From Spirochaetia bacterium (GTDB lineage Bacteria > Spirochaetota > Spirochaetia > SZUA-6 > Bin103), in contig OZ241863.1 in NCBI GenBank assembly GCA_965203055.1, positions 2,560,001 through 2,624,000 on the forward strand: a stretch of 64,000 nt of DNA. The letters run 5' to 3'. Positions 1-64,000 of this stretch are shown here, piece by piece. A program made the translations under genes and the position numbers. Below the pieces are notes generated by a model that did not search any database, was not told where the DNA came from, and worked only from the letters and a program-made list of their open reading frames with translations. Position 1 is the stretch's first letter. Each line of letters begins with the position of its first letter.

Positions 1-281
1 GATGGCCGTTGCGGACCGCCAGCCGGTGGCCGTGCTGATCCCGCTGGTCAGCGTACCGCGCCAGGAACTCGTCCACTTCCGCCTCCAGCGCCGCAGCCAG
101 CATCTGCCGCGCTCCGGCGCGTACGATCTCATCCAGAATGGCACCAGGACCTTGAGGACCTTGAGCCTCGGTGGTCCTGCCGGTATTGTTCTCCACGAGC
201 GTACTCCTCCTGATTCGTGGTTGAATCGTTCTTGGGAGGATGCGCTCTTTTCATCCCGTCCACAACTTCCGGTTATATCTC
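1..281 (-). mobile_element. IS256-family insertion sequence, left end (rest lies outside the window)
   Basis: The minus strand begins GAGATATAACCGGAAGTTGTGGA at 281, resembling an IS256-type terminal IR. It is followed by an AGGAGG SD and a transposase N-terminus. Confidence 0.75.
2..196 (-). CDS. IS256-family (mutator-type) transposase, N-terminal part, truncated by the window edge
   Basis: GTG at 196 follows an AGGAGG SD. It translates to ...ILDEIVRAGARQMLAAALEAEVDEFLARYADQRDQHGHRLAVRNGH, the typical IS256 N-terminal signature. Not in the ORF track. Confidence 0.85.
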   Translation of the reverse strand, partial: MENNTGRTTEAQGPQGPGAILDEIVRAGARQMLAAALEAEVDEFLARYADQRDQHGHRLAVRNGH

Positions 282-684
282 ACGGCTGTGCGCCAGCGAG
301 CAGACCATCGCCCGGCTGAAGCGCGGTGTGGAAGGTGTTCCGGCTGGCGACCCAGGCGTCGCGCACGCGCCCGTGGCCGCGGGCCGGCTAGGCTAAGCAG
401 GTAGCGCGCCGCCGCCGTTCTCCTTTCGTCCCGCCAAGCTCGTTCGCCAGCCCTCCTACGCCACCACGACGTCACCACTTTGCCCGGTTCCGGCCTGACT
501 GCGTCCCCAACCGTCTCTGAACGGCCAGCTGCGGGCATCTGAGCAGCATTCTGTCGCCTGCCGGCCAGCTTGCAGGTCTCCTCCCAGACGCTGTGACCTT
601 CCCGGGCCGCCCGCCGACCGCGTCCCGGCCCCGTCGCCGGCGGATTCAAGTCGCTAGGCGCGGATTTGAGCCCCTCCTTGTGCA

Positions 685-713
685 TCGACAGACGCCGGTC
701 AAAGTCGTATATT
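685..713 (+). promoter_or_regulatory. putative sigma70 promoter for tRNA-Met
   Basis: TCGACA(685-690)-N17-TATATT(708-713) lies upstream of the tRNA. Confidence 0.55.
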
Positions 714-759
714 AGTGGGGTCCACACGCGCGTTCCTACTGCAGGGAGCGCGGTGGCGC

Positions 760-833
760 GGCGGTGTAGCTCAGTAGGTCAGAGCAAGCGGCTCATATCC
801 GCTGTGTCAGGGGTTCAAATCCCTTCACCGCTA
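760..833 (+). tRNA. tRNA-Met (CAT), elongator type
   Basis: Cloverleaf: acceptor GGCGGTG/CACCGCT, D arm GCTC/GAGC, anticodon arm AGCGG-CTCATAT-CCGCT, T loop TTCAAAT. CCA is not encoded. An Ile2 (lysidine) identity is not strictly excluded. Confidence 0.93.
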
Positions 834-942
834 ACGCCCTCTGCTCTCTACCGAGCGGCAGAGACCCCGGAGCCCCTTGGGAACCGGTATAGGTCAGTTC
901 GGGTCCCCGCTCAATGGACTCGCGATTCGGAGGAGCGCTGGA

Positions 943-3900
943 TTGAACCCCTACGCCACCTGGCTCGACGCATTCCTGGAGAGTCGCGGATTACAGCTTC
1001 CGGATGGACGCCCGCTGTACTCCTATAGGTGCACCGCACGCGAGTTCGGCTCCCTGGCCAGGACGCTTGAAGCATACCGGCATCGCGGGACGGCCATCCG
1101 GGCATTCGTAATTTACGCGGCGGAGTGGTGGCAGCGCCATTACAACGGCGGCCCTTGGGCATGGCAGCCGCTGTTGGAGTCCGTGGGCTGGCACGGGGTC
1201 CACTATCCCGACCTCTACATGCCGGTCCGCGAAGCGTTGCACTGGTGGCACGTCGATCTCGTACGTCTGCCGACACAGATTCGCTACCTCGGCACGTTCG
1301 CCTGCCAGGGCGGCCTGCCGTTGGCGCTCGTCGGTGATGCCGACAGCAGAGTGACGCAATACCTGCGCGCCGTGCTCAGGGACACCGCCGCGTACCGGCA
1401 GTTCGTCGACGACGCCATCGTTCTGGCGCGCGATCAGCAGCACCTGCTGCGCCCGCCGACCCTGCGCCGCGACTACGTGTTCCGCCTGGCCGCCGACCTG
1501 ATTGAGGCGGTGCTCTATCTTCAGAACGACGCGCAGGGCGAAGACCCACTCGAAGCGCTTGACGAAGTGCGCCCCCGATGGCGAGACACCATGCCGCTCG
1601 ATCTGAGCGACGCAAGGGCGAGGGATCTCCTTACTGGGCTCCTTCGCGAGGCAGCGCAACACAGGGCGGCACCGGTTGATGTCTTCCGAGTGGACCGGTT
1701 TCTTCGCCATACCGGCAACGGATGGCGGCTTGGCGCTCGGGTACGGCTGCCGGCTTCGATCACGGCGGAGAACCTTGCCCTTCATCTCCAGGTCCCAGTA
1801 AGGGACTTGCCGTCCAGGCTTCAAGTTCGGATGCCCGGGGACCGTGTGCGCGTGTTCGGTATGTACGCGGAGAGAGCGGAGGACTATCTTCTGATGTCCC
1901 GTGACACGCAATCCGTCGCCGAGGTCTGGGACACTGACGCGACCGGGGAGATTCGTCTTCAGTTCATGGCCGGGGACGTTATCGGCAAAGATGTTGTCCC
2001 CGCCCGAGGCGACGCCTTGGGCGACCTTCCCTGGATCTTCCGGGGAGACGACCATGAAGCTCCCTTTATCAGCGAAGGTACCGCAAACAATCGCGCACCG
2101 GCGATCTTCATTTTGCTATCCGAGGAAGACGCGGAGAACAATGAGCCTACCCACCCGACGACCGAGGACATTATGGTTCTGGACAGGAACCTTCGGAAGA
2201 TCACCGAACAAACCGCAATCGAAACAAGAGCCGGTCGATGCATCATAAGGCCATCCGCGGGACAAGGAGCCGAGGAGGACTACCATCTGTCAGGTCAGCG
2301 TCTCAACAACCTGGAGTCTGATCTACCGTTGTTTCGCGGCGTGCCGCAACTTCGCATCAGCACGCTTGAGACCTCCCGCGCCGTACCCACCCGTGAAGTG
2401 AGCTGGCGGCGACGAGGTCTGGACTGGCGGGAGCGCCCCACAGGCTTCGGATTGTGGCAGGTGAGGCATGTGCATCGCGGTGAACTTCGACATTGCTCCC
2501 GCCTCGGCATCCTTCCCGAAGAATTCCATCCGCGGCTTGTACCGGGCGATGACATGACCGAAGGCAACTTGGAGTTGATCGGTAGTGAAGGAGTGATGGC
2601 GACGAGTCATGCCGATGAGACCGAGTTTACGACTCGATCTGTAGGAGACACACTACGGATCCACTGCAGAGCTTGTGACGCGACGGCCATCCCCGCACGA
2701 ATCGCGTTGCGCTTACATTGGCAGGATGCCGATGAGTTGTCTGTATCCGCGCCATTTCCTGGTCATGGAGCACGCTTCCTGCGCGACGGCAAGTCCGTGG
2801 ATGGTGCGCTCGCTGTCGATGATCTCTATGGAGTACGAGCGACCGCGATATCGGCTACCCGGGCCGGCCGGTTCTTTGTCGAGGGCGAACTCTGCGCGCC
2901 AGATCTTCGCGATGTACGCGGCATCGCACACTTACGTGTCTCACTGGGTACATCTGGTTTGACACACGAGCTCTCGCTTATCCACCTGCGCTCTACTATC
3001 GAGCTCCTACTCGGCGCATCGATCTATGACTACTCGTTTGTGCGCCTGCGCATTGTCGGAGTCGACCAGCAAGTATACGGTACCCTTGAGGTACGTCGAT
3101 TCGCAGGAGCCATGATATACAACAACGCCAATCGGACGTTTGTCCTCATAAATCATACGGTGGACTACGAGCCACCGACCACGTATGAGGCGCTACCGAT
3201 AGATCGGCCTGATGCTGACCCCGTTCCTTTGCAACTCGTGGAAGACCATCAGGGCTTAAGCGGCGCTGTGTTTCCGCAAGCCATGAGCATCGGTAATCCC
3301 TTGTTGGTGGTAGCACGCCATGCCGACCGCGTACGTGTCAGACCCTTGGCAATTTATCCCAGGGACGCCGACTTCGTAGATGGCGGGGATGGAATTGGCT
3401 TGCGCAGAGCCGTCTGCGTTCGCAGACGCAATTCGCGGTTGCAGGCCATAGCCGCGGCGATGGACTCCATGTTGACTGCAGAGGACACAAACCGAAGCGC
3501 AGACGACTGGTCGTTCCTGACCGACGTCCTGCTCGGTGCCGAGGGTCTTCCGGCGACCGCCTTCGACCTTCTCAAGGTTTTGGGCACAAAGCCGAACGTT
3601 CTGGTCCGGTGCATGTTTCGACTCGAAAGCACGCCTCGACAGTTGCTCTGGCGACTCGACGATGAACTACCGTTCAGTTGGCTGATGATTCGCCGAGATG
3701 TCTGGCTGACGGAAGCCCGCCACGCCTTCGACCATTTGCGCGACCAACTTGACGGTGTACCGAGTGGCATTCAAATCGCTCGGAGCCATATAGTGTCCAT
3801 TCTCAAGGAGGGTGCCGATCGGTTCGGCGGGCTATGCACCGTTTCCTGTGACGTCGGTTTCCAATTGCGCGGACACGAGCGTCTGCCAGCGGACATCGTC

Positions 3901-4253
3901 GATGATGCGAGAAGGAAACGAGACCAGAAAACGCAGGAGCAACTCAGCTATCGATACGCCATGAACGACTGGCCGAGGGGTGATGGGCGTCGCGAATGGG
4001 CGCAGACGCTTGAGCAGGCGCACGGCTCGATAGCATTGGCGTCTGGCAACGAGAAGGCAGAAGACCTCGAGAACGCCAGCCCATCTTCGACACGCCGATT
4101 GCGGCGGCATGGTGTTGCTTCGCATCTAGGCCGACCGACCGGACCGCCTTCATGGTCAAACGCATCCGTGCACATGACCCAGAGTGGTTTGACGTGGCGT
4201 ATGAGGCCGCTTGGTTTCAACTCGCACTCATGCAGGATGAGGGACGGATATAG
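943..4253 (+). pseudogene. druH: Druantia type III DruH-like (STY4851/ECs_5259 family) protein, frameshifted near the 3' end
   Basis: TTG at 943 follows a GGAGGAG SD. N-terminal motifs DGRPLYSYRC, FVIYAAEWWQRHY and QGGLP are present. The plausible C-terminus (PIFDTPIAAA...KRIRAHDPEWFDVAY) is in the -1 frame and ends at TAG 4251-4253, 2 nt before the helicase ATG. About 1100 aa if corrected. Confidence 0.75.
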
Positions 4254-4255
4254 GA

Positions 4256-7200
4256 ATGAGCGGAAGCGTTAGCATCTCGAACCTCATCCGGGATCTCGCC
4301 ACACGCTCGGGTCGCGCCATCATTTCGCAGCTTGGCCTGCGTTCTCCCACGCTCCGCGGGTATCTCGAGAGCTTGTACGAACAGAATCCCGGTGAGCCCG
4401 GCGCGCTGCTTGCGGACCCCGTGATAGAAGCCGTTTTCGGCTGGCGGCAGGCGGAGACCAACATGGTCGGGCTTGCCAGGAGAGGTTTCCTTCGCAGCGA
4501 TGTGGTGTCGGTGTTGGAAAAGCCACCGCGAGAGTACGGCGAATACGCATTCCCCGGTACTCGGAAGCCGTTTCGGCATCAGCTCAACTGCTGGAAGCTC
4601 CTACTTGACGACATATCGCGGTCGGTTTTGGTTGCAGCCGGTACGGGCTCTGGGAAGACCGAGTGCTTCCTGGTACCGATCCTCGAAGACTTGGCCCGTG
4701 AACGCGCTTCCGCGGGCGCCTTGACGGGAGTACGGGCGCTGTTTCTGTACCCGTTGAATGCGCTCATCAACAGTCAACGCGACCGACTCCGCGCTTGGTG
4801 CAACGGTTTCGGGAACGACATCAGTTTCTGCCTCTACAACGGCGAACTTCCGGAGACAGCACCGGCACACGAGCAGAGGCGCGCTGGGGCAGAGCAGATC
4901 TCGAGGCGGGCGCTGCGCCATGCATCCGCGCCCGTGCTAGTTACCAACTCTACTATGCTGGAGTATATGCTCGTTCGTTCCGAGGACCGGTCGATAATTG
5001 ATCAGTCGCGTGGCAAGCTGCGTTGGATCGTGCTTGACGAAGCCCATACCTATATCGGCTCGCAAGCCGCCGAGATGGCGCTATTGCTACGACGGGTCCT
5101 GCATCACTTCGGCGCGAATTCGGCCGACGTACGTTTCGTTGCCACGTCGGCGACGATTGGCGACGCGCAAAACAAGGACGACTTGCGGCGTTTCCTGGCC
5201 GATGTATCCGGCGCGCCGACGGATCGTGTTCATGTTGTCACCGACGAGCGATTGGTGCCGCGGCTGCCGCCACTCAATCCGATTCAGACTGGCACGAATC
5301 TCGACGGCCTGCAGGCCGATGCACTGTTCCCGGCTCTCTGCCACCACCCGGCCGCAAGATCGATCCGCGCCCGAGTTGCGACCGAACCCGCCACACTCAA
5401 GAGCCTCCGCCAGGAGACGGGGCTCGATTTCACAGCGGTGACCGCCCTTCTCGAAAAAGCATCGACGGCTCGGTATCAAGACGAGGTATTTTTGCCCTTA
5501 CGCATCCACCTCTTCCATCGATCTCAGCACGGCTTGTGGGCGTGCGTCAATGCATCCTGCACCGGCCGAGACGAGCGGAGCCCCGTCGACGGTAACTGGG
5601 GCTTTGGCGCGATATATCCCCAGCGGCTCACGCAATGTAAGTCCTGTGGCTATCCCGTATTTGAGCTTGTGACGTGCGGAGATTGCGGGCAGGAGTACCT
5701 GTCTGCTAAAGAAACGTTTTCCGGCGACACCGGCGAGCAGCAGCTACATCCGTACATCGAAGAGACCGAGATCGACGAGTTCCAGCTCGAAGTCGACGTC
5801 GATGATGATGATGATGATGGCGACGTACCGCCAACTGAATCTTCCTTCCGCAGGATGATCTGCAGCCAAGCCCTGGATGCAGAGCACATCGAAGACTGGA
5901 AGATCGATCGGGAACAGACCATTCGCAAGACCGGCGACGGAGTGCCGATCCGCCTTTCTCCGCTCGGCACCCAAGCCACGACCTGTATGCGTTGCGGCGC
6001 CAGGGACAGTCGACGCCGGCTACTCAGGGAGTTGCGCACCGGGGCTCCGTTCGCCCTTTCGACTATCGTGCCGACGGCGCTGGAGCACACGCCACCAATG
6101 AATTCGCGAACGGACCTGCCGAGCCAGGGTCGGCGACTGCTCGGCTTTAGCGACTCGCGACAGGGCTCTGCGCGCTTGGCGGTGAGACTACAGCAGGAAG
6201 CGGAGCGCAACCGGGTTCGCAGTGTCCTTTATCACGCATTGGCTGCTGAACGGAGGGTCACGGATACAAGTGCACTAGAAAGCGAAATAGCAATCCTTCG
6301 AGAGCTTGATAATCCCGCAGTGCGTCCTATCCTGGAACGGAGCGAAGCGAAATTGGCTCAAGATCGCGCAGCGAGCCGACTTGGCTCCCTCACTTGGCAT
6401 GAGGCTGCCAAGCGCCTTGCCGCCGATGCTGAGATGACTCGCATGCACCGGTACTTCAGCGACACTACCTATATCGCCGGTTCTCCGCTTGAATTCGCCG
6501 AATTCTGCCTCTATCGTGAATTATTTCGACGGCCGAAACGCACGAATTCTGCCGAAACTATGGGACTCTTATCCCTTCAATACCCAGCTCTTGACAATAC
6601 ACGACCACTCGCCGGATGGCCACTCGCTCTGGAAGACTGGTCGATATTTCTGAAGCTCATTGTAGACTTCTTCGTGCGGGACGTCAGCGCGGTCAACGTC
6701 GACGACAAGTACTTGCGATGGATGGGTATACCTATACGGAAACGATACGTACAGGGGCCGGGCTACGACGGAGCGCTAACGAGACAGCAGCAACGCTGGC
6801 CGTTAGTTCGATCCGGCAGTAGAGTATCGCGCCTTCCCAACCTGCTTCGAAACGCGGCCGATCTGGGACCATCTTCACACACCGACGATCTGATCAACGA
6901 GTCGTTCCGATATGCCTGGGACGTAATGCTCCCGTTCCTTCTTCCGGTCGGAGACGGGTACCTGTTCAAACTGGATGAAGTCGCCGTCTTGAACGAGATC
7001 GAGACCGGCTATGTCTGTCCCTATACTATGCGGGTATTGGACCGGACGCTGCGCGGGATTTCGCCATACGCTCCGGTGGGTGTGAAGCGTTGCCGGCAGT
7101 TCAATCTGCCACGAGTTCCGTTAGCGTACTGGCGTAACGCGGCGGGCCAACAGGTAGACCGTGAAGAAATTGCCAGATGGCTGCAAAGCGATCCGCACGT

Positions 7201-9171
7201 CCAGAACGCGCGCGAGCTAGGCGTCTGGTCAAACCTCAGCGACCGAGTCGCCGGCTATGCCCCCTACTTCGAGACCGCCGAACATTCGGCGCAACTCGAC
7301 GGAATCCGTCTGCGCGACCTGGAGCGGCGATTCAAGGCCGGCGAGTTGAACGTGCTCAGTTGTTCGACAACAATGGAAATGGGCGTCGACATCGGCGGTC
7401 TCTCAGCCGTGATCATGAACAACACGCCGCCGAGTTCAGCCAACTATCGGCAGCGCGCCGGTCGTGCCGGCCGCCGAGGAGAAGGCATATCATTTGCGGT
7501 CACACTCTGCCCGAGTCGCCGCACGGCGAACAGGTGTTCGGCGACCCGTTGTGGGCCTTTACCTCAAAGACGAGCGTTGCCCGCGTGGCACTCGACAGCG
7601 GCCGCTTGGTGCAGAGGCATGTCAACTCGCTGTGTCTCGGTGCATTCCTCGAGGACCGGGACGCTCGGCGACTCAAGGCCGGCTGGTTTTTCCACGAGGA
7701 TGACCGGTACGGGACTGCTCCAGGCAGGCAGTTTATCGAATGGTGCTACAGCGAGCCTGACCGCGACGCTCCGCTTTTGAAGGGACTGCGGCGGCTGGTC
7801 AAGCGTACCGCGCTGGCGTCTTTGGAAGTTACCCAGCTGTTGAGCGCCACAGCAGATGCCATGGCCCTAGCAATGAGTGCGTGGCGCCGCGAAGCTGATG
7901 CGCTACGCCAGGACGCGAGCCACCTCATGGATGGCGCGCCGCGCGGGCCGGCCGTGCGTGCCACCGAGCGGCAGCTTCGGCGCCTGGAGGACGAATATCT
8001 CCTTCGAGAATTGGCCAATCGTCAGTTTCTGCCGAGTTATGGGTTCCCGATCGGCATCGTAGGATTCGTTCCACTCACGGTAGAAGAGCTGAAGCGAAAG
8101 CGGTCAGATCGAGAAGACCGGGACGAAGCATTTGGCAGGCGGTTGGGATACCCCTCTCGTCAGATGGAAATGGCCATTCGTGAGTATGCACCGGGCGCTG
8201 AAGTGGTCATGGACGGCCGTGTCTACCAGTCGGGCGGCGTCACGCTCAACTGGCACTTCCCGCCGGGAACAGAAAGCGTCAACGAGGTGCAGGCGCTGCG
8301 CTACGTCTGGCGCTGCCGCGGATGTGGCGCCACTGACGACGCCAATTCGCCGGCCGATCGATGCTCGCAGTGTAACAGCGCCGTAGAAACGAGAAAGTAC
8401 CTTGAGCCGGCCGGATTTGCCGTCGACATCCGCGATTCGCCGCACAACAACGTCGTCTCTCCAATGTATGTACCGGTAGAGCCACCCTGGATCAGCTGCT
8501 CGACTCCTGAGTGGGCTCCCCTGGCCGATCCAACAGTCGGTCGCTTCCGGTATACCGACTCCGGCCATCTCTTTCATGGCAGCGGAGGCACTGGCGGCAA
8601 TGGGTATGCGGTCTGCCTGCGCTGCGGACGCGCCGCGTCAGAAGTTGGTCGAATCGCGGAAACGGCGCTGCCGGATACATTTCGGAACGGCCACTCGCGG
8701 CTTCGCGGCGGTAAAAACCCGGACGGAAGCGGTCAGTGCGACGGCGTGGGATTCGCCATCCAGCGCGGACTGTGGTTAGGCGGGAGCCGCAAAACGGATG
8801 TCTTCGAACTGCAGCTTGACGGGCTGAATGACACCGCTACGGCGTTGTCGCTCGGCATAGCGTTACGGCGCGCGTTCTGCAGCCAGCTTGGCATCGAGGA
8901 GGAAGAAGTTGGTGTCACGCAGCGCCAGAGCAAGTCTGCGGGCGGCACGATTCAGATATCCATCTTTCTTTACGATGCAGCGGCCGGAGGCAATGGCTAC
9001 GTGGCTGCGTTGCGGGATTACATTGCCTCGGCGCTGAAAATGTCGGTCGACATCCTCGACTGCCCCAAGGACTGCGACGCCGCGTGCCACGGTTGCCTGC
9101 TCACCTACGATACCCAGCACCGTGCGGCGGACCTAAACCGACACAAGGCTCACGCGTTTCTCACTAGGTAA
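4256..9171 (+). pseudogene. druE: DruE-like large SF2 DEAH helicase with C-terminal DUF1998 (Zn) domain, frameshifted at about 7512
   Basis: Motifs GTGSGKTE, LYPLNAL, LDEAH, ATSAT, TTMEMGVDIG and QRAGRAGR lie in frame 4256-. The sequence continues as SPHGEQVFGDPLWAF...LYDAAAGGNGY...CPKDCDAACHGCL in frame 7177-9171. It sits directly after the DruH-like gene. Confidence 0.8.
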
Positions 9172-9250
9172 GGCATCACCAGTCTTCAACTGCGGGACTT
9201 CGACGCGGTTGCTGCTTGGGCCCGCGCCGAACCTGCTCGCTTTCCACACA

Positions 9251-9622
9251 TCACGCGATCGTCAAGCCGTAGTCCACGAACCGGAGAAAGTGTTGGGTAT
9301 TCGCAGTCGCCACAGCAGCACCGTCGGTTAGCGCCGCAGCAGCAATCATGCAGTCGATCATTGATCCTCTCCGCCGGCCCGACTGATTGAACAGAACGGC
9401 GGCCATAGCAGCGTGGTCAGCGGTAAACTCCTGGCACGTCCCAACGACCGCAGTTGCCACTTCCAGGTCGGACCGGCTGATCGGACCGCAGAGGAACTCC
9501 GTCCATGCCACCGAACTCATGGCAAGGAACTTACGCTCCCGAATCCAGCGTTGCAGCTTACGCTTTTCCTGCGACTCCGGCCGCAACGCTCGAATCAGAA
9601 AGCTTGTGTCCAGATGGATCAT
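9251..9622 (-). CDS. vapC: PIN-domain toxin (VapC-like)
   Basis: MIHLDTSFLI start, WTEFLCG, DCMIAAAAL and ATAN..HF are PIN-type motifs. It lies downstream of an RHH gene. Confidence 0.85.
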   Translation of the reverse strand: MIHLDTSFLIRALRPESQEKRKLQRWIRERKFLAMSSVAWTEFLCGPISRSDLEVATAVVGTCQEFTADHAAMAAVLFNQSGRRRGSMIDCMIAAAALTDGAAVATANTQHFLRFVDYGLTIA

Positions 9623-9637
9623 TCCCACATAGTCAGT

Positions 9638-9904
9638 TCAGTCAAGGGACAAACGCCGCGCGGCGGCATCACGCTCGGCGGCGTTCTCGCGCTCCCACCT
9701 CTCCAGGTCCACGTTGCGCTCACGCACGGAAGCCTGCAGTCGCTCAAGGGCGACGAGTGCCGGGGTGTCATCGGACGCCGCACCGCGAATTGCGCGCCGC
9801 AATACTTCGGACTTCGACACACGCCAGCGGCGCGCCAGCTCTTCCAACGTGTGCACCGACTCTACGTCCAACGAGTAGGTCGCCTTGATCACGGTTTCGG
9901 CCAT
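9638..9904 (-). CDS. ribbon-helix-helix (CopG-like) antitoxin
   Basis: 88 aa with an RHH pattern KATYSLD...LEELARRWRVSKSEVLRRAI, upstream of the PIN toxin. TTGACG-N18-TACTCT lies 5 nt before the ATG. Confidence 0.8.
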   Translation of the reverse strand: MAETVIKATYSLDVESVHTLEELARRWRVSKSEVLRRAIRGAASDDTPALVALERLQASVRERNVDLERWERENAAERDAAARRLSLD

Positions 9905-10102
9905 AGTTCAGAGTACACGCCAAGCTCTATGCGCGTCAAACGCGACGATGAGACGATAAGCGGTGGCCCGGAGCATGTCTGCGACGAAGGGGCGGCGAGT
10001 CTACAGACGGTTGAGGCGGCGTGGCGGGGGGCCGGCGATGCCGGTTGCTGGCCAGCGCAGGGCCCCACTCAGGGGCCGCGCTGGAGGTCTTGGCTTGAAG
10101 GT

Positions 10103-10175
10103 TAGCAGGGGCAGGATTCGAACCTGCGACCTCCGGGTTATGAGCCCGACGAGCTGCCAACTGCTCTACCCTGCG
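10103..10175 (-). tRNA. initiator tRNA-fMet (CAT)
   Basis: Reverse complement CGCAGGGTAGAGCAGTTGGCAGCTCGTCGGGCTCATAACCCGGAGGTCGCAGGTTCGAATCCTGCCCCTGCTA has an unpaired C1 and three consecutive G-C pairs in the anticodon stem. Confidence 0.95.
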
Positions 10176-10186
10176 TCGTGGAGGTC

Positions 10187-10216
10187 AAGATACCACCGTT
10201 TGACCTCCCCCGTCAA
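10187..10216 (-). promoter_or_regulatory. putative sigma70 promoter for tRNA-fMet
   Basis: Minus strand TTGACG-N18-TATCTT, with TG just upstream of the -10. Confidence 0.55.
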
Positions 10217-10277
10217 GTCCTGCGAAACGAAACAACGGCGGGCGGGACGGTGGACCTGGCCCCCCGGATGCTGCCGC

Positions 10278-10487
10278 CTAGTACTTCTTGGCGACGGTGA
10301 GCTTGCGCTGCTTCTTGAGACGCTTGCGCTCGAGTGCCTTGCGCTTCTTGTTGCGGATGGTCGAAGGCTTTTCGAAGTACTCGCGGCGCTTCCACTCGCG
10401 GACGATGCCTTCCCGCTCCACCATCCGCTTGAAGCGCTTGAGCGCTTTCTCGAGCAGCTCGTCTTCTCCGACGACTACGTGTGCGAT
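10278..10487 (-). CDS. rpsU: 30S ribosomal protein bS21 (non-canonical ATC start)
   Basis: Translates to (M)[50 protein letters not shown]..., 69 aa. The GGAGG SD lies 8 nt before the ATC. Missing from the ORF track. Confidence 0.93.
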
Positions 10488-10518
10488 GAGCTATTCCTCC
10501 CGTGAGTCCCCAGACTCA

Positions 10519-11679
10519 CTACGGAACTATAACCATGGGGGCCGGGGAGGTGTCAACCAGCGCCGCCGCGGCCACCGCGTCCGGATCGATGGCCACCCCG
10601 CCGGCGCGCACCTCCCAGTGCAGATGGGGGCCGGTGGCCAGACCGGTGCTGCCGACGGTGCCCACCACCGCCCCGGGGGCCACGCGCTGGCCCTCCCGCA
10701 CCAGGAGCCGCGACAAGTGGTAGTACAGCGAGTAGACGCCGGGCAGGTGTTCGATCACCACCGAGAGCCCGGTGACGATGCGCGCCCTGGCCATCATTAC
10801 CGTGCCGCCGCCGGCGGCCGCCACCGCGGTACCCTCCGGGGCCGCGAAGTCGATGCCGTTGTGAATCGAGAAGTCCACGCTGCCGTCCTGGTAGCGAAAG
10901 GTGCGCCGGTCGCCGAAACCGGAGGTGCGCCGTACCGCGCCCAACGGCAACCGCAGCGGCCCCAGGTGGCGGTGCGCCTCCGCGCGCCAGGAGGAGAGCA
11001 GGCGCCACAGTTCGCGCGACTGTTCCTCGCGCCGGGGATCCGGCGACCGCCGCAGCGACGACAGGTCGGCGCGCAACGGGATCTCCTCCTCGGCGAACGC
11101 GCGCCGGCCGATGCTCAACGGTTGCGCCAGCAGCAGCCGCAACGCGCCCGGCCCCGCGGCGCCGGCGCTGCGGCCCGCTACCTGCAGCCGGGCAGTTCCC
11201 TCGGCAAAGGTACTCGGAATCCCGATCAGGGCCGCCCACGAGTCGCCGGACGAGTCCGCGGCGACGGCAAAGCCGCGCCCGGTGACCCGCTCCGGGCCCG
11301 GCAACTCGACGTTGACCGTAAGCTCGGCGAGCGGGACTTCGCTGGCCACGAACACCCGCACCGGGCCTCCCGGCGCAGCGGCGCGCGGCGCCGCCAACCG
11401 GGGCCAGGGCGGCGGCCCCGACCCGCCGTAATGCAGGAACAGACCCGTATCCGGCACCAGCCGCCGCGCCGCAACCTGATACCGGGAGCCGGGAGAGCAC
11501 CACACCGCCAACCCCGCTTCCACCAGTTGGCGGCCGTCCGGTCCGACTACCGGCAGCAGGAACGCCGCCTCCGGGGCGGCGGGGGCCGGAACCGCAAGCG
11601 ACTGCGCCAACGGCCCGACTGCCGGCGCCGCGCAGACCACCGCGGCCGCCAGCAGCGTGCGCCAGCCGCGCCCCGCCAT
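10519..11679 (-). CDS. M23 family metallopeptidase, secreted
   Basis: Signal-like N-terminus plus HNGIDF, YSLYYHL and TGPHLHWEV M23 motifs. The start overlaps the recJ stop (TGATG). Confidence 0.85.
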   Translation of the reverse strand: MAGRGWRTLLAAAVVCAAPAVGPLAQSLAVPAPAAPEAAFLLPVVGPDGRQLVEAGLAVWCSPGSRYQVAARRLVPDTGLFLHYGGSGPPPWPRLAAPRAAAPGGPVRVFVASEVPLAELTVNVELPGPERVTGRGFAVAADSSGDSWAALIGIPSTFAEGTARLQVAGRSAGAAGPGALRLLLAQPLSIGRRAFAEEEIPLRADLSSLRRSPDPRREEQSRELWRLLSSWRAEAHRHLGPLRLPLGAVRRTSGFGDRRTFRYQDGSVDFSIHNGIDFAAPEGTAVAAAGGGTVMMARARIVTGLSVVIEHLPGVYSLYYHLSRLLVREGQRVAPGAVVGTVGSTGLATGPHLHWEVRAGGVAIDPDAVAAAALVDTSPAPMVIVP

Positions 11680-13787
11680 CAGCGCTCCAGATCCAGAATC
11701 GTGAGCTGCAAGGTCTCCATCTGATTGTAGCGCGAGCGGGTGAGCCGAAACACGATGTTGACGCGGTCGCCGGCCTTGAACTCGGTACCCACCTTGTCGG
11801 CCGCATTCCAGTACAAGCCGGGCCAACGGTAGCCGCCGGCGTCGAGCAGCAACTTGGCGTGCGCCGGCTGCCCCTTGCCCACCAACTCCACCTGCAGGAT
11901 CGGCACGCCGCGCATCAGGAATGCCAACGGGCGGTGGCCGGCGCCGTAGGGCGCAAACAGATCCGCGGTCTGCCACACCTGCGGGGCGAGGTAGGCCGGC
12001 GGAATCTCGGCATCCACGGTCCGGGCCGCGGCCTGCGGCGGCTCCACCGCGTCGATCATCTCCGCCAGCTCCTGCAGCCGTTGCGCCAACTGCGGCAGCC
12101 GCTCCGAGGTCAGATTGAACCCGCCGGCCATGGCGTGGCCGCCCCAGCGCGGCAACAGGTCATCCATCGGTCCCAGCAGGTCGGGCACCGGCAGCCCCGG
12201 CAGGGTGCGTACCGAGCCGCTCGCCTCCTCGCCCTGGTCGGCCACCACGATCGCCGGGGCACGAAACGCGTCCACCAACCGGGCCGCCAGCATGCCGGTC
12301 ACGCCGCGCGGCAGTTGCCGGTCGATGACCCACACCAACTTGCCGCCGGAACGGTCGTAGCTCTCGCGGGCGCCGGGCTGCGCGCGGGTCCAGGCTTCGT
12401 CGGCCACCGTCCGGCGCCGTTGATTGAGCTTCACCAACTGCTCGGTCAAGTCGCGCGCCTCCGCTTCGTCGGCGGTCAGCAACAGGCGCACCGCCAGCGG
12501 GGCCTCGCCCATGCGGCCGGGGGCGTTCAACACCGGCGACAGGTGAAACGAGACGTCGATGGTGGTGAGGTCGCGGCCATATAGATTGACGCGCGCCAGC
12601 AGCTCGCGGAGCCCGGCCCGCCGCGTGGCGGTCAGAACCCGCAATCCGCGCTTGACCAGGATCCGGTTTTCGTCACGCAGCGGCATCAGGTCGGCGATGG
12701 TGGAGAGCGCCACCAGGTCGAGCGCGTCCTCGCCGCCGGCCATCAACTCCGGGTGGCGGCGCAACGCCACCACGGTGAACATCTCCGCCAGCAGGTCGAG
12801 CTCGCTGCAGGTTCCGTCGCTGTAGCGCGCCAGCTTGCTGCCTTCGCGCAGTTGCAGCAGCGACTTGCCGGCGGCCGGAGGATGCACCGCCGCCAGTTCG
12901 GGAGCCAGATCATGAACGTACAGGTCCACTGCGCCGCAGGCGCGGGCCAGCAGGCTGCGCACCAGCGCCGCGTCGTACACCAGGATTTCGCAACCGGCGG
13001 CGAACTCGGCCAGCCGCTCCGCGGCCGGGGCGCCGGCCCCCGGGTTGACGGTCTCGAACAGGCCGGGCCCGCGCACCAGGTTGGTCAGCTTGACCGCCTC
13101 GATCACCACGCTGTCGTTCAGCGGGCGCACGTTGAGCAGGCACACGGTCTCGCCGAACAGCGCGGTGCGGGCGAAGCGCAGCGCCCAGGCCAGCTTCCAC
13201 ACCACGCCGCAGGCCGACAGCTCCGGGAACGGATAGGAGGAGTCGGTCAGCTTGGGGTCCACCACCAGCGCGGCGGGCACCTCGCTCAGCGGCTCGTGGT
13301 GATCCACCACGATCACCTCCAGGCCGCGCTCCTGCGCCGCGGCAATCTCGGCCGTGGCGGTGACGCCGCAGTCCACGGTGATCAGCAGCCGCACCTCGGA
13401 GGCGGCCAACTCCTCGATCAGCGCCGGCGTCAGGCCGTAGGGGGCATCTCCTTCCGGCAGCCGCCAGCTCACCGAGGCGCCCATTCCCTGCAAGGTTTCC
13501 ACCATCAGCGCCGTGGAGGTGACCCCATCCACGTCGCGGTCGCCGAACACCAACATCGGCTCCTCGGCCGCCACCGCGTCGATGATGCGCTGCACCGCCG
13601 CGGCGATGCTCGGCAGGGTGAAGGGATTGTGCAGGTAGTGAGCGTCCTCCTCGATCAGATAGCGGACCGAACGAGGGTCGCTGAGCCCGCGGCGCAGGAG
13701 AATCGAGCTCACCAGCGGGTCGAGGCGGTAGCGCGCGGCAATGCGCTTCACCTCGCCGGCGTCGACTTCAGTCTTGGACCAATCCAC
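11679..13787 (-). CDS. recJ: single-stranded DNA exonuclease RecJ
   Basis: Motifs GDRDVDG, ITVDCG, VDHH, TIADLMPL.DENR and GGHAMAGG. Confidence 0.93.
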   Translation of the reverse strand: MDWSKTEVDAGEVKRIAARYRLDPLVSSILLRRGLSDPRSVRYLIEEDAHYLHNPFTLPSIAAAVQRIIDAVAAEEPMLVFGDRDVDGVTSTALMVETLQGMGASVSWRLPEGDAPYGLTPALIEELAASEVRLLITVDCGVTATAEIAAAQERGLEVIVVDHHEPLSEVPAALVVDPKLTDSSYPFPELSACGVVWKLAWALRFARTALFGETVCLLNVRPLNDSVVIEAVKLTNLVRGPGLFETVNPGAGAPAAERLAEFAAGCEILVYDAALVRSLLARACGAVDLYVHDLAPELAAVHPPAAGKSLLQLREGSKLARYSDGTCSELDLLAEMFTVVALRRHPELMAGGEDALDLVALSTIADLMPLRDENRILVKRGLRVLTATRRAGLRELLARVNLYGRDLTTIDVSFHLSPVLNAPGRMGEAPLAVRLLLTADEAEARDLTEQLVKLNQRRRTVADEAWTRAQPGARESYDRSGGKLVWVIDRQLPRGVTGMLAARLVDAFRAPAIVVADQGEEASGSVRTLPGLPVPDLLGPMDDLLPRWGGHAMAGGFNLTSERLPQLAQRLQELAEMIDAVEPPQAAARTVDAEIPPAYLAPQVWQTADLFAPYGAGHRPLAFLMRGVPILQVELVGKGQPAHAKLLLDAGGYRWPGLYWNAADKVGTEFKAGDRVNIVFRLTRSRYNQMETLQLTILDLER

Positions 13788-13796
13788 CGGCGGTAT

Positions 13797-14417
13797 TCAG
13801 GAGGCGCCGAGGGGCCGGACGGCCAGCGCCTCGTAGCGGGCGCCGGCGCGGTCGAGGCGGGACTCGAACAGCACCAGGCGGTCGAGAAGAAACCAGGCGC
13901 CCGACCAGGTGACCGGCGCGCGCGCGGTCCAGGTGCGCGCGCGGCGCACCCGGGCCACCGTGACGTGCGGCCGCGGCGGCCGGCGGTCCACCGGGAATCC
14001 GGCGCCCGCCGCCAGCCCGCGCATGCGCGCCAGGAAGTCGGTCAGCTCACCGGCGCCGCCGCCGAACACGGCGTGCAGTACCCGGGCCGGGCCATGCGGC
14101 GGCAGTTGGCCCAATCCCGTGAGCCGGCAGCGCAGCGGAACCATCTCTCTCAGGGCATCGCGGCGGCATAGCTCGCAGGCCCGCGCCAGGTCGCCGCCGG
14201 ACAGATTACCGAAGAAGTGCACCGTTACATGATAACCCGCCGGCGCCACCGGCCGCAGCGCGTCCGCGGCGGCCAGCAACGGGGCGCAACGCGCCGCCAA
14301 CTCGCGGCGCGCCGGCGGCGGCAGCGGCAGCGCCAGGAACACGCGGCGGGTGGACGGGTCCGGCCCGGACCTTGCCGGCCCGGACTCCGCCGGCACGCCC
14401 GCGCGGGCCCGGCTCAC
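13797..14417 (-). CDS. thpR: RNA 2',3'-cyclic phosphodiesterase (2H family)
   Basis: RVFLAL and two HxT motifs (YHVTVHF, PHVTVAR). The GTG start overlaps the recO stop. Confidence 0.85.
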   Translation of the reverse strand: MSRARAGVPAESGPARSGPDPSTRRVFLALPLPPPARRELAARCAPLLAAADALRPVAPAGYHVTVHFFGNLSGGDLARACELCRRDALREMVPLRCRLTGLGQLPPHGPARVLHAVFGGGAGELTDFLARMRGLAAGAGFPVDRRPPRPHVTVARVRRARTWTARAPVTWSGAWFLLDRLVLFESRLDRAGARYEALAVRPLGAS

Positions 14418-15196
14418 AGGAGGCCGCCGGCGCATCGCAACGAGTTGAGCGGCGCTTCCAGGCCGTGCTGGATCAGTTGCTGCAACGTCCGGCGCAGCCC
14501 TTCGCTGCCGGCGAACGGCTGCTGCGCGGCCTGCTCCAGGCGCAGGCCCGTGGTAGCGATGAGAAAGCGCCGCGCCGCCGGCTCCAGCCGCAGCCTGACC
14601 GCGGCGGCGGCCCCGGCAGCGCCGGCGGAGGCGCATTGCCGGCACCAGCCCTCCCCGCTCGCCGCCAGACGCAGCTCCTCGTCCGGCGCCAGCGCCCGCC
14701 CGCAGCCGGCGCAGTGCTCCAGGTCGGGGGCGAGGCCCAGGAGCTGCAGGCAGCGCCACAGCACGTGCACCGACACCGCCCCGACCCGACTCGAACCGGC
14801 CTCGTCGAGGGCGCCGAGTCCGGCCGCCAGCAGGCCGTGCAGCGCCGCGGCCTCGCCGCCCCCGCCGTGGCTGCGCAACACGATCTCCACCCACAGCGAG
14901 GCGGTGAAGAACTTGGCGAGGTCGGCGCGGATCGCGGCGTGCAGGTTGCGCGGTTCCACGTCGGTCACCTTGAAGGAATCGCGCACCGGATCGTGATAGA
15001 GATAGGCGGTGACGCAGGCGAAGGGGATGGCCGCCGCCTTCAGCTTGCTGGCCGCCTTGCCGGCGCCGTGCGCGGTCGCGTACACCACTCCCCGCCGGGG
15101 GGTGAACAGCGCGACGCTGCGGTGGATCTCACCCATGCGCGCCGCCTTCAGCACCACGGCCGACTCGATCGAGTTGCGGCGCCGATTCGACGGCAT
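14414..15196 (-). CDS. recO: DNA repair protein RecO
   Basis: AVVLK...GEIHRSVALFTP..G...ATAHGA N-terminal OB region and a CxxC...CxxC zinc motif. Confidence 0.88.
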   Translation of the reverse strand: MPSNRRRNSIESAVVLKAARMGEIHRSVALFTPRRGVVYATAHGAGKAASKLKAAAIPFACVTAYLYHDPVRDSFKVTDVEPRNLHAAIRADLAKFFTASLWVEIVLRSHGGGGEAAALHGLLAAGLGALDEAGSSRVGAVSVHVLWRCLQLLGLAPDLEHCAGCGRALAPDEELRLAASGEGWCRQCASAGAAGAAAAVRLRLEPAARRFLIATTGLRLEQAAQQPFAGSEGLRRTLQQLIQHGLEAPLNSLRCAGGLL

Positions 15197-15250
15197 GGCG
15201 CAGCTTAGCCGCGGCCCCGCCGCGGGATCAACGGCTGCGGCGCGGAAACC

Positions 15251-15279
15251 TTGACTTGGCCTGCCCGCGGCACTACTTT
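15251..15279 (+). promoter_or_regulatory. putative sigma70 promoter for lon (near-leaderless)
   Basis: TTGACT-N17-TACTTT ends 8 nt before the lon ATG, with no SD. Confidence 0.55.
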
Positions 15280-15287
15280 CAATCCGC

Positions 15288-17669
15288 ATGGAGCATCGGC
15301 AGATCATCCCCGCCGATACGGTTCTCCCGCCCAAACTTACCATCCTGCCGCTGCCCAATTCTCCCATGTTCCCCGGCGTCTTCACGCCGATGATGATTCC
15401 CGAGGGACGCGGCGAGGAAGTGGTGCGCCAGGCGCTCAACGGCGACGGCTGCGTCGGTCTGGTGCTGGTCCGCGCCGCCGGCGGCTCCGAGGACGCTCCC
15501 GAACCGCCCGAGGCAGCGCGCGGCGCGGACCTCCATGAGGTCGGTACGGCCGCCAAGATAGTACGCAAGATCAACCTGCCCGACGGCGGCATCAACATCT
15601 TCGTCTCCACCCTCAGACGGTTTCGCATCGCCAAGTTTCTGCACCCGGCCACCCCTCTGGTAGCCGCGGTCGAGTATCTCGACAACACCAACCTGGACTC
15701 CATCGAGGTGCGCGCGCTGACGCGCGCCCTGATCGCCGAGATGAAGCAGGTCTCGGAAAACAACCCCCTGTTTTCCGAGGAGATGCGGCTCAACATGGTG
15801 AACATCGACCACCCCGGAAAGATCGCCGACTTCGTAGCCTCGATTCTCAACATAGCGGCCGTCGAGAAGCAGCGAATACTGGAGACGGTGGACGTGCGGG
15901 AGCGCATGGAGAAGGTCCTGGTCTTCATCAAGAAGGAGCAGGAGCTGCTCCGCATCCAGAAGAAGATCCAGAATCAGCTCAACGAGAAGATCGAGAAGAG
16001 TCAGCGCGAGTATTTCCTCAAGGAGCAGCTCAAGGCGATCAAGAGCGAGCTGGGCATGCCGGTCGACGCCAAGTCCAACGAGCATCAACGCCTCCGGGAA
16101 GCGTTCGAGAAGCTCGATCTGCGCGGCGAGGCGAAAGAGCGCGTGGACGACGAGATGGAGAAGTTCGCGCTGATGGATCCCAGTTCGGCCGAGTTCGTGG
16201 TGACCCGCAACTACCTGGAGACGATCGCGGCGCTGCCGTGGGGCGATCCCGAGCCGAAGCCGGTGGACTTGATCCGCGCCCGGCGCCGGTTGGACCGCGA
16301 CCACTACGGCCTGGAAGACGTCAAGGAGCGGATTCTGGAGTTCCTGGCGGTCGCCAAGTTGACTGCCGAGGGGACCGGCCGCGGGAGCTGGCGCGGCTCG
16401 ATCATCTGCCTGGCCGGGCCGCCGGGGGTGGGCAAGACCTCGGTCGGCAAGTCCATTGCCGGAGCCCTGGGACGCGCCTTCTTCCGCTTCTCGGTGGGTG
16501 GCATGCGCGACGAGGCGGAGATCAAGGGGCACCGCCGAACCTACGTAGGAGCGATGCCGGGCAAGGTGATCCAGGGCCTGCGCATCGTCAAGACGCGCGA
16601 CCCCGTGTTCATGATCGACGAGATCGACAAGCTCGGCGTGTCGTTTCAGGGGGATCCGTCGTCGGCCTTGCTGGAAGTGCTGGATGCGGAACAGAACGCC
16701 GCGTTCCGAGATCACTACCTCGATCTGCCGTTCGACATTTCGGCGGTCATGTTCATTGCCACCGCCAACACGCTGGACACGATTCCCGCCCCGCTGCTGG
16801 ACCGCATGGAAGTGATCCGCCTGTCCGGTTACATCGAACAGGAGAAGGTCCACATCGCGCGCCGCTACCTGATTCCGAAGTCGCTGCGGCGGGCCGGTCT
16901 CGACAAGGGCCGGATCAAGTACGATGCGGGATCGCTGCGGGCCATACCCGGCAACTGGGCGCGTGAGGCGGGCGTGCGCAACTACGAAAAGGCGCTCGAC
17001 CGAATCCATCGCAAGATCGCCAAGCAGGTAATGTTGGAAACCGTGGAGTTGCCGCTCAGGATTACGCGCGAGAGGTTGCCGGAGTACCTCGGCAAGCCGC
17101 TGTTCGTGGAGGAGGAGCGCAACCGGATCACCGCCCCGGGGATGGTGATGGGGCTGGCCTGGACGGCGCTCGGCGGCGCCGTGTTGATGGTGGAGGCGGT
17201 TGCCAATCGGGGACGCGGCGGCATCAAGCTGACCGGCAAGATGGGCGAAGTGATGCAGGAATCGGCCAACATCGCGTACACCTGGGTGCGGCTGGTAGCG
17301 GGCCTCCACGCCATCGAGCCCGGCTACTTCGACGAGCACCTGATTCACCTCCATATTCCCGCCGGGGCGACCCCGAAGGATGGTCCTTCGGCCGGTATCA
17401 CGATGGCCTGCGCGCTGCTTTCGCTGGTGCGGCGGAAGAAGGTCCGGCAGTCGCTGGCGATGACCGGGGAGCTGTCGCTGGTGGGCAAGGTGCTTCCCGT
17501 CGGCGGTCTGAAGGAGAAGGTGATCGCCGCCAAGCGCAACAAGGTGAAGGAGATCATCATGCCGCAGGCCAACGCGAAGGACCTCGACGAAATCCCCGAG
17601 AACGTACGCAAGGGCATCCTCTTTACGCCGGTGGACTCGATGGATGCCGTCGTGTCCAGGCTCTTTTGA
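15288..17669 (+). CDS. lon: ATP-dependent Lon protease
   Basis: GPPGVGKTS, DEIDK, PKDGPSAG catalytic Ser motif, GGLKEK. Confidence 0.97.
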   Translation: MEHRQIIPADTVLPPKLTILPLPNSPMFPGVFTPMMIPEGRGEEVVRQALNGDGCVGLVLVRAAGGSEDAPEPPEAARGADLHEVGTAAKIVRKINLPDGGINIFVSTLRRFRIAKFLHPATPLVAAVEYLDNTNLDSIEVRALTRALIAEMKQVSENNPLFSEEMRLNMVNIDHPGKIADFVASILNIAAVEKQRILETVDVRERMEKVLVFIKKEQELLRIQKKIQNQLNEKIEKSQREYFLKEQLKAIKSELGMPVDAKSNEHQRLREAFEKLDLRGEAKERVDDEMEKFALMDPSSAEFVVTRNYLETIAALPWGDPEPKPVDLIRARRRLDRDHYGLEDVKERILEFLAVAKLTAEGTGRGSWRGSIICLAGPPGVGKTSVGKSIAGALGRAFFRFSVGGMRDEAEIKGHRRTYVGAMPGKVIQGLRIVKTRDPVFMIDEIDKLGVSFQGDPSSALLEVLDAEQNAAFRDHYLDLPFDISAVMFIATANTLDTIPAPLLDRMEVIRLSGYIEQEKVHIARRYLIPKSLRRAGLDKGRIKYDAGSLRAIPGNWAREAGVRNYEKALDRIHRKIAKQVMLETVELPLRITRERLPEYLGKPLFVEEERNRITAPGMVMGLAWTALGGAVLMVEAVANRGRGGIKLTGKMGEVMQESANIAYTWVRLVAGLHAIEPGYFDEHLIHLHIPAGATPKDGPSAGITMACALLSLVRRKKVRQSLAMTGELSLVGKVLPVGGLKEKVIAAKRNKVKEIIMPQANAKDLDEIPENVRKGILFTPVDSMDAVVSRLF

Positions 17670-18502
17670 CGCGGCTGCTGCGGAACTGCGCGGCGCGCGC
17701 CGCGGCGCTCCGCCTGCTGGCGGCGGTAGCAGTCGGCGGATTGACCGCCGGGTGCGCGGACCCGGAACCGCCGCCGCGGCTGCACCCCGCGTTCTCGATT
17801 ACCATGCCGGACCTGGAGGAGGTCCTGGACGCGGTCGAGCCGGCCAGCGCGGAACGGATGCGCGCGCGGCCGCAGGTGTTCCTGGACCTGATGGAACAGA
17901 TGCTGCAGGCCGCGGAGCCGCTGCACCGGCTGGTCGACAAGCAGCACCCGCTCGAGGCGGACTACGTTCCCGCCGACTTGGTGGCGGTGGAACGCTATCC
18001 GATCGCCGCCAGCCGCGCCGGGCATCGCCTGGCGCGCCTCATCATGCCCGACCTGCTGGCCATGGTGGAGGCGGCGCGCGGCGCCGGCATCGAGCTGCTG
18101 GTCTCTTCCGCATACCGTTCGTACGAGTATCAGGCGGGCCTGTACGACCGCCACGTGGAGCGGATCGGGAAGGCTGCCGCCGACCGGGTGTCAGCCCGTC
18201 CCGGTCACTCCCAGCACCAGTTGGGGACCACCATCGACTTCGGCTCGATCGCCTCCGGCTACGGCGACACCCCGAACGGGCGCTGGCTGGCGGCGCATGC
18301 CTGGCGCTTCGGCTTCTCCCTCTCCTACCCGGCCGGCTATGAGGAGCTCACCGGCTACGATTACGAGCCGTGGCACTTCCGCTACCTCGGCCGGGTCGGC
18401 ACCATCCTGGAACGGCAGTTCTTCGGCAGCCTGCAGCAGCGGTTCCTGGAGTTCCTCGCGGAGTGGGCGTGGTGGTTCCAGCTACGCCTGCTCGCCCCGT
18501 AG
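17666..18502 (+). CDS. M15B family D-Ala-D-Ala carboxypeptidase (VanY-like), probable lipoprotein
   Basis: SAYRSY, SARPGHSQHQLG and YEPWHFRY motifs; lipobox-like LTAGC. Confidence 0.88.
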   Translation: MTRLLRNCAARAAALRLLAAVAVGGLTAGCADPEPPPRLHPAFSITMPDLEEVLDAVEPASAERMRARPQVFLDLMEQMLQAAEPLHRLVDKQHPLEADYVPADLVAVERYPIAASRAGHRLARLIMPDLLAMVEAARGAGIELLVSSAYRSYEYQAGLYDRHVERIGKAAADRVSARPGHSQHQLGTTIDFGSIASGYGDTPNGRWLAAHAWRFGFSLSYPAGYEELTGYDYEPWHFRYLGRVGTILERQFFGSLQQRFLEFLAEWAWWFQLRLLAP

Positions 18503-19078
18503 CCGGGCTGCGCTGACCGCCGCGGCGCCGGCGCGCAGGATGCGCGGCGGCGCTACCGTAGCGTCCACGATGGTGGAGGGCGCGGCCGCGGTCACCGCAC
18601 CGTCGTCCACGATCAGCTCCACGCGGCCGCCGAACGCCGCCCGCAGCGCCGCCGGCTCGCCGAGCGGCGGCTCGCCGGCGCGGTTGGCGCTGGTCGAGTA
18701 GAGCGGCGCGCCGACCGCGGTGATGATGGCGCGCAGCGCCGGGTCGGCCGGCACCCGTACGGCCAGGCTGGCCGCGCCGGCCGCGACCGGGCTTGGCGCG
18801 GGCTGCGCCACCGGCAGCACGATGGTCAACGGGCCGGGCCACAGCGCGGCCAGAGCCGGCGGCGGGGCGGTGCCGGTGACGGCCTCGGCGGCGCGCGCGC
18901 CGGCCACCAGCACCAGCAGCGGCTTGGCGGCGTCCGCGCGGCCCTTGAGCGCGGCCAGGCGCGCGCCGGTGGCGGGCGCCACCCCGTGCAGGCCGTACAC
19001 CGTGTCGCTGCGCATGGCGACGATGCCCCGGCGCCGCAGCACGGCGCAGATCTCCTCGTGGCGGGGATGCAGGTTCAT
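18482..19078 (-). CDS. tsaC: L-threonylcarbamoyladenylate synthase (YrdC/Sua5 family)
   Basis: SDTVYGL, LKGR, WPGPLT, STSAN and PSTIVD motifs. Confidence 0.85.
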   Translation of the reverse strand: MNLHPRHEEICAVLRRRGIVAMRSDTVYGLHGVAPATGARLAALKGRADAAKPLLVLVAGARAAEAVTGTAPPPALAALWPGPLTIVLPVAQPAPSPVAAGAASLAVRVPADPALRAIITAVGAPLYSTSANRAGEPPLGEPAALRAAFGGRVELIVDDGAVTAAAPSTIVDATVAPPRILRAGAAAVSAARLRGEQA

Positions 19079-19090
19079 CTCGAAGCGCCC

Positions 19091-19840
19091 CTACAACCGG
19101 TACACCGTGACCTCGCCGCGGCGCTGGCGGCGGCGCCGGCGGGAGGAGCTCGATTCGGCGCCGGCGGCGGCTACCGATTGCGGGGTACCCGGGGCGCGCC
19201 GGCGGCGGGCGGGGCCGGCGCTGACCGCGGGCTGAGGTCCGGCCGGTGCCTGCCGGGCGCCGCCAGAAGCAGGCGCGGCGCGGGCTTCGCCCGCCGCGGG
19301 CCAGCCGTCCGCCGCGGCCGCATCCTCCACGTTGCCGGCCACCGCGTGCGGCAGGCCGCCGGAGCGATCGGCGCGGGCCGCCGGAGGCGGGCGCCTCAGC
19401 ACCGTCTTCAGGGTAAGGAAGGCGAACATCACCAGGCCGAGGAACAGGCCGAGGGCAAGTACGTTGAACGGTTCGTGCGGCAGCGACGGCCGGGGCTGCA
19501 CCAGGGGGCCTACGTCGGCGAAGTCGGGCGCGTAGGGAGAGGCGCTGCCGGCAGGCGGTTCGGGCTGCGGTCCCACGCCGATCACCAGTTCGTCGGCGCG
19601 GTAGTAGCCGACGTCGCGCGCCAGCAGGCGCAGCAGCTCCGGTTCGGTGCGCAACAGGTGCTGCAGCCGCTGCAGGTGCGCGTGGCGCTGCTCGAGCGCT
19701 GCAATGCCGGACGCGATGCGCCGTTCATGGTCCTGCAGCCGGCGATAGTTGAGCAGCCCGGAGGCGCCGAACAGGAACGAAAGCAGGGTGGCGACGACGA
19801 AGCCTGCCACCGCGCAATAGAACAGACGCGGGACACTCAC
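19091..19840 (-). CDS. septum formation initiator (FtsB/DivIC-like) with a second TM and a low-complexity tail
   Basis: N-terminal TM ending FGASGL, a coiled coil, LARDVGYY..DE, then a second TM segment. Confidence 0.65.
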   Translation of the reverse strand: MSVPRLFYCAVAGFVVATLLSFLFGASGLLNYRRLQDHERRIASGIAALEQRHAHLQRLQHLLRTEPELLRLLARDVGYYRADELVIGVGPQPEPPAGSASPYAPDFADVGPLVQPRPSLPHEPFNVLALGLFLGLVMFAFLTLKTVLRRPPPAARADRSGGLPHAVAGNVEDAAAADGWPAAGEARAAPASGGARQAPAGPQPAVSAGPARRRRAPGTPQSVAAAGAESSSSRRRRRQRRGEVTVYRL

Positions 19841-19937
19841 TCACTCTAGACACGGCAGTCATGCCGCGCGCCTTGAATCGGGCCGCAATCATACTGCGCG
19901 GTTACGCCGCCGATATTATAGGCACTTGGTTGAACTT

Positions 19938-21050
19938 ATGGAGCACGTAACGACCCCCATTCCGAACGGGCCGCAGCACGGCGGACCGCAAGGCGCCAAT
20001 CTGGAAGCCTACGGCGACTGGGTGACCATAGACGTAGACGCCGGGCCGGCGGCGGGCGCCGGAACGCAACCGGCGGCCGCCGGAGCGGAGCCGGAGGTTG
20101 CCTGGCAGTTGCCGGACAGCAGGACCGCTCAGGAGCTGACGACCGCCGAAGAGGAACTGCTCGACCAGCTCGGCGAGCGCGAACGGGCAGCCGCCGCGGC
20201 CCTGCCGGCCGCCGCGCCCGCGCCGGCCGGCGCGGGCGCGCACGCCACCAACGCGGCGCTGGCCAAGCTCGAACGACAGCTTTCCTCGCTGAGCGCGGAG
20301 CTGAAGGCAGTCGGCCAGCAACTCGCGGAACTGCGCGGCCGGGCCGAGCCGGCCCCGGTGACGGCGCCGGAACCGGCCGGCGAACCCGCGCCGCCGCCGG
20401 AGAACGCCGCCGCCGCCGGCGGGGTTCCGCCGGCCATCACCCTGGAGGAGCTGGAGAGCGAGGCGGTCACGCCCGCGGTTGCCGCCGAGTGGGGCGCGCA
20501 AGCGCTTCCCGGTGACGGCGGCGCGGCGCTGGCCGGCGCAGCGCCTCCGGTTCCCGAGGCCGCGCCGGCGCCGGCCGCGCCGGCGGTGACGCTCGAACCG
20601 CCGGACGCCCCCGAACCGCAGGCGCCCGCCGCGCAGGAGGCCCCCGCGCAGGAGGCCCCCGCGCAGGAGGCCCCGATTGCGCCGCCGGCGACCGTTGCGC
20701 CGCCGGCCGCCGCCCAACCGCAGGCGCCGCCCCCGCCGCCGGCCGCGCCGGAAGCGCCGGGGGAAGCCGGCGGTCCGGTCAGCATCGCGGTCACGGTCGA
20801 TCCCGCGCCTGAGTTGCCGGCTGCCGCGTTCGGCCAGGCGGCGCCCGCCGGCCAACCGGCGCCGGGCGCCGGCGGCGCGATCCCCGGCGCGGAGATCAGC
20901 GGGGAGGTGCGGGCGGAGGTGCGTTCCGTGCTCGCCTACCTCGACCAGCTACTCGACGCCCTGCCGCCGGATAAGGTCAGGGAGTTCGCCCAGTCCGAAC
21001 ACTTCGCTACCTACAAGAAGCTGTTCAGGGAATTCGGCCTCGATGACTAG
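19938..21050 (+). CDS. Pro/Ala-rich hypothetical protein with a structured-looking C-terminal helical domain
   Basis: Long ORF with a low-complexity middle. The C-terminus VRSVLAYLDQLLDALPPDKVREFAQSEHFATYKKLF resembles a spirochaete-conserved tail. Confidence 0.65.
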   Translation: MEHVTTPIPNGPQHGGPQGANLEAYGDWVTIDVDAGPAAGAGTQPAAAGAEPEVAWQLPDSRTAQELTTAEEELLDQLGERERAAAAALPAAAPAPAGAGAHATNAALAKLERQLSSLSAELKAVGQQLAELRGRAEPAPVTAPEPAGEPAPPPENAAAAGGVPPAITLEELESEAVTPAVAAEWGAQALPGDGGAALAGAAPPVPEAAPAPAAPAVTLEPPDAPEPQAPAAQEAPAQEAPAQEAPIAPPATVAPPAAAQPQAPPPPPAAPEAPGEAGGPVSIAVTVDPAPELPAAAFGQAAPAGQPAPGAGGAIPGAEISGEVRAEVRSVLAYLDQLLDALPPDKVREFAQSEHFATYKKLFREFGLDD

Positions 21051-22326
21051 CGCCGCGGAGACCGTACCAATCACCCGGCGGAACCTCTCCCACCATCGGT
21101 TCCTGCTGCGGTTGTTCGGCTTTGCCGCGGCCGGCTTTCTGGTATTCCTGGTCGGCTTTCTCGCGGTCCGACTCTACTCGACCCGCGAGGCCGGCGGGCG
21201 CACTGCGGCCAGCCACTTCGAACTGGTCAACAGCGAGTTGACCAACATATATCTGACGCAGGATCTCGGCTTCGCCGACTTCATGGCGGGCAACGACCGG
21301 CTCGCCGGCTTCGGGGAGGCCGCGCAGCGGCTGATCGGCGAGGCCGGGCTGGCGGCGCTGATCCTGCGCGCGCCGGGCGGCCTGCTCTACGCCTATGCGC
21401 CGGAGCGCGCCCTGTTCGAACCCGCGCAGGGGCCGCCCCAGCGGCTGCGCCTGCCGAGCCTTCACACCATGTTCGCCGCGCCCTTCGCCGGCGACCCGGC
21501 GGCCACTCTGACCGCCTCCTACCGGCTGGTATCGCAGGAACACGCCTTTCGCATCGTGCGCGACGGGCTGTTCCTGGTGCTGGCGTTCCTGCTCGCCTGC
21601 GCCATTGCGCTGCTGCTGATCGTGACGCTGACGCCGCGCCCCCTCACCGAGTCGCCGCCCGCGCCGCCGTTGCCCGCCACTATCGGCGTATCGGCGGCGG
21701 CCGACGTATCGGCGACGCCCGCCGCTGACGGCATGCCCACGGCTGACGGCATACCTGTCACTGCCGGCGTACCGGCCGCGGCCAGCTTCCCGGCAGCGGC
21801 CGCCGGACCCGCCGCGGCGGCCATCCCGAGCAATGGCGGCGCATCCGCCGGCAACTACTACGGCCTGGAGCCGCAGGACCAGTTCGGGCACCGGCTGCGG
21901 TCCGAGCTGGAGCGCGCCGCCGCCTACCATACCGACCTCAGCGTCGCGCTCGGCGTCCTGCTGGCCGCGGAGGCCACCACCGACGACAGCTCGGCGCGCC
22001 TGGCGGACCTGGTGCGGGAGCTGGCGCCGCTCCCGGAGCTGGCCTTCGCCTACGGCACCGCGGGGTTCGCGCTGGTCCTGCCGGAGACCAATCTCGACGG
22101 CGCGATGGCGCAACTGGAACCGTGGCGCCGCAGGGCGGCCGCCGCCGGACTGAGCATCGCCATCGGCGTCGGCGACCGCAGCGGCCGCTACCTCGACGGC
22201 GACCGGCTGCTGCTGGAGGTGGAGCAGGCGCTCGGCCGCGCGATGGCCAACGGCGGCCACAACCTGGTGGCGTTTCGCGCCGATCCGGCCAAGTACCGGG
22301 TACTGGAAGGCGCCGTCGGGCGGTAG
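21043..22326 (+). CDS. membrane protein with a degenerate GGDEF-like domain
   Basis: Two TM segments. The C-terminus LRSELERA...AFAYGTAGFALVLPET...IAIGV follows the GGDEF fold pattern without the GGDEF motif. Confidence 0.6.
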   Translation: MTSAAETVPITRRNLSHHRFLLRLFGFAAAGFLVFLVGFLAVRLYSTREAGGRTAASHFELVNSELTNIYLTQDLGFADFMAGNDRLAGFGEAAQRLIGEAGLAALILRAPGGLLYAYAPERALFEPAQGPPQRLRLPSLHTMFAAPFAGDPAATLTASYRLVSQEHAFRIVRDGLFLVLAFLLACAIALLLIVTLTPRPLTESPPAPPLPATIGVSAAADVSATPAADGMPTADGIPVTAGVPAAASFPAAAAGPAAAAIPSNGGASAGNYYGLEPQDQFGHRLRSELERAAAYHTDLSVALGVLLAAEATTDDSSARLADLVRELAPLPELAFAYGTAGFALVLPETNLDGAMAQLEPWRRRAAAAGLSIAIGVGDRSGRYLDGDRLLLEVEQALGRAMANGGHNLVAFRADPAKYRVLEGAVGR

Positions 22327-22380
22327 CTCACCTGCGCCCGCCGGGCGCAGGCGCCGGGCGCGCCGCGCCTATAGCCTGGC

Positions 22381-23307
22381 CTAGTCGCGGAACGGAATCG
22401 CGATCTCCTGCAGGTCGCGGGTCAGGAAGGCGCCGGAGAACTCCGCCCGAGCCTCCCGCAGCAGGTGCTTCAGATCGCGCTCGGTGTAGCGCGGGCTGTA
22501 GTGGATCAGGCCCATGCGCCCTACCCGCGCCTTGCGGGCCAGAGCGCCGGCCTGGCGCGCGGTGAGGTGCTTCTTGTCGCGCGCGCTCTCGCGCAAGTCC
22601 TGGGCGAACATCCCCTCGCAGATCATCAGGTCCGCGTCCGCCACGAAGCCGTCGAGGCCGGACACCATCGCGGTGTCGGTCACGAACGCGAACTTGCGCC
22701 CGCGCCGCCGGGCGCCCATCACCTGGGACGACTCCACCACCCGGCCATCGTCCAGCGTGACCGCGGCGCCGCCCTGCAGCCGCCCCCACAGCGGCCCGCG
22801 CGGCACGCCGAGCGCCTCCGCGCGCTCGGGAAAGAACACCCCGGGGCGTTCATCCTCCACCAGCGTGTAGCCGAGACACGGCTTGGAGTGGCGCAGGCGA
22901 TAGGCGTGCACCTGGAAGCCGTCGCCGGCGACCAGCGGCCCGCTGTCGAAGGTCTCGTGGATCACGATCTCGTAGTTGATGTAGATGTCGAGCACGCGCA
23001 GACTCTGCTCCACGTAGGCGCGCACGCGCGGCGGCCCGTACACGTGCAGCGGCTCCGAGCGCTCCACCTGCGACGAGAGCGACAGCATGCCCGGCAGTCC
23101 GGTGACGTGGTCGGCGTGGGTGTGAGAGATGAAGATGTGCGAAATCTTCTTCCATCTCAGGTTGAGACGGCGGAACGCGATCTGGGTGGCCTCGCCGCAG
23201 TCGAACAGGAACAGATCGCCCTCGCGGCGCACCAGCACCGAGGTGAGCCCGCGGCCGGGCAGCGGCATCATCCCGCCGGTGCCAAGTATGAAGACCTCGA
23301 TATTCAT
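22381..23307 (-). CDS. rnz: ribonuclease Z
   Basis: LGTGGMMP, FDCGE, ISHTHADHVTG (HxHxDH), VTDT and HYSPRY motifs. Confidence 0.93.
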   Translation of the reverse strand: MNIEVFILGTGGMMPLPGRGLTSVLVRREGDLFLFDCGEATQIAFRRLNLRWKKISHIFISHTHADHVTGLPGMLSLSSQVERSEPLHVYGPPRVRAYVEQSLRVLDIYINYEIVIHETFDSGPLVAGDGFQVHAYRLRHSKPCLGYTLVEDERPGVFFPERAEALGVPRGPLWGRLQGGAAVTLDDGRVVESSQVMGARRRGRKFAFVTDTAMVSGLDGFVADADLMICEGMFAQDLRESARDKKHLTARQAGALARKARVGRMGLIHYSPRYTERDLKHLLREARAEFSGAFLTRDLQEIAIPFRD

Positions 23308-23382
23308 GCCGGGCCGCAGCGCGCGGGGCAAGTATAGCGACGCCGCCGGAGCGCCGGCAACCCGGCGACTCGCAACGCGCGA

Positions 23383-24366
23383 TCAGCGGCGGCGGCCCGA
23401 GCCCGCGGCGCGGGCCAGAAAGCTCCGCACGTTCGGGATCATGGCGGACAGGATGAGGATGATGCCGATCACGCCGGCCTGCAGGTGCCCGGTGATGTTG
23501 CTGAGCGACATGCCGTTGCGCAGGTAGAGCACGATGAGGATCGACAGGAGCACGCCGTAGATCGAGCCTGCGCCGCCGAAGATGCTCACCCCGCCGAGCA
23601 GCACGATCGTGATGATGTCGAGCTCGAAGCCGAGCCCCATGTCCCCCCGCACGGTGCCGAGGCGCGCCGCGAACAGGATTCCCGCCAGCGCGGAGAGCAG
23701 TCCGGAGGTCGTGAACAGGAGCAGCTTGACCCGCGCGACGTCGATGCCGGAGTAGCGGGCCACCTCCTGGTTGATGCCGATGACCTGCACCTGCCGGCCG
23801 AACCCGCTGTACCGCAGGACGATCACCGCCAGCACCAGCAGGCCGAAGAAGACCAGCAGGGAGAGCGGGAACGGGCCGAGCAGCGGCTGCTGGCCGAGCG
23901 CCTCGAACCAAGCCGGGAACTCCTTGATCGACCGGTCTTCGATGAGCACGCGGGCGAATCCCCGAAAGCCGATCAGCATCGCCAGCGTCACCACCAGCGA
24001 CGGCAGGCGCGCCGCGGTGATCCAGAACCCGTTGAACGCGCCGCCGAGAATCCCGACCAGGAGGCAGATGACCAGCGCCGCCGGCGTGGGGACGCCCTGC
24101 TGGATCAGCCAGCCGAGGGCGCAGGCGGAGAGCCCCATCATCGACGCGACCGAAAGGTCGATCTCTCCGTTCAGGATCACGAAGGTCATGATGAGGACGA
24201 CGATCACCTTCTCGATCGAGAGGGCGAAGAGGTTGATCTGGTTGTCGACGCTGAGAAAGGACGGGGAGGTGACGGCGTTCATCGCCACGATGAGGAGCAG
24301 CAGCAGGGCGAGGAATCCCTCCCAGCTTCTGAGTCGGGCGCCGAGCGCGGCCGCCACGCCGCTCAT
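23383..24366 (-). CDS. rhaQ: sugar ABC transporter permease (rhamnose-type)
   Basis: [16 protein letters not shown] and [12 protein letters not shown] motifs (CUT2-type permease). Confidence 0.75.
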
Positions 24367-25352
24367 CGGTTCCGCCGGCGCTTCATGAGCACGCTGTCGA
24401 GCGCGACCGAGGCCAGGATCAACAGGCCGAGCAGGGCGTCGCGCAGGAACTCGCTCACCTGCAGGGAGCGAATGAGGCTGTTTTCGAGGAGATCGATGAG
24501 GATCGCTCCCAGCACGGCGCCGAGGATGCTGCCGGAGCCGCCGAAGATGTTGACGCCGCCCACCACCACCGCGGCCACCGACTTGAGCTCCAGGCCGAGA
24601 CCCGCCACCACCGTGATGTTGCCGAACCGGGCCAGGAAGAGGAAACCGGCCAGCCCGGCCAGCGCCCCGCACAGCGTGAAGGCGGAGAACACGAGCCGCC
24701 GGGTCGGAAATCCGGCGCTGCGGGCGGCGTCGGGGTTCGAACCGATCGCGTAGAGCCGCCGGCCGAACGAGGAGTACCGGAGCAGGAGCTGGAAGAAGAC
24801 CGCCACGGCCAGCATGACCACCACCACCACCCGCAGATGCAACCGTCCCCAGCTCACCACGTTGAGGCGCGGGAGATCGAGCAGCCACTGGGGCAGGTCG
24901 ACCGTGAGGACCGTCTGCGCGCCGGAGTACTCGACCAGCAGGGTGCGGTAGAGGGCAAGGGTGCCGAGGGTGACGATGATGGCGGGCACCCGGCAGTAGG
25001 CGACCAGTACGCCGTTGCAGGCGCCGAGCGCGGCTCCCAGACCGACGCAGATCAGCACCGCCGCGAGCGGATGGATGTCGTTGGCGAGCGAGAGCTGGCG
25101 GCCCACGAAGTAGGCGGTGAAGCCGACGACGGAGCTGACGGAGAGGTCGATGTTGCGGGTGAGCACCACCAGCGTCTGGCCGATGGCGATGACGGCCAGG
25201 ATCGTGACGCTGGCCGACACTCGATTGAAGAGGCGAGCGCTCAGATAGTTCTCGATGAACAGGGAGAACCCGGCCAGCACCAGCACGATGAGCAGGACCA
25301 GCACGCCCTCGCGCCGCGTCTCCGCGCGCAGGCGGCCGGCGCCCGGTCTCAC
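24363..25352 (-). CDS. rhaP: sugar ABC transporter permease (rhamnose-type)
   Basis: [17 protein letters not shown] and [16 protein letters not shown] motifs. The GTG overlaps the ATPase stop. Confidence 0.75.
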
Positions 25353-26926
25353 GACGCCGTATCCTCGGCGGCGGCCGCCGCCGGCCGGCCCCGCGCGCCG
25401 GTCGCCAGCGACATGACCGCCTCCTGGGTCGCTTCGTCCCGCCCCAGGATGCCCATCTGCCGCCCCTCGCGCATGACCAGGGTACGGTCGCTCATCGCCA
25501 GTACCTCCGGCAGATCGGAGGAGATGAAGATGATCGCCATCCCTTCCCCGGCCAGCTCGCGCACCATGGCGTGGACCTCGGCCTTGGCCCCTACGTCGAT
25601 CCCCCGGGTCGGCTCGTCGAGGACGAGGATCCTCGGCCGGGTATTGAGCCACTTGCCGAACATCACCTTCTGCTGGTTGCCGCCGGAAAGCTTGCCGACC
25701 ACGTGCGCCACGGAGGGCGCCTTGATCCGCAGCCGTTGCCGGAACCCTTCGGCCGCCGCCTCTTCCCCGGCGCGGCGGATGAGGCCGATCCGGGAGAGAT
25801 ACCGGCGGAGCACCGGCAACGTCACGTTGGCCGTGATCGACAGCGGCATGGCGAGCCCGAACTTGCGGCGGTCCTCGGTCATGTAGGCGATGCCGAGCTG
25901 CTGGGCGGCCCGGGGCGAGGCGATCCGCCGTTCCCGGCCGTCGATCTCGACGGCGCCGCGGTCGGCCGGCTGCATGCCGAACAGGGCAAGGCCCACGTCC
26001 GTGCGGCGCGACCCGACCAGCCCCGCGAATCCCAGCACCTCGCCGGCGTGCAGGTCGAAGTCGATGCCGGCAAAGACCCCCTCCAGGCCAAGGCCGCGCA
26101 CCCGACAGACCCGCTTGCCGATCGTCCGCGCCGGCCGCACCCCGTAGAACTGGCTCACGTCCCGGCCGACCATGTCGCGGATCAGCAGGTCGCGCGTCAC
26201 CTCCGCCGCGAGGCGGGTGGAGACGTGCCGGCCGTCGCGCAACACCGTGATCCGGTCCGCGATGCGGAACACTTCCTCCAGCCGGTGGGTGATGAAGATC
26301 ACCGCCACCCCCCGGTCGCGCAACTGGCGGGCCACCCGGAAGAGCTGCTCGACTTCATGTTCGGAGAGCGATGCGGTCGGCTCGTCCATGATGAGCACCT
26401 TCACGTCGAGCGAGATCGCCTTGGCGATCTCCACCTGCTGCTGCGCCGCCAGCGTAAGCCCTCGGGCCGGCGCCCGCACCTCGAGCCGGACGCCAAGGCT
26501 CAGCAGTATCTCCTCGGCGGCCGCGTACCGGCGCCTCCAGTTGACCAGCAGCCCCTGCTCGCGGTGGGTAATGAAGATGTTTTCGGCCACGTCGAGATCG
26601 GGGAACAGCAGCGGCTCCTGGTAGACGGCCGCCAGCCCGCTGGCCTGCGCCTCCTGGGCGTTGGCAAGGCGCACGGCCGCGCCGCCCACGATCACCTCAC
26701 CGGCGTCGCTTTGTTCGACGCCGGTCAGGATCTTGATGAAGGTCGACTTGCCGGCGCCGTTCTCGCCGACCAGGGCGTGGACCTCACCCGCGTGGAGCGA
26801 CAGGGAGACCTCCCGGAGCGCCTGCGTCATGTCGAAGCGCTTGGAGAGACCGCGCACCTCTAGCACCGGCGCGGCGGGGGAGCGAGCGGCCGGCGCGCCG
26901 CCGGCTCCCGCCGCTCCCTCCGTCAC
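25349..26926 (-). CDS. rhaT: sugar ABC transporter ATP-binding protein (two NBDs)
   Basis: [22 protein letters not shown] and [12 protein letters not shown] motifs. Confidence 0.85.
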
Positions 26927-26960
26927 GGTTCAGAGCTCATGGAGCGCGCGCCGCGCCGTG

Positions 26961-28001
26961 TCAGCGGGCCGCGGCCTCCACGTTGTTCCGGTCGTACACC
27001 GTGAACGGACCCATCAGCACCCGCAGTCCCTGCTCCCGGGTCGGATCTTCGTGGATGGTGTAGGTCCCCATGCGCCCGGCCTCGAAGGTCTCGCCCACGA
27101 CTCCCTCCATCTGCCCGGTGGCGATGAGATAGGTCACGTAGTAGGTGAGGTAGCCGAGATCGACGAAGCTCCAGAGCGCGAACTCCGGGGCGCAGCCGTT
27201 CATGGTGAAGCTCACCATCTCCGCCGGCAGGCCAAGGCCGCTCACCTTGATCTCGTCGCAGAGGTCCTCGTCCTGCAGCGCCTTGGCGGCGGCGGCGATG
27301 CCCACCGTGGTCGGGGCCATGATCAGCTCCATGTTCGGATACTTGTCGATGAGCGCCAATGCCTGGTTGTAGCTCTTCTCCGACTGATCGTCCCCGTAGA
27401 CCACGTCCACGAGATTGACCGCGGCGTACTTGGGATCCTCGAGGGCGTTCTCCATGGCGGCGATCCAGGAGTTCTGATTGGCGGCGTCCGGGGTCGCGGA
27501 GAGGACGGCGAAGTCGCCGCCGCCGGCGCCCAGAATGTTGAGCGCCATGTCGGCCATCACCACCCCGGTTTCGTCGAAGTCGACCTGGGCGACGAACACC
27601 TGTTCGCCCTTCGCCGACGGGATCTGAGAATCCCACGTCACCACCGTCAGCCCCCTGGCGCGCGCGGCGCGGGCGGCGGGGGCGATCTGGTCGCCGGCAT
27701 TGTTGGAGATCATGATGCCGTCCTGGCCCTGCGTGGCGGCGGTCGTCACGATCTCGATCTGGCCCGCTACGCTGTTCTCCGGGGTGGGTCCGATGAACTC
27801 CAGCGTACCCGGATTGCCGAGCTCCTCGTGCGCCTCCCGAGCTCCGGCATGCGCCTGGTCGAAGACCAGGATGCCGATGAACTTCGGCAGCAGGACGAGA
27901 TCGGCCTCCATGCCCTTCTTGGCCATGACCTGAGCGTTGGCGTAGCCCGCGCCCAGGAGCAGAGCGATTGCCGAAGCGGCAATAATTCGTCGGCGATTCA
28001 T
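26961..28001 (-). CDS. rhaS: sugar ABC transporter substrate-binding protein (rhamnose-type)
   Basis: Signal peptide and [32 protein letters not shown] and GLGLPAEM motifs are typical of RhaS-like binding proteins. Confidence 0.75.
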
Positions 28002-28132
28002 TTGACAGCCTCCGATATGGTGGTGTGGTACTGCGTTGCCAGCTTGGCAGGGCTCGGCGAGCAAGTCAAATCGGCGTGCCCTCCCCCTGGGATGATCTCG
28101 CGTTAGGGGCGGCGGCCGGGTACACTGGCCTC

Positions 28133-31100
28133 GTGGCCTACTTCACGACTTCGCCAACGATTCTGCCCAACCGCCCGCCGCGCATCGGCGAGCTGGTCGA
28201 GGTGCGCTCGCGCCGCTGGCTGGTGGAAGCGGTCGAGTCTCATCCGCTGTCCGACCGGGTGAGCCTGGCCTGCGCCGACGACGATGCCCAGGGCGAGACC
28301 ATGGAGGTCTACTGGGACCTGGAGCTCGACCGCCGCATCCTGGCGCAGGAGGGGTGGAGCGGCCTGGGCGCCAAGGGCTTCGACCCGCCGCAGCAGTTCG
28401 GCGCGTTCCTGCGCACGCTGCGCTGGAACTGCGTCACCGCCACCGATCCCAACCTGTTCCAGGCGCCGTTCCGGGCCGGCATCAAGATCGACGCCTACCA
28501 GATGGAACCGTTGCGCAAGGCGTTGCGCCTGGCCCGCGTCAACCTGTTCATCGCCGACGACACCGGCCTGGGCAAGACGATCGAAGCCGGCCTGATCGCC
28601 CGCGAGCTGATGCTGCGCAGGAAGGCGCGCACCGTGGTCGTGGCCGCCCCGGCCTCGGTGCTGGAGCAGTGGAAGGCGGAGCTGGAGGAACGGTTCGGGC
28701 TCCTGTTCGTGATCCTCGACCGCGCCTACCTGGCGGGGATGCGCCGCGAGCGCGGCTTCGGGGTCAATCCGTGGACCACCCACAGCCGCTTCATCGTGTC
28801 GCACAACCTGCTGATCGATCCGGCCTACGCCGATCCGCTGCGCGTGCGGCTCGGCCCCCTGGCGCCCGGCAGCCTGTTGATCCTGGACGAAGCCCACCAC
28901 GCGGCGCCGTCCAGCGGCGGGCGCTACGGCATCGAGACCCGGTTCACCCGCGCGGTGCGCGATCTGGGCGGCCGCTTCGAGCACCGCCTGTTCCTGTCCG
29001 CCACCCCGCACAACGGCCACTCCAACAGCTTCGCCACCCTGCTGGAGCTGCTCGATCCCTACCGCTTCACGCGCGGCGTGCCGGTGCGCGGCCGCGGCGC
29101 CCTGGACGAGGTGATGGTGCGCCGCATCAAGGAGGACCTGCGCGCGCTGCAGGGCGGATTCCCCCAGCGCGAGGTGCGCCGGATCGTGATCGACGGGCTG
29201 CCTGAGGAGGCGCCGGAACTGGTGCTGTCGCGGCTGCTCGACGAGTACCGCGGGGTGCGGGAGGAGCGGCTGCAGGCGATTCCGGCGCGGGAGCGCGCCG
29301 CCGCCGGGCTGCTGGTGGTGGGCCTGCAGCAGCGGCTGCTGTCGTCGATCGAGGCGTTCGCCATCTCGCTCCGGCGGCATCGCCGGACGGTCCGGGAGCA
29401 GTGGGAGCGGGCGGCGGCGAACGGCGAAGGGCGCGGCGCGGAGCAGGCCGCGGCGGACCTTGGCGCCGCGGTCGCTGAGGGCGCGGCGGCCCGGTTCGCC
29501 AGGCCGCCGGACGCCGACGACGAGCGCTCGGAGCAGACCGACGACGAGCGCGCGGCCGACGATGCGGTCCAGGTAGAGGCGGTCAATGCCGCAGCCGAGC
29601 GGGCCGCGGCCGGGCGCGCCGCGGTCAGGACGCCGGACGCCGCGGCGCTGTGGCGCCGGGAACAGGCGCTGCTGGAGCGGATGGAGCAGGCGGCGGACGC
29701 CGCGCGCGGCCGGCCCGACGCCAAGACGCGCGCGCTGGTCCGCTGGATCGAGGAGCATCTGTGCCCCGACCGGCCGCGCTGGAACCACCGGCGGGTGCTG
29801 ATCTTCACCGAGAACGTGGTCGGCACCAAGCGCTACCTGCGCGAGATGCTGGAGCAGGCCGTGGCCGGCACCGAGCTGGCCGAGGAGCGGATCGAGACGA
29901 TCGACGGCCAGACCACCGGCGCCAACCGCCGGGAGCTGCAGCGCCGCTTCAACGCCGACCCGGCGCAGGACCCGCTGCGCATCCTGATCGCCACCGACGC
30001 CGCGCGCGAGGGGCTCAACTTCCAGGCCCACTGCACCGACCTGTTTCACTTCGACCTGCCGTGGAATCCGGGCCGGATCGAGCAGCGCAACGGCCGCATC
30101 GACCGCAAGCTGCAACCGGCGCCGCGCGTGCGCTGCCACTACTTCGCGCTGCCGCAACGCGCCGAGGACCGCGTGCTGGAAGTGCTGGTGCGGAAGACGG
30201 AGACGATCAAGCGCGAGTTGGGCAGCCTCTCCCAGGTGATCGACGACGCCATCGAGCGCCGCCTGCGCGGCGGCATCCGCCACGCCGAAGCGGGGCGCCT
30301 GGCGCGGGCGATCGAAGCGGCCGACCTGGACCGGCAGAAGAAGCGGGTCGCGGCCGAGGAGCTGGAGGCGGCGCGGGCGCGGCAGGAGGACCTCAAGGAG
30401 CAGATCGAGCGCTGCCGCGGCCTGCTCGACCGCTCGCGCCGCTGGGCGCAGTTCACGCCGGAGCCGTTTCGCGCCGCGCTCTCCTGCTCGCTCGCCCTGA
30501 TCGGCGCCGAACCGCTGCGGGAAGGGCGCGCCGCGGACGGCGCGCCGGTATGGACCTTCCCGACGCTGACCGGCCAGGCGCGCGCGGACGCGAGCTGGGC
30601 CGTCACCCTGGACACGCTGCGCGCGCCGCGCAAGCGCAACCAGAAGCTGGCCGATTGGCGGCGCGATACGCCGCTCCGCCCGGTGGTGTTCGAGGATGCC
30701 GGCGTGCTCACCGACGCGACCGTGCACCTGCACCTGGAACAGCGCATGGCGCAGCGCCTGCTGGCCCGCTTCCGCGCCCAGGGCTTCATCCGTCACGACC
30801 TGTCCCGCGCCTGCCTGGTGGAGGCCGCCGACTCGATCCCGCGGGTGATCCTGCTGGGCCGGCTGTGCCTGTACGGGCGCGGCGCCGAGCGCCTGCACGA
30901 GGCCCTGACGCCGGTCGCCGCGCGCTGGATCGAGCCGTCGCGCCGTACCGGGCCGCTGCGGGCGTACGCCGGGGAGACCGAGGCGCGCACCCTCGAACGG
31001 CTGGAGGACGCGCTGCAGGACGCCCGAGCGCCCGGCGGCATGATCCCCCACCGACTGCTGGCCGTCGCCGACCGGGACATGGAAGAGCTGCTGCCGCAGC

Positions 31101-31441
31101 TCGAAGAGCGCGCCGGGAGCGCCGCCGCGAGCGCTGTGGAGGGTTTGCGCCGGCGTGGAGAGAGCGAAGCGCGGCAGCTCCGCGAGACCCTGGAACGCCA
31201 GCGCCGGCGGGTGCGGGCGGAGCTCGACCGGCACGACGCGGAGGCGGCGCAGCTCACCATTGAGTTCAGCGACGAGGAGCAGCGCCAGCGCCGGGCCGAC
31301 GTCGCCGCCTGGCGCCGCCGCCTCACGCAGTTCGACCGCGACCTGGAAACCGAACCGGCTCGCATCCGCGACTTCTACGAAGTGCGCGCGCAACGGGTCG
31401 AACCGGTGGGTCTGGTCTACCTGTGGCCGGACACCGGCTGA
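28133..31441 (+). CDS. drmD: DISARM SNF2-like helicase DrmD
   Basis: [49 protein letters not shown] and C-terminal [10 protein letters not shown]. First gene of the DISARM order. Confidence 0.92.
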
Positions 31442-31448
31442 CGGACAG

Positions 31449-32738
31449 ATGAAGCACCGACACTTTCAAGAACTCCGGCTCGAAAACTTCCGCTGCTTTC
31501 GCGAGCAGACGGCCCGGCTGGCGCCGCTGACCCTGCTGGTCGGCGAGAACAGCACCGGCAAGACCTCGTTCCTCGCCGCAGTACGGGCCATTTGCGAAGT
31601 TGCCATTCGTTGCCGGGAACCCGACTTCCGCGAGACGCCATTTGACCTGGGGACGTTTCCCGAGATCGTTCACCGCCCCAGTGTCAGGGCGCAAATCCCT
31701 GATACCTTTCGAATCGGCATTGAGGCAGCGTCGGAGCCACATCCATTTGACTGCAGCGCAACGTTCAAGTCGGGAGATGGCTTTGCTCCCGAGATCTATA
31801 GCGGACGCGTGATCCATGGCAGTGTGTGGATCGAGTGGCAGGCACTAACCAGAGACGACGTTGACTTTACGTTTGGATCAGGCGAGTTCTCGAAACGCGG
31901 AGAATTGACTGCGATGCCCTGTGACTGGAAGTCAGTGGCCGGATGTTCGCACTTCATAATGATGGACGAAGACGACAGCAATCGGAAATGGAGTAGTGAT
32001 GACCAAAACGCCATGGGCGCTCTGATGGTGGCCGACGCGTTGTTCGATCGGCCCCCGTTTGCAAGTGCGCCGCTACGTTCCAGCCCAAGACGGACCTATG
32101 ACCCCAGCCGACCATCACCGGACCCGCAGGGAAGTTACGTTCCCACCCTGCTGTCGAGCATGCAACTCAACAACGCAGATCAGTGGATGGATCTGAAGAA
32201 GAAGATGGAGGGCTATGGGCGTACCTCGGGCCTGTTCGACGAGTTGTCAGTAAAGCCATTCGGTTCCTCCGAAGGGGCTCCGTTTCAACTTCAGATAAGA
32301 AAGTTCGGTAAGCGAGTCAAGGGAATGAAACGCAATCTGATCGACGTGGGATACGGCGTAAGCCAGGCGCTTCCCGTACTGGTGGAGTTGTTCCGACCTG
32401 ATGGCGCGTCGATGTTCCTCCTGCAGCAACCGGAAGTGCACTTGCATCCCAGCGCCCAGGCAGAACTCGGCAGCCTGTTTTGTACCGCTGCTGCGTCGGG
32501 GCGTCAACTTATCGTCGAAACTCACAGCGAGTACATCATGGATCGTGTCCGAATGGACCTCCGCGACCGAAAGACAGACTTGACACCGGATGACGTGTCC
32601 ATCTTATTCTTCGAGCGGTCCGATCTGGAGGTTCGCATCCACTCCGTGAGGTTCGATCAGCAAGGCAACGTTCTGAATGCGCCGAGTAGCTACGGGCGGT
32701 TCTTCATGGACGAAACACGCCGGTCGGTAGGTCTCTGA
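31449..32738 (+). CDS. ABC/SMC-like ATPase (AAA_21/DUF3696-type), copy 1
   Basis: LENFRCF, VGENSTGKTS, DVGYGVSQ, QQPEVHLHP and IVETHSE motifs. Confidence 0.88.
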   Translation: MKHRHFQELRLENFRCFREQTARLAPLTLLVGENSTGKTSFLAAVRAICEVAIRCREPDFRETPFDLGTFPEIVHRPSVRAQIPDTFRIGIEAASEPHPFDCSATFKSGDGFAPEIYSGRVIHGSVWIEWQALTRDDVDFTFGSGEFSKRGELTAMPCDWKSVAGCSHFIMMDEDDSNRKWSSDDQNAMGALMVADALFDRPPFASAPLRSSPRRTYDPSRPSPDPQGSYVPTLLSSMQLNNADQWMDLKKKMEGYGRTSGLFDELSVKPFGSSEGAPFQLQIRKFGKRVKGMKRNLIDVGYGVSQALPVLVELFRPDGASMFLLQQPEVHLHPSAQAELGSLFCTAAASGRQLIVETHSEYIMDRVRMDLRDRKTDLTPDDVSILFFERSDLEVRIHSVRFDQQGNVLNAPSSYGRFFMDETRRSVGL

Positions 32739-32848
32739 TGTGCGCTATCGTAGACGCCAACGTGGCACATCAGGTATTACGGACGCACATAGACAACTCC
32801 TTGCCGCACGCAATCTCTGTCGCGCACCACGGACTTGACGATGTCTGA
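32738..32848 (+). pseudogene. truncated PIN-domain partner gene remnant
   Basis: TGATG-coupled MCAIVDANVAHQV... matches the start of the intact PIN at 34259 (MCAIVDASAVFEV). It diverges after about 13 aa and stops at 36 aa. Confidence 0.7.
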
Positions 32849-32924
32849 CACCGGATCCGAACGCATGCTACCTCGCCGTTATAGGAGATCCCGGACCGCG
32901 AAGGACCGATCTGATACGAGGCTG

Positions 32925-34259
32925 ATGCAGGAGCTCAGTGTTCAGAACTTTCGCTGCTTTTGCGGACCGCAGGCCGCTCGGCTGGCGCCTCTCACCCTGC
33001 TGGTGGGTGAAAACAGTACCGGAAAGACTTCGTTTCTCGCAGCGGTGACTGCGATTCTGGAGGTGGCGAATTACGATGGAGACCCTGATTTCCGAGCCAT
33101 TCCCTACGATCTCGGATCGTTTCCTGAGATTGCTCACCGGCAGCACCCGCACGGCCGGCATGAGGGAGCAGAGTCGTTCAGCATTGGTGTCCGTTTCACC
33201 GATTCGGAGGTAGAACCAGTCGGAGTAGACGCCACGTTCGTCCTCGGTGTTGGAGCTGCTCCTATTCTCGGGTCCGTGACATGGAGCGCCGGGGACGTAT
33301 GGATTCGAGGACTGGGACGTGAGGCGGAGGCCGGCACGGAACTAGGTAGCACGAGTGGAGCCTGGCGGCTGACGGCGTCGAGCGGGGCGGCCGATCTTCG
33401 TCATCTCTACCGCGGCGATTCGTATTCGCTGGTGCGGACCCTCCGACAAGCCATGGAGAGCGGGTCACCGGGAAAACTACGGCCGCTGCAAGGAGATACT
33501 CCGGCCGTCCCTACCGGGGATGACTATCGCAAGCTAATCGGTCTATGCGTCAACAGTACAGAATTTGACGTAGCGGCTACTCACGGGGCATCGATTCGAT
33601 CCAGTCCCCGTCGCACCTACGATCCGGTACGGCTGACACCGGACTCACAGGGTTTCTCGATGCCGTCATTCCTCGCTAGTGCATATTCTCAAGATGCCGA
33701 CCGGTGGCGGCTGATGAAACGGCATCTGGAGGAATTCGGCCGCTCATCGGGTCTGTTCGACGAGATATTCGTGAACCGTCTCGGACGAGAAAAGTTCGGA
33801 CCTTTTCAGTTGGAGATACGAAAGTGGGGCAAGAAGCGCAAGGGCCTAAAACATAACCTTGTCGACGTGGGCTACGGAGTGAGCCAGGTCTTGCCGCTGT
33901 TGGTAGACCTGATGTACCCGCGCGGATCATCGCCGTTTCTCTTGCAGCAGCCGGAGATACACCTGCATCCGAGCGCCCAGGCAGAACTCGGTAGCTTGTT
34001 CTGCGCAACGGCAGCATCCGGCCGCCAGCTCATCATCGAGACCCACAGCGACTACCTCGTCGACCGCATCCTGCTCGATATTCGCGACAAACGCACCGAC
34101 CTGAAGCCGGACGACGTATCGATCCTCTATTTCGAGCGCGAAGATCTGGCGGTGACCATCCACTCGATATCCATCGATGATGAAGGCAACGTGCTTGACG
34201 CTCCCGAGGGATACCGCAAGTTCTTCAAGGATGAGCTGCAACGGGTGATCGACTACTGA
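32925..34259 (+). CDS. ABC/SMC-like ATPase (AAA_21/DUF3696-type), copy 2
   Basis: VQNFRCF, VGENSTGKTS, DVGYGVSQ, QQPEIHLHP and IIETHSD. Paralogue of 31449. The start could instead be 32865. Confidence 0.88.
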   Translation: MQELSVQNFRCFCGPQAARLAPLTLLVGENSTGKTSFLAAVTAILEVANYDGDPDFRAIPYDLGSFPEIAHRQHPHGRHEGAESFSIGVRFTDSEVEPVGVDATFVLGVGAAPILGSVTWSAGDVWIRGLGREAEAGTELGSTSGAWRLTASSGAADLRHLYRGDSYSLVRTLRQAMESGSPGKLRPLQGDTPAVPTGDDYRKLIGLCVNSTEFDVAATHGASIRSSPRRTYDPVRLTPDSQGFSMPSFLASAYSQDADRWRLMKRHLEEFGRSSGLFDEIFVNRLGREKFGPFQLEIRKWGKKRKGLKHNLVDVGYGVSQVLPLLVDLMYPRGSSPFLLQQPEIHLHPSAQAELGSLFCATAASGRQLIIETHSDYLVDRILLDIRDKRTDLKPDDVSILYFEREDLAVTIHSISIDDEGNVLDAPEGYRKFFKDELQRVIDY

Positions 34260-34732
34260 TGTGTGCCATCGTTGATGCCAGCGCGGTGTTCGAGGTGTTT
34301 GGCAGGAGGCAGACCGAGGCTGGGCGCCGATTCAGGGACTGGTTGGACAGCGGCCGCGGACAGATCGTGGTCGGCGGCAAAGTGCTGGAGGAACTGACGA
34401 AAAACGGGAACTTCAATCGCTGGTTCGTGGAGGCGCGCCGGTCGGGTGGCAGCGTACGCCAGTTGCCCGCGGAGACCATGCTGGAACAGGAAACTCAGAT
34501 CGACCGCGGCCTGATGCGTTCCAACGATCAGCACGTTGTCGCTCTTGCCCTGGTGAGTGGAGCGCGCTTGCTTTATGCCAATGACAAACTGCTGCAGCAT
34601 GACTTCACGAACCGGCAGGTGGTCTCCGGTGTGGAGGGGCGCATCTATACCTCTCGTCCGGACGGGCGGTTCACGGACCATCACCAAGCGTTGCTGCAAA
34701 CGCCGAACCTCTGCGGCGGGCAGTCCTGTTGA
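34259..34732 (+). CDS. PIN-domain protein
   Basis: IVDAS, LEEL, SNDQHVVALA and LLYANDKLL give the PIN acidic-residue pattern. Translationally coupled to the ATPase. Confidence 0.75.
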   Translation: MCAIVDASAVFEVFGRRQTEAGRRFRDWLDSGRGQIVVGGKVLEELTKNGNFNRWFVEARRSGGSVRQLPAETMLEQETQIDRGLMRSNDQHVVALALVSGARLLYANDKLLQHDFTNRQVVSGVEGRIYTSRPDGRFTDHHQALLQTPNLCGGQSC

Positions 34733-34735
34733 ACG

Positions 34736-37700
34736 ATGCCTGCTGCTGATCCGAACACCCGCGCCCATCTGGAATGGCTGGGCTACATCCAGCCGCACGG
34801 TCTGGTGGTGTCGCCGCCGGCGCTGCTCAAGGCGGGCGCGTTCGTCAACCGCCAGGATACCCACCGGCAGGCGCTGCTCGCCGGCTGCGCCGAGGAACGC
34901 GAGCTCGCTCCCGACCGGCAGCCCACCGCATACATCCGCGACTTCCGCGAGTTCGCCGCCGCGGTGCTCGGCTGGGGCTTCTCGCCCCGGGGCTACGCCG
35001 GCTTCACTGAAGAGTCTCCGATCCCTGAAGAACTCACGCTGCCGTTGCCAGACTACGGCGAGACCCTGCGCCCCGACTTCGCGGTGCGCGAACGCGACCC
35101 CGGCAACGGCGAGTCGCCGTGGCAACTGCTGGTGCAGGTGCTGGCCGCCGGGCAGGAGTTCGACCGCCCGGCGCCCGGCCCCGGCGGGCTGGACGCATCC
35201 GCCCAGGGGCGCGCGGAACGCCTGCTGCGCGCCACCGGGGTGCGCGCCGGCGTGCTGGTCAACGGCGTTGCGCTGCGCCTGATCTCCGCCCCGCACGGGG
35301 AGAGTTCCGGCTGGATCGATTTCCGCTTCGCCGACCTGCTCACCACCGCCGGGCGCCCGCTCTGCTCAGCCCTGCACCTGCTCCTGGGCGAGCAGCGGCT
35401 GCTGGCGCTGCCGCGCCATGAACGCCTCACCGCCGTGCTGGCCGACAGCCGGCTGTATCAGAACGAGGTGTCCGAGCGCCTCGCCGAGCAGGTGCTGCAC
35501 GCGCTGTACGAACTGGTGCGGGGCTTCCAGAACGCCCATGCCGCCACCGACGGCGCGCTGCTGAGCGAGCCGCTGGCCGCCGGCGGGGACCGCAACGCCA
35601 TCTACCGCGGGTTGCTGACCGTGATCCTGCGGCTGGTCTTTCTGTTGTACGCCGAGGAGCGCGGCCTGCTGCCGAAGGACGAGACCTTCGCGCGCCACTA
35701 CTTGCTGGGCGGCCTCTACCGGCGGCTGCGCAAGGACGCTGCGGCCTACCCGGACACGATGGATCAGCGCTACGGCGCCTGGGCGCAGTTGGTGGTGCTG
35801 TTCCGTCTGCTCCACGACGGAATACCGGCGGGCGGCGGCGGCGCGGTGAGTCTGCCGGAGCGCCGCGGGGCGCTGTTCGACCCGGACCGCTACCGGTTCC
35901 TGGAAGGCCGCCGCGGCGGCGGGTCGCGGCAGCGGAACGCGCGGCTGGAGCCGCCGCGGGTGTCGGACGGAGTGGTCTACCGGGTGTTGGAAAAGCTGCT
36001 GGTGCTGGACGGGGAGCGGCTCTCCTACCGGACGCTGGACGTGGAGCAGATCGGCTCGGTGTACGAGACGATCATGGGGTTTCGGCTGGAGACGGCGACC
36101 GGTCGCTCGCTGGCGGTCAAGCCGGCGAAGAAGCTGGGCGCGCCCACCACCATCGACCTGGACGCGCTGCTGGCGCAGCCTGCGGGGCGCCGCGGGCGCT
36201 GGCTGCAGGAGCGCGCGGACCGCCCCGTCAGCGCCGCGGTTGCGAAGGGGCTGCGCGCCGCGCGGACGGTGAACGACCTGCACGCGGCGCTGGACCGGGT
36301 GCTGGATCACGCCGCGACGCCGGACCTGGTGCCGCGCGGCGGGCTGGTGCTGCAGCCCAACGAGGAGCGGCGCCGTTCCGGCTCGCACTACACGCCGCGG
36401 GAGCTGACCGAGCCGATCGTGCGCCACACCCTGGCGCCGCTGCTGGAGCGGCTGCGTGCCGCGGACGGCCGCGCGCCGGCGCCGGAGCAGGTCCTCGAAC
36501 TCAAGATCTGCGATCCGGCGATGGGTTCGGGGGCGTTTCTGGTGGAGACCTGCCGCCAGCTTGCCGACGCCCTGATCGAGGCATGGGGCGCGCACGGCGC
36601 GACGCCCGACATTCCGCCGGACGAGGCCGAGGTGACCTTCGCGCGGCGGCTGGTGGCGCAGAAGTGTCTCTACGGCATCGACCGCAACCCGATGGCGGTG
36701 GACTTGGCCAAGGTGTCGCTGTGGCTGAGCACGCTGGCGCGCGACCATCCGTTCACCTTCGTGGACCACGCCTTCCGCCGCGGCGACTCGCTCCTCGGGC
36801 TGACGCGGCGGCAGCTCGAAGCGCTGCACTGGCAGGGCGGGCAGCCGATCCTGGCCGGCTTCGGGGTGGGCGAGGCGATGGAACAGGCCGCGGCGTTGCG
36901 GCGCCGCATTCGGGAAGCGGACGACACCGTGACCGACCGGCAGTTGCGGACGCTGTGGCGCGGAGCGCGGGACGTGCTGACCGAGGTGCGGCGATTCGGC
37001 GATCTGACCCTGGCAGCGTTCTTCGAGGGCTCGAAGCCGAAGGAGCGCGCGGCCCGCCGGGAGGCGTACCAGGAAGCGATTCTGACGCGGCAGGCGCGGC
37101 GTTACGCCGCGGAGTTGAAGGCGCGCCGTTACACTCAAGAAAAGCCGTTCGCGCCGTTTCACTGGGAGATCGAGTTTCCCGAGGTGTTCGAGCGCGAGAA
37201 CCCGGGCTTCGACGGTTTCGTCGGCAACCCGCCGTTCGCGGGTCACGTTATAACAGCCGAAAGCAACCTGAGTCACTATACGGACTGGCTCCGCACCCAA
37301 CATCCCGGAAGTGCCGGCAAGTGTGACGTGGTTGCCCACTTCTACCGGCGGGCCTTCGACTTGCTACGAAACGGCGGGGCACTCGGATTGATCGCTACGA
37401 ACACCATCGCTCAAGGAGATACCCGATCCAGCGGGCTGCGCTGGATCTGTGAGCATGGCGGTCATATCTACCGCGCCACCAAGCGGATCAAATGGCCTGG
37501 CGATGCCGCGGTCGTCGTCAGCGTGGTACACATAGAGAAGGGCAAGTCGTCGGGCAGAAGGATGCTCGACGGTACGCCGGTGAACCGCATCACGGCGTTC
37601 CTGTTTCATCGGGGCGGGCACGCCGACCCCGTGCGGCTAGCAGCTAATTCCGGTAAGAGCTTTGTCGGGAGCTACATACTCGGTATGGGATTCACCTTCG

Positions 37701-38683
37701 ACGACACCGACCGGAAGGGAGTCGCGTCATCGCTCGCCGACATGCAACGGCTGATCGAGGCAGACCCACGCAACGGCGAGGTGATCTACCCCTACATCGG
37801 CGGTGAAGAAGTAAACACCAGCCCGACCCACGCGCATCATCGTTACGTCATCAACCTCGGCGAGCGTAGCGAGGAGGAATGTCGCCGACGCTGGCCCGAT
37901 TTGCTAGCGATCTTGGAGGAGCGGGTAAAGCCGGCCCGTTGGTTATCCACGAAACGAAGCAAATCAGGCCACGGACATCGCGCTGCCGTGTGGTGGCAGT
38001 TCATGCACCACGCCAAGGACCTCTATTCTGCCATCGCAGGTATGGAGCGAGTGCTGGTGGTCTCCCGTGTCGGCCAACACGCGGCATTCACGTTCCTGCC
38101 GAACCAAGTAGTGTACGCAGAATCAACGATCGCTTTCCCGTTGGCGAACAAGGCTGCATTCTGTACGTTGCAGTCCCGTCCCCACGAAATCTGGGCGCGC
38201 TTCTTCGGATCGTCGATGAAGGACGACCTCCGCTACAACCCTTCCGACTGCTTCGAGACCTTCCCCTTTCCCGACGGCTGGGAATGCCATCCCGCCCTCG
38301 AAGCCGCCGGCCAAGCGTACTACGAATACCGCGCCGCGCTCATGGTGGACAACGACGAGGGCATGACTAGCACCTACAACCGCTTCCACGACTTCTACGA
38401 GACCGACCCGCGCATCGCCAAGCTCCGCGAGCTACACGCCGCCATGGACCGCGCAGTGCTCGACACCTACGGCTGGACCGATATTCCTACCGATTGCGAC
38501 CTCCTCCTCGACTACGCAATCGACGAGGCCGCCTGGGGCCGCAAGAAGAAGCCGTACCGCTGGCGCTGGCCCGACGAAGTCCGCGACGAAGTGCTCGCCC
38601 GCCTCCTCGCCCTCAACGCCGACCGCGCCGCCGCCGAAGCCCGCGCCGGTACCACAGCCGGCGTTCCGGTACCCGGTAGGTAG
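34736..38683 (+). CDS. drmMI: DISARM adenine DNA methyltransferase DrmMI (large Eco57I/type IIL-like MTase with TRD)
   Basis: GSHYTP, ICDPAMGSGAF (motif I), VGNPPF (motif IV) and a C-terminal CFETFPFP region. It lies between drmD and drmA. Confidence 0.9.
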   Translation: MPAADPNTRAHLEWLGYIQPHGLVVSPPALLKAGAFVNRQDTHRQALLAGCAEERELAPDRQPTAYIRDFREFAAAVLGWGFSPRGYAGFTEESPIPEELTLPLPDYGETLRPDFAVRERDPGNGESPWQLLVQVLAAGQEFDRPAPGPGGLDASAQGRAERLLRATGVRAGVLVNGVALRLISAPHGESSGWIDFRFADLLTTAGRPLCSALHLLLGEQRLLALPRHERLTAVLADSRLYQNEVSERLAEQVLHALYELVRGFQNAHAATDGALLSEPLAAGGDRNAIYRGLLTVILRLVFLLYAEERGLLPKDETFARHYLLGGLYRRLRKDAAAYPDTMDQRYGAWAQLVVLFRLLHDGIPAGGGGAVSLPERRGALFDPDRYRFLEGRRGGGSRQRNARLEPPRVSDGVVYRVLEKLLVLDGERLSYRTLDVEQIGSVYETIMGFRLETATGRSLAVKPAKKLGAPTTIDLDALLAQPAGRRGRWLQERADRPVSAAVAKGLRAARTVNDLHAALDRVLDHAATPDLVPRGGLVLQPNEERRRSGSHYTPRELTEPIVRHTLAPLLERLRAADGRAPAPEQVLELKICDPAMGSGAFLVETCRQLADALIEAWGAHGATPDIPPDEAEVTFARRLVAQKCLYGIDRNPMAVDLAKVSLWLSTLARDHPFTFVDHAFRRGDSLLGLTRRQLEALHWQGGQPILAGFGVGEAMEQAAALRRRIREADDTVTDRQLRTLWRGARDVLTEVRRFGDLTLAAFFEGSKPKERAARREAYQEAILTRQARRYAAELKARRYTQEKPFAPFHWEIEFPEVFERENPGFDGFVGNPPFAGHVITAESNLSHYTDWLRTQHPGSAGKCDVVAHFYRRAFDLLRNGGALGLIATNTIAQGDTRSSGLRWICEHGGHIYRATKRIKWPGDAAVVVSVVHIEKGKSSGRRMLDGTPVNRITAFLFHRGGHADPVRLAANSGKSFVGSYILGMGFTFDDTDRKGVASSLADMQRLIEADPRNGEVIYPYIGGEEVNTSPTHAHHRYVINLGERSEEECRRRWPDLLAILEERVKPARWLSTKRSKSGHGHRAAVWWQFMHHAKDLYSAIAGMERVLVVSRVGQHAAFTFLPNQVVYAESTIAFPLANKAAFCTLQSRPHEIWARFFGSSMKDDLRYNPSDCFETFPFPDGWECHPALEAAGQAYYEYRAALMVDNDEGMTSTYNRFHDFYETDPRIAKLRELHAAMDRAVLDTYGWTDIPTDCDLLLDYAIDEAAWGRKKKPYRWRWPDEVRDEVLARLLALNADRAAAEARAGTTAGVPVPGR

Positions 38684-38733
38684 ATCAGACCTGTTGACGG
38701 CGGCAACGTGTTCGGCTAATCTCTGAGACAGTC

Positions 38734-39156
38734 ATGGAGCGGCAACTCAAACACCTCGAGTTCGTCCAGGGCGTAGTAAGCCGTCTGGCCGCCAACTCGT
38801 TCCGCATAAAGGGATGGAGCGTGGTACTGGTCTCCGCTCTGTTCGTCCTGGCAGCACGAGAGGGCCGGATCGCGTTCTCCTTCATCGCCCTGGTCCCTCT
38901 CGCCTTCCTCTGGTGGCTGGACGGCTACTTCCTCTGGCAGGAGCGTCTGTTCCGAGCGCTGTATGACCACGTGCGAAGTCTGGACGAATCCAAGATAGAC
39001 TTTTCGATGAACGTTGCTCCGTTCATGGGCAATCGTCCTCGAACATGGCGGAGCGCGATATTCTCGAAGACATTGGTCATATTCTATGTCGCGTTGAGTA
39101 CCACCGTCTTCCTTGCCGTCGCGATATACCTGATCTTCAATGGAGGGCCGTCGTGA
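38734..39156 (+). CDS. small multi-pass membrane protein paired with a TIR gene
   Basis: KHLEFVQGVVSRLAANSFRIKGW followed by about 3 hydrophobic segments. The stop overlaps the TIR start (GTGA). Confidence 0.8.
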   Translation: MERQLKHLEFVQGVVSRLAANSFRIKGWSVVLVSALFVLAAREGRIAFSFIALVPLAFLWWLDGYFLWQERLFRALYDHVRSLDESKIDFSMNVAPFMGNRPRTWRSAIFSKTLVIFYVALSTTVFLAVAIYLIFNGGPS

Positions 39157-39650
39157 AACGCAGAGTGTTCTTCAGCTTCCACTACGAACCTGACGCATGG
39201 CGGGTATCGCAGATTCGCAGCATCGGGGCACTTGAAAGAAATAGGCCGGTTACCGACAACGACTGGGAGCAAATAAAGCGAGGCGGCGCTGACGCGATCA
39301 AACGATGGATCGCGGGGCAGATGAAGTACCGTTCCTGTACGGTCGTGCTGGTAGGATCGAACACCGCCAACCGAAAGTGGATCAACTATGAGATCGTCAA
39401 GTCATGGAATGACGGTATGGGAGTCGTGGGGATACATATTCACGGATTGGAAGACCAGAACGGTAGCACGTCATCCAAAGGAAAAAATCCATTCGATTTC
39501 ATTTCTGACGGAAATGGCGTATTGCTTTCTTCGATAGTAAAATGTTATAATCCAAGCGGCTTCAATGGCACGCAGCGCTACGCCTGGATTTCCCAAGACC
39601 TTGCAAATGCCGTAGATGAAGCTATTTGTATCAGAAACAATTATCACTGA
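39153..39650 (+). CDS. Thoeris ThsB-like TIR-domain protein (MTH538/DUF1863-like)
   Basis: KRRVFFSFHY..DAWR, SCTVVLVG, RKWINYEI (catalytic Glu) and GKNPF. Confidence 0.88.
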   Translation: MKRRVFFSFHYEPDAWRVSQIRSIGALERNRPVTDNDWEQIKRGGADAIKRWIAGQMKYRSCTVVLVGSNTANRKWINYEIVKSWNDGMGVVGIHIHGLEDQNGSTSSKGKNPFDFISDGNGVLLSSIVKCYNPSGFNGTQRYAWISQDLANAVDEAICIRNNYH

Positions 39651-39682
39651 TACCAACAACTCAACGCTACACGAATCGTCTG

Positions 39683-40870
39683 ATGATCACTCGGGTACGC
39701 CTGCGAAACTACAGGAGCATCGCCGCCTGCTCCGTCGCACTGAAGCCGCTGACGATTCTGGTCGGTCCGAACGGCGCCGGCAAGAGCAACTTCCTTGACG
39801 GGTTGCGCTTCATGGCGGAATCGCTCCGGTACTCTCTGGAGCATGCGCTGCGCGATCGTGGCGGAATCGACGAAGTGCGGCGGCGATCGGATGACCGTGC
39901 GGACAGCTTCGCGATTCGCATCGACGTGCGACTTGCGGACGCGGCGGGCTGGTACGGGTTCGAGATCGGCGCAACCGGGAAGGGAGGTTACGTCGTGCGG
40001 CGCGAGGAATGCGTCGTCAGATCGGCCCACCCGGAACGATGCGGCTTCTTTCGGGTCCGTCACGGCGAGACCGTCGTCAGCTCCATTCGCCATCCACCGC
40101 CGAACCCCGGAAGGGACCGCCTCTACTTGTTGCGGGCGTCTGCGTACCCCCCGTTCCGACCCGTGTACGACGCCCTGGCCGCCATGGGATTCTACCACCT
40201 GGACCCGGAGCGCATCCGCGACCTCCAGGCACGGGACTCCGGCGACCTCCTGGAGCGGTCCGGGGAGAACATTGCGAGCGTCCTCGACCGGCTTCGGTCG
40301 CACTCGCCGGCCAACGCGGCGCGCATCGACGAGTATCTGTCGGCAATCGTTCCGGGCGTGGTAGGTGTGGAGCCGCTGTCGGTCGGTCCGCGGTTGACCC
40401 TGGAGTTTCAGGAGCAGCCGCCGGGGAAAGCTCCTCGGCGCTTCCTCGCCGGCGCCATGTCGGATGGAACGCTGCACGTGTTGGGCCTGCTGGTGGCGCT
40501 GTTTCAACATGCGGATGGCGCCTCGGAGCGTCCCGGACTGGTGGGAATCGAAGAACCGGAGACCGCGCTGCACCCCGCCGCCGCAGGGGCGCTGACCGAC
40601 GTGCTGCAGGAAACGAGCGAGCGCGTGCAGGTGATCGTCACCAGCCACAGCGCGGATTTGCTGGACCGGGACGCGATCTCGGAAGATTCCATCGTGGCCG
40701 TGGACGCGGAACAAGGCGAGACCCGAATCGCGCGGCTCGACGAGACCGGCCGTACCACCTGCCGTGACGGCCTGTTCACCGCCGGCGAGTTGCTCCGTAT
40801 GGACCAACTGAGCCCGGACCCGGATGCCGCGGCGTCCGTGGACCTGGACCTCTTTCGCGACGAGGAATGA
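39683..40870 (+). CDS. ABC/SMC-like ATPase (AAA_21)
   Basis: LRNYRS, VGPNGAGKSN, MSDGT, IEEPETALHP and VTSHS motifs. Confidence 0.9.
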   Translation: MITRVRLRNYRSIAACSVALKPLTILVGPNGAGKSNFLDGLRFMAESLRYSLEHALRDRGGIDEVRRRSDDRADSFAIRIDVRLADAAGWYGFEIGATGKGGYVVRREECVVRSAHPERCGFFRVRHGETVVSSIRHPPPNPGRDRLYLLRASAYPPFRPVYDALAAMGFYHLDPERIRDLQARDSGDLLERSGENIASVLDRLRSHSPANAARIDEYLSAIVPGVVGVEPLSVGPRLTLEFQEQPPGKAPRRFLAGAMSDGTLHVLGLLVALFQHADGASERPGLVGIEEPETALHPAAAGALTDVLQETSERVQVIVTSHSADLLDRDAISEDSIVAVDAEQGETRIARLDETGRTTCRDGLFTAGELLRMDQLSPDPDAAASVDLDLFRDEE

Positions 40871-40873
40871 TCC

Positions 40874-41503
40874 TTGATCCGAATCGTGGCCATCGTCGAA
40901 GGCGATGGCGAAGTGAAGGCGGTGCCGGTGCTGCTCCGGCGGATCGGCGCGGCAGTGGCGCCGCTCGCGGCGCTCGACGTAGCGCGGCCGATCCGCGTGT
41001 CGCGCGGGCGATTTCTCAAAGGGAGCGGCCTGGAACGCTACGTGAGCTTGGCTGCGAGTCGCGCAGGGCCGGGCGGTCGCATTCTGGTGCTGCTCGACGC
41101 GAACGGCGATTGCCCGGCGGAACTCGGCGCCGCCCTGCTGCGGCGCGCCCGCGCCACGCGGCCGGACCTGCTCATCGAGGTGGTGCTGGCCAAGTGCGAA
41201 TACGAGGCGTGGTTCATCGCGGCGGCTGATTCCCTGCGCGGCACACGCGGCATATCGAATGCCGCCAACGTACCGCCTGACCCGGAATCGATCCGCGGCG
41301 CCAAGGAGTGGCTCCGCGCCCGGATGAGCGGCCCCTACAGCCCCACCGCCGACCAAGCCGCGCTCACCGCCCGGTTCGACATGACGGCGGCCCGCCGCCG
41401 CGCGCCGTCGTTCGACAAGATGTGGCGCGCCGTCGGCGTCCTGATGCTCTCCGCCCGGTCGCAGGAGGATCAGCCAGGCTGCCGGCCACCTACCGTCCGG
41501 TAG
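40874..41503 (+). CDS. DUF4276 (TOPRIM-like) protein
   Basis: IVEGDGE, VLLDA and EYEAWF motifs; usual partner of AAA_21 ATPases. Confidence 0.8.
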   Translation: MIRIVAIVEGDGEVKAVPVLLRRIGAAVAPLAALDVARPIRVSRGRFLKGSGLERYVSLAASRAGPGGRILVLLDANGDCPAELGAALLRRARATRPDLLIEVVLAKCEYEAWFIAAADSLRGTRGISNAANVPPDPESIRGAKEWLRARMSGPYSPTADQAALTARFDMTAARRRAPSFDKMWRAVGVLMLSARSQEDQPGCRPPTVR

Positions 41504-41599
41504 TGCAATTCCAGGCATGCAGCACGGCGGCACTCCAAAACTGGACAGGCATCACCTATTCAGTTACCCTGAAAGTGGGACTACGGAACCGTGGCGGTG

Positions 41600-42994
41600 A
41601 TGCACAACGACGAACCCACGCTGACAGACGCCCTGGACAGGGGAACGCTGATTGAAGAAGTCGGGAAGGCCGTAGCTACTTGTACGCCGCCGCAGGTGTT
41701 CGGGGTTCACGGTGATTGGGGTCTAGGGAAGACGAGCTTCCTCCACCAAGTGCAGTGGCACTTAACCGGCACCTGCCCGCAGCGGTCCGACGCCGCCGCG
41801 CCGGAACAGTCCGCGCTACTACCACCGAAAGGTAAGTACCGTAAGGCGATCCGAACGATCTGGTTCGATGCGTGGCGCTATCAGCACGAGGACGTACCCG
41901 TCATCGCCCTGCTCCACGAGATGCGCGCGCAGCTGTCATACTGGCATCGTAAAGGCGGCGTAGTCATTAGAGGGGCTCTTCTTTCTTTCGAGGAAATAAC
42001 GAAGAAAATCGGCATCAAGTATTCCACGTTTCGAAAAGCCAATCGCGAGTGGAAGGCTGAACATCTCCATGTTCCATTGCCATCGTATACCATACGTAAG
42101 CACCTGCGTGAAGCTATCGATCGGTTGATACCGCGCAAGCAATCAGCCCAGGCGCCGTCTCCTCGTCTTGCAATCTTCATCGACGACATAGACCGATGCG
42201 AGCCCGACGCCGCCTTCCGCCTGTTAGAGGGTCTCAAAATATTTCTCACCCTGGAGAACTGCGTGTTCGTTCTTGGAATGAATCAGAAGGTGATTGAGAA
42301 AGCGATCGGCAGCCAGATACTCGACGAAGACTCCCCGAAAGAACGCGCCGCCGCCTACATGGACAAGCTATGTCAAAACGTGTGGCGCCTGCCTGCAGTC
42401 AGGAGACCTGATCTGTTTCTCGAAGATATGCTGGCGGATACGGTCAAATACAAGAACACTCGGAACCGCATCATAGAGGGGATCAAAGACCTTCGCTGCC
42501 TACCTCCTAACCCCCGTCGTCTCAAGGGTCTTGCAAATCTGATCGGGAGGATGTCGGTGTGGCTTCCGAGCCAACGAAATGCAGACAAAAATAGTGCGAT
42601 TCGCCAGGCACAGCTACTCATGGTTGTCGCCTATACGTATCAATTCCATCACGATCTCTACGTTCGGTGGGAAGCAGATCACACACTCTACGACAAGATA
42701 TACGATTGGTGTCGGGGAACGCTGCCGACACCTTCGGAAAGCGAAGATGACAACAACGGTGTCAAAGGTCAGACGTTGGATATCTTTACGTCGATGATTC
42801 TCCCACTACGCGATACTGGTATCGATCAGGGCGAGCCAACGCCGCAACAGAGTAGTAAGATGGAACGGACGTACCCTGATCCAGGCGATAGTCGCGTCTT
42901 CTGGATACAGCCGCTGGTTCAGCGTCTCGGCGACGAAGTGAACGCCGATCAATTCCGGCCTTACCTTTACGGACCGGATCAAGCATCGTCATGA
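41600..42994 (+). CDS. KAP family P-loop NTPase
   Basis: N-terminal NDEP...D.L.R, GVHGDWGLGKTS, WFDAWRY, FIDDIDRC and NPRRLK. Confidence 0.9.
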   Translation: MHNDEPTLTDALDRGTLIEEVGKAVATCTPPQVFGVHGDWGLGKTSFLHQVQWHLTGTCPQRSDAAAPEQSALLPPKGKYRKAIRTIWFDAWRYQHEDVPVIALLHEMRAQLSYWHRKGGVVIRGALLSFEEITKKIGIKYSTFRKANREWKAEHLHVPLPSYTIRKHLREAIDRLIPRKQSAQAPSPRLAIFIDDIDRCEPDAAFRLLEGLKIFLTLENCVFVLGMNQKVIEKAIGSQILDEDSPKERAAAYMDKLCQNVWRLPAVRRPDLFLEDMLADTVKYKNTRNRIIEGIKDLRCLPPNPRRLKGLANLIGRMSVWLPSQRNADKNSAIRQAQLLMVVAYTYQFHHDLYVRWEADHTLYDKIYDWCRGTLPTPSESEDDNNGVKGQTLDIFTSMILPLRDTGIDQGEPTPQQSSKMERTYPDPGDSRVFWIQPLVQRLGDEVNADQFRPYLYGPDQASS

Positions 42995-45612
42995 GTGCAA
43001 CCACCTCCCGAACGGTTCTAACGATGTCCGACCTGTTTGCTAACCCGGCCCTTCGATCCTATCTTTCCAACGTCCGTGACTGGCATGGATACATTCGCTT
43101 TCTCGGATTGCCCGACCGCCGCGACCATCCTGACATCATAATCGACCGCCTGTTCGTCCCGCCGCTTCTGACGGACCGGTACGTTTCTGCTGACGATGAT
43201 CCGTCCGACTGGATCGACGACGCGGAGACGCTGATGACGGTGCTGGCGGTCGACAAGCCGATGGTACTATTGGGTGATCCCGGCACTGGTAAATCGGCGC
43301 TTGTGAATTACCTGGTCTGGCTGCTTTCGCGTCCCGCCGAGAACGGATTGGTAGCTCGGATCGGATGGCGCTTGCCGGTTCCCATGATTCTCAGAGACCT
43401 TCGTCTTGAGGGCGTAACGGACTTCAACGGCCTGCTACAAGCTTTCTTGAAACATGCGATGAGTGCGCCGCTCCGCGATGATACATTTCTTCACGAAGCA
43501 CTATCGGACGGCCAAGCGTTCATTCTACTGGACGGCATCGATGAAATCGGTGACATAGAGGCACGCGAAAGCTTACGCCTAGCGGTGTTCGACGGATTTA
43601 CTCGCTACCCTCGTTGTCGTTGGCTGCTGACGTCAAGGATCGTCGACTACAGTGAAGTACCGTTTGACCGCCATAAAGGTTACAGCCGAGCTGGCAACGT
43701 CAATGCCGAAAGTGGCCCGATAACCAACCGTATGAACGACCTCTTTGTCAAGCGTTCAAGGGTGTTTTTGCCTGACGTGGAGAGGCGCTATATCGCGCCG
43801 TTCGATGATCCACGCATCAAGGCGTTCGCCCGCCGTTGGTATGACGTTCGAGAGGCGGCTGCAGTGCGAGCGGGCGAAGATGCCGCCCATCTCGTTAAAG
43901 CGGTTCATGCGGACGACGGGATTCTCCGACTAGCGCGGATTCCTCACCTGCTGACTATGATGGCCTTGATCCATCGAATCGAAGCAACATTACCGCAAGA
44001 GCGGGCGCTGCTCTACGATCGCATTGCGGAGGCATACTTGGAGTCGATAGACAAGTATCGAGGCATCTACTCCGGTGCCGCTGACTTACCGTTCAAGAAG
44101 CGTTGGCTGGCTCGTGTCGGATTTGAAATGCAGCGTCGCCGCGACGCTCGGGACGGCCCTGACCAATCGGAAATTCTTGTCGATGCCGCCGACGTTCTTG
44201 GCTGGGTGCGCGCTGAGATGGAGCGTCACCCGGTGCCTGGCGCGGATACTCCGGAGGAATTTCTTCAATTCGTGAAGCGGCGCAGCGGTCTGCTTCTGCC
44301 TCGCGGAGAAAATCGCTATGCGTTCATACACTTATCGTTTCAGGAGTACTTTGCCGCTCATGCTGTGAGGCGCGAAATCATGACCCCTAAATGGATAAAG
44401 GAGGGAGAATCCCCGCTAGGTTTTAGATCAGCTTCATTGCTCAATTGGGGGAAAAGACTTGCTTGGACCGAGACGTTCGTATTCCTTTTCGAAATGCTCT
44501 CTTCCGAAGAGGATTGGCATGACGATCTTCGAGATTGTGTTTTCGGGGATAAGTTCTCGCATTTGTGCGACATGACAGATTCGACCTTAGGGCTTAATGT
44601 TTTAGCATCTCGTTTGGCAAGACATCGACGATCTCGCTTTATCTCGTCTGAGATAGTTGATACTATAGTCAATAGAGATGATATAGAACAGATACATAAA
44701 CTGAGCTTATCGGAGTTTCAAGTATCGGACGTGTCTCCGATATCTCGTCTTACTTCACTTCAGTATCTTTCGTTGGACGGGACACAGGTATCAGACCTGA
44801 CCCCGCTTGCGGACCTTGCTTCACTTCAGCATCTTTCGTTGGACGGGACACAGGTATCAGACCTGACCCCGCTTGCGGACCTTGCTTCACTTCAGCATCT
44901 TTCGTTGGACGGGACACAGGTATCAGACCTGACCCCGCTTGCGGACCTTGCTTCACTTCAGCATCTTTCGTTGGACGGGACACAGGTATCAGACCTGAGC
45001 CCGCTTGCGGACCTTGCTTCACTTCAGCATCTTTCGTTGGACGGGACACAGGTATCAGACCTGACCCCGCTTGCGGACCTTGCTTCACTTCGGTTTCTTT
45101 TATTGGACGGGACACAGGTATCGGACCTGACCCCGCTTGCGGACCTTGCTTCACTTCGGTTTCTTTGGTTGGACGGGACACGGGTGTCAGACCTGACCCC
45201 CCTTGCACACCTTACTTCACTTCGGGATCTTTCCTTGAACAGGACACAGGTATCGGACCTTACCCTCCTTGAGCGCCTTACTTCACTTTGGTTTCTTTGG
45301 TTGGACGGGACACAGGTGTCAGACCTGACCCCCCTTGCACACCTTACTTCACTTCAGTCTCTTTCGCTTGAAAGGACACACGTTTCGGTTCTGGATCCGC
45401 TTGCTCACCTCACCTCGCTTCGACATCTTTGGCTAGATGACACGGAGGTGTCGGACTTGACGCCGCTCGTCGCACTTACGTCGCTTCAAAATATCGATAT
45501 AGAGAGGACTCGCGTGTCGGAAAGGTCAGTCAGAAGATTACATGAGGCGCTTCCAAGCTGTAACATAACGTATCAAGGGATACCGTCTGACGCACGGGCG
45601 GAGCATGAATGA
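42991..45612 (+). CDS. NACHT-domain STAND NTPase with C-terminal leucine-rich repeats (bacterial NLR-like)
   Basis: LLGDPGTGKS, LLDGIDE, LTSR, RIPHLLTM, RSGLL and FIHLSFQEYFAA, followed by about 13 22-aa LRRs. Confidence 0.9.
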   Translation: MSATTSRTVLTMSDLFANPALRSYLSNVRDWHGYIRFLGLPDRRDHPDIIIDRLFVPPLLTDRYVSADDDPSDWIDDAETLMTVLAVDKPMVLLGDPGTGKSALVNYLVWLLSRPAENGLVARIGWRLPVPMILRDLRLEGVTDFNGLLQAFLKHAMSAPLRDDTFLHEALSDGQAFILLDGIDEIGDIEARESLRLAVFDGFTRYPRCRWLLTSRIVDYSEVPFDRHKGYSRAGNVNAESGPITNRMNDLFVKRSRVFLPDVERRYIAPFDDPRIKAFARRWYDVREAAAVRAGEDAAHLVKAVHADDGILRLARIPHLLTMMALIHRIEATLPQERALLYDRIAEAYLESIDKYRGIYSGAADLPFKKRWLARVGFEMQRRRDARDGPDQSEILVDAADVLGWVRAEMERHPVPGADTPEEFLQFVKRRSGLLLPRGENRYAFIHLSFQEYFAAHAVRREIMTPKWIKEGESPLGFRSASLLNWGKRLAWTETFVFLFEMLSSEEDWHDDLRDCVFGDKFSHLCDMTDSTLGLNVLASRLARHRRSRFISSEIVDTIVNRDDIEQIHKLSLSEFQVSDVSPISRLTSLQYLSLDGTQVSDLTPLADLASLQHLSLDGTQVSDLTPLADLASLQHLSLDGTQVSDLTPLADLASLQHLSLDGTQVSDLSPLADLASLQHLSLDGTQVSDLTPLADLASLRFLLLDGTQVSDLTPLADLASLRFLWLDGTRVSDLTPLAHLTSLRDLSLNRTQVSDLTLLERLTSLWFLWLDGTQVSDLTPLAHLTSLQSLSLERTHVSVLDPLAHLTSLRHLWLDDTEVSDLTPLVALTSLQNIDIERTRVSERSVRRLHEALPSCNITYQGIPSDARAEHE
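44692..45520 (+). repeat. 66-bp tandem repeat array encoding 22-aa LRRs
   Basis: Full units start at 44758 and every 66 nt to 45418, plus a degenerate unit at 44692 and a partial one at 45484. Consensus is LxxLxLDGTQVSDLTPLAxLxS. The five units from 44758 to 45087 differ from their consensus by at most 1 nt. Confidence 0.95.
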
Positions 45613-46757
45613 GGCATCTTCCGAGCGACTGCGCGGCAGTCGGCATGCTGCAGGGCGTTGCGCCCGCTCGTAGACGGCAGCCGTTGTCTTCCGGCAATCG
45701 GCTACGTTGGCGGCCCTTCAACGAGATAACGAGATCGCAGTTTACCGCCGTCAGAGTCCGTCGCTATCGCGGCATCGATGGTCTGTTACTCGATAGTCCC
45801 GGAAGAGTCAATCTCATCGTTGGCGTGAACAACTCGGGAAAGACCTCGCTGCTCGAAGCGATCTATCTGTTGGCGCACCAGAGCGATGAGCAGGCGCTGC
45901 TCGACGTTATCCGCTGGCGCGGTCGAGTGGAAGGGGATCCCGACCCGCCTTGGTTGGTGGAGCAACTTCCTCCCGTCATCCGGCTCTCCGGGAACTTCGA
46001 CCAGATCGCGGAGGACAGTACGACCTTCAAGGCCAATGTCCTCAATGAGCCGGGTGATGACTTTGGAGAGCGGGTTGATTTCCTGGCCCAACTCGTCATC
46101 GCGTCCAACTACGGCTGGCGAGCGCAAAGTACGGACGTCGCGTTCTTTGGAGATGGTCGGCGGCGGACCAGCTTCCAGGGGCGGCATTGGTTGTGCCGCT
46201 CCGCCTTCACCAGCCCGTTCTGGTCGAACCGCCCCGACCTGCTGGCTCACTGCTACAAGGAGAGCCTGGCGGCCGGAACGAAGCAGCAGGTCATCGACTT
46301 CATCAGAGAGCACGTCGATCCGGGGCTCCATGACATCGAACTCGCGGAACGGTTCAACCGCTTCCTCGTAAGCCATAGCGACTTCTCTCGCGCACAGGAT
46401 CTTGCGTTGTTCGGGGAAGGGGTGCGCCGAGTGTTCGAGATCGGGCTGCTCTTTGCGGGCGTTCAGGGGGGCGTCCTGTTGATCGATGAGTTCGAGAACG
46501 CGATCCACACCGACCTCCTGGTACCGTTCACGCGTTTCGTTCAGCGGCTTGCCGTCGACCTCAACGTGCAAGTATTCCTGACCACTTACAGCAAGGAGAC
46601 GATCGATGCCTTGCTTCTCAACGAATACCGAACCGCCGACATCGTAGGCTATGCGGTCAGCCGTACCGGCGAGGGCGCCGAGGTAAGACGCTACGACGGC
46701 AACAAGCTGCTCCGCCTGCACGAGGCGATAGACTTCGACCTGCGAGGGATTCGTTGA
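45609..46757 (+). CDS. ABC/SMC-like ATPase (AAA_15/AAA_21)
   Basis: RRYRGI, VGVNNSGKTS, FGEGVRR and LIDEFENAIH. The H-loop reads TTYS. ATGA overlap with the NACHT gene. Confidence 0.85.
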   Translation: MRHLPSDCAAVGMLQGVAPARRRQPLSSGNRLRWRPFNEITRSQFTAVRVRRYRGIDGLLLDSPGRVNLIVGVNNSGKTSLLEAIYLLAHQSDEQALLDVIRWRGRVEGDPDPPWLVEQLPPVIRLSGNFDQIAEDSTTFKANVLNEPGDDFGERVDFLAQLVIASNYGWRAQSTDVAFFGDGRRRTSFQGRHWLCRSAFTSPFWSNRPDLLAHCYKESLAAGTKQQVIDFIREHVDPGLHDIELAERFNRFLVSHSDFSRAQDLALFGEGVRRVFEIGLLFAGVQGGVLLIDEFENAIHTDLLVPFTRFVQRLAVDLNVQVFLTTYSKETIDALLLNEYRTADIVGYAVSRTGEGAEVRRYDGNKLLRLHEAIDFDLRGIR

Positions 46758-46781
46758 AGACGGTTCTGGCCGGCGCGGCGG

Positions 46782-47585
46782 TCAGCCAGCGGCGAGGGCT
46801 GCGGTGAGGTTGGCTCGTTCCAGCAGCCGGGCGTCCGCCGGGCGCTCCAGGAACGGGCGGACGTCCTGGATGAGTCGGCCGACGTCCAGCGTCGCGAGCT
46901 GCGCCCGGAGCAGCGCCAGCCAGTCCTGCGCGCGATAGCGGCCGGCGCCTTCGGTCTGATCCAGGGCGCGCTGCAGCAGCGGCAGATTCGGCTCCACCGG
47001 CGGGCGCCGGGAGCGGTACCACACCAGATCGAACCAGTCCCGCCCCTTCCGGTAGCGGCGCGCCAGCAGCGCGTGCAACTTGCCGGCCATCAGCGACGGC
47101 AGATCGTAATGGGCCACCACGAAGGTCACGCCGCGCGTGACGATCGTACGCTCGACGGTCGCACCGGCCGGCGGCCGGGTGTCGATCTCGATCTTGATGG
47201 CGAGTTTCTGTTGCGGATGACCGGAAAGCCCCGCTTCGGCGAGCAGCGAGGCGCTGCGGACCCACGCCGCCTGCACCGGTTTGCGGTCGTGCCAGCGAAT
47301 CGTACTCTCGAATCCGGCGAAATGGAGGTCGCGCTTCAGCTTCTCCAACCAGCGGCGCGGGCGGTATCCGGCGGTCGAGGTAAGGCAGAAGTCGAGGTCT
47401 TCGGAGAAGCGCGGCAAGCCCTCCAGCAGGCGCAACGCGGTGCCGCCGACGAACGCCACCGATTGGGCCGCTTCGCTCTCGTGCAGAGACCGCAGGATGA
47501 AGACTTGCAGGTATTCGCGCAGGGCGTTGAGGCGCTGCGTGGGGTCGGAGTAGCGCAGGGCCGCGGCGAGTGCCTGCTCCTTCAC
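46782..47585 (-). CDS. abiEii: AbiEii-family nucleotidyltransferase toxin (type IV TA)
   Basis: FVGGTALR....PRFSEDLDF, KIEID, GKLHAL and KGRDWFD motifs. Confidence 0.9.
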   Translation of the reverse strand: MKEQALAAALRYSDPTQRLNALREYLQVFILRSLHESEAAQSVAFVGGTALRLLEGLPRFSEDLDFCLTSTAGYRPRRWLEKLKRDLHFAGFESTIRWHDRKPVQAAWVRSASLLAEAGLSGHPQQKLAIKIEIDTRPPAGATVERTIVTRGVTFVVAHYDLPSLMAGKLHALLARRYRKGRDWFDLVWYRSRRPPVEPNLPLLQRALDQTEGAGRYRAQDWLALLRAQLATLDVGRLIQDVRPFLERPADARLLERANLTAALAAG

Positions 47586-48223
47586 AGTTCCTCGCCTTCA
47601 TCGTCGGGCAGGTAGCAGCATTCCCGCCAGACCCGCACGGCGTGTAGAATCCTTGGCTTGGCCATGCGCCGCGCGAAGGCGTCGAGGCGGTCGAGATCGA
47701 GCAGTTCGGTCTGCTGGAACCGCATCTCGATCATGCGGTCGGCGTCCCACGCGCCGGGCGTCAGATGGAACAGGTCGAGCAGCGCCTTCTCCATCGTGGC
47801 CACCGCCGCGTCGCTGCCGGCGACGGGAACGGCGTGGTACCCGAAGAAGAAATCGCGCTTCACGTTGCGGTAGCTGAAGATGCCGAACCGGTTCTCGAAC
47901 TCGCGCGGCGTGCGCGTGGTGACGCTGGTGTAGACCGGCACGCTCTCGGGAATGACGCCGTAGAAGCTCAACGCCCACGAGCCGCTGAGATAGGAGGGCG
48001 TGAGCAGCACGTTGGCCAGCGTGGCCGGCGCCAGCGGCGCCCGCCGGTAGCGATCGGCCAACGCGTAGCGGCCCCGGCGCAGGGCGACCACCTTCCCCGC
48101 CCTGCCCCATCGGTGCAGTTGACTCACCACGCTCGCCCGCGGCTCCGCGATGAGCTGCGTCACCGTCGCCAAGTCGAACGACGGCTCCGCCCCGAGAAGC
48201 TCCACGACATCATCGAACCGCAT
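47582..48223 (-). CDS. abiEi: AbiEi-family antitoxin
   Basis: LRRGRY, PSYLS...ALSFYGVIPE, TSVT and EKALLD motifs. Overlaps the toxin start. Confidence 0.85.
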   Translation of the reverse strand: MRFDDVVELLGAEPSFDLATVTQLIAEPRASVVSQLHRWGRAGKVVALRRGRYALADRYRRAPLAPATLANVLLTPSYLSGSWALSFYGVIPESVPVYTSVTTRTPREFENRFGIFSYRNVKRDFFFGYHAVPVAGSDAAVATMEKALLDLFHLTPGAWDADRMIEMRFQQTELLDLDRLDAFARRMAKPRILHAVRVWRECCYLPDDEGEEL

Positions 48224-48351
48224 CCCCCAATCCATCCATTTACGATAATGGACAAACATGCTGATTATCGTCAACCATTCATCCGCGCCCTGCACGTGCC
48301 GGCCGGCGCAGTGTGCTATGCTTTCCGGCGCGCCCAGCAGGAGAAGTAGAC

Positions 48352-48852
48352 ATGGCCACCGAGAGCATCACCAAGAATATTCTGTTGCGTCTCAAGAACA
48401 TCGATGCCCGGCTGCCGTCGCTGATACGACGGGTGGACCGGCTTGACGACGCCGCGGCGGAGCGCCGGTTCCGCGGGCGGGCGGCGGCCTGTTTCGGGCA
48501 TCTGTTGCGACGCATCAGAGTCGTAGACAACAGCGCCCTGGCCGACCGGATCGATGATGCCATCGAGTCAGGAACGTTCGCGGAGGCCGACCGGGAGCCG
48601 CTGCTGTTGCTCGACGTCGTGGCGTGGGGACGCGACGTTCAGACGAGGGAAGAGCGGTACCTGGCTGCCGAGGTGTCCGCCGGAATAGGAGAAACCGACA
48701 TTCTGCGGGCCGCGGACCGCGCGGCGCTTCTCGAAAAGCTGACCGGCGTACCTGTCCTGCCGGTGGTGGCCGGGTATTCCATCTCCCCGCGGTTTCGGTC
48801 TATCGCCGCGGGGCGACAGGTCCGGGTGGTGATCGTCGAAGAGCCGCGATGA
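48352..48852 (+). CDS. hypothetical protein, possible degenerate PD-(D/E)XK fold
   Basis: AGGAG SD; LDVVAWG...YLAAEVS...DILRAADRA...PVVAG pattern. Confidence 0.55.
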   Translation: MATESITKNILLRLKNIDARLPSLIRRVDRLDDAAAERRFRGRAAACFGHLLRRIRVVDNSALADRIDDAIESGTFAEADREPLLLLDVVAWGRDVQTREERYLAAEVSAGIGETDILRAADRAALLEKLTGVPVLPVVAGYSISPRFRSIAAGRQVRVVIVEEPR

Positions 48853-48910
48853 TCGAGCGAGCGAGGCGCGCGGTTGAACGGGCGCCGGGGAAGGGACACA
48901 CTCATCCGGG

Positions 48911-50521
48911 ATGCGCTTCTTCAACACCGCGGGACCGATCATCGCGGAGGATCACTACCACGTGCCGCCGCTGCAGCGGCTGGACCGGGACGAGCTGCTC
49001 AAGCTGATCGACTGGAAGCGCTACTTCGTGCTGCACGCCCCCCGGCAGACCGGCAAGACGTCGGCGCTGCTGGCGCTGAATGATGAACTGAACGGCAGCG
49101 GGAAGTACCGCTGCCTGTACTGCAACGTCGAGGTCGCCCAGTCCGCGCGCGAGGACGTGGCCGCGGCGATGCGGGCGATCCTCAATACCATCGCGCGGCA
49201 GGCCCGGCTCCACCTGAACGACCCGTTCCCGGACGAGGCGCGCCGCGGCCTGCTGGAACGCGCCGGGCCTCATGACGCGCTCCGGGAGGTGCTGGCGCTG
49301 TGGGCGGCGGCCGACGCCAAGCCGTTGGTGCTGCTGCTCGACGAGATCGACGCGCTGGTGGGCGACACCCTGATCGCCGTGCTGCGGCAACTGCGCGCGG
49401 GCTACGCCGAGCGCCCGCGCCACTTCCCGCAGAGCGTGGTCCTGTGCGGCGTGCGCGACGTGCGCGACTACCGCATCCGATCTTCCAGCCGGAACGAGGT
49501 GATCGCCGGCGGCAGCCCGTTCAACGTCAAGGTCACGTCGCTGCGGCTGGACGATTTCTCGCCGGACGAGGTGCGCGCGCTGCTCCTCCAGCACACCGCC
49601 GAGACCGGGCAGCGGTGGACCGGGGAAGCCATAGAACGGGTATGGGAACTGACTCAGGGGCAGCCCTGGCTGGTAAACGCGCTGGCCTACCAGGCGTGCT
49701 TCGACGATCCGGCCGGTCGCGACGGCAGCCTGCCGGTCACCGCGGACGCGATCCGGGCCGCCGCGGAACGGCTGATCGTGCGCCGCGACACTCACCTGGA
49801 CCAGCTCGCCGACAAGCTCCGCGAGGAGCGCGTCCGCAACGTGATCGAGCCGCTGCTCAGCGGCGGCGGCGAACGCGGCTACTCCGCGGCCGACGTCGAG
49901 TACGTGCGCGACCTGGGCCTGATCGCCCGCGGCGACCCGTTGCGCATGGCCAATCCGATCTACGCCGAAGTGGTGCCGCGCGAACTGACCAGCCACGTCC
50001 AGGCGAGCGTGGTCGAGGACCCGGCGTGGTACGTGGACCCCGACGGCGGCTTGAACGTCGCGCGGCTGCTGGCCGCGTTCGGGGAGTTCTTTCGGGAACA
50101 TTCCGAGCACTGGGTGCAGCGGTTCCAGTATCGGGAAGCCGGCCCCCAGTTGCTGCTGCAGGCGTTTCTGCAGCGCATCGTGAACAGTGGCGGCCAGATC
50201 CACCGGGAGTACGGGCTGGGGCGGATGCGCACCGATCTGCTGATCGTCTGGCCGGCGGGGGCGGTGGCGGGAACGGCAGGAGCGGCGCCGGGAACGGCGC
50301 GCAGGACGGTGATCGAGTGCAAGGTGGTGACGGCGAAGCAGGGGATGGAGCGGACCGTGCGCGACGGGCTGGCGCAGACGCGCGCCTACCTTGAGCGGTG
50401 CGCGGCGGCCGAGGGCCACTTGGTGGTATTCGACCGCCGGCCCGAGCGCACCTGGGAGCAGAAGCTCTTTCGCCGTGAGGAGACGACCGGCGGCGCGCCG
50501 GTGACCGTGTGGGGAATGTAG
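48911..50521 (+). CDS. AAA-like ATPase with C-terminal PD-(D/E)XK-like domain
   Basis: MRFFNTAGP, APRQTGKTS, LLDEID and REY..GRMRTDLL...IECK. Confidence 0.85.
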   Translation: MRFFNTAGPIIAEDHYHVPPLQRLDRDELLKLIDWKRYFVLHAPRQTGKTSALLALNDELNGSGKYRCLYCNVEVAQSAREDVAAAMRAILNTIARQARLHLNDPFPDEARRGLLERAGPHDALREVLALWAAADAKPLVLLLDEIDALVGDTLIAVLRQLRAGYAERPRHFPQSVVLCGVRDVRDYRIRSSSRNEVIAGGSPFNVKVTSLRLDDFSPDEVRALLLQHTAETGQRWTGEAIERVWELTQGQPWLVNALAYQACFDDPAGRDGSLPVTADAIRAAAERLIVRRDTHLDQLADKLREERVRNVIEPLLSGGGERGYSAADVEYVRDLGLIARGDPLRMANPIYAEVVPRELTSHVQASVVEDPAWYVDPDGGLNVARLLAAFGEFFREHSEHWVQRFQYREAGPQLLLQAFLQRIVNSGGQIHREYGLGRMRTDLLIVWPAGAVAGTAGAAPGTARRTVIECKVVTAKQGMERTVRDGLAQTRAYLERCAAAEGHLVVFDRRPERTWEQKLFRREETTGGAPVTVWGM

Positions 50522-50542
50522 GGAAGGCCCGGTATTCGCCGC

Positions 50543-51865
50543 CTACGGCCGGTACTCTACCAGGGCGGAGCGGCCGGTGACGTCGACGATGCGAACCCGC
50601 CGTTCCCGGCCGGCGGCGTCTGCAAGACGCAGTTCTTCGCCCGGAATGAACGGCACCGGCTGCGGTTGGCCGTCGTTGATGGCGATGTTCGACGCCGAGA
50701 CGAAGGTGCGGGCGCGGGCGTCGCGGACGGCATGCAACGTTCCGGTCAGCCCGGGCACGGAACCGGCGGCTTCCGGGAAGATGACCGAGCCGCCGTCCGG
50801 CAAGGCGGTGAGTTCGACCGCGAGCGCGCGCCGGCACGGCGTCCACTCCTGTTCCACGTGCGCGGCGTGGCCCGCCGCGGCGGCGTATACCGTCAGCGGC
50901 AGTTCGGTGGTGTGCAGGGCCGCCGCGGCGATGCCGGCGGCGTCGGCAGTGGCCCGCTGCCAAGTGCGGTTGGGGAACAGGATCAGCAGGTCGCTGCCGG
51001 GCAGGGGGCGCCCGGCAGCGCGCACCGCGATCCGCACCTGCGCCGGACTCGGCGTCGTGGGAGCGGAGGGGAGCACGACCAGCACCTCGGCGTCGGCGAT
51101 GACGCGGAACTGCGCCGGCTTGCCGCTCACGCTCCTGGTTTCGTTCAGGATCACCGGGACGCCGTCGCCGCGCCGTTCCATGAAGTAGCGCCGCTCCCCG
51201 CTGCCCCGCGTGTCGCCGGCCGGCATTCGGCCCAGCATGGAAGCCAGCACTTCGTTGCGCGTGGCCTGCCGATCGGCGATGTTCTCGACCGTCAAGCTGT
51301 TCGGCAGCGTGCCCGGCGACTGGATTTCCAGCCGGTCCGAGAACAACGACAGGCGGATGCGGCTGCCGCGGATGGAGTACAGGTCGCGGTGCGCCACCGC
51401 GTTGACCACGGCCTCGAAGATGGCGCGCTCGCTGTATTGGGGCAGATCGATGCGCGCCGGGTCATTGTGCGCCGCCACCTGCATGTTGCGCACGGCGAAG
51501 GCCACGGCGTCGGCGATCTGGCGGTTCAGCGGCCCGCCGATGGTCTGCGCGTCGACCTGCCCGGACGCGCGGTCGGCGCCGCGGTAGCGGGTAGCGGTGA
51601 TGCAGGCGTTGGGGAGCCACTGCTCCGGGGCGCGGCTGCACAACAGGATGCCGGCCACGGTCGCCCGCCGCGGGCCGTCCGCGGTGTCGGTCAACAGCCC
51701 CAACTTGGCGAGGGCGAGGTCGGGAGCGGCAGCGCCCTGAGCGCTCACCAGCGGTTTCCACAGCGCCTCATCCAGCGACCCGAAGCCGGTTTCCGGAACC
51801 GGCTGCTCGTCGAACCACAGGCCCAACCGCAACCGGCGCCGGATCACCTCTTCGCTCAACTCCAC
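50543..51865 (-). pseudogene. Schlafen/AlbA_2-HATPase_c_4 family protein apparently lacking its AlbA_2 domain
   Basis: EAVVNAVAHRD, EIQSPGTL, RNEVL and MERRGDGV (HATPase_c_4-like). The N-terminus jumps from RRRLRLG straight to LWFDEQPV. Confidence 0.6.
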
Positions 51866-52078
51866 CGTGCCACGCCGTTCCGCCGCCGGCAGTCTATCCT
51901 GCCGATGCGGTCGCGGTCCCGCGGGTTCTCAGCAGGTCGCCGCACCCGTCAGGTTCGCCCGCCTCCTATGGCGAGCTTGACAGCACGGGCTCGTACTACT
52001 ACGGTAACATAAATGGTGGTGCCTGCGATCGCATCGACGACGCGGGAGTGATATACTGATCCGAAGGAACACTGAACG

Positions 52079-52969
52079 ATGGCGACTACAGTAGGTTTCG
52101 CGAGCGAAAAAGGAGGAGTCGGGAAGACTACGATCTGCTATCACATAGCGATTGCGCTGAGCCGATTTCACGACAAGAAAGTGTTGGTGGTAGACGATGA
52201 TTATCAACGAGGCGGAATCACCGGAAGGTTTGTCGAGACTCTGATAGAGCAGTTTCGTAAGGAAAGAATCTAAGAACCGACATTGTTCTCCAAGTTCTTG
52301 CAGTTGTACAGTGGGAGCGATCTCACGTCGGACATCAACATCGTGACTACTGATATACCGGGTATCAAGCTCGTTCCGGCCGATCCTCGTTTGTCATCCG
52401 TTACCGTCGAGAAGATGCCAACGACGAACAACATCACGGAGAATATGCGTAGCCTATGGCGTCACTTGTCTCTCCTGGACACGGTACTCAGGCCAGTTCA
52501 AGGGGAGTTCGACTACATTCTCATAGACTCTCATCCGGACATCAATGATCTTATTCGTACGATCATTTACGTCTGTGACTTCGTCTGCTCACCGGTAAAG
52601 CTCGACCGTCAATCGACTGTTGGCGTTCCCTCGGCTATCGAAGCGATCGAGAACGTCAACGCCGACATGAAACTTGTCGGAAACGCAATGCGCGAGCAAG
52701 TAGACTACAATCCTACAAGGTATGCGGGGGCGATTGCTACCCAAGCTCGTGAATGGGGTGGGATGCTGAAGTGGTCCGAGAGAGGTGAATATCGACGTAT
52801 TGGTCGGCAGGGGTATGTCTTCGAGGCTTACGTTACGGAAGGAGATGGTTTGCGGAAAGCCGCGCGCGAACGGTGTCCGGTCTTCAACATAGGAGGCCAG
52901 AATGCCGCCAAGCAATCCGATCAGCTGCGCCGTCTCACCAGGGAGTTTCTGAAGCAATGTCCAACGTGA
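52079..52969 (+). pseudogene. ParA/Soj-family ATPase interrupted by an in-frame TAA (52271-52273)
   Basis: EKGGVGKTT deviant Walker A. The ORFs at 52079 and 52283 share a frame across one stop, and FDYILIDSHP lies downstream. Confidence 0.8.
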
Positions 52970-53385
52970 GACAAGACTTAGACGTTCGCCTCCTTACGCG
53001 CTGGCTGGGCGCTGCCGGAGCAAAGGCGGGATTATTGGAAAGTCGGCAATGGACGGTCGAAGCGCTTGCCGAGATGGCTCGCAATCTTGGGATCGAAGTC
53101 GCAAAGAGAGTGACCCGCCAGGAGTTGATCGACGAGATTGTCCGCGTTGCGAACAGGCGAATCGACAAATCGATCGACGAGCTCTTCGAAATGGAGCGAG
53201 ACGAGATCGTTCGTTACTTCGACGAGAACGGAGTGGAGACCGAGGAGCTTCTTGATCTACTGGAGGAGCTTGACCTTCGTCCCGACCGTAAGGGACGGAA
53301 GAACGTGATCAACTTCGCGGCCCGAGAGCTGGCCGAGACCGGACGGTTTCGGCGCATCGCCACAGCGAAGGCGGGGCCACGTTAA
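52957..53385 (+). CDS. small helical hypothetical protein coupled to the ParA-like gene
   Basis: 142-aa ORF overlapping the ParA 3' end by 13 nt, with charged helical composition. Confidence 0.65.
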   Translation: MSNVRQDLDVRLLTRWLGAAGAKAGLLESRQWTVEALAEMARNLGIEVAKRVTRQELIDEIVRVANRRIDKSIDELFEMERDEIVRYFDENGVETEELLDLLEELDLRPDRKGRKNVINFAARELAETGRFRRIATAKAGPR

Positions 53386-53429
53386 GCCAGTCGCTGACGT
53401 CATTTACAGAATCGCGCAATCTTATTTCC

Positions 53430-56400
53430 ATGAACCAACCCGCTGACGTGCGCTCCCGGCTGCGGGAGGCGCTGGGGCTTGATCTGATCGGCCCGGGGAC
53501 CGGCGATGCCCTGGCGGACGAGCGCCTGCCGGGGTGGGTGCGGCCGTCCAACTGGTATCTCACCGGCTTTCTGGCGCCGCGCGGCGCGCCGGCCGAGCAG
53601 CGCGCGGACGACGACGCGGACGACGACTTCGAACCGGAAGTCGCCGGCGAGGCGGGGCTTGGCGACGACTCCACCGAAGACCGCCGGGCGGCCAAGAAGG
53701 GCTTCTTCCCATCGTCGATCGGCTTGAGCTTTCTGGTCGCCGAGGGCGTTGGCGAGCTGGACGTGACCGTCCGCTGGGGAGACTACCGGCACGTCGAGGA
53801 TGAAGCCGGGAACGGCGATTCACCGAACGGCGAGCCGTCCGGCGCCGCGGCGAGCGCCGGCGCCGATGCCGACGCGGAAGCAGGCCGGGACGGCCCCTCA
53901 ACCTGGTGGCAACGCGCGCCGCGCCAAGAAGCCGTCCGGGTGGCGCTGCCGGCGGCCGGCCGCCAGCGCCACGTGGTGCCGGGCTCGCGCGGACTGATCC
54001 TGCACGCGGTCGCCCGGCCCGTGAACGCCGCCCGCTTCGCGGACCGGATTCCGCCGGGGACGCGCTCGGTGTCGCTGTTTCTGGTGAACGAACGGCCCCC
54101 GGCGGGCGACCGCGGCGACGAAGCGTTCGCCTTTCAGGCTGCGCTGGAGGTGCGCGGCTCGGTGCCGTTCGTCCCCCGGCCCGACCCGCGCGGCGGCTCC
54201 GGCGACGATCGGGACGCGCGCGTGGCCGACCTCCATTACGCCGGCACGCCGGAGTACGCCGCCGGCCACGGCGTCGCCGCCGACTGGGAGTTGACCGGCG
54301 GCGCCTGCCGCCTGCTGCGCACGGCCTGGATTCCGGCGGCTGAAGTCGAGAAGACCGAGACGGTCGAGGTGCCGGGGGTGGAGCTCGTCATGTCCGCCCT
54401 TGGCGGTCTGCCCGACGGGGCCGCCGCGGAACGGGCGTTGACCCCGCTGGTCACCGGCTACCGCGCCTGGATCGACGAGCGGGAGGCCGCGCTGACCGGC
54501 CTCGCCGGGGAACGCCGCGCCACCGCCGAGGAGCTGCTGTTCCTCGCGCGCGCCGCCGCCGACCGCATCGAGCGGGGCATTCGCGCGCTCGCCGGGGATG
54601 CGGACGCGCTCGACGCCTTCCGTGTGGCCAACCGCGCCGTGGACAAGGCGCTCGCGCGGCGCCTGGACCGTGAAGGGGTCACCGGGCCGCCCCGCTGGCG
54701 CGCCTTCCAGCTCGCCTTCCTGCTGCTGAACGTCCCCGGCCTGGCGGACCCGGCCAGCCCCGAACGGGAGTTCGTCGACCTGCTGTTCTTCCCGACCGGC
54801 GGCGGCAAGACCGAGGCGTATCTCGGGCTCGCCGCGTTCGCCATGGTGCTGCGGCGGCTGCGCAATCCGCAGGACGGCGGCCGGGCCGGGGCCGGCGTCA
54901 GCGTCATCATGCGCTACACCTTGCGGCTGCTGACGCTCGATCAGCTCGGGCGCGCGGCCGGCCTGGTGTGCGCGCTGGAACTGGAACGGCGCGCGGCCCC
55001 CGGCCGGTACGGCGAGTGGCCGTTCGAGATCGGCCTGTGGGTCGGCAAGGCGGGCACCCCGAACCGGCTCGGCCAAAAGGGAGACGGACGCCCCGACTCG
55101 GCGCGCAGCAAGGTCAGCCAGTACAAGAGCAACCCGCAGGGCAAGCCGGCTCCCATCCCGCTGGAGAACTGCCCGTGGTGCGGGGAGGCGTTCACGCCGG
55201 ATTCCTTCACCCTGCTGCCCGACTCCAACCGTCCCACCGAACTGCGCATCGTCTGCATCAACTGGGAGTGCGACTTCACGGGCGACGCGCCGCTGCCGAT
55301 CGTCGCCGTGGACGAGCCGCTGTACCGGCGCCTGCCGGCCTTTCTGATCGCCACCGTGGACAAGTTCGCCTCGCTGCCGTGGGTCGGCGAGTCCGGCGCG
55401 CTCCTCGGCGGCGCGGACCGCCATGACCGCATCGGGTTCTACGGCGCCGCCGAACCCCGCCGCGGGCGGCCGCTGAGCGGTCCGCTGCTGCCGCCGGACC
55501 TCGTCATCCAGGACGAGTTGCACCTGATCTCCGGCCCGCTCGGCACCATGGCCGGCCTCTACGAGGCGGCGTTCGAAGCGCTGTGCGCGCGCCCGATCGA
55601 CGGCCGCCCGTTGAAGCCGAAGATCGTCGCCTCGACCGCCACCGTCCGCCACGCGGACCAGCAGATTCAGGGTCTCTTCGGCCGGCAGACCACGCACGTC
55701 TTCCCGCCGCCGGGACCGGAGCGGGGCGACTCCTTCTTCGCCCGCACCATGCCCGCCGCGCAACGAAACGCGCGCGAGTACGCCGGCATCGCCGCCCAGG
55801 GCCGCAACCCGAAGGAGGCGATGCGCCGGGTCCTGCTGGCGCTGATGGGCGCGGCCGAGCGCGCGTGGCGCGACGCCGGCGGCCCCCGCAACCGGAACAA
55901 TCCGGCCGATCCCTACATGACCGTGCTCGGCTACTTCAACAGCCTGCGCGAGCTGGGCGGCGCCCGGCGCATCCTGGAAGAGGAAGTGCAGAACACGCTC
56001 AAGCGCTACGGCGACCGCCGGCGGCTCGGCGAAGCGCCGGGACAGGGACTGTTCCGCGACCGCGCCAGCTTCTCCGACGTGGTGGAGCTGACCTCGCGGG
56101 TGAGCACCGACCGCGTGGCCGAGGCGCGGCGGCGGCTGCAGACGACCTTCCACGACCGCAAGCAGCGGGTCGACTGCGCGATCGCGACCAACATGATCTC
56201 GGTCGGCCTCGACATACAACGGCTTGGGTTGATGCTGGTCTACGGGCAGCCGAAGACCAACTCGGAATACATCCAGGCAACCAGCCGAGTGGGCCGGGAC
56301 GATCGTCGCCCCGGATTGGTGGTGACGCTCTACAACGTCCACCGCCCGCGCGACCGGTCGCACTACGAGCGCTTCCGGCACTATCACGAGACCTTCTACC

Positions 56401-56915
56401 GCTCGGTGGAGGTCGCCAGCGTGACCCCCTTCGCCGCCCGCGCCCTGGACCGCGGCTTTGCCGGCGCGTTGGTGGCGCTCGCCCGCCACGCCCGCCCGTC
56501 CATGACGCCGCCGGCCGGGGTCGAAGCAATCGAGTCCGAACGCGCGGCGCTCGAACGGCTGCTGCTCGACGTCTTTCACTCCCGCATCGACGAGCAGCCG
56601 ATGCAGGACGAAGCCGAACGGGCCGAACGGCGGCGCAGCATCCGCAACCGCGTCGGCGAGCTGCTCGACTCCTGGCTCACGATCCTCGGCGACTACCGCA
56701 GCGGCGGCGTCCTGATGCAGTACCAGAAATACGAAGAGCCGCGCCGAAGGCCGCTCCTGCGCGAGATGCTGGACACCGACTTCGAGTCGGACCACCACCG
56801 GAAGTTCCGCGCCAACCGCTCGTTGCGCGACGTAGAACCGCAGGTGAACCTGTACCTGCAGGAACTGTCCAGCCGGATCACCGGACGCAACACGCCCAGG
56901 AGCTCGGACCAATGA
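53430..56915 (+). CDS. drmA: DISARM helicase DrmA
   Basis: DLIGPG...RPSNWYLTGFL, FPTGGGKTEAY, MRYTLRLLT, QDELHL, ATNMISVG and QATSRVGR motifs. Confidence 0.93.
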   Translation: MNQPADVRSRLREALGLDLIGPGTGDALADERLPGWVRPSNWYLTGFLAPRGAPAEQRADDDADDDFEPEVAGEAGLGDDSTEDRRAAKKGFFPSSIGLSFLVAEGVGELDVTVRWGDYRHVEDEAGNGDSPNGEPSGAAASAGADADAEAGRDGPSTWWQRAPRQEAVRVALPAAGRQRHVVPGSRGLILHAVARPVNAARFADRIPPGTRSVSLFLVNERPPAGDRGDEAFAFQAALEVRGSVPFVPRPDPRGGSGDDRDARVADLHYAGTPEYAAGHGVAADWELTGGACRLLRTAWIPAAEVEKTETVEVPGVELVMSALGGLPDGAAAERALTPLVTGYRAWIDEREAALTGLAGERRATAEELLFLARAAADRIERGIRALAGDADALDAFRVANRAVDKALARRLDREGVTGPPRWRAFQLAFLLLNVPGLADPASPEREFVDLLFFPTGGGKTEAYLGLAAFAMVLRRLRNPQDGGRAGAGVSVIMRYTLRLLTLDQLGRAAGLVCALELERRAAPGRYGEWPFEIGLWVGKAGTPNRLGQKGDGRPDSARSKVSQYKSNPQGKPAPIPLENCPWCGEAFTPDSFTLLPDSNRPTELRIVCINWECDFTGDAPLPIVAVDEPLYRRLPAFLIATVDKFASLPWVGESGALLGGADRHDRIGFYGAAEPRRGRPLSGPLLPPDLVIQDELHLISGPLGTMAGLYEAAFEALCARPIDGRPLKPKIVASTATVRHADQQIQGLFGRQTTHVFPPPGPERGDSFFARTMPAAQRNAREYAGIAAQGRNPKEAMRRVLLALMGAAERAWRDAGGPRNRNNPADPYMTVLGYFNSLRELGGARRILEEEVQNTLKRYGDRRRLGEAPGQGLFRDRASFSDVVELTSRVSTDRVAEARRRLQTTFHDRKQRVDCAIATNMISVGLDIQRLGLMLVYGQPKTNSEYIQATSRVGRDDRRPGLVVTLYNVHRPRDRSHYERFRHYHETFYRSVEVASVTPFAARALDRGFAGALVALARHARPSMTPPAGVEAIESERAALERLLLDVFHSRIDEQPMQDEAERAERRRSIRNRVGELLDSWLTILGDYRSGGVLMQYQKYEEPRRRPLLREMLDTDFESDHHRKFRANRSLRDVEPQVNLYLQELSSRITGRNTPRSSDQ

Positions 56916-58051
56916 TGCTGTTGCGCCTCAAGGCGAAGAACTATCGCAGTCTGCGCGACGTGAGCATCGACCTGGAGGACTTCAACGTGTTCATCGGCGC
57001 CAACGCGTCCGGCAAGAGCACCATACTCGACGCGCTTCGCTTTCTTCATGAAGGAGTGCATGCGCGTGACTTCGAGGGGGCGGTGTTTTCGAGAGGCGGC
57101 ATCCTCAATCTTGCTTGGAAGGGTGAGGAAGCCCATCAGATCGACTTGACGGTGACCCTCCTGGACGATGGAGAGCGAATCGAATGGTCGGTTCAGATCA
57201 CCAGGCAAGGTTTTCAGTTCCACGTAGCGGAGCGCGTTGAGCGGTTCCCCCCGCAGTCCCCACCGTCGGTACTGTTGGAGGCTGATCACGGCGACGGTTG
57301 GTGGTGGTCCGGCAACACCAATGAACGAGTCGAGATGAAGCAGTCGTCGACCGCTTGCGCGCTGGCGGCAGCTTCCGCGGATGCGAACTTTCCCGCGCGT
57401 GAAATTGCGGATTTCGTACGCCGATGGGGATTCTTCGATCCGAATCCGTTCCTGCTCCGCCGCGACTGGAGCAGCTTGGAGTCGAGCCGATTCGATCACT
57501 ACGGACGCAACTTGGCCGAGACACTCCACGCCCTGGCCCCCGACGTCAGAGAGCGGATCCGGCTGGCGACTCATGATATCGTCGGTCTTCCGACAGAGAT
57601 CGATACGCGTGAGACCGAAGATCGCTTCTACTTCGTGCAATGGGAGGAGGACCTGGAGTTTTCCGTACATCAAATGGGAGTATCCAGCGGCACGTTGCGT
57701 ATGCTGGCGCTGATGACGGCGCTTCACGGAGAACCGGGAGCCAACCTGTTGGGCATCGAGGAGCCGGAGAACTACGTCCATCCGAACGCATTGTCCGCCT
57801 TCGTCGATTATCTGCGTGACGCGCGCGAGCGAGTGCAGTTCATGGTGACCACCCATTCCCCGTTGCTGCTCGACCTGTTGGACGATCCGGCAGTTGTGTG
57901 CGTCGTTCAACGCCAGGGTGAGCAAGGGACGGCGGTGAGCCGGCAGAGCAACTCCGACGGCATCCGCAGGGCGCTGGCTGAATCGGGCTTCAGCCTCGGA
58001 GAATACTACCAGACAAGAGGCTTCGGAGCGGGAGCGGCTCATGATCGGTAA
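56912..58051 (+). CDS. ABC/SMC-like ATPase (AAA_21) inserted between drmA and drmB
   Basis: KNYRSL, IGANASGKST, SSGT, IEEPENYVHP and TTHSP. Overlaps both neighbours. Confidence 0.88.
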   Translation: MMLLRLKAKNYRSLRDVSIDLEDFNVFIGANASGKSTILDALRFLHEGVHARDFEGAVFSRGGILNLAWKGEEAHQIDLTVTLLDDGERIEWSVQITRQGFQFHVAERVERFPPQSPPSVLLEADHGDGWWWSGNTNERVEMKQSSTACALAAASADANFPAREIADFVRRWGFFDPNPFLLRRDWSSLESSRFDHYGRNLAETLHALAPDVRERIRLATHDIVGLPTEIDTRETEDRFYFVQWEEDLEFSVHQMGVSSGTLRMLALMTALHGEPGANLLGIEEPENYVHPNALSAFVDYLRDARERVQFMVTTHSPLLLDLLDDPAVVCVVQRQGEQGTAVSRQSNSDGIRRALAESGFSLGEYYQTRGFGAGAAHDR

Positions 58052-59837
58052 GGCGGACGGGCAGTTGCGCCGCAGCCAGGTGATTACGACGTTCGGGCCG
58101 GGAGCGCTGATCGATCTGCCGGACGACTCGGCGATCGTGGGCGGGCTCGACACCTGGGGCAACGAGTCCGACCTGGAACCGATCGAGGAGCCGCGCCTCG
58201 CGGCCAAGCTCGCGGACATGACCGGCGTAGCCGCGCCGCGGCTGTATGCGCCGCCGCCGGAGCCGGAACATCCGCAGGACCGCCGGCGCGGCATCGGCGG
58301 GTGGCGGTTTCCCGAGTGGTTCGTGGTGCAGGAGAACCCCCGTGACGGAGCGCCGCCCAGCTCGCGTTCGCGGCGCTTGGTGCACCGGACCGCGCTCGAC
58401 CGCGGCAGGTTCGACCGGCGGCCGGTGGTGGCGACACGGTTCGTGCGGGCGTGCGCCCGCGGCCACGTCGACGACATCGGCTGGCATCGCTTCGTCCACG
58501 GCCCGGACGACCCGTGCCGCGGGCAGCTCTGGCTCGACGAACGCGGCACCAGCGGCGATCTGGTCGAACAGATCGTGCGCTGCGAGTGCGGCAAGGCGCG
58601 GCGTATGCACGAGGCAGCGGACGTAGCGACCCGCGCCCTCGGCGCCTGCAGCGGCGCCCGGCCCTGGCTGGGCCGCCACGCCAACGAGCAGTGCGACCAG
58701 CCGAGCCGGCTGCTGATCCGCACCGCGTCCAACGCCTGGTTTCCGCAGGTGCTCAGCGTGCTCTCGCTGCCCGACCGCGGCACCGACGTCGAGCGGGCGG
58801 TCGACGAGCTCTGGCAGCACCTGCAGATCGTCGCCGACGCGGCGGATCTCGGCATCGTGAAGCGATACCCCGGCGTGGCCCACCGCCTAGCGGCGTTCTC
58901 TGACGGCGAAGTGCTCGCCGCGATCGCCGCCCGGCGTTCCGGCGGCGCGGGCGGCGATCGCCCCATCAAGCACGTCGAACTTGATGCGCTCCTTGCCGCC
59001 CCCGAGGGGTTCGGCGACGACGTGCCGGTCGATCATGACTTCCATGCCCGGCGCCTGCCGGCGTCGGCGTGGCGCGGGCCTCCGCATTGCGCCGGGATCG
59101 AGGCGGTCATCCAGGTGCACCGGCTCCGGGAGGTGCTGGCGCTGGCCGGGTTCACCCGCCTGGAACCGGTGATGCCCAAGGTGGACGGGGAGTACGAGTC
59201 GGAGGTCGAACGGGCCGACATCGCCCTGGAACCGCAGTGGTTCCCGGCAGTGGAGAATCGCGGGGAGGGCATCTTCATTCAGCTCCAGGCCGGCGCGGTG
59301 AAGGATTGGCTCGGCCGGCAGGCGGTGCAGGAGCGATTGGACCAACTGATCGACGGACACGCCGCCTGGGCGCGCGGGCGCGCCAGCGAGCGGCCCTATC
59401 CCGGCGGCCCGTACGTGCTGTTGCACACGCTCGCCCACCTGCTCATCCAGTCCCTTTCCATGCACTGCGGATATCCCGCCGCCGCGATCCGGGAACGCAT
59501 CTACGCGGACGACGCCGGCGAGCGCTACGCCCTGCTGCTGTATACCGCGAGCCCCGACGCCGAGGGCACGCTGGGCGGTCTGGTGCAGGAAGCGCGCCGC
59601 GTGGACTACCATCTGGAATCCGCGCTGGAGTCGGCGGCGCTCTGCTCCAACGATCCGGTGTGCGCCGAGCACCTGCCGGGACAGAGCATGGAGGAACGCT
59701 GGCTGCACGGGGCGGCGTGCCATGGCTGCGCGCTGATCGCGGAGACCTCGTGCGAGATGCGCAACGAGTACCTGGACCGCGCGCTGGTGGCGCCGGCGCT
59801 GGGCGCCGCCGGGGCCGCGTTCTTCGGCGCCGCGTGA
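58041..59837 (+). CDS. drmB: DISARM DUF1998 protein DrmB
   Basis: LRRSQVITTFGPG, LLHTLAHLLI, EGTLGGL and CSNDPVC...ACHGC...ETSCE. Confidence 0.93.
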   Translation: MIGKADGQLRRSQVITTFGPGALIDLPDDSAIVGGLDTWGNESDLEPIEEPRLAAKLADMTGVAAPRLYAPPPEPEHPQDRRRGIGGWRFPEWFVVQENPRDGAPPSSRSRRLVHRTALDRGRFDRRPVVATRFVRACARGHVDDIGWHRFVHGPDDPCRGQLWLDERGTSGDLVEQIVRCECGKARRMHEAADVATRALGACSGARPWLGRHANEQCDQPSRLLIRTASNAWFPQVLSVLSLPDRGTDVERAVDELWQHLQIVADAADLGIVKRYPGVAHRLAAFSDGEVLAAIAARRSGGAGGDRPIKHVELDALLAAPEGFGDDVPVDHDFHARRLPASAWRGPPHCAGIEAVIQVHRLREVLALAGFTRLEPVMPKVDGEYESEVERADIALEPQWFPAVENRGEGIFIQLQAGAVKDWLGRQAVQERLDQLIDGHAAWARGRASERPYPGGPYVLLHTLAHLLIQSLSMHCGYPAAAIRERIYADDAGERYALLLYTASPDAEGTLGGLVQEARRVDYHLESALESAALCSNDPVCAEHLPGQSMEERWLHGAACHGCALIAETSCEMRNEYLDRALVAPALGAAGAAFFGAA

Positions 59838-60613
59838 TCGACGCGCTGGTTGCCCTGCCGGCGCACACGCGCAGCCGACTGGCGCTGGCGCTCGACTCCG
59901 GCCTGCTCGCTCCGCCCTACTCGGCGGTCGCCGTCCGCGCCGCGGTCGGCCGCGGCCACCAGGACGCCATCCTGCAGGTGCTCCGGGAGTGGGAGCGCCG
60001 CGGCGTCACGCCGGCGGCGGGCGCCCTCTGGCTGCGCAGCCTGGCGCGCGCCGCCGGCCAGGCGCCGGCGCCCGACTTCGTCTGGACCGGCCCGGCAGTC
60101 GCCGGCCTGCACGCGCGCGACACGCGCCGGGTGTACGACGAGCTGATCGGCGCCGCGCGCCGTTCGATCTGGGTATGCAGCTACGCCTTCTTCGACGGGC
60201 CGCGCGCGTTCGCGACCCTGGCGCGGCGTCTGGACGCAGACCCGCGGCTCGACGTGACGCTGCTGCTCAACATCGAACGCCGGCGCGGCGACACGACCGC
60301 GGCCGCCAGCCTGGTGCGCCGCTTCGCGGACCGGTTCTGGGGCGAGTCGTGGCCGGGCGAGGCGCGCCCGCGGGTCTACTACGACCCGCGTTCGGTGGCC
60401 GATGACGGTCCCGCCGGCGTGCTCCACGCCAAGGCGGTGGTGGCCGACGGCGAGGCGGTGTTCGTCACCTCCGCGAACCTCACCGAGGCGGCGCTCGACC
60501 GCAATATAGAGATGGGACTCCTGATCCGGGACCGCACGCTGGCCGAGACCGCGGTGCTGCACTTCCGCACGCTGATCGAACAGGGCCTGCTGCGGCTGCT
60601 GCCACCCGCCTAG
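59834..60613 (+). CDS. drmC: DISARM phospholipase D-family nuclease DrmC
   Basis: VWTGP and LHAKAVVAD...TSANLT (HKD motif). GTGA overlap with drmB. Confidence 0.92.
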   Translation: MIDALVALPAHTRSRLALALDSGLLAPPYSAVAVRAAVGRGHQDAILQVLREWERRGVTPAAGALWLRSLARAAGQAPAPDFVWTGPAVAGLHARDTRRVYDELIGAARRSIWVCSYAFFDGPRAFATLARRLDADPRLDVTLLLNIERRRGDTTAAASLVRRFADRFWGESWPGEARPRVYYDPRSVADDGPAGVLHAKAVVADGEAVFVTSANLTEAALDRNIEMGLLIRDRTLAETAVLHFRTLIEQGLLRLLPPA

Positions 60614-60735
60614 CCTGCCGGCCCGGTCACGCGGGCTGCGCGAGGTCACGGAATCAACTTCCGCGACAAGTGGGTCTGGTCCGGGGTGGCCTCCGCAGGC
60701 TTGCGACGTGGGGCGCCAAACGGTACGTTGAAGAG

Positions 60736-61101
60736 GTGAGCTACGCAAACTCGGCCACCTGGGAGGCTGAACACAGCGCCGCCGAGGTACAGGACGCGTT
60801 CACTGACGCACAGCAAGAGGCGGAGCGGATCAAAAAGAAGTTCGTAGCAAACCTGCCACCAGGCTCACCAGCTTACGACGCCGAGTGGACCACCCGCTAC
60901 GGCAGTGAGGATCGGTTGATCTTCGTGTTTTCGGTAGTGCTTGATCTTGAAGAGGATTTCGACCTGGAGGACTACCCCTACGAGGCGGCACAGAACGCCA
61001 CTGAGGATCTGCGGCGGCTCTTGGTAGGAACCAAGGTCGACGCCTGGGGTGTCTACGTAGTTTCAGTGACAAGCAAGCCTAGATCGTTACCCGATGATTG
61101 A
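60736..61101 (+). CDS. acidic hypothetical protein, possible antitoxin of an MNT/HEPN-like pair
   Basis: 121-aa acidic ORF overlapping a HEPN-like gene remnant. Confidence 0.45.
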   Translation: MSYANSATWEAEHSAAEVQDAFTDAQQEAERIKKKFVANLPPGSPAYDAEWTTRYGSEDRLIFVFSVVLDLEEDFDLEDYPYEAAQNATEDLRRLLVGTKVDAWGVYVVSVTSKPRSLPDD

Positions 61102-61198
61102 CCCCACCGAGCTTCTCAAGCATGCGAAGGAGCTTGTGCCTACGGGGAGAGGACGCCCGCCGAACGCGGCTCTCCGCCGCGGGATCAGTGCGGCGTAG
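61094..61198 (+). pseudogene. N-terminal remnant of a HEPN-like protein
   Basis: MIDPTELLKHAKELVPTGRGRPPNAALRRGISAA* resembles HEPN-like N-termini that continue LRRAxSxAYY. It stops where the Tyr is expected. Confidence 0.5.
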
Positions 61199-61254
61199 CG
61201 TCAAGTACTACTACCCACCGATTTGGCCGGCTATACTTGGGCTAAGCTGAAACA

Positions 61255-62238
61255 GTGGGGGGATCCGGGTACGATCAGGTGGGGCTGTTGCGGCTGCGCG
61301 CTCGGCTCAACCGTTGCGTGCGGCGCTTCTTCGAGGGCGCCGGCTTCGTCGAGGTGGAGACGCCGCTGCTGGCGCCGTGGTTGATTCCCGAGCCCTCCAT
61401 CGCCATCTTCGCCACCGAGCAGCGCCACGCCGGCGGCGCCTCCCGGCCCCTCTACCTGACGCCGTCGCCCGAGTTGTGGATGAAGCGGCTGGTGGCCGCC
61501 GGCTTGCCGCGGGTCTACCAACTGGCGCGCTCGTTCCGCAACGTCGAGGAGCAGGGCGCGTTCCACCGGCACGAGTTCACCATGCTGGAGTGGTACGCCG
61601 CCGACGAGAGCTACCACGACGCGCTGGCGCGCACCGAGCGACTCCTGGCAGCCCTGCGGGCGGAAATGGAGCCGGACGCCCTGCCCTCCCCCGGCACGCG
61701 CCCGCCCCTGCAGCGGGTATCGATGGCGCGCCTGTGGCAGGAGGAGCTGGGCCTCGACCCGGCGCGCGCCTCGGCCGCGGAGCTGCGGGCCGCCGCCCGC
61801 CGGCTGGAGCTCCCGGTGGCCGCCGGCGACACCTGGGAGCAGCTCTTCAATCGCATCTTCCTCACCTGCGTCGAGCCGCTCATCGCCAGGGATCGCCCGG
61901 TGGCGGTGCTCGACTACCCGGCGCGGATTCCCACGCTGGCGCAGACCGCTCCCGACGGCGTGCACGCCCGCCGCTGGGAGCTCTATCTGGCCGGCATCGA
62001 GGTGGCCAACTGCTTCCAGGAGGAGACCGACGCGGCGGCGTTGGACGCGCTGCTGGCGCGCGAGGCGCGGCGCCAGGCGGCGGCGCGGGTCGTGCCGCCG
62101 CCCGATCGGGAGCTGGCGCGGGCATTCGCTCCGGCGGGCGCCTGCTCCGGCGTGGCGGTCGGCCTGGACCGGCTCTACGCGCTGCTGCTCGGGCTCCCCG
62201 CCATCAGCCCCGTCATGGCCTGCGCCGAGCTGTTCTGA
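61255..62238 (+). CDS. epmA: EF-P lysine aminoacylase (EpmA/GenX/PoxA)
   Basis: FVEVETP, LYLTPSPE..MKRL, FRN.E....H..EFTMLEWY and GVAVGLDRL. Adjacent to efp. Confidence 0.9.
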   Translation: MGGSGYDQVGLLRLRARLNRCVRRFFEGAGFVEVETPLLAPWLIPEPSIAIFATEQRHAGGASRPLYLTPSPELWMKRLVAAGLPRVYQLARSFRNVEEQGAFHRHEFTMLEWYAADESYHDALARTERLLAALRAEMEPDALPSPGTRPPLQRVSMARLWQEELGLDPARASAAELRAAARRLELPVAAGDTWEQLFNRIFLTCVEPLIARDRPVAVLDYPARIPTLAQTAPDGVHARRWELYLAGIEVANCFQEETDAAALDALLAREARRQAAARVVPPPDRELARAFAPAGACSGVAVGLDRLYALLLGLPAISPVMACAELF

Positions 62239-62287
62239 ACGCCGCGCCGCGGCGAGCGCATCATTCATGCTATGGTCGCGCCAGCAA

Positions 62288-62853
62288 TGGTAAAGGCAGG
62301 CGCAGTCGACAAGGGCATGTATCTGCTCGTGAAGGGCACTCCGCACCTCGTGGCGGAGCGCGAATTCGTCAATCCCGGCAAGGGTTCGGCCTTCGTGCGG
62401 CTCAAGCTGAAGAATATCCAGACCGGCCTGGTGGTGCGGCAGGTGAACAAGAGCCAGGAGTCGCTCGAGGACGTGGAGATCGACACGGTCGCCGCGCAAT
62501 ACCTCTACGACGACGCCGACGGCTACGTATTCATGAACCTGGAGACCTACGATCAATTCGTGGTGCCGCTCAAGGGGCTGGAGGAGCGCCGCCCCTATCT
62601 GCTGGACGGCGAGACCTATCAGATCGTGGTATGGGACGAGAAGCCGCTGGACATCAAGCTGCCGATCAAGATGGCGCTGGCGGTGAAGGACGCCCCTCAC
62701 GCCGAGCGCGGCGACACCGCTACCGGGGCCACCAAAGTGGCTACCACGGTCACCGATCTCAAGGTCAAGGTGCCGCTGTTCATCAAGGATGGAGACCGCA
62801 TCGTGGTGAATACCGATACCGGGGAGTATGTCGAGCGCTCCTCGCAGGAGTAA
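62288..62853 (+). CDS. efp: translation elongation factor P
   Basis: NPGKGSAF (Lys at the modified position), QYLY, RGDTA and VPLFI motifs. Confidence 0.95.
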
Positions 62854-64000
62854 TGCCACTCCCGCCGCCGCAGCCGCAGCATCCGCCCCCGTACTGGGCG
62901 ATTACCTCCACAAGACGGTCGCCTTCCGGTTCGAAGGCCACACCCTGCGGCTGGCGCTGTCACAGTCGCTGTTCAGCAGCTACGACGTAGATACCGGTTC
63001 CCGGCTGCTGCTTGCCAGCGTCGCGCGCCAACTCGCCGCGCAGCCCGGCGAGCAACGCCGCCTGCAATCGATACTCGACCTGGGCTGCGGCACCGGCGTG
63101 CTGGGACTGGCGCTGGCGAAACGGTACGCCGCGGCCTTGACCGCCCGCGACCGGGACGCCCTGGCACTCGCCGTCACGGCTCACAACGCCGCCGCCAACG
63201 GCATCGAGTGCTCCACCCGCGGCGGCCTGGACACCACCGACTTCGACGGCGCGCGAGAACCCGCCGGCTACCAACTGGTGGTGGCCAACCTGCCCGCCAA
63301 GGCGGGCGCCCCGGTGCTGGCGCGGCTGCTGGCGGGCGCGGCGGAGGCGGCCGTCCCCGCCGGACGGGTTGCCGTGGTGGTGGTGGCGAACTTGGCGGAA
63401 GCGGTGCGCCGCGCGTTCAGCGCCGTCGCGGAGCTGATCCACGAACACCGCGGGCGCGGCCACACCGTGTTCCACGGCCGCCCGCGCCGGCCGCCGCTCG
63501 CAGCCGCGCCCGGCGCCGCGCTGGCCGCCTATCGGCGCCACCAGGGGGACGTTGCCGTGGCCGGTCTCAGCTACCCGCTGGCCACCGTGTACGGGCTGCC
63601 CGACTTCGACACCCCCAGCCATCTGACGCAGCTCACGGCGGCGCTCCTGCAGCGCAGCGCCCTGCCCCCCGCCGCGCCGGCGGGGTGCTCGATACTCGCC
63701 TGGAATCCCGGCCAAGGCCACCTGCCGGCGTGGCTGGCCCGGAGGGCGCCGGAGCGCGGCGGGCTGCGCTTCACGCTGGTGAGCCGCGATGCGCTGCAGT
63801 TGCTCGCCGCGCGCGCCAACCTCACCGGCAACGGGGTCGCGGAGGCGGCGCTGACCATGCGCCACGAAGTCGGCCTGCCGCACGGCGCCGAGGCAGATCA
63901 CGATCTGGCCCTGCTGCGTCCCGACGACGACCTGAGCGCCGCCGCCCGGCGCGCCCTGCCGGCGCGGCTGGCGCCCTTGCTGCGACCCGCCGGACAAGTG
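62828..64000 (+). CDS. class I SAM-dependent methyltransferase (RsmC/MTS-like), partial
   Basis: ATG at 62828 opens a frame that runs off the window: LFSSYDVDTGSRLLL, ILDLGCGTGVLG, VANLPAK. Absent from the ORF track. Confidence 0.8.
   Translation, partial: MSSAPRRSNATPAAAAAASAPVLGDYLHKTVAFRFEGHTLRLALSQSLFSSYDVDTGSRLLLASVARQLAAQPGEQRRLQSILDLGCGTGVLGLALAKRYAAALTARDRDALALAVTAHNAAANGIECSTRGGLDTTDFDGAREPAGYQLVVANLPAKAGAPVLARLLAGAAEAAVPAGRVAVVVVANLAEAVRRAFSAVAELIHEHRGRGHTVFHGRPRRPPLAAAPGAALAAYRRHQGDVAVAGLSYPLATVYGLPDFDTPSHLTQLTAALLQRSALPPAAPAGCSILAWNPGQGHLPAWLARRAPERGGLRFTLVSRDALQLLAARANLTGNGVAEAALTMRHEVGLPHGAEADHDLALLRPDDDLSAAARRALPARLAPLLRPAGQV

Follow-up and report, generated by a model that had tools for sequence, protein, structure and literature searches.

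A KAP NTPase and NACHT-LRR gene pair as a probable mobile NLR-type anti-phage module

We found that a KAP-family P-loop NTPase gene and an NLR-like NACHT-LRR gene carried inside a DISARM locus belong to a conserved gene pair. The window refers here to the whole 64-kb stretch of DNA that was analysed, and all coordinates are positions within it. On balance, we favor the reading that the pair is an autonomous, horizontally mobile two-gene NLR-type module (41600-42994 and 42991-45612), most likely anti-phage, in which the KAP NTPase would act as a ring-forming partner or executor and to which the ABC ATPase gene that follows does not belong. The defensive role is one toward which genomic context and homology point. 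If a more specific version of this reading, set out below and put forward only tentatively, is right, approximately one thousand gene pairs, so far unannotated and spread over distant bacteria and proviruses, would constitute an unrecognised immune family, and the pair would provide the first instance of a bacterial NLR signalling in trans to a second NTPase. The coupling also raises the questions of how an NLR switch communicates with another NTPase and what stops the phage without a classical effector domain.

Three open reading frames lie on the forward strand at 41591-42994 (467 aa), 42991-45612 (873 aa) and 45609-46757 (382 aa), and each overlaps the next by four nucleotides (ATGA, at 42991-42994 and 45609-45612), a layout that the first-pass annotation had read correctly. 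Judged from the sequence, the KAP and NACHT-LRR genes are translationally coupled; overlapping start and stop codons within a defence island do not, as a caution, define a system. The three genes had also been described as a lower-GC block inside DISARM. The DISARM locus is complete, with DrmD, DrmMI, DrmA, DrmB and DrmC all found, and none of the three genes matches a Drm profile of PADLOC. The drop in composition is real (GC 0.51-0.57 over 41500-45500 versus 0.65-0.75 in the flanking DISARM genes) but not uniform, with GC3 values of 0.62 for the KAP gene, 0.56 for the NACHT-LRR gene and 0.75 for the ABC gene. The upstream neighbour, outside the pair, is the candidate system HEC-01 (39626..41503, + strand; ABC ATPase and DUF4276; PADLOC HEC-01A 6.7e-153, HEC-01B 4.5e-76), and downstream lies a convergent AbiEii/AbiEi pair (46782..48295, - strand; PADLOC AbiEii 5.9e-67, AbiEi 1.6e-44). 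A promoter and terminator scan of 41200-47800 returned one promoter-like and four terminator-like sites, numbers that do not exceed those expected from shuffled sequence, and no convincing terminal repeats flank the KAP-NLR block. Joints that skip the KAP-NLR block, from approximately 41447 to approximately 45640-45661, occur in contigs of runs X1 and X2 (side 27 nt in both) and of X8 (side 42 nt), with a further stretch of sequence in between; the X8 contig (1452 nt) might hold a full-length long-form ABC gene at that joint.

We searched 107 fetched loci with hmmsearch and defined a close NACHT relative by E<=1e-60, which gave 18 non-redundant loci. Of these, 17 could be assessed (L104 begins at a contig edge), and 15 have a co-oriented KAP gene immediately upstream of the NACHT gene; the two exceptions, L031 and L032, are close NACHT relatives without a KAP gene. 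The junction between the two genes is a 4-nt overlap or a gap of at most 16 nt in all 12 loci with a defined start, and the pairwise distances of the KAP and NACHT proteins correlate at r=0.96, a value reached by none of 2000 permutations. These data bear out the proposed coupling of a KAP gene with an effector-less NACHT-LRR gene. Furthermore, all four full-length KAP relatives in viral contigs lie at the same loci as the NACHT relatives there, and among the best 120 matches of the KAP and NACHT lists 33 agree in the length of their longest contig. A NACHT partner from this clade is missing at all of 15 more distant KAP loci, and two distant NACHT loci (L047, L098) have a KAP-like gene downstream, not upstream. 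No third gene is conserved with the pair beyond groups of related elements. No KAP-NACHT fusion was found, the fusion search returning two weak matches without NACHT or LRR, and this absence is weak evidence. A complex prediction with NACHT residues 1-520 and full-length KAP, run on separate alignments and without controls, gave ipSAE values of 0.00 and 0.00 and weighs neither way. Overall, the family is large, with 990 and 1014 clusters at 90% identity recovered at E<=1e-10 for the two partners, each from 8000 scored candidates, or about 1000 clusters per partner, all unnamed.

The KAP gene (41600..42994, + strand) has its longest open reading frame from a GTG at 41591, and relatives share the ATG at 41600 as their start; nucleotide homology with the two related DISARM genomes L001 and L002 begins exactly at this ATG and extends to the NLR stop. 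Its product matches Pfam KAP_NTPase at 5.5e-21 (75.5 bits against a gathering cut-off of 20), and the ESM Atlas confirmed the first gene as KAP. With residues counted from the GTG, Walker A (GDWGLGKTS, residues 41-49, 41711..41737, + strand) is invariant at G41, W43, G44, G46, K47, T48 and S49 in 30 aligned members, and Walker B (FIDDIDRC, residues 196-203, 42176..42199, + strand) at D198, D199, D201, R202 and C203 in 30 sequences; an LPxNPRRLK motif is likewise conserved in the family. The expectation that the protein has no transmembrane hairpin held up: no transmembrane segment was detected, the best 19-residue Kyte-Doolittle mean (1.47) falls at Walker B, and the predicted model contains no hairpin. 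That AlphaFold model (pLDDT 77.7) consists of the NTPase and a helical lobe, with no additional domain. In a Foldseek search with this model the top matches were the heptameric RdrA rings of RADAR (E 2.6e-7, TMq 0.46), and a profile search also recovered RdrA (8fnu, 3.6e-5). Against PADLOC, the best match was PDC-S20 (1e-23), followed by QatA and PifA; the RdrA and RdrB models are absent among the seven families listed at E<=0.01.

The NACHT-LRR gene (42991..45612, + strand) has Pfam matches to NACHT and to LRR families. The NACHT match of the window protein (1.7e-5, 25.1 bits) is just under the cut-off of 26.7, and its relatives exceed that cut-off (38.9 bits in L003, 40.5 in L004, 44.7 in L025 and 48.5 in L033); the LRR_4 match is 4.3e-42. 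Walker A, Walker B and the WHD histidine motif show little or no variation across 28 sequences: Walker A (GDPGTGKS, residues 95-102, 43273..43296, + strand) is invariant from G95 to K101, and D181, G182, D184 and E185 of Walker B (DGxDE) are conserved together with an FxHLSFQEYFAA motif. Both NTPases look active, given that neither Walker motif varies among the 30 KAP or the 28 NACHT sequences. Because Walker A occupies residues 95-102, only about 90 residues precede the P-loop, and these contain no Pfam domain at E<=0.01, in agreement with the earlier description of a short N-terminus lacking a recognisable effector domain. A search of the ESM Atlas with residues 1-92 gave sub-threshold NNH-type leads only (0.75-0.79). 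No effector or adaptor is fused at either end, the protein stopping 20 residues beyond the LRRs, and no PADLOC v2.0 family, Avs profiles included, matches the window protein or three relatives at E<=0.01.

The C-terminal region is an array of 13 internalin-type LRR units of 22 aa set in register (residues 568-853, 44692..45549, + strand), the presumed sensor, which agrees with the initial count of about 13 repeats. It is encoded by a 66-bp tandem DNA repeat (44587..45546, + strand) with 11 copies by repeat search; Tandem Repeats Finder (TRF) places the array at 44749-45380, with 9.6 copies and 90% matches. Differences between units fall at positions 2, 3, 5, 8, 10 and 19. Each of the 30 close relatives compared shows lower identity across the LRR region than across the NOD, the number of units spans 0-16 across 120 relatives, and a near-identical protein (P0271) differs from the window protein in having exactly one 22-aa unit fewer. 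Pfam LRRs were found in eight of nine NLR proteins of the clade that were scanned, the exception being L024. Rapid evolution and variable repeat number are the signature expected of the part of a protein that meets the phage. Read joints within the array skip 234 and 277, neither a multiple of 66, and we draw no inference from them.

The genomic settings of the pair are diverse. Three related genomes (the window, L001 and L002) carry it with DrmMI on one side and DrmA on the other, in the orientation of the DISARM genes. DISARM genes are absent around 12 of the 15 paired loci, where the neighbours include integrases, phage tail genes, ArgRS, MetH, a CoA transferase and PfaD. In the IMG/VR proviruses L101-L103, two of three rated 100% complete, the pair adjoins the integrase and lies near Prim-Pol/DUF5906; in L104 and L105 it adjoins gpD (P2-like) tail genes; and L003, L004, L021 and L023-L025 are loci among housekeeping genes, not defence islands. 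The distribution is patchy, with the pair in 3 of 148 Shewanella genomes and a close copy in 3 of 24 genomes of the window's own family (f1). With the NACHT module as tblastn query, neither plasmids (E limit 1e-15) nor GenBank phages (1e-10) yielded a match. The DISARM slot collects and erodes small defence cassettes; besides the pair it carries other autonomous ones, namely HEC-01, PDC-M50, AbiE and IetA. We considered whether the pair is a partner of IetA that replaces IetS and rejected this, as IetA precedes the pair in L001 and L002 only. Eroded remnants also lie in the slot: the orphan ABC gene in the window, a 180-aa stump of IetS in L002 and an ABC fragment in L001.

The third gene (45609..46757, + strand) encodes an ABC-type ATPase (Pfam AAA_21 3.5e-16, AAA_15 3e-13) that resembles PDC-M38A, matching PADLOC PDLC04607 at 1.5e-95 over profile positions 356-715 of 715 and AbiLi at 2.1e-27. 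Its best relative, P0001 (731 aa, 64% identity), aligns residues 354-731 to query residues 10-382, and 84 of the best 150 representatives are at least 600 aa long with the ABC part C-terminal. Stand-alone relatives of approximately 360 aa also exist (P0002, 62% identity), so it is uncertain whether the gene should be called truncated; it is probably either a longer gene reduced to its 3' half or a short form minus its DUF3226 partner. In five of six short-form loci examined the next gene is DUF3226/PDC-M38B, which has weak matches of the OLD-like TOPRIM and AbiLii-like kinds. Within the window there is no DUF3226 gene, the genome's five DUF3226 matches all lying outside it; the AbiEii gene begins 24 nt past the ABC stop and occupies the expected place. 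The first-pass annotation had suggested a lost partner nuclease, and the missing TOPRIM-like neighbour fits that idea for the ABC gene, but the ABC gene is not a member of the pair. No remnant of the long-form N-terminal domain was found in the window (best tblastn E 0.2), and P0001 had no match in plasmids and no locus in viral contigs. Codon 327 (46587..46589, + strand), at the H-loop position, encodes Tyr; 131 of 134 aligned homologues have His there and none has Tyr. The homology of the ABC family starts only at about residue 10-45, and P0057, a 98%-identical relative, has a different reading frame upstream of 45654; the second ATGA overlap (45609-45612) is probably not a functional start. 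The adjacency of the NLR and ABC genes is real in this lineage, because X1 and X2 contigs bridge the junction with zero differences and P0057 has the junction as well, and the ABC gene may be co-transcribed with the pair there. One X4 contig joins 45573 to 46631, skipping the ABC gene, a weak hint (side 30 nt).

The first-pass annotation had proposed that all three genes form one system, the NLR signalling through the KAP NTPase, the ABC ATPase or both. Their shared orientation and 4-nt overlaps, the intact junction and a weak ABC3-like ORF (E 3e-4) directly downstream at one distant NACHT locus (L062) are in keeping with this, but the ABC gene follows the pair in 0 of 18 close-NACHT loci, DrmA comes directly next in the two closest genomes, and the unconserved reading frame at the overlapping start, the replaced near-invariant H-loop His, a GC3 of 0.75 against 0.56-0.62 for the pair and the membership of the gene in PDC-M38A, relatives of which pair with DUF3226, all argue against it. 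We consider the triad highly improbable and, as a unit, already largely refuted by synteny: on comparative sequence evidence, the ABC gene adjoins the pair only in this lineage and is a stranded remnant of another candidate system (PDC-M38A). We give similarly little credence to the pair being an accessory or regulatory part of DISARM. Its position between DrmMI and DrmA on the DISARM strand would fit such a role in the window, L001 and L002, but most paired loci have no DISARM genes around them and the slot is shared with cassettes that are autonomous. Furthermore, identity among the three DISARM genomes is approximately 62% for the pair and 81-83% for DrmA, and the GC3 of the pair is far lower than that of the flanking DISARM genes in all three (0.56-0.67 versus 0.85-0.93).

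Under the favored reading of a two-gene NLR-type module, the fast-evolving LRR horseshoe, variable in repeat number, would recognise a phage protein; recognition would release the NACHT switch, with nucleotide exchange and oligomerisation; and the signal would then reach the KAP NTPase, a putative ring-forming, RdrA-like ATPase serving as partner or executor. This role is assigned to the KAP ring because neither protein has a nuclease, protease, TIR or pore domain, and the executing step is a guess because neither has an identifiable effector domain. A more specific version, which we put forward tentatively, is that an LRR-bound phage protein causes the NACHT-LRR protein to engage the KAP ring, whose NTPase activity or assembly halts infection, and that the 66-bp LRR cassette gains or loses units to retune specificity. 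It is conceivable, if unlikely, that the module is immune with the roles distributed otherwise: the KAP ring, RdrA-like or PifA-like, could be the primary phage sensor or defence ATPase, with the NACHT-LRR protein guarding, regulating or scaffolding it, or a mixed oligomer could block phage assembly without killing the cell. Single-gene KAP NTPases protect alone in the part of the RADS preprint consulted (10.1101/2025.10.07.681051), RdrA, which the KAP model resembles, is described in the available text of PMC9994260 as an ATPase docking on the deaminase RdrB and not as the catalytic effector, and the best PADLOC match of the KAP partners is the single-gene candidate PDC-S20. Against these roles, it is the LRR array that diverges fastest and differs in its number of repeats, and the KAP protein has nothing beyond its NTPase and helical lobe. 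We regard it as quite improbable that the pair is not anti-phage at all and instead serves mobile elements as a two-NTPase module for signalling or addiction, or the cell as a cytoplasmic LRR scaffold with a housekeeping function. The loci among housekeeping genes and the missing effector domain would agree with this, but the patchy distribution, the foreign composition and the locations in DISARM cargo slots and at provirus ends speak for defence, and both protein families have experimentally supported anti-phage members (bNACHT and single-gene KAP proteins, in the portions of those reports consulted).

We compared the pair with known systems. No named system with its composition was found in PADLOC v2.0, NCBIfam or the literature searched, in line with the initial impression. 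That literature contains no description of a KAP and NACHT-LRR operon and no mention of PDC-M38, PDC-S20 or DUF3226; a STAND survey (PMC13581612) names neither KAP nor LRR nor PF07693 in the main text or in seven supplementary files. In the available text of Kibby et al. (10.1101/2022.07.19.500537), which does not mention KAP, bNACHT proteins defend against phage, bNACHT16 carries LRRs, and an effector-less clade exists (bNACHT01, clade 14). The combination of NACHT and LRR, put down in the first-pass annotation as the animal NLR layout, is thus not restricted to animals. Like bNACHT proteins as described there, the NLR of the pair has a central NACHT, a C-terminal repeat sensor (13 LRR units) and a conserved WHD histidine motif; unlike their tripartite layout, it lacks an effector, and its gene consistently follows one for a KAP NTPase. 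Bacterial NLR-related proteins have been described as single polypeptides with their own effector, and the pair departs from that.

Among KAP proteins, the window protein resembles PifA, which lacks transmembrane helices according to the portion of PMC13001434 consulted, in being soluble with a KAP P-loop domain, and it differs from typical KAP proteins, which have transmembrane helices in or near the NTPase domain. Known KAP NTPases that defend against phage are single genes (10.1101/2025.10.07.681051) or members of QatABCD, and none is described with a NACHT partner in the parts of these sources consulted. The window KAP protein reaches 79.6 bits against QatA, for which the NCBIfam cut-off is 600. 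It matches PDC-S20 only over profile positions 11-234 of 464, and the KAP proteins of L003 and L033 match nearly full length (3e-26 and 2e-22, without PADLOC's own thresholds); PDC-S20 is a single-gene candidate, whereas the KAP gene of this clade never stands alone. RADAR shares the two-protein design, and RdrA, deposited as 'KAP NTPase domain-containing protein' and described in the available text of PMC9994260 as a heptameric ATPase docking on its partner RdrB, is the best structural match of the KAP model. The TMq of this match is only 0.46 and the sequence identity 11-14%, and RdrA, at approximately 800-900 aa, has a large C-terminal lobe; in the pair the partner is a NACHT-LRR protein and not a deaminase, and no deaminase is encoded. 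PDC-M38 (A, ABC ATPase; B, DUF3226) and AbiL-type ATPase/TOPRIM pairs are alike in the third gene only, and that gene has no B gene in the window, corresponds to the C-terminal half alone and carries H327Y. In paired sensor/helper NLRs of plants and animals, such as NAIP/NLRC4, two NTPase-switch proteins cooperate and one of them has an LRR sensor. The gene pair described here may be likened to these by analogy only, its second protein being a KAP NTPase and not a second NLR.

The block holds three same-strand open reading frames, at 41591-42994 (467 aa), 42991-45612 (873 aa) and 45609-46757 (382 aa), joined by ATGA overlaps at both junctions as the first-pass annotation had described. The first encodes a KAP NTPase (Pfam KAP_NTPase, 5.5e-21) in which a TM-like segment is absent, in agreement with the earlier remark that no TM hairpin was obvious. 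The second encodes a NACHT-LRR (NLR) protein with matches to Pfam NACHT (1.7e-5; at 25.1 bits slightly below the cut-off of 26.7) and LRR_4 (4.3e-42). Walker A occupies residues 95-102, and the estimate of about 13 C-terminal LRRs was accurate, with 13 units of 22 aa at residues 568-853 encoded by a 66-bp tandem array. The third encodes an ABC ATPase (Pfam AAA_21, 3.5e-16; AAA_15, 3e-13). The block lies inside DISARM with a GC of 0.51-0.57, below that of its flanks, again as described. The observation is confirmed as a whole. The interpretation of the three genes as one coupled system held in part: the coupling of KAP and NACHT-LRR stands, but the membership of the ABC ATPase does not, since an ABC gene follows the NLR gene in none of 18 loci with a close NACHT relative.

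Our data point to a two-gene KAP/NACHT-LRR module as the actual unit. A search with the NACHT module, taking one genome per species, gave four loci, two of them 69% identical in that module and located in MAGs titled Spirochaetia (the first from the same genus as the window genome, the second from the same family), and two at 26-27% in Shewanella. In all four, the last 4 nt of the KAP gene overlap the NACHT-LRR gene, an ABC ATPase follows the NACHT-LRR gene in none of the four, and DrmA lies directly 3' of the pair in both Spirochaetia loci. Further loci (80 metagenome and 7 viral) were fetched with the module alignment, and 107 loci in total were scanned with HMMs of both pair proteins and with phmmer using four window ABC ATPases. 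We defined close NACHT relatives by the NACHT score only (E<=1e-60), which gave the 18 loci, all non-redundant; in 15 of them a KAP gene immediately precedes the NACHT gene in the same orientation. The remaining three are L104, which starts at a contig edge, and L031 and L032, which have no KAP gene and deviate in layout (either the N-terminus carries a long extension or the protein is short); L021 and L022, in which the KAP frame is split, nearly duplicate each other. Wherever the start is defined (12/12 loci), the KAP and NLR genes overlap by 4 nt or lie no more than 16 nt apart. Pairwise distances of the KAP and NLR proteins correlate with r=0.96, a figure inflated by kinship, and 0 of 2000 permutations gave a value as high. 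In a nucleotide alignment of the three DISARM-borne copies, homology extends from the KAP ATG (41600) to the NLR stop. When the ORFs within 4 kb of 16 pairs were clustered, a third gene common to pairs beyond groups of related elements was not found.

Among the 86 loci with weaker NACHT matches, a KAP-like gene occurs in two, on the downstream side (L047, 8812-11517; L098, 3882-5606), and the pairing of NACHT with KAP may have several origins, with either gene first. One further locus of this set, L062, carries a weak ABC3-like ORF downstream (E 3e-4). Viral contigs contain four full-length KAP relatives, in the same four loci that the NACHT query gave. A set of 15 KAP loci of greater divergence was also checked, and all of them lack a NACHT partner belonging to this clade.

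The ABC ATPase gene matches the PADLOC candidate PDC-M38A (1.5e-95), but with an alignment to profile positions 356-715 (of 715). Its best relative in a phmmer search over 1.84 billion representatives (P0001, 731 aa, 64% identity) aligns from its residue 354 and matches the whole PDC-M38A profile at 2.4e-216; the N-terminal half of P0001 gives only a weak ParB-type signal (TIGR00180, 7.5e-7, below cut-off). Of the best 150 representatives, 84 are at least 600 aa with the ABC part C-terminal, and a stand-alone form also exists (P0002, 360 aa, 62% identity). The ABC gene has a match in 38 of 401 genomes of the window's phylum. Ten short-form loci were returned from other genomes; with four omitted for internal stops, a DUF3226/PDC-M38B gene follows the ABC gene in five of the six examined. 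The window has no DUF3226 gene, the genome's DUF3226 matches all lying elsewhere, and a convergent AbiEii gene begins 24 nt past the ABC stop. GC3 (GC at third codon positions) is 0.75 in the ABC gene and differs from that of the pair. The H-loop histidine is needed for hydrolysis in ABC ATPases; the window protein has Tyr at this position, a residue seen there in none of 134 homologues, 131 of which have His. The triad as one system was judged very unlikely on synteny, PDC-M38A/DUF3226 kinship, GC3 and the H-loop Tyr. The ABC ATPase is an orphan unrelated to the pair, and the gene is probably decaying.

The overlap at 45609 is itself unlikely to be the working start of the ABC gene, because P0057, a relative with 98% identity, reads the sequence upstream of 45654 in a different frame; with a TTG at 45681 as start, the protein would have the length of P0002. 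The frame difference concerns 45560-45660 and requires a 1-nt indel polymorphism near 45654, on the boundary between the 3' end of the NLR gene and the ABC gene. Contigs of two sequencing runs bridge the NLR/ABC junction, and joints with short sides hint at skipping of the ABC gene in one run, X4, where 45573 joins 46631, and of the KAP-NLR block in three. In runs X1, X2 and X8, from three studies, a short match ends at 41447 (in the HEC-01B 3' end) and is followed by an ABC3-like gene from about 45640-45661, the KAP-NLR block being absent; in the 1452-nt X8 contig about 1.1 kb separates these matches. The window's genome contains, outside the window, a second PDC-M38A-like ABC gene (G000:C1:2896453-2897696; 2.1e-34) with a weak DUF3226-like ORF directly 3', the usual arrangement that is absent at the window copy.

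DISARM around the block is complete (DrmD, DrmMI, DrmA, DrmB and DrmC), and the locus (28025-60613) is broken up by at least seven small cassettes. Beside the pair and the ABC gene it carries two NsnB-like ABC ATPases with a PIN protein (31155-34732), PDC-M50A with a ThsB-like TIR (38734-39650), HEC-01A/B (ABC + DUF4276; 39626-41503), AbiEi/AbiEii, and an AAA_35/AAA_16, a HATPase_c_4 and an AAA_31 protein as three additional NTPase or HATPase genes. The intergenic gaps of DISARM behave like a site for cargo. A 536-aa AAA_35/AAA_16/AAA_22 P-loop protein (48911-50521), for which a PADLOC match is absent, has AbiE on one side and on the other a convergent HATPase_c_4 gene (50543-51865), whose similarity to pAgo-associated N-terminal domains is weak. 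Between drmA and drmB, all three related genomes have a HEC-01A-like ABC ATPase gene that starts at the drmA stop and has no DUF4276 partner (window 56912-58051; 13090-15555, C-terminal part, and 14083-15216 in L001 and L002, the loci of the two closest genomes); this gene may belong to the DISARM subtype as an additional, conserved component. In L002 (4800-6352), IetA is followed by a 180-aa N-terminal IetS stump and then directly by the KAP gene, and in L001 (5595-6620) the KAP gene directly follows IetA without any IetS, as though most of ietS had made way for the KAP-NLR block. ABC ATPase fragments of about 100 aa right 3' of the NACHT-LRR stop in L001 (10530-10844), closest to the window HEC-01A gene (3e-18), are a further eroded cassette in the same DISARM slot.

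The pair occupies this slot in three related genomes, with a GC3 of 0.56-0.67 versus 0.85-0.93 in the adjoining DISARM genes in all three; its copies there are only about 62% identical, while DrmA is 81-83% identical. Elsewhere an integrase is its neighbour in the IMG/VR proviruses L101, L102 and L103, which also have Prim-Pol/DUF5906 close by and of which the first and third carry a completeness rating of 100%. In two loci it adjoins gpD baseplate genes, and in others it lies among housekeeping genes. It is patchy, present in 3 of 148 Shewanella genomes and, as a close copy, in 3 of 24 genomes of the window's own family. Patchy spread, varied settings and foreign GC3 characterise a mobile accessory module, and they fit a defence system without proving one. 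Searches of 5.8 billion proteins, with 8000 candidates scored for each of the two proteins, gave 990 clusters for KAP and 1014 for NACHT-LRR at E<=1e-10. In both lists, the top 120 are full-length relatives (identity at least 52% for KAP and 56% for NACHT-LRR), none of which bears a name, and 33 of the best 120 in each list agree in the size of the longest contig.

Walker A and B are invariant in KAP (n=30 members) and NACHT (n=28). These motifs include K47 and D198/D199 in KAP and K101 and D181/E185 in the NLR, which also has a conserved WHD histidine, H447. In 30 of 30 close relatives, conservation is lower in the LRR region than in the NACHT switch module (NOD). LRR units number 0 to 16 per protein among 120 relatives by an HMM built from the units of the window protein, which may undercount diverged ones; one relative is otherwise identical to the window NLR minus exactly one unit, and variation between the window units falls at the x positions of LxxLxLxx. 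The KAP structure model (pLDDT 77.7, pTM 0.77) is closest to RADAR RdrA rings (Foldseek E 2.6e-7, TMq 0.46), followed by archaeal AAA+, ORC/Cdc6 and RFC; RdrA is described as a heptameric ATPase docking on a partner protein (PMC9994260). We infer that the LRR would sense a phage component, that the NACHT switch would oligomerise, and that a KAP ring may be the partner executing or amplifying the response. This last step is the weakest, because a recognisable effector domain is absent from both pair proteins.

We next compared the pair with known systems. The NLR partner gave no match to a PADLOC v2.0 model in 4 of 4 tested, KAP partners best match the single-gene candidate PDC-S20 (1e-22 to 1e-30), then QatA and PifA, and NCBIfam gave no match above its cut-offs. 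An operonic KAP + NACHT-LRR pair is not described in the literature found, and KAP and LRR do not occur in the text or the supplements examined of a 2026 STAND survey (PMC13581612). The first-pass statement that no named system has this composition therefore holds for the pair across PADLOC v2.0 (NLR), NCBIfam and this literature. Anti-phage activity has been validated for single-gene KAP NTPases (10.1101/2025.10.07.681051), KAP can stand in for STAND in EAD-linked systems (PMC8195603), and a DGR target can be KAP (PMC10907252). A defence role of the pair is plausible. In the text of the bNACHT paper (Kibby et al., 10.1101/2022.07.19.500537), which has no mention of KAP, bacterial NACHT proteins are anti-phage and can bear LRRs, so NACHT+LRR is not exclusively the animal layout that had been suggested. 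That paper presents bNACHT proteins as the products of single genes, most of them fused to an effector, whereas here an effector-less NACHT-LRR is joined to a KAP gene; the pair is a bacterial NLR-type module in a new form.

Follow-up and report, generated by a model that had tools for sequence, protein, structure and literature searches.

Background

Bacterial NLR-related proteins defend against phage, and how their sensors keep up with phage evolution is largely open. Among the closest described systems to the gene analysed here (P0001, encoding a NACHT-LRR protein) are the bNACHTs, especially bNACHT16 with its C-terminal LRRs (Kibby et al., preprint 10.1101/2022.07.19.500537). As far as the accessible text of that preprint goes, they have in common with P0001 a NACHT module in the centre followed by an 'antigen-receptor-type' sensor of C-terminal tandem repeats, LRRs among them, a defence-island context and a conserved winged-helix His, the residue equivalent to H443 of NLRC4 having been mutated in both bNACHT16 and bNACHT25. 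The likeness to bNACHT16 is one of description, and P0001 differs from the bNACHTs by the absence of an N-terminal effector or adaptor (i.e. it departs from their tripartite effector/adaptor-NACHT-sensor plan), by an obligate-looking KAP neighbour and by the lack of a PADLOC match. Turnover of repeat units is not described for the bNACHTs in the accessible text.

The fungal NLRs HET-E, HET-D and the NWD family likewise combine NACHT with near-identical tandem units, which are polymorphic in number and vary at few positions on the predicted binding surface, as in P0001 (Dyrka et al. 2014, PMC4986451; Ament-Velasquez et al. 2025; both in their accessible parts). However, the fungal repeats are WD40, ANK or TPR, and in the accessible part of PMC4986451 'no LRR motifs were found', whereas the repeats of P0001 are LRRs of 22 aa (66 bp). 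According to the same text, fungal NLRs carry N-terminal effectors such as HET, of which P0001 has none, and positive selection has been demonstrated in them, whereas it is only suggested for the P0001 array. Highly conserved runs are also rarer in the P0001 family (9 of 121 close relatives) than the 16% of annotated fungal NLR repeats given there.

Bacterial NLR-like WD/TPR proteins follow a NOD-repeat plan with repeats that are 80-90% identical, and rapid diversification has been proposed for them (Dyrka et al. 2020, preprint 10.1101/2020.01.06.895854). In the accessible part of that source, prokaryotic NLRs 'do not display LRR repeats' and are located in filamentous Actinobacteria and Cyanobacteria, whereas the P0001 family is NACHT-LRR and its single named genome is a Spirochaetia metagenome-assembled genome. 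Plant NLR LRRs (with hypervariable xxLxLxx) hold their diversity at solvent-exposed beta-strand residues, and in the LRR-ROCO proteins of brown algae the shuffling of whole LRR units reshapes receptors (PMC3341825, accessible text), both as in the array described here. These receptors are, however, eukaryotic and mostly of another NOD type (NB-ARC or ROC), and their shuffling proceeds through exons or exchange between paralogues instead of through a 66-bp in-frame tandem array.

The locus and its setting

The window is the whole stretch of DNA that was analysed (64,000 nucleotides from a Spirochaetia bacterium), and the features on which the following argument rests are listed here.

41591..42994, + strand: KAP-family P-loop NTPase P0002, 467 aa, soluble (Pfam KAP_NTPase), ending in a stop that shares 4 bp with the NLR start
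42991..45612, + strand: NACHT-LRR (NLR-like) STAND NTPase gene P0001, 873 aa (ORF and translation, Pfam, Foldseek)
42991..44691, + strand: residues 1-567, made up of a short N-terminal stretch (residues 1-85) followed by the NACHT NTPase plus helical/winged-helix domains (AF2 secondary structure)
43273..43296, + strand: Walker A GDPGTGKS, residues 95-102 (motif search)
43519..43545, + strand: Walker B FILLDGIDE, residues 177-185 (motif search)
44323..44349, + strand: winged-helix motif FIHLSFQEY with His447 (motif search)
44692..45549, + strand: LRR array, 13 units of 66 bp (22 aa), consensus LxxLxLxxTxVSDLxPLxxLxS (Tandem Repeats Finder and in-frame cutting)
44758..45153, + strand: highly conserved core of the array, units 2-7, in which units 2-6 are 0-2 nt apart and unit 7 is 5-7 nt from units 2-6
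45550..45612, + strand: C-terminal cap or tail (LPSCNITYQG...) and stop codon, with a 4-bp overlap with the start of the next gene; the tail is kept in close relatives
45609..46757, + strand: ABC-type ATPase P0003, 382 aa, PDC-M38A-like (PADLOC PDC-M38A, E=1.5e-95)

The KAP-NLR cassette is flanked by DrmD, DrmMI, DrmA, DrmB and DrmC and lies within a DISARM system, with drmMI on one side and drmA on the other, while Druantia III, HEC-01, PDC-M50, AbiE and others also lie within the window. DISARM class 1 membership belongs to the five Drm genes elsewhere in the window, none of which KAP or NLR matches (PADLOC). A scan of genome contigs gave 63 loci, one of which (L001) holds a full-length relative, the others matching the LRR alone. 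The gene order in L001 is DrmMI-AAA-KAP-NLR-DrmA, and its DISARM proteins are 76-81% identical to those of the window, versus 62% for KAP and 61% for NLR. The GC content of the cassette is 0.54-0.56, versus 0.68 in the flanks. KAP and NLR are cargo embedded in DISARM, forming a low-GC cassette within a large defence island; according to the accessible part of the preprint of Payne et al., the genes that DISARM, BREX and RM systems carry within them are mostly defence genes. A promoter and terminator scan of 41300-47000 gave nothing over shuffled expectation.

An NLR-like protein without an effector domain

P0001 contains both the Walker A (GxxxxGK[ST]) and the Walker B (hhhhDGxDE) signature of NACHT-clade STAND NTPases. 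Across 69 aligned sequences, G95, D96, P97, G98, G100 and K101 of Walker A and L180, D181, G182, D184 and E185 of Walker B are invariant, as are S449, F450, E452 and Y453 of the winged helix, in which H447 is present in at least 90% of the sequences. We take His447 of FIHLSFQEY to correspond to the His that contacts ADP in animal NLRs. The Pfam NACHT model gives 25.1 bits on P0001, slightly below its cut-off of 26.7, and 23.0 bits on the NLR of L001; relatives pass the cut-off (e.g. P0291 with 42.7 and P0332 with 41.2 bits), and most of the listed NLR relatives have a precomputed PF05729. Whole-length Foldseek searches returned NLRC4 (4kxf, E=2e-18), NLRP9, NLRP3 and NOD2, with E values of 2e-18 to 4e-14, 937-1072 aligned columns and a TM of 0.23-0.38, which, along with the three motifs, bears out the earlier reading of the gene as NLR-like.

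The structure model that the preliminary description had called for is an AF2 model with a pLDDT of 79.6 overall and >90 in the LRR solenoid, which has a beta-strand at unit positions 3-5. With its strict period of 22 aa (Pfam LRR_4, 141.6 bits) the array falls under the definition of the 22-residue LRRs of the SDS22/internalin class (i.e. a curved solenoid to which each unit contributes one beta-strand). According to Foldseek, the LRR folds closest to it are those of the C. tepidum Roco protein (39-40% identity) and of InlA, and repeat length and fold are shared with the internalin/SDS22 LRRs and the Chlorobium tepidum Roco LRR (PDB 6hlu, 5il7, 1o6v, 2omx) at 33-40% identity over about 290-335 aligned columns. 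P0001 nevertheless belongs to neither group, having no Roc-COR and a Thr instead of an Asn at position 9; an identity as internalin was rejected on the NCBIfam scores, which cover the LRR only (InlH 179.3 bits versus a cut-off of 1050, InlA 168.8 versus 1600).

In the 85 residues ahead of the P-loop strand no domain was detected by Pfam or in the AF2 model. Fifteen relatives were picked for their N-terminal extensions out of 150 listed representatives, and among these 7 carry DUF4062, 2 Metallophos and 1 HTH_31, with nothing recognised in the other 5; since such domains precede NACHT in more distant relatives, the clade uses the effector-NACHT-LRR plan. PADLOC returned no family for the whole of P0001 at E<=0.01, nor for residues 1-567 at E<=1e-5, so that no model of Avs or of other catalogued STAND defence families matches, and NCBIfam EruA matches at the P-loop only (18.8 bits). 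P0001 is accordingly a NACHT-LRR protein of 873 aa that has no effector domain and ends in an LRR solenoid of internalin/SDS22 type, formed by the array. Both this lack of an effector and the conserved KAP partner had been missed in the preliminary description.

The repeat array

Tandem Repeats Finder reported one array, at 44749-45380, with period 66, 9.6 copies, 90% matches, 0% indels and a score of 935. Units were cut in the frame of the ORF 42991-45612 from 44692, the first codon of unit 1, which is also where the preliminary description let the array begin; the end that it gave (45520), however, lies inside the degenerate last unit (45484-45549). The near-identity of consecutive units that it reported is exact for units 3, 4 and 6 (0 differences over 66 nt), from which unit 2 differs by one nucleotide (TAT/CAT, Tyr/His at position 3) and unit 5 also by one (ACC/AGC, Thr/Ser at position 15). 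From this core of units, unit 7 is 5-7 nt away, units 8 and 10 9-11 nt, unit 9 13-14 nt, unit 11 19-21 nt, unit 12 22-23 nt and unit 13 36-39 nt, whereas unit 1 differs by 30-31 nt, i.e. divergence rises stepwise in the later units, and the divergent ends of the array are unit 1 and units 12-13. Units 8 and 10 are only 2 nt apart despite unit 9 in between.

The longest stretch in which each base equals the base 66 positions further on spans 234 bp (44765-44998), and an exact periodicity of this length is far above chance. The residues read earlier at the x positions (QY-S-DG, QH-S-DG in four units, RF-L-DG, RF-W-DG, RD-S-NR, WF-W-DG, QS-S-ER, RH-W-DD and QN-D-ER) agree exactly with the translation, and the VSDLTPL scaffold is largely kept, as described, being exact in 8 of the 11 units from 2 to 12. 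Every pair among five consecutive units of P0001 (110 aa) agrees at 19 or more of 22 residues, and the array shows the >85% between-repeat identity over at least 100 residues by which Dyrka et al. (2014) recognise highly conserved NLR repeats. The repeat-number polymorphism of such repeats is seen between P0001 (873 aa) and P0004 (851 aa), the latter being metagenome-assembled.

Relatives and turnover of units

In-frame gain or loss of units, as proposed in the preliminary description, is observed between these two alleles: P0004 has no residue differences from P0001 outside the array, and inside it one 22-aa unit fewer and 2 substitutions. Both the number and the order of units vary among close relatives. 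In P0007 and P0014 the sequence before the array is 97.3% identical, yet of their 10 units each only 6 are the same, and P0006 and P0013 are set apart by missing units. The unit ending 'ADLAS' occurs in 6 units of P0001 and 5 of P0004, and in only 2 of P0005, a 95% identical relative. Across 121 proteins the number of units ranges from 0 to 16. Runs of at least 5 consecutive units agreeing at 19 or more of 22 residues were found in 9 of 121 close relatives and in 1 of 150 diverse representatives; such runs are a minority state in the family.

The NTPase part has at least 575 clusters at E<=1e-30 in a 50%-identity library, while tblastn of this part against plasmids gave 11 records, all distant NACHT proteins at 23-31% identity and no orthologue. 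The same type of LRR, in 66-bp arrays that are 86-95% identical, occurs in non-NACHT proteins too, and high repeat identity is therefore not specific to a NACHT-LRR receptor. As for a diversity-generating retroelement, no reverse transcriptase was found among the 28 ORFs scanned, and codon changes in the array are not limited to adenines (e.g. TCG to TGG, CAG to TGG). Short reads cannot resolve 234 bp of perfect periodicity, and the alleles compared come from metagenome assemblies; the unit number of P0001 may be mis-assembled.

Where the variation falls

Variable x positions are expected in any LRR, and InlA and InlB bind their ligands via the concave face. In agreement with what had been described for this array, variation clusters at positions 2, 3, 5, 7 and 8, both in P0001 and family-wide. 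The minimum numbers of nonsynonymous and synonymous changes are 15 and 3 for concave x codons, 8 and 6 for convex x codons and 2 and 11 for scaffold codons. Concave x codons differ in this respect from all other codons taken together (15/3 versus 10/17, p=0.0027), whereas the difference between concave and convex x codons within the array is not significant (p=0.13). Over units 2-12 the pN/pS is 1.18 at positions 2, 3, 5, 7 and 8 versus 0.31 elsewhere, and over the young units 2-10 it is 1.99 at face codons versus 0.47 elsewhere, at a pS of 0.125 versus 0.126 (non-independent pairs in both cases). In the subset of units 7, 8 and 10 there is no enrichment at face codons (0.45 versus 0.32).

In the family, 785 near-identical unit pairs hold 2391 differences, of which the 6 concave-side positions take 63.9%, the 5 convex positions 25.9% and the 11 scaffold positions 10.2%. 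Per position this amounts to 254.5 differences on the concave side versus 124.0 at convex x positions (i.e. twice as many), while family entropy still reaches 1.7-2.9 bits at the convex-side positions 15, 18, 19, 21 and 22. The earlier proposal of a diversifying sensor is supported in part: the NLR-like gene, the in-frame gain or loss of units and the clustering of variation at these positions agree with it, whereas the comparison of concave with convex codons and that of units 7, 8 and 10 lend no support to selection. Diversifying selection at the face codons of the array is at most suggested.

The KAP partner and the following gene

P0002 scores 75.5 bits with Pfam KAP_NTPase (cut-off 20). 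In L001 its homologue, 62% identical, also lies upstream of the NLR with the same 4-bp overlap. Between the best 120 NLR and the best 120 KAP matches, 33 of 120 contigs coincide (paired by size); the shared contigs include ones of only 4.7-5.4 kb. The KAP NTPase is a conserved partner gene of the NLR, and the 4-bp overlap couples the two. The AF2 model of KAP has a pLDDT of 76, and among solved structures its fold comes closest to the RADAR RdrA ring ATPase (E=7e-7 and TM about 0.40-0.45 to the heptameric ring). The KAP P-loop fold is common to P0002 and RADAR RdrA, QatA, PifA and PDC-S20 (PADLOC PDC-S20 matches KAP with E=1e-23). RADAR and Qat also pair an ATPase with a second protein, although the partner of P0002 is an NLR and neither a deaminase, QueC nor TatD. 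An identity as QatA was ruled out, NCBIfam giving 79.6 bits versus a cut-off of 600 and QatB, QatC and QatD being absent among the neighbouring genes.

Pfam, ESM Atlas and structure searches revealed no recognisable effector domain in either NLR or KAP, and residues 271-467 of KAP retrieved only KAP clusters from the ESM Atlas, with no lead to an effector. A KAP-NACHT fusion was not found among longer proteins (7 distant matches, a weak test). On the other side, P0003 matches positions 356-715 of the 715-position PDC-M38A model and is transcriptionally contiguous with the NLR, but no homologue of it lies beside the NLR in L001, and its membership of the module is doubtful.

Proposed mechanism and alternatives

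The account that we consider probable on the whole is that of an NLR with a shuffling LRR sensor, paired with an RdrA-like KAP NTPase in a mobile, low-GC cassette lodged in DISARM. The array would be the sensor domain of a cytosolic effector-less NLR-like protein (a NACHT NTPase, helical domains and 12-13 LRRs), which would form a translationally coupled pair with the soluble RdrA-like KAP NTPase. The central 66-bp units would turn over via unequal recombination or conversion, always in frame, repeatedly yielding runs of near-identical units, and point substitutions on the concave face would afterwards retune the binding of the solenoid. Its ligand would most likely be a phage protein, binding of which may free the NLR from autoinhibition and allow the NACHT module to oligomerise. 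The signal would then pass in trans to a partner, and as the NLR carries no effector itself, the KAP NTPase is the foremost candidate for this role. The action of the NLR against phage, its trigger and its output are inferred, and for phage protection the evidence is the genomic context of a gene embedded in DISARM within a defence island.

The count of five identical units in the window against four in P0004 could be an artefact of assembly, i.e. a real array that is over- or under-expanded, with a spurious polymorphism as the result. The 234-bp periodic span (44765-44998) exceeds typical short reads, P0004 and other relatives stem from metagenome assemblies, and short-read assemblies of highly conserved NLR repeats are unreliable according to the accessible part of Ament-Velasquez et al. 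(2025). However, the run is split by the private substitution of unit 5, which therefore cannot come from copying an identical unit, and the pairs P0006/P0013 and P0007/P0014 differ in distinguishable units that cannot be collapse artefacts, so that we hold this explanation to be unlikely, though of some weight. Rather unlikely, too, is that the array is simply unstable, with a recent expansion by slippage or unequal crossover that has no adaptive role and x positions that vary for want of structural constraint. This would fit the variation at convex x positions, the p of 0.13, the sporadic occurrence of conserved runs (9/121 and 1/150) and the similar high-identity 66-bp arrays in unrelated LRR proteins; it does not fit the twofold excess of concave-side over convex x differences, the pN/pS of 1.99 versus 0.47 at equal pS in units 2-10, or alleles with identical NTPase parts that differ inside the array only.

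KAP (PDC-S20/QatA-like) and NLR might also be two independent single-gene systems that travel together through dense packing of the island, as PADLOC lists KAP-only candidates, and KAP NTPases elsewhere have sensors of their own, be it LRR (L004, L006, L009), FGE-sulfatase, TPR or CHAT. But the 4-bp start/stop overlap is kept in the window and L001 while other cargo differs, the two genes occur together on at least 33 contigs, some of which are too short for much else, they have diverged about equally between window and L001, and the NLR is without any effector, which makes independence improbable. Very improbable is that the protein is no immune sensor at all, being instead a STAND/LRR protein for housekeeping or signalling, or an internalin-like protein that is secreted or at the surface, and in either case merely sited in the island. 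Its best NCBIfam matches are indeed internalins (InlH 179 bits, InlA 169 bits), its LRR is closest to a Roco signalling protein and no defence model matches the NLR, yet the internalin scores are far under their cut-offs of 1050-1600 and confined to the LRR, the N-terminal 567 residues are a NACHT module, Pfam finds no Roc-COR domain, no hydrophobic N-terminal segment is visible by eye in the translation, and the NLR is embedded in DISARM in two genomes, a position mostly taken by defence genes (Payne et al., accessible part of the preprint).

Implications

Returning to the coupled sensor and partner, it is tentatively conceivable, and no likelier than that, that KAP and the effector-less NACHT-LRR make up a widespread two-NTPase immune module, in which the sensor NLR with its 66-bp-shuffled solenoid reads phage proteins and signals to an RdrA-like helper or executor ring ATPase, and which spreads as cargo in DISARM and other systems. 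A literature search did not find such a module described. The locus is a variant on known themes, namely the bacterial NACHT-LRR proteins and those fungal or bacterial NLRs whose repeats are highly conserved internally. With at least 575 clusters, the family has a sensor of the LRR type, as the NLRs of animals and plants do, and the array would bring to bacterial LRR receptors a mode of diversification, the shuffling of highly conserved repeats, that is known from the WD40, ANK and TPR receptors of fungi. Natural alleles of the family are set apart solely by whole units won or lost in frame and by substitutions on the predicted binding face, and P0001 and P0004 form a ready pair for a comparison of specificity. 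The KAP partner raises the question of how an NLR without an effector signals. If the module is real, the KAP/NLR pair would be a bacterial counterpart of the plant sensor/helper NLR pairs, with fungal-style diversification of its repeats.

Repeat array and probable turnover of its units

Between positions 40000 and 50000, Tandem Repeats Finder detects one array only (44749-45380; period 66, 9.6 copies, 90% matches, no indels, score 935), which lies in the reading frame of the NACHT-LRR (NLR) protein P0001. Division in this frame, starting at 44692, yields thirteen units of 22 residues with the pattern LxxLxLxxTxVSDLxPLxxLxS. Units 3, 4 and 6 have identical DNA, units 2 and 5 are each one base off this core (Tyr/His at position 3 and Thr/Ser at position 15, respectively), and perfect 66-bp periodicity is longest at 44765-44998 (234 bp). 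Units 7, 8, 9 and 10 are separated from the core by 5-7, 9-11, 13-14 and 9-11 of the 66 bases, and units 11, 12 and 13 by 19-21, 22-23 and 36-39, while units 8 and 10 are 2 bases apart despite the intervening unit 9. The array of near-identical units reported in the preliminary description is thereby borne out, and the residue strings given there for the x positions match the translation exactly.

The closest 21 proteins were compared after dropping pairs with a pre-array part below 480 aa, and identity in the part before the array reaches 93% or more in 11 pairs. Outside the array, P0001 and its relative P0004 are identical at every residue; inside it, they differ by exactly one 22-residue unit plus two substitutions. 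Two other relatives, P0007 and P0008, are 100% identical ahead of the array and have 8 of 10 units in common, and P0007 and P0014 (97.3%) have just 6 of 10, one unit being duplicated in one protein and absent from the other. Between P0006 and P0013, two units are missing. All these relatives retain unit 1, the two final units and the cap, and vary in the inner units; fixed end units combined with changing inner units are the pattern expected of unequal exchange. P0001 has six units ending in 'ADLAS' and P0004 has five, against two in the 95% identical P0005, so that the expansion is younger than the split from P0005.

Across 121 proteins the number of units ranges from 0 to 16 (mode 10), with an adjacent pair matching at 21 or more of 22 residues in 28 proteins and an identical adjacent pair in 17. 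When a run was required to have at least five consecutive units with all pairs matching at 19 or more of 22 residues (similar to the threshold of Dyrka et al. 2014), 9 of the 121 close relatives had one, as did 1 of 150 diverse representatives. Such runs of high conservation therefore recur, but in a minority of the proteins.

Position of the variation

In LRR geometry, side chains 3 and 5 point to the concave surface. Among units 2-12, positions 2, 3, 5, 7 and 8 are all variable and the 11 scaffold positions hardly so. With codons 2, 3, 5, 7, 8 and 10 taken as concave-side and 15, 18, 19, 21 and 22 as convex x codons, the minimum nonsynonymous/synonymous changes are 15/3 (concave-side), 8/6 (convex) and 2/11 (scaffold); the concave codons differ from all remaining codons with p=0.0027, and from the convex x codons with p=0.13. 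Summed pairwise pN/pS for positions 2, 3, 5, 7 and 8 versus the rest is 1.18 versus 0.31 in units 2-12, 1.99 versus 0.47 in units 2-10, and 0.45 versus 0.32 in units 7, 8 and 10 alone, figures that are descriptive because the unit pairs are non-independent. In the wider family (785 unique within-protein unit pairs, 18-21 of 22 residues identical, 2391 differences), the six concave-side positions take 63.9% of the differences (254.5 for each position), the five convex x positions 25.9% (124.0 for each) and the eleven scaffold positions 10.2%.

Substitutions are genuinely biased towards the binding face. Variation at the predicted ligand face, as originally claimed, therefore stands as an enrichment at concave-side positions, while the sequences suggest, but do not prove, positive selection on that face, given the concave versus convex comparison (p=0.13).

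Domains and fold of the NLR protein

P0001 matches the Pfam models LRR_4 (141.6 bits) and NACHT (25.1 bits, slightly below the cut-off of 26.7), and contains a Walker A motif (GDPGTGKS, residue 95), a NACHT-type Walker B motif (FILLDGIDE, residue 177) and FIHLSFQEY at residue 445, in which His447 is nearly invariant. In the AlphaFold2 model (alignment of 69 of the 121 sequences; mean pLDDT 79.6), the solenoid exceeds 90, with a single short strand in each unit at unit positions 3-5. The best Foldseek matches of the solenoid are the Roco LRR of Chlorobium tepidum (39-40% identity) and InlA, and the whole chain aligns with NLRC4, NLRP9, NLRP3 and NOD2 (E 2e-18 to 4e-14). Taken together, motifs, Pfam matches, model and Foldseek matches indicate an NLR-like NACHT-LRR protein. 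An internalin identity was rejected (NCBIfam scores of 169-179 against cut-offs of 1050-1600), as was a Roco identity, the protein being without a Roc-COR domain.

No effector domain was found in the ~85 residues ahead of the P-loop strand. Within residues 1-85 (window 42991-43245), the most conserved stretch of the family is 31-48, where W31, G33, R36, F37, L38, G39, P41, D42, R43, R44, D45, P47 and D48 are invariant in 69 sequences; AlphaFold leaves residues 34-53 disordered (pLDDT <50). This W31-D48 motif could be a docking site for a partner.

A search of a library clustered at 50% identity gave 14015 matches to the NTPase part at E<=0.001, of which 575 reached E<=1e-30. Among 150 listed representatives, 15 were chosen because the match starts well inside the protein (i.e. 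with an N-terminal extension), and ahead of NACHT these carry DUF4062 (7), Metallophos (2), HTH_31 (1) or nothing recognised (5). The wider clade therefore uses an effector-NACHT-LRR plan, and the window subfamily has a KAP neighbour in place of the fused effector.

The same LRR type also occurs in other architectures. One locus holds tandem NACHT genes (L016:3012-6137 and L016:6005-8989), the first a Mrr_cat nuclease-NACHT protein of 1041 aa and the second NNH1-NACHT-LRR, which is truncated at the contig edge and has a 66-bp array of 5.7 copies, 88% self-identical. L005:7982-10678, in a MAG labelled Asaia bogorensis, encodes 898 aa with an N-terminal TIR_2, an unassigned middle and a 12-copy array of 66-bp LRR units (90% identity), a layout resembling plant TNL proteins. 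Arrays of 66-bp units with 86-95% internal identity, in proteins lacking a NACHT match, were seen at L020:8406-8751, L010:5343-5806 (pentapeptide repeats plus LRR) and L025:10129-11040. High unit identity thus belongs to the LRR type across several architectures, in a sample biased by the retrieval of such loci via similarity to the query's own units.

Defence island and KAP partner

The window is a defence island, with the following features.

Features of the defence island (strand where assigned)
877-7780: Druantia III, DruH (E=2e-79) and DruE (1255 bits)
28025-31441: DrmD (DISARM)
31155-34259: two adjoining NsnB-like AAA_15/AAA_21 ATPases in the drmD-drmMI interval, the first of 527 aa, the second of 474 aa with a DUF3696 tail
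34736-38683: DrmMI (DISARM)
38734-41503: PDC-M50A and a ThsB-like TIR protein (PDC-M50B), then HEC-01A (AAA_15/21) and HEC-01B (DUF4276); ORFs back to back or overlapping
41591-42994: KAP NTPase, upstream of the NLR, stop overlapping the NLR start by 4 bp
42991-45612, +: P0001, 873 aa, host of the LRR array
45609-46757: PDC-M38A-like ABC-type ATPase, downstream of the NLR, start overlapping the NLR stop by 4 bp
46782-48295, -: AbiEii nucleotidyltransferase toxin and AbiEi antitoxin, directly after the cassette, opposite strand
48911-50521, +: 536-aa AAA_35/AAA_16 ATPase, unassigned, no PADLOC match
50543-51865, -: neighbouring HATPase_c_4 protein, unassigned, weak matches to pAgo-associated models
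53430-56915: DrmA (DISARM)
56912-58051: second HEC-01A-like ATPase, between drmA and drmB
58041-59837: DrmB (DISARM)
inside 59069-60613: DrmC (DISARM)

A complete class 1 DISARM spans 28025-60613 (~32 kb), spread out at several junctions by cargo, i.e. the two NsnB-like ATPases, PDC-M50A/B, HEC-01A/B, KAP, NLR, the PDC-M38A-like ATPase, AbiEi/AbiEii and the HEC-01A-like ATPase. According to a preprint by Payne et al. (2024), most genes carried inside DISARM, BREX and RM systems are defence genes. The KAP and NLR stretch has a GC content of 0.54 versus 0.66 for the window. The ATPase downstream of the NLR matches the second half alone (positions 356-715) of PADLOC PDC-M38A (E=1.5e-95) and has no homologue beside the NLR in L001, a Spirochaetia MAG locus; it is either a split PDC-M38A or a third gene of the module.

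Of 63 loci in species-representative genomes, L001 is the only full-length relative. Its order is DrmMI-AAA-KAP-NLR-DrmA, with the same 4-bp KAP/NLR overlap and a likewise low cassette GC (0.56 versus 0.68). Identity to the window is 76-81% for the DISARM proteins, 62% for KAP and 61% for the NLR, and since KAP and NLR are less identical in the same slot, this cargo is faster-evolving or exchanged. Protein-database matches number 847 among 8000 scored candidates for the NTPase part and 993 for KAP. Among the best 120 of each list, at least 33 contigs (paired by equal size) are common to both, a lower bound on co-residence; four are 4.7-5.4 kb and nineteen at least 50 kb.

The structure nearest to the KAP model (pLDDT 76) is RdrA, the ring ATPase of RADAR (E=7e-7, TM ~0.40-0.45), and the C-terminal half of KAP resembles other KAP proteins only. 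Direct fusions of a KAP NTPase with LRRs of the window's 22-residue type (802-836 aa) were seen at L004:8351-10861, L006:8390-10846 and L009:8237-10645, in MAGs of Planctomycetota, Zixibacteria and Phycisphaerales, indicating that both NTPase families of the cassette can carry this LRR sensor themselves. More distant KAP NTPases (P0395, P0397, P0399) are fused with TPR plus NB-ARC-like, FGE-sulfatase or CHAT protease domains; KAP proteins are thus also found in sensor and effector arrangements of the NLR kind.

A probable shuffling sensor and its alternatives

Bacterial NACHT proteins are anti-phage and may carry LRRs, e.g. bNACHT16 (Kibby et al., preprint, 10.1101/2022.07.19.500537). Fungal NLRs have WD40, ANK or TPR repeats that are >85% identical, polymorphic in number and positively selected at surface positions, and no LRRs turned up among them (Dyrka et al. 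2014, PMC4986451), whereas the window array consists of LRRs. Highly conserved WD and TPR repeats have been noted in bacterial NLR-like proteins, and prokaryotic NLRs are said there not to display LRRs (Dyrka et al. 2020, 10.1101/2020.01.06.895854). In the literature searched, we found no description of bacterial NACHT proteins with highly conserved LRR arrays, nor of a KAP plus NACHT-LRR module.

On balance, it is rather probable that the array is the shuffling solenoid sensor of a cytosolic NLR that signals via a partner. The array of the preliminary description is real, and its reading there as a diversifying NLR sensor is largely right. The sequences demonstrate the architecture, the KAP and NLR pairing, the defence context, the allele differences and the positional bias, whereas we infer the recombination step, the ligand, oligomerisation and the role of KAP, and selection is suggested. 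Neutral repeat instability, which is less probable, could also generate changes in unit number, and the modest separation of concave from convex codons would suit it, whereas the overall bias towards the binding face speaks for more than this. Copy-number mis-assembly is a further, less probable candidate, such repeats being unreliable in short-read assemblies (Ament-Velasquez et al. 2025); against it may be set the private substitution of unit 5, which splits the run, and the differences between arrays of distinguishable units (P0006/P0013, P0007/P0014). A non-immune role is improbable and would have to be squared with the surrounding defence genes. KAP and NLR might also be two independent single-gene systems, as the KAP-LRR fusions would allow, but the conserved gene overlap and the shared contigs argue for a pair.

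In the sensor reading, the solenoid would bind the ligand, and its inner 66-bp units would be gained, lost and converted in frame via recombination among near-identical units, with later concave-face substitutions altering specificity. Ligand binding would lead the NACHT module to oligomerise, and the NLR, lacking an effector of its own, may then signal via a partner, for which the co-translated KAP NTPase is the most plausible candidate.
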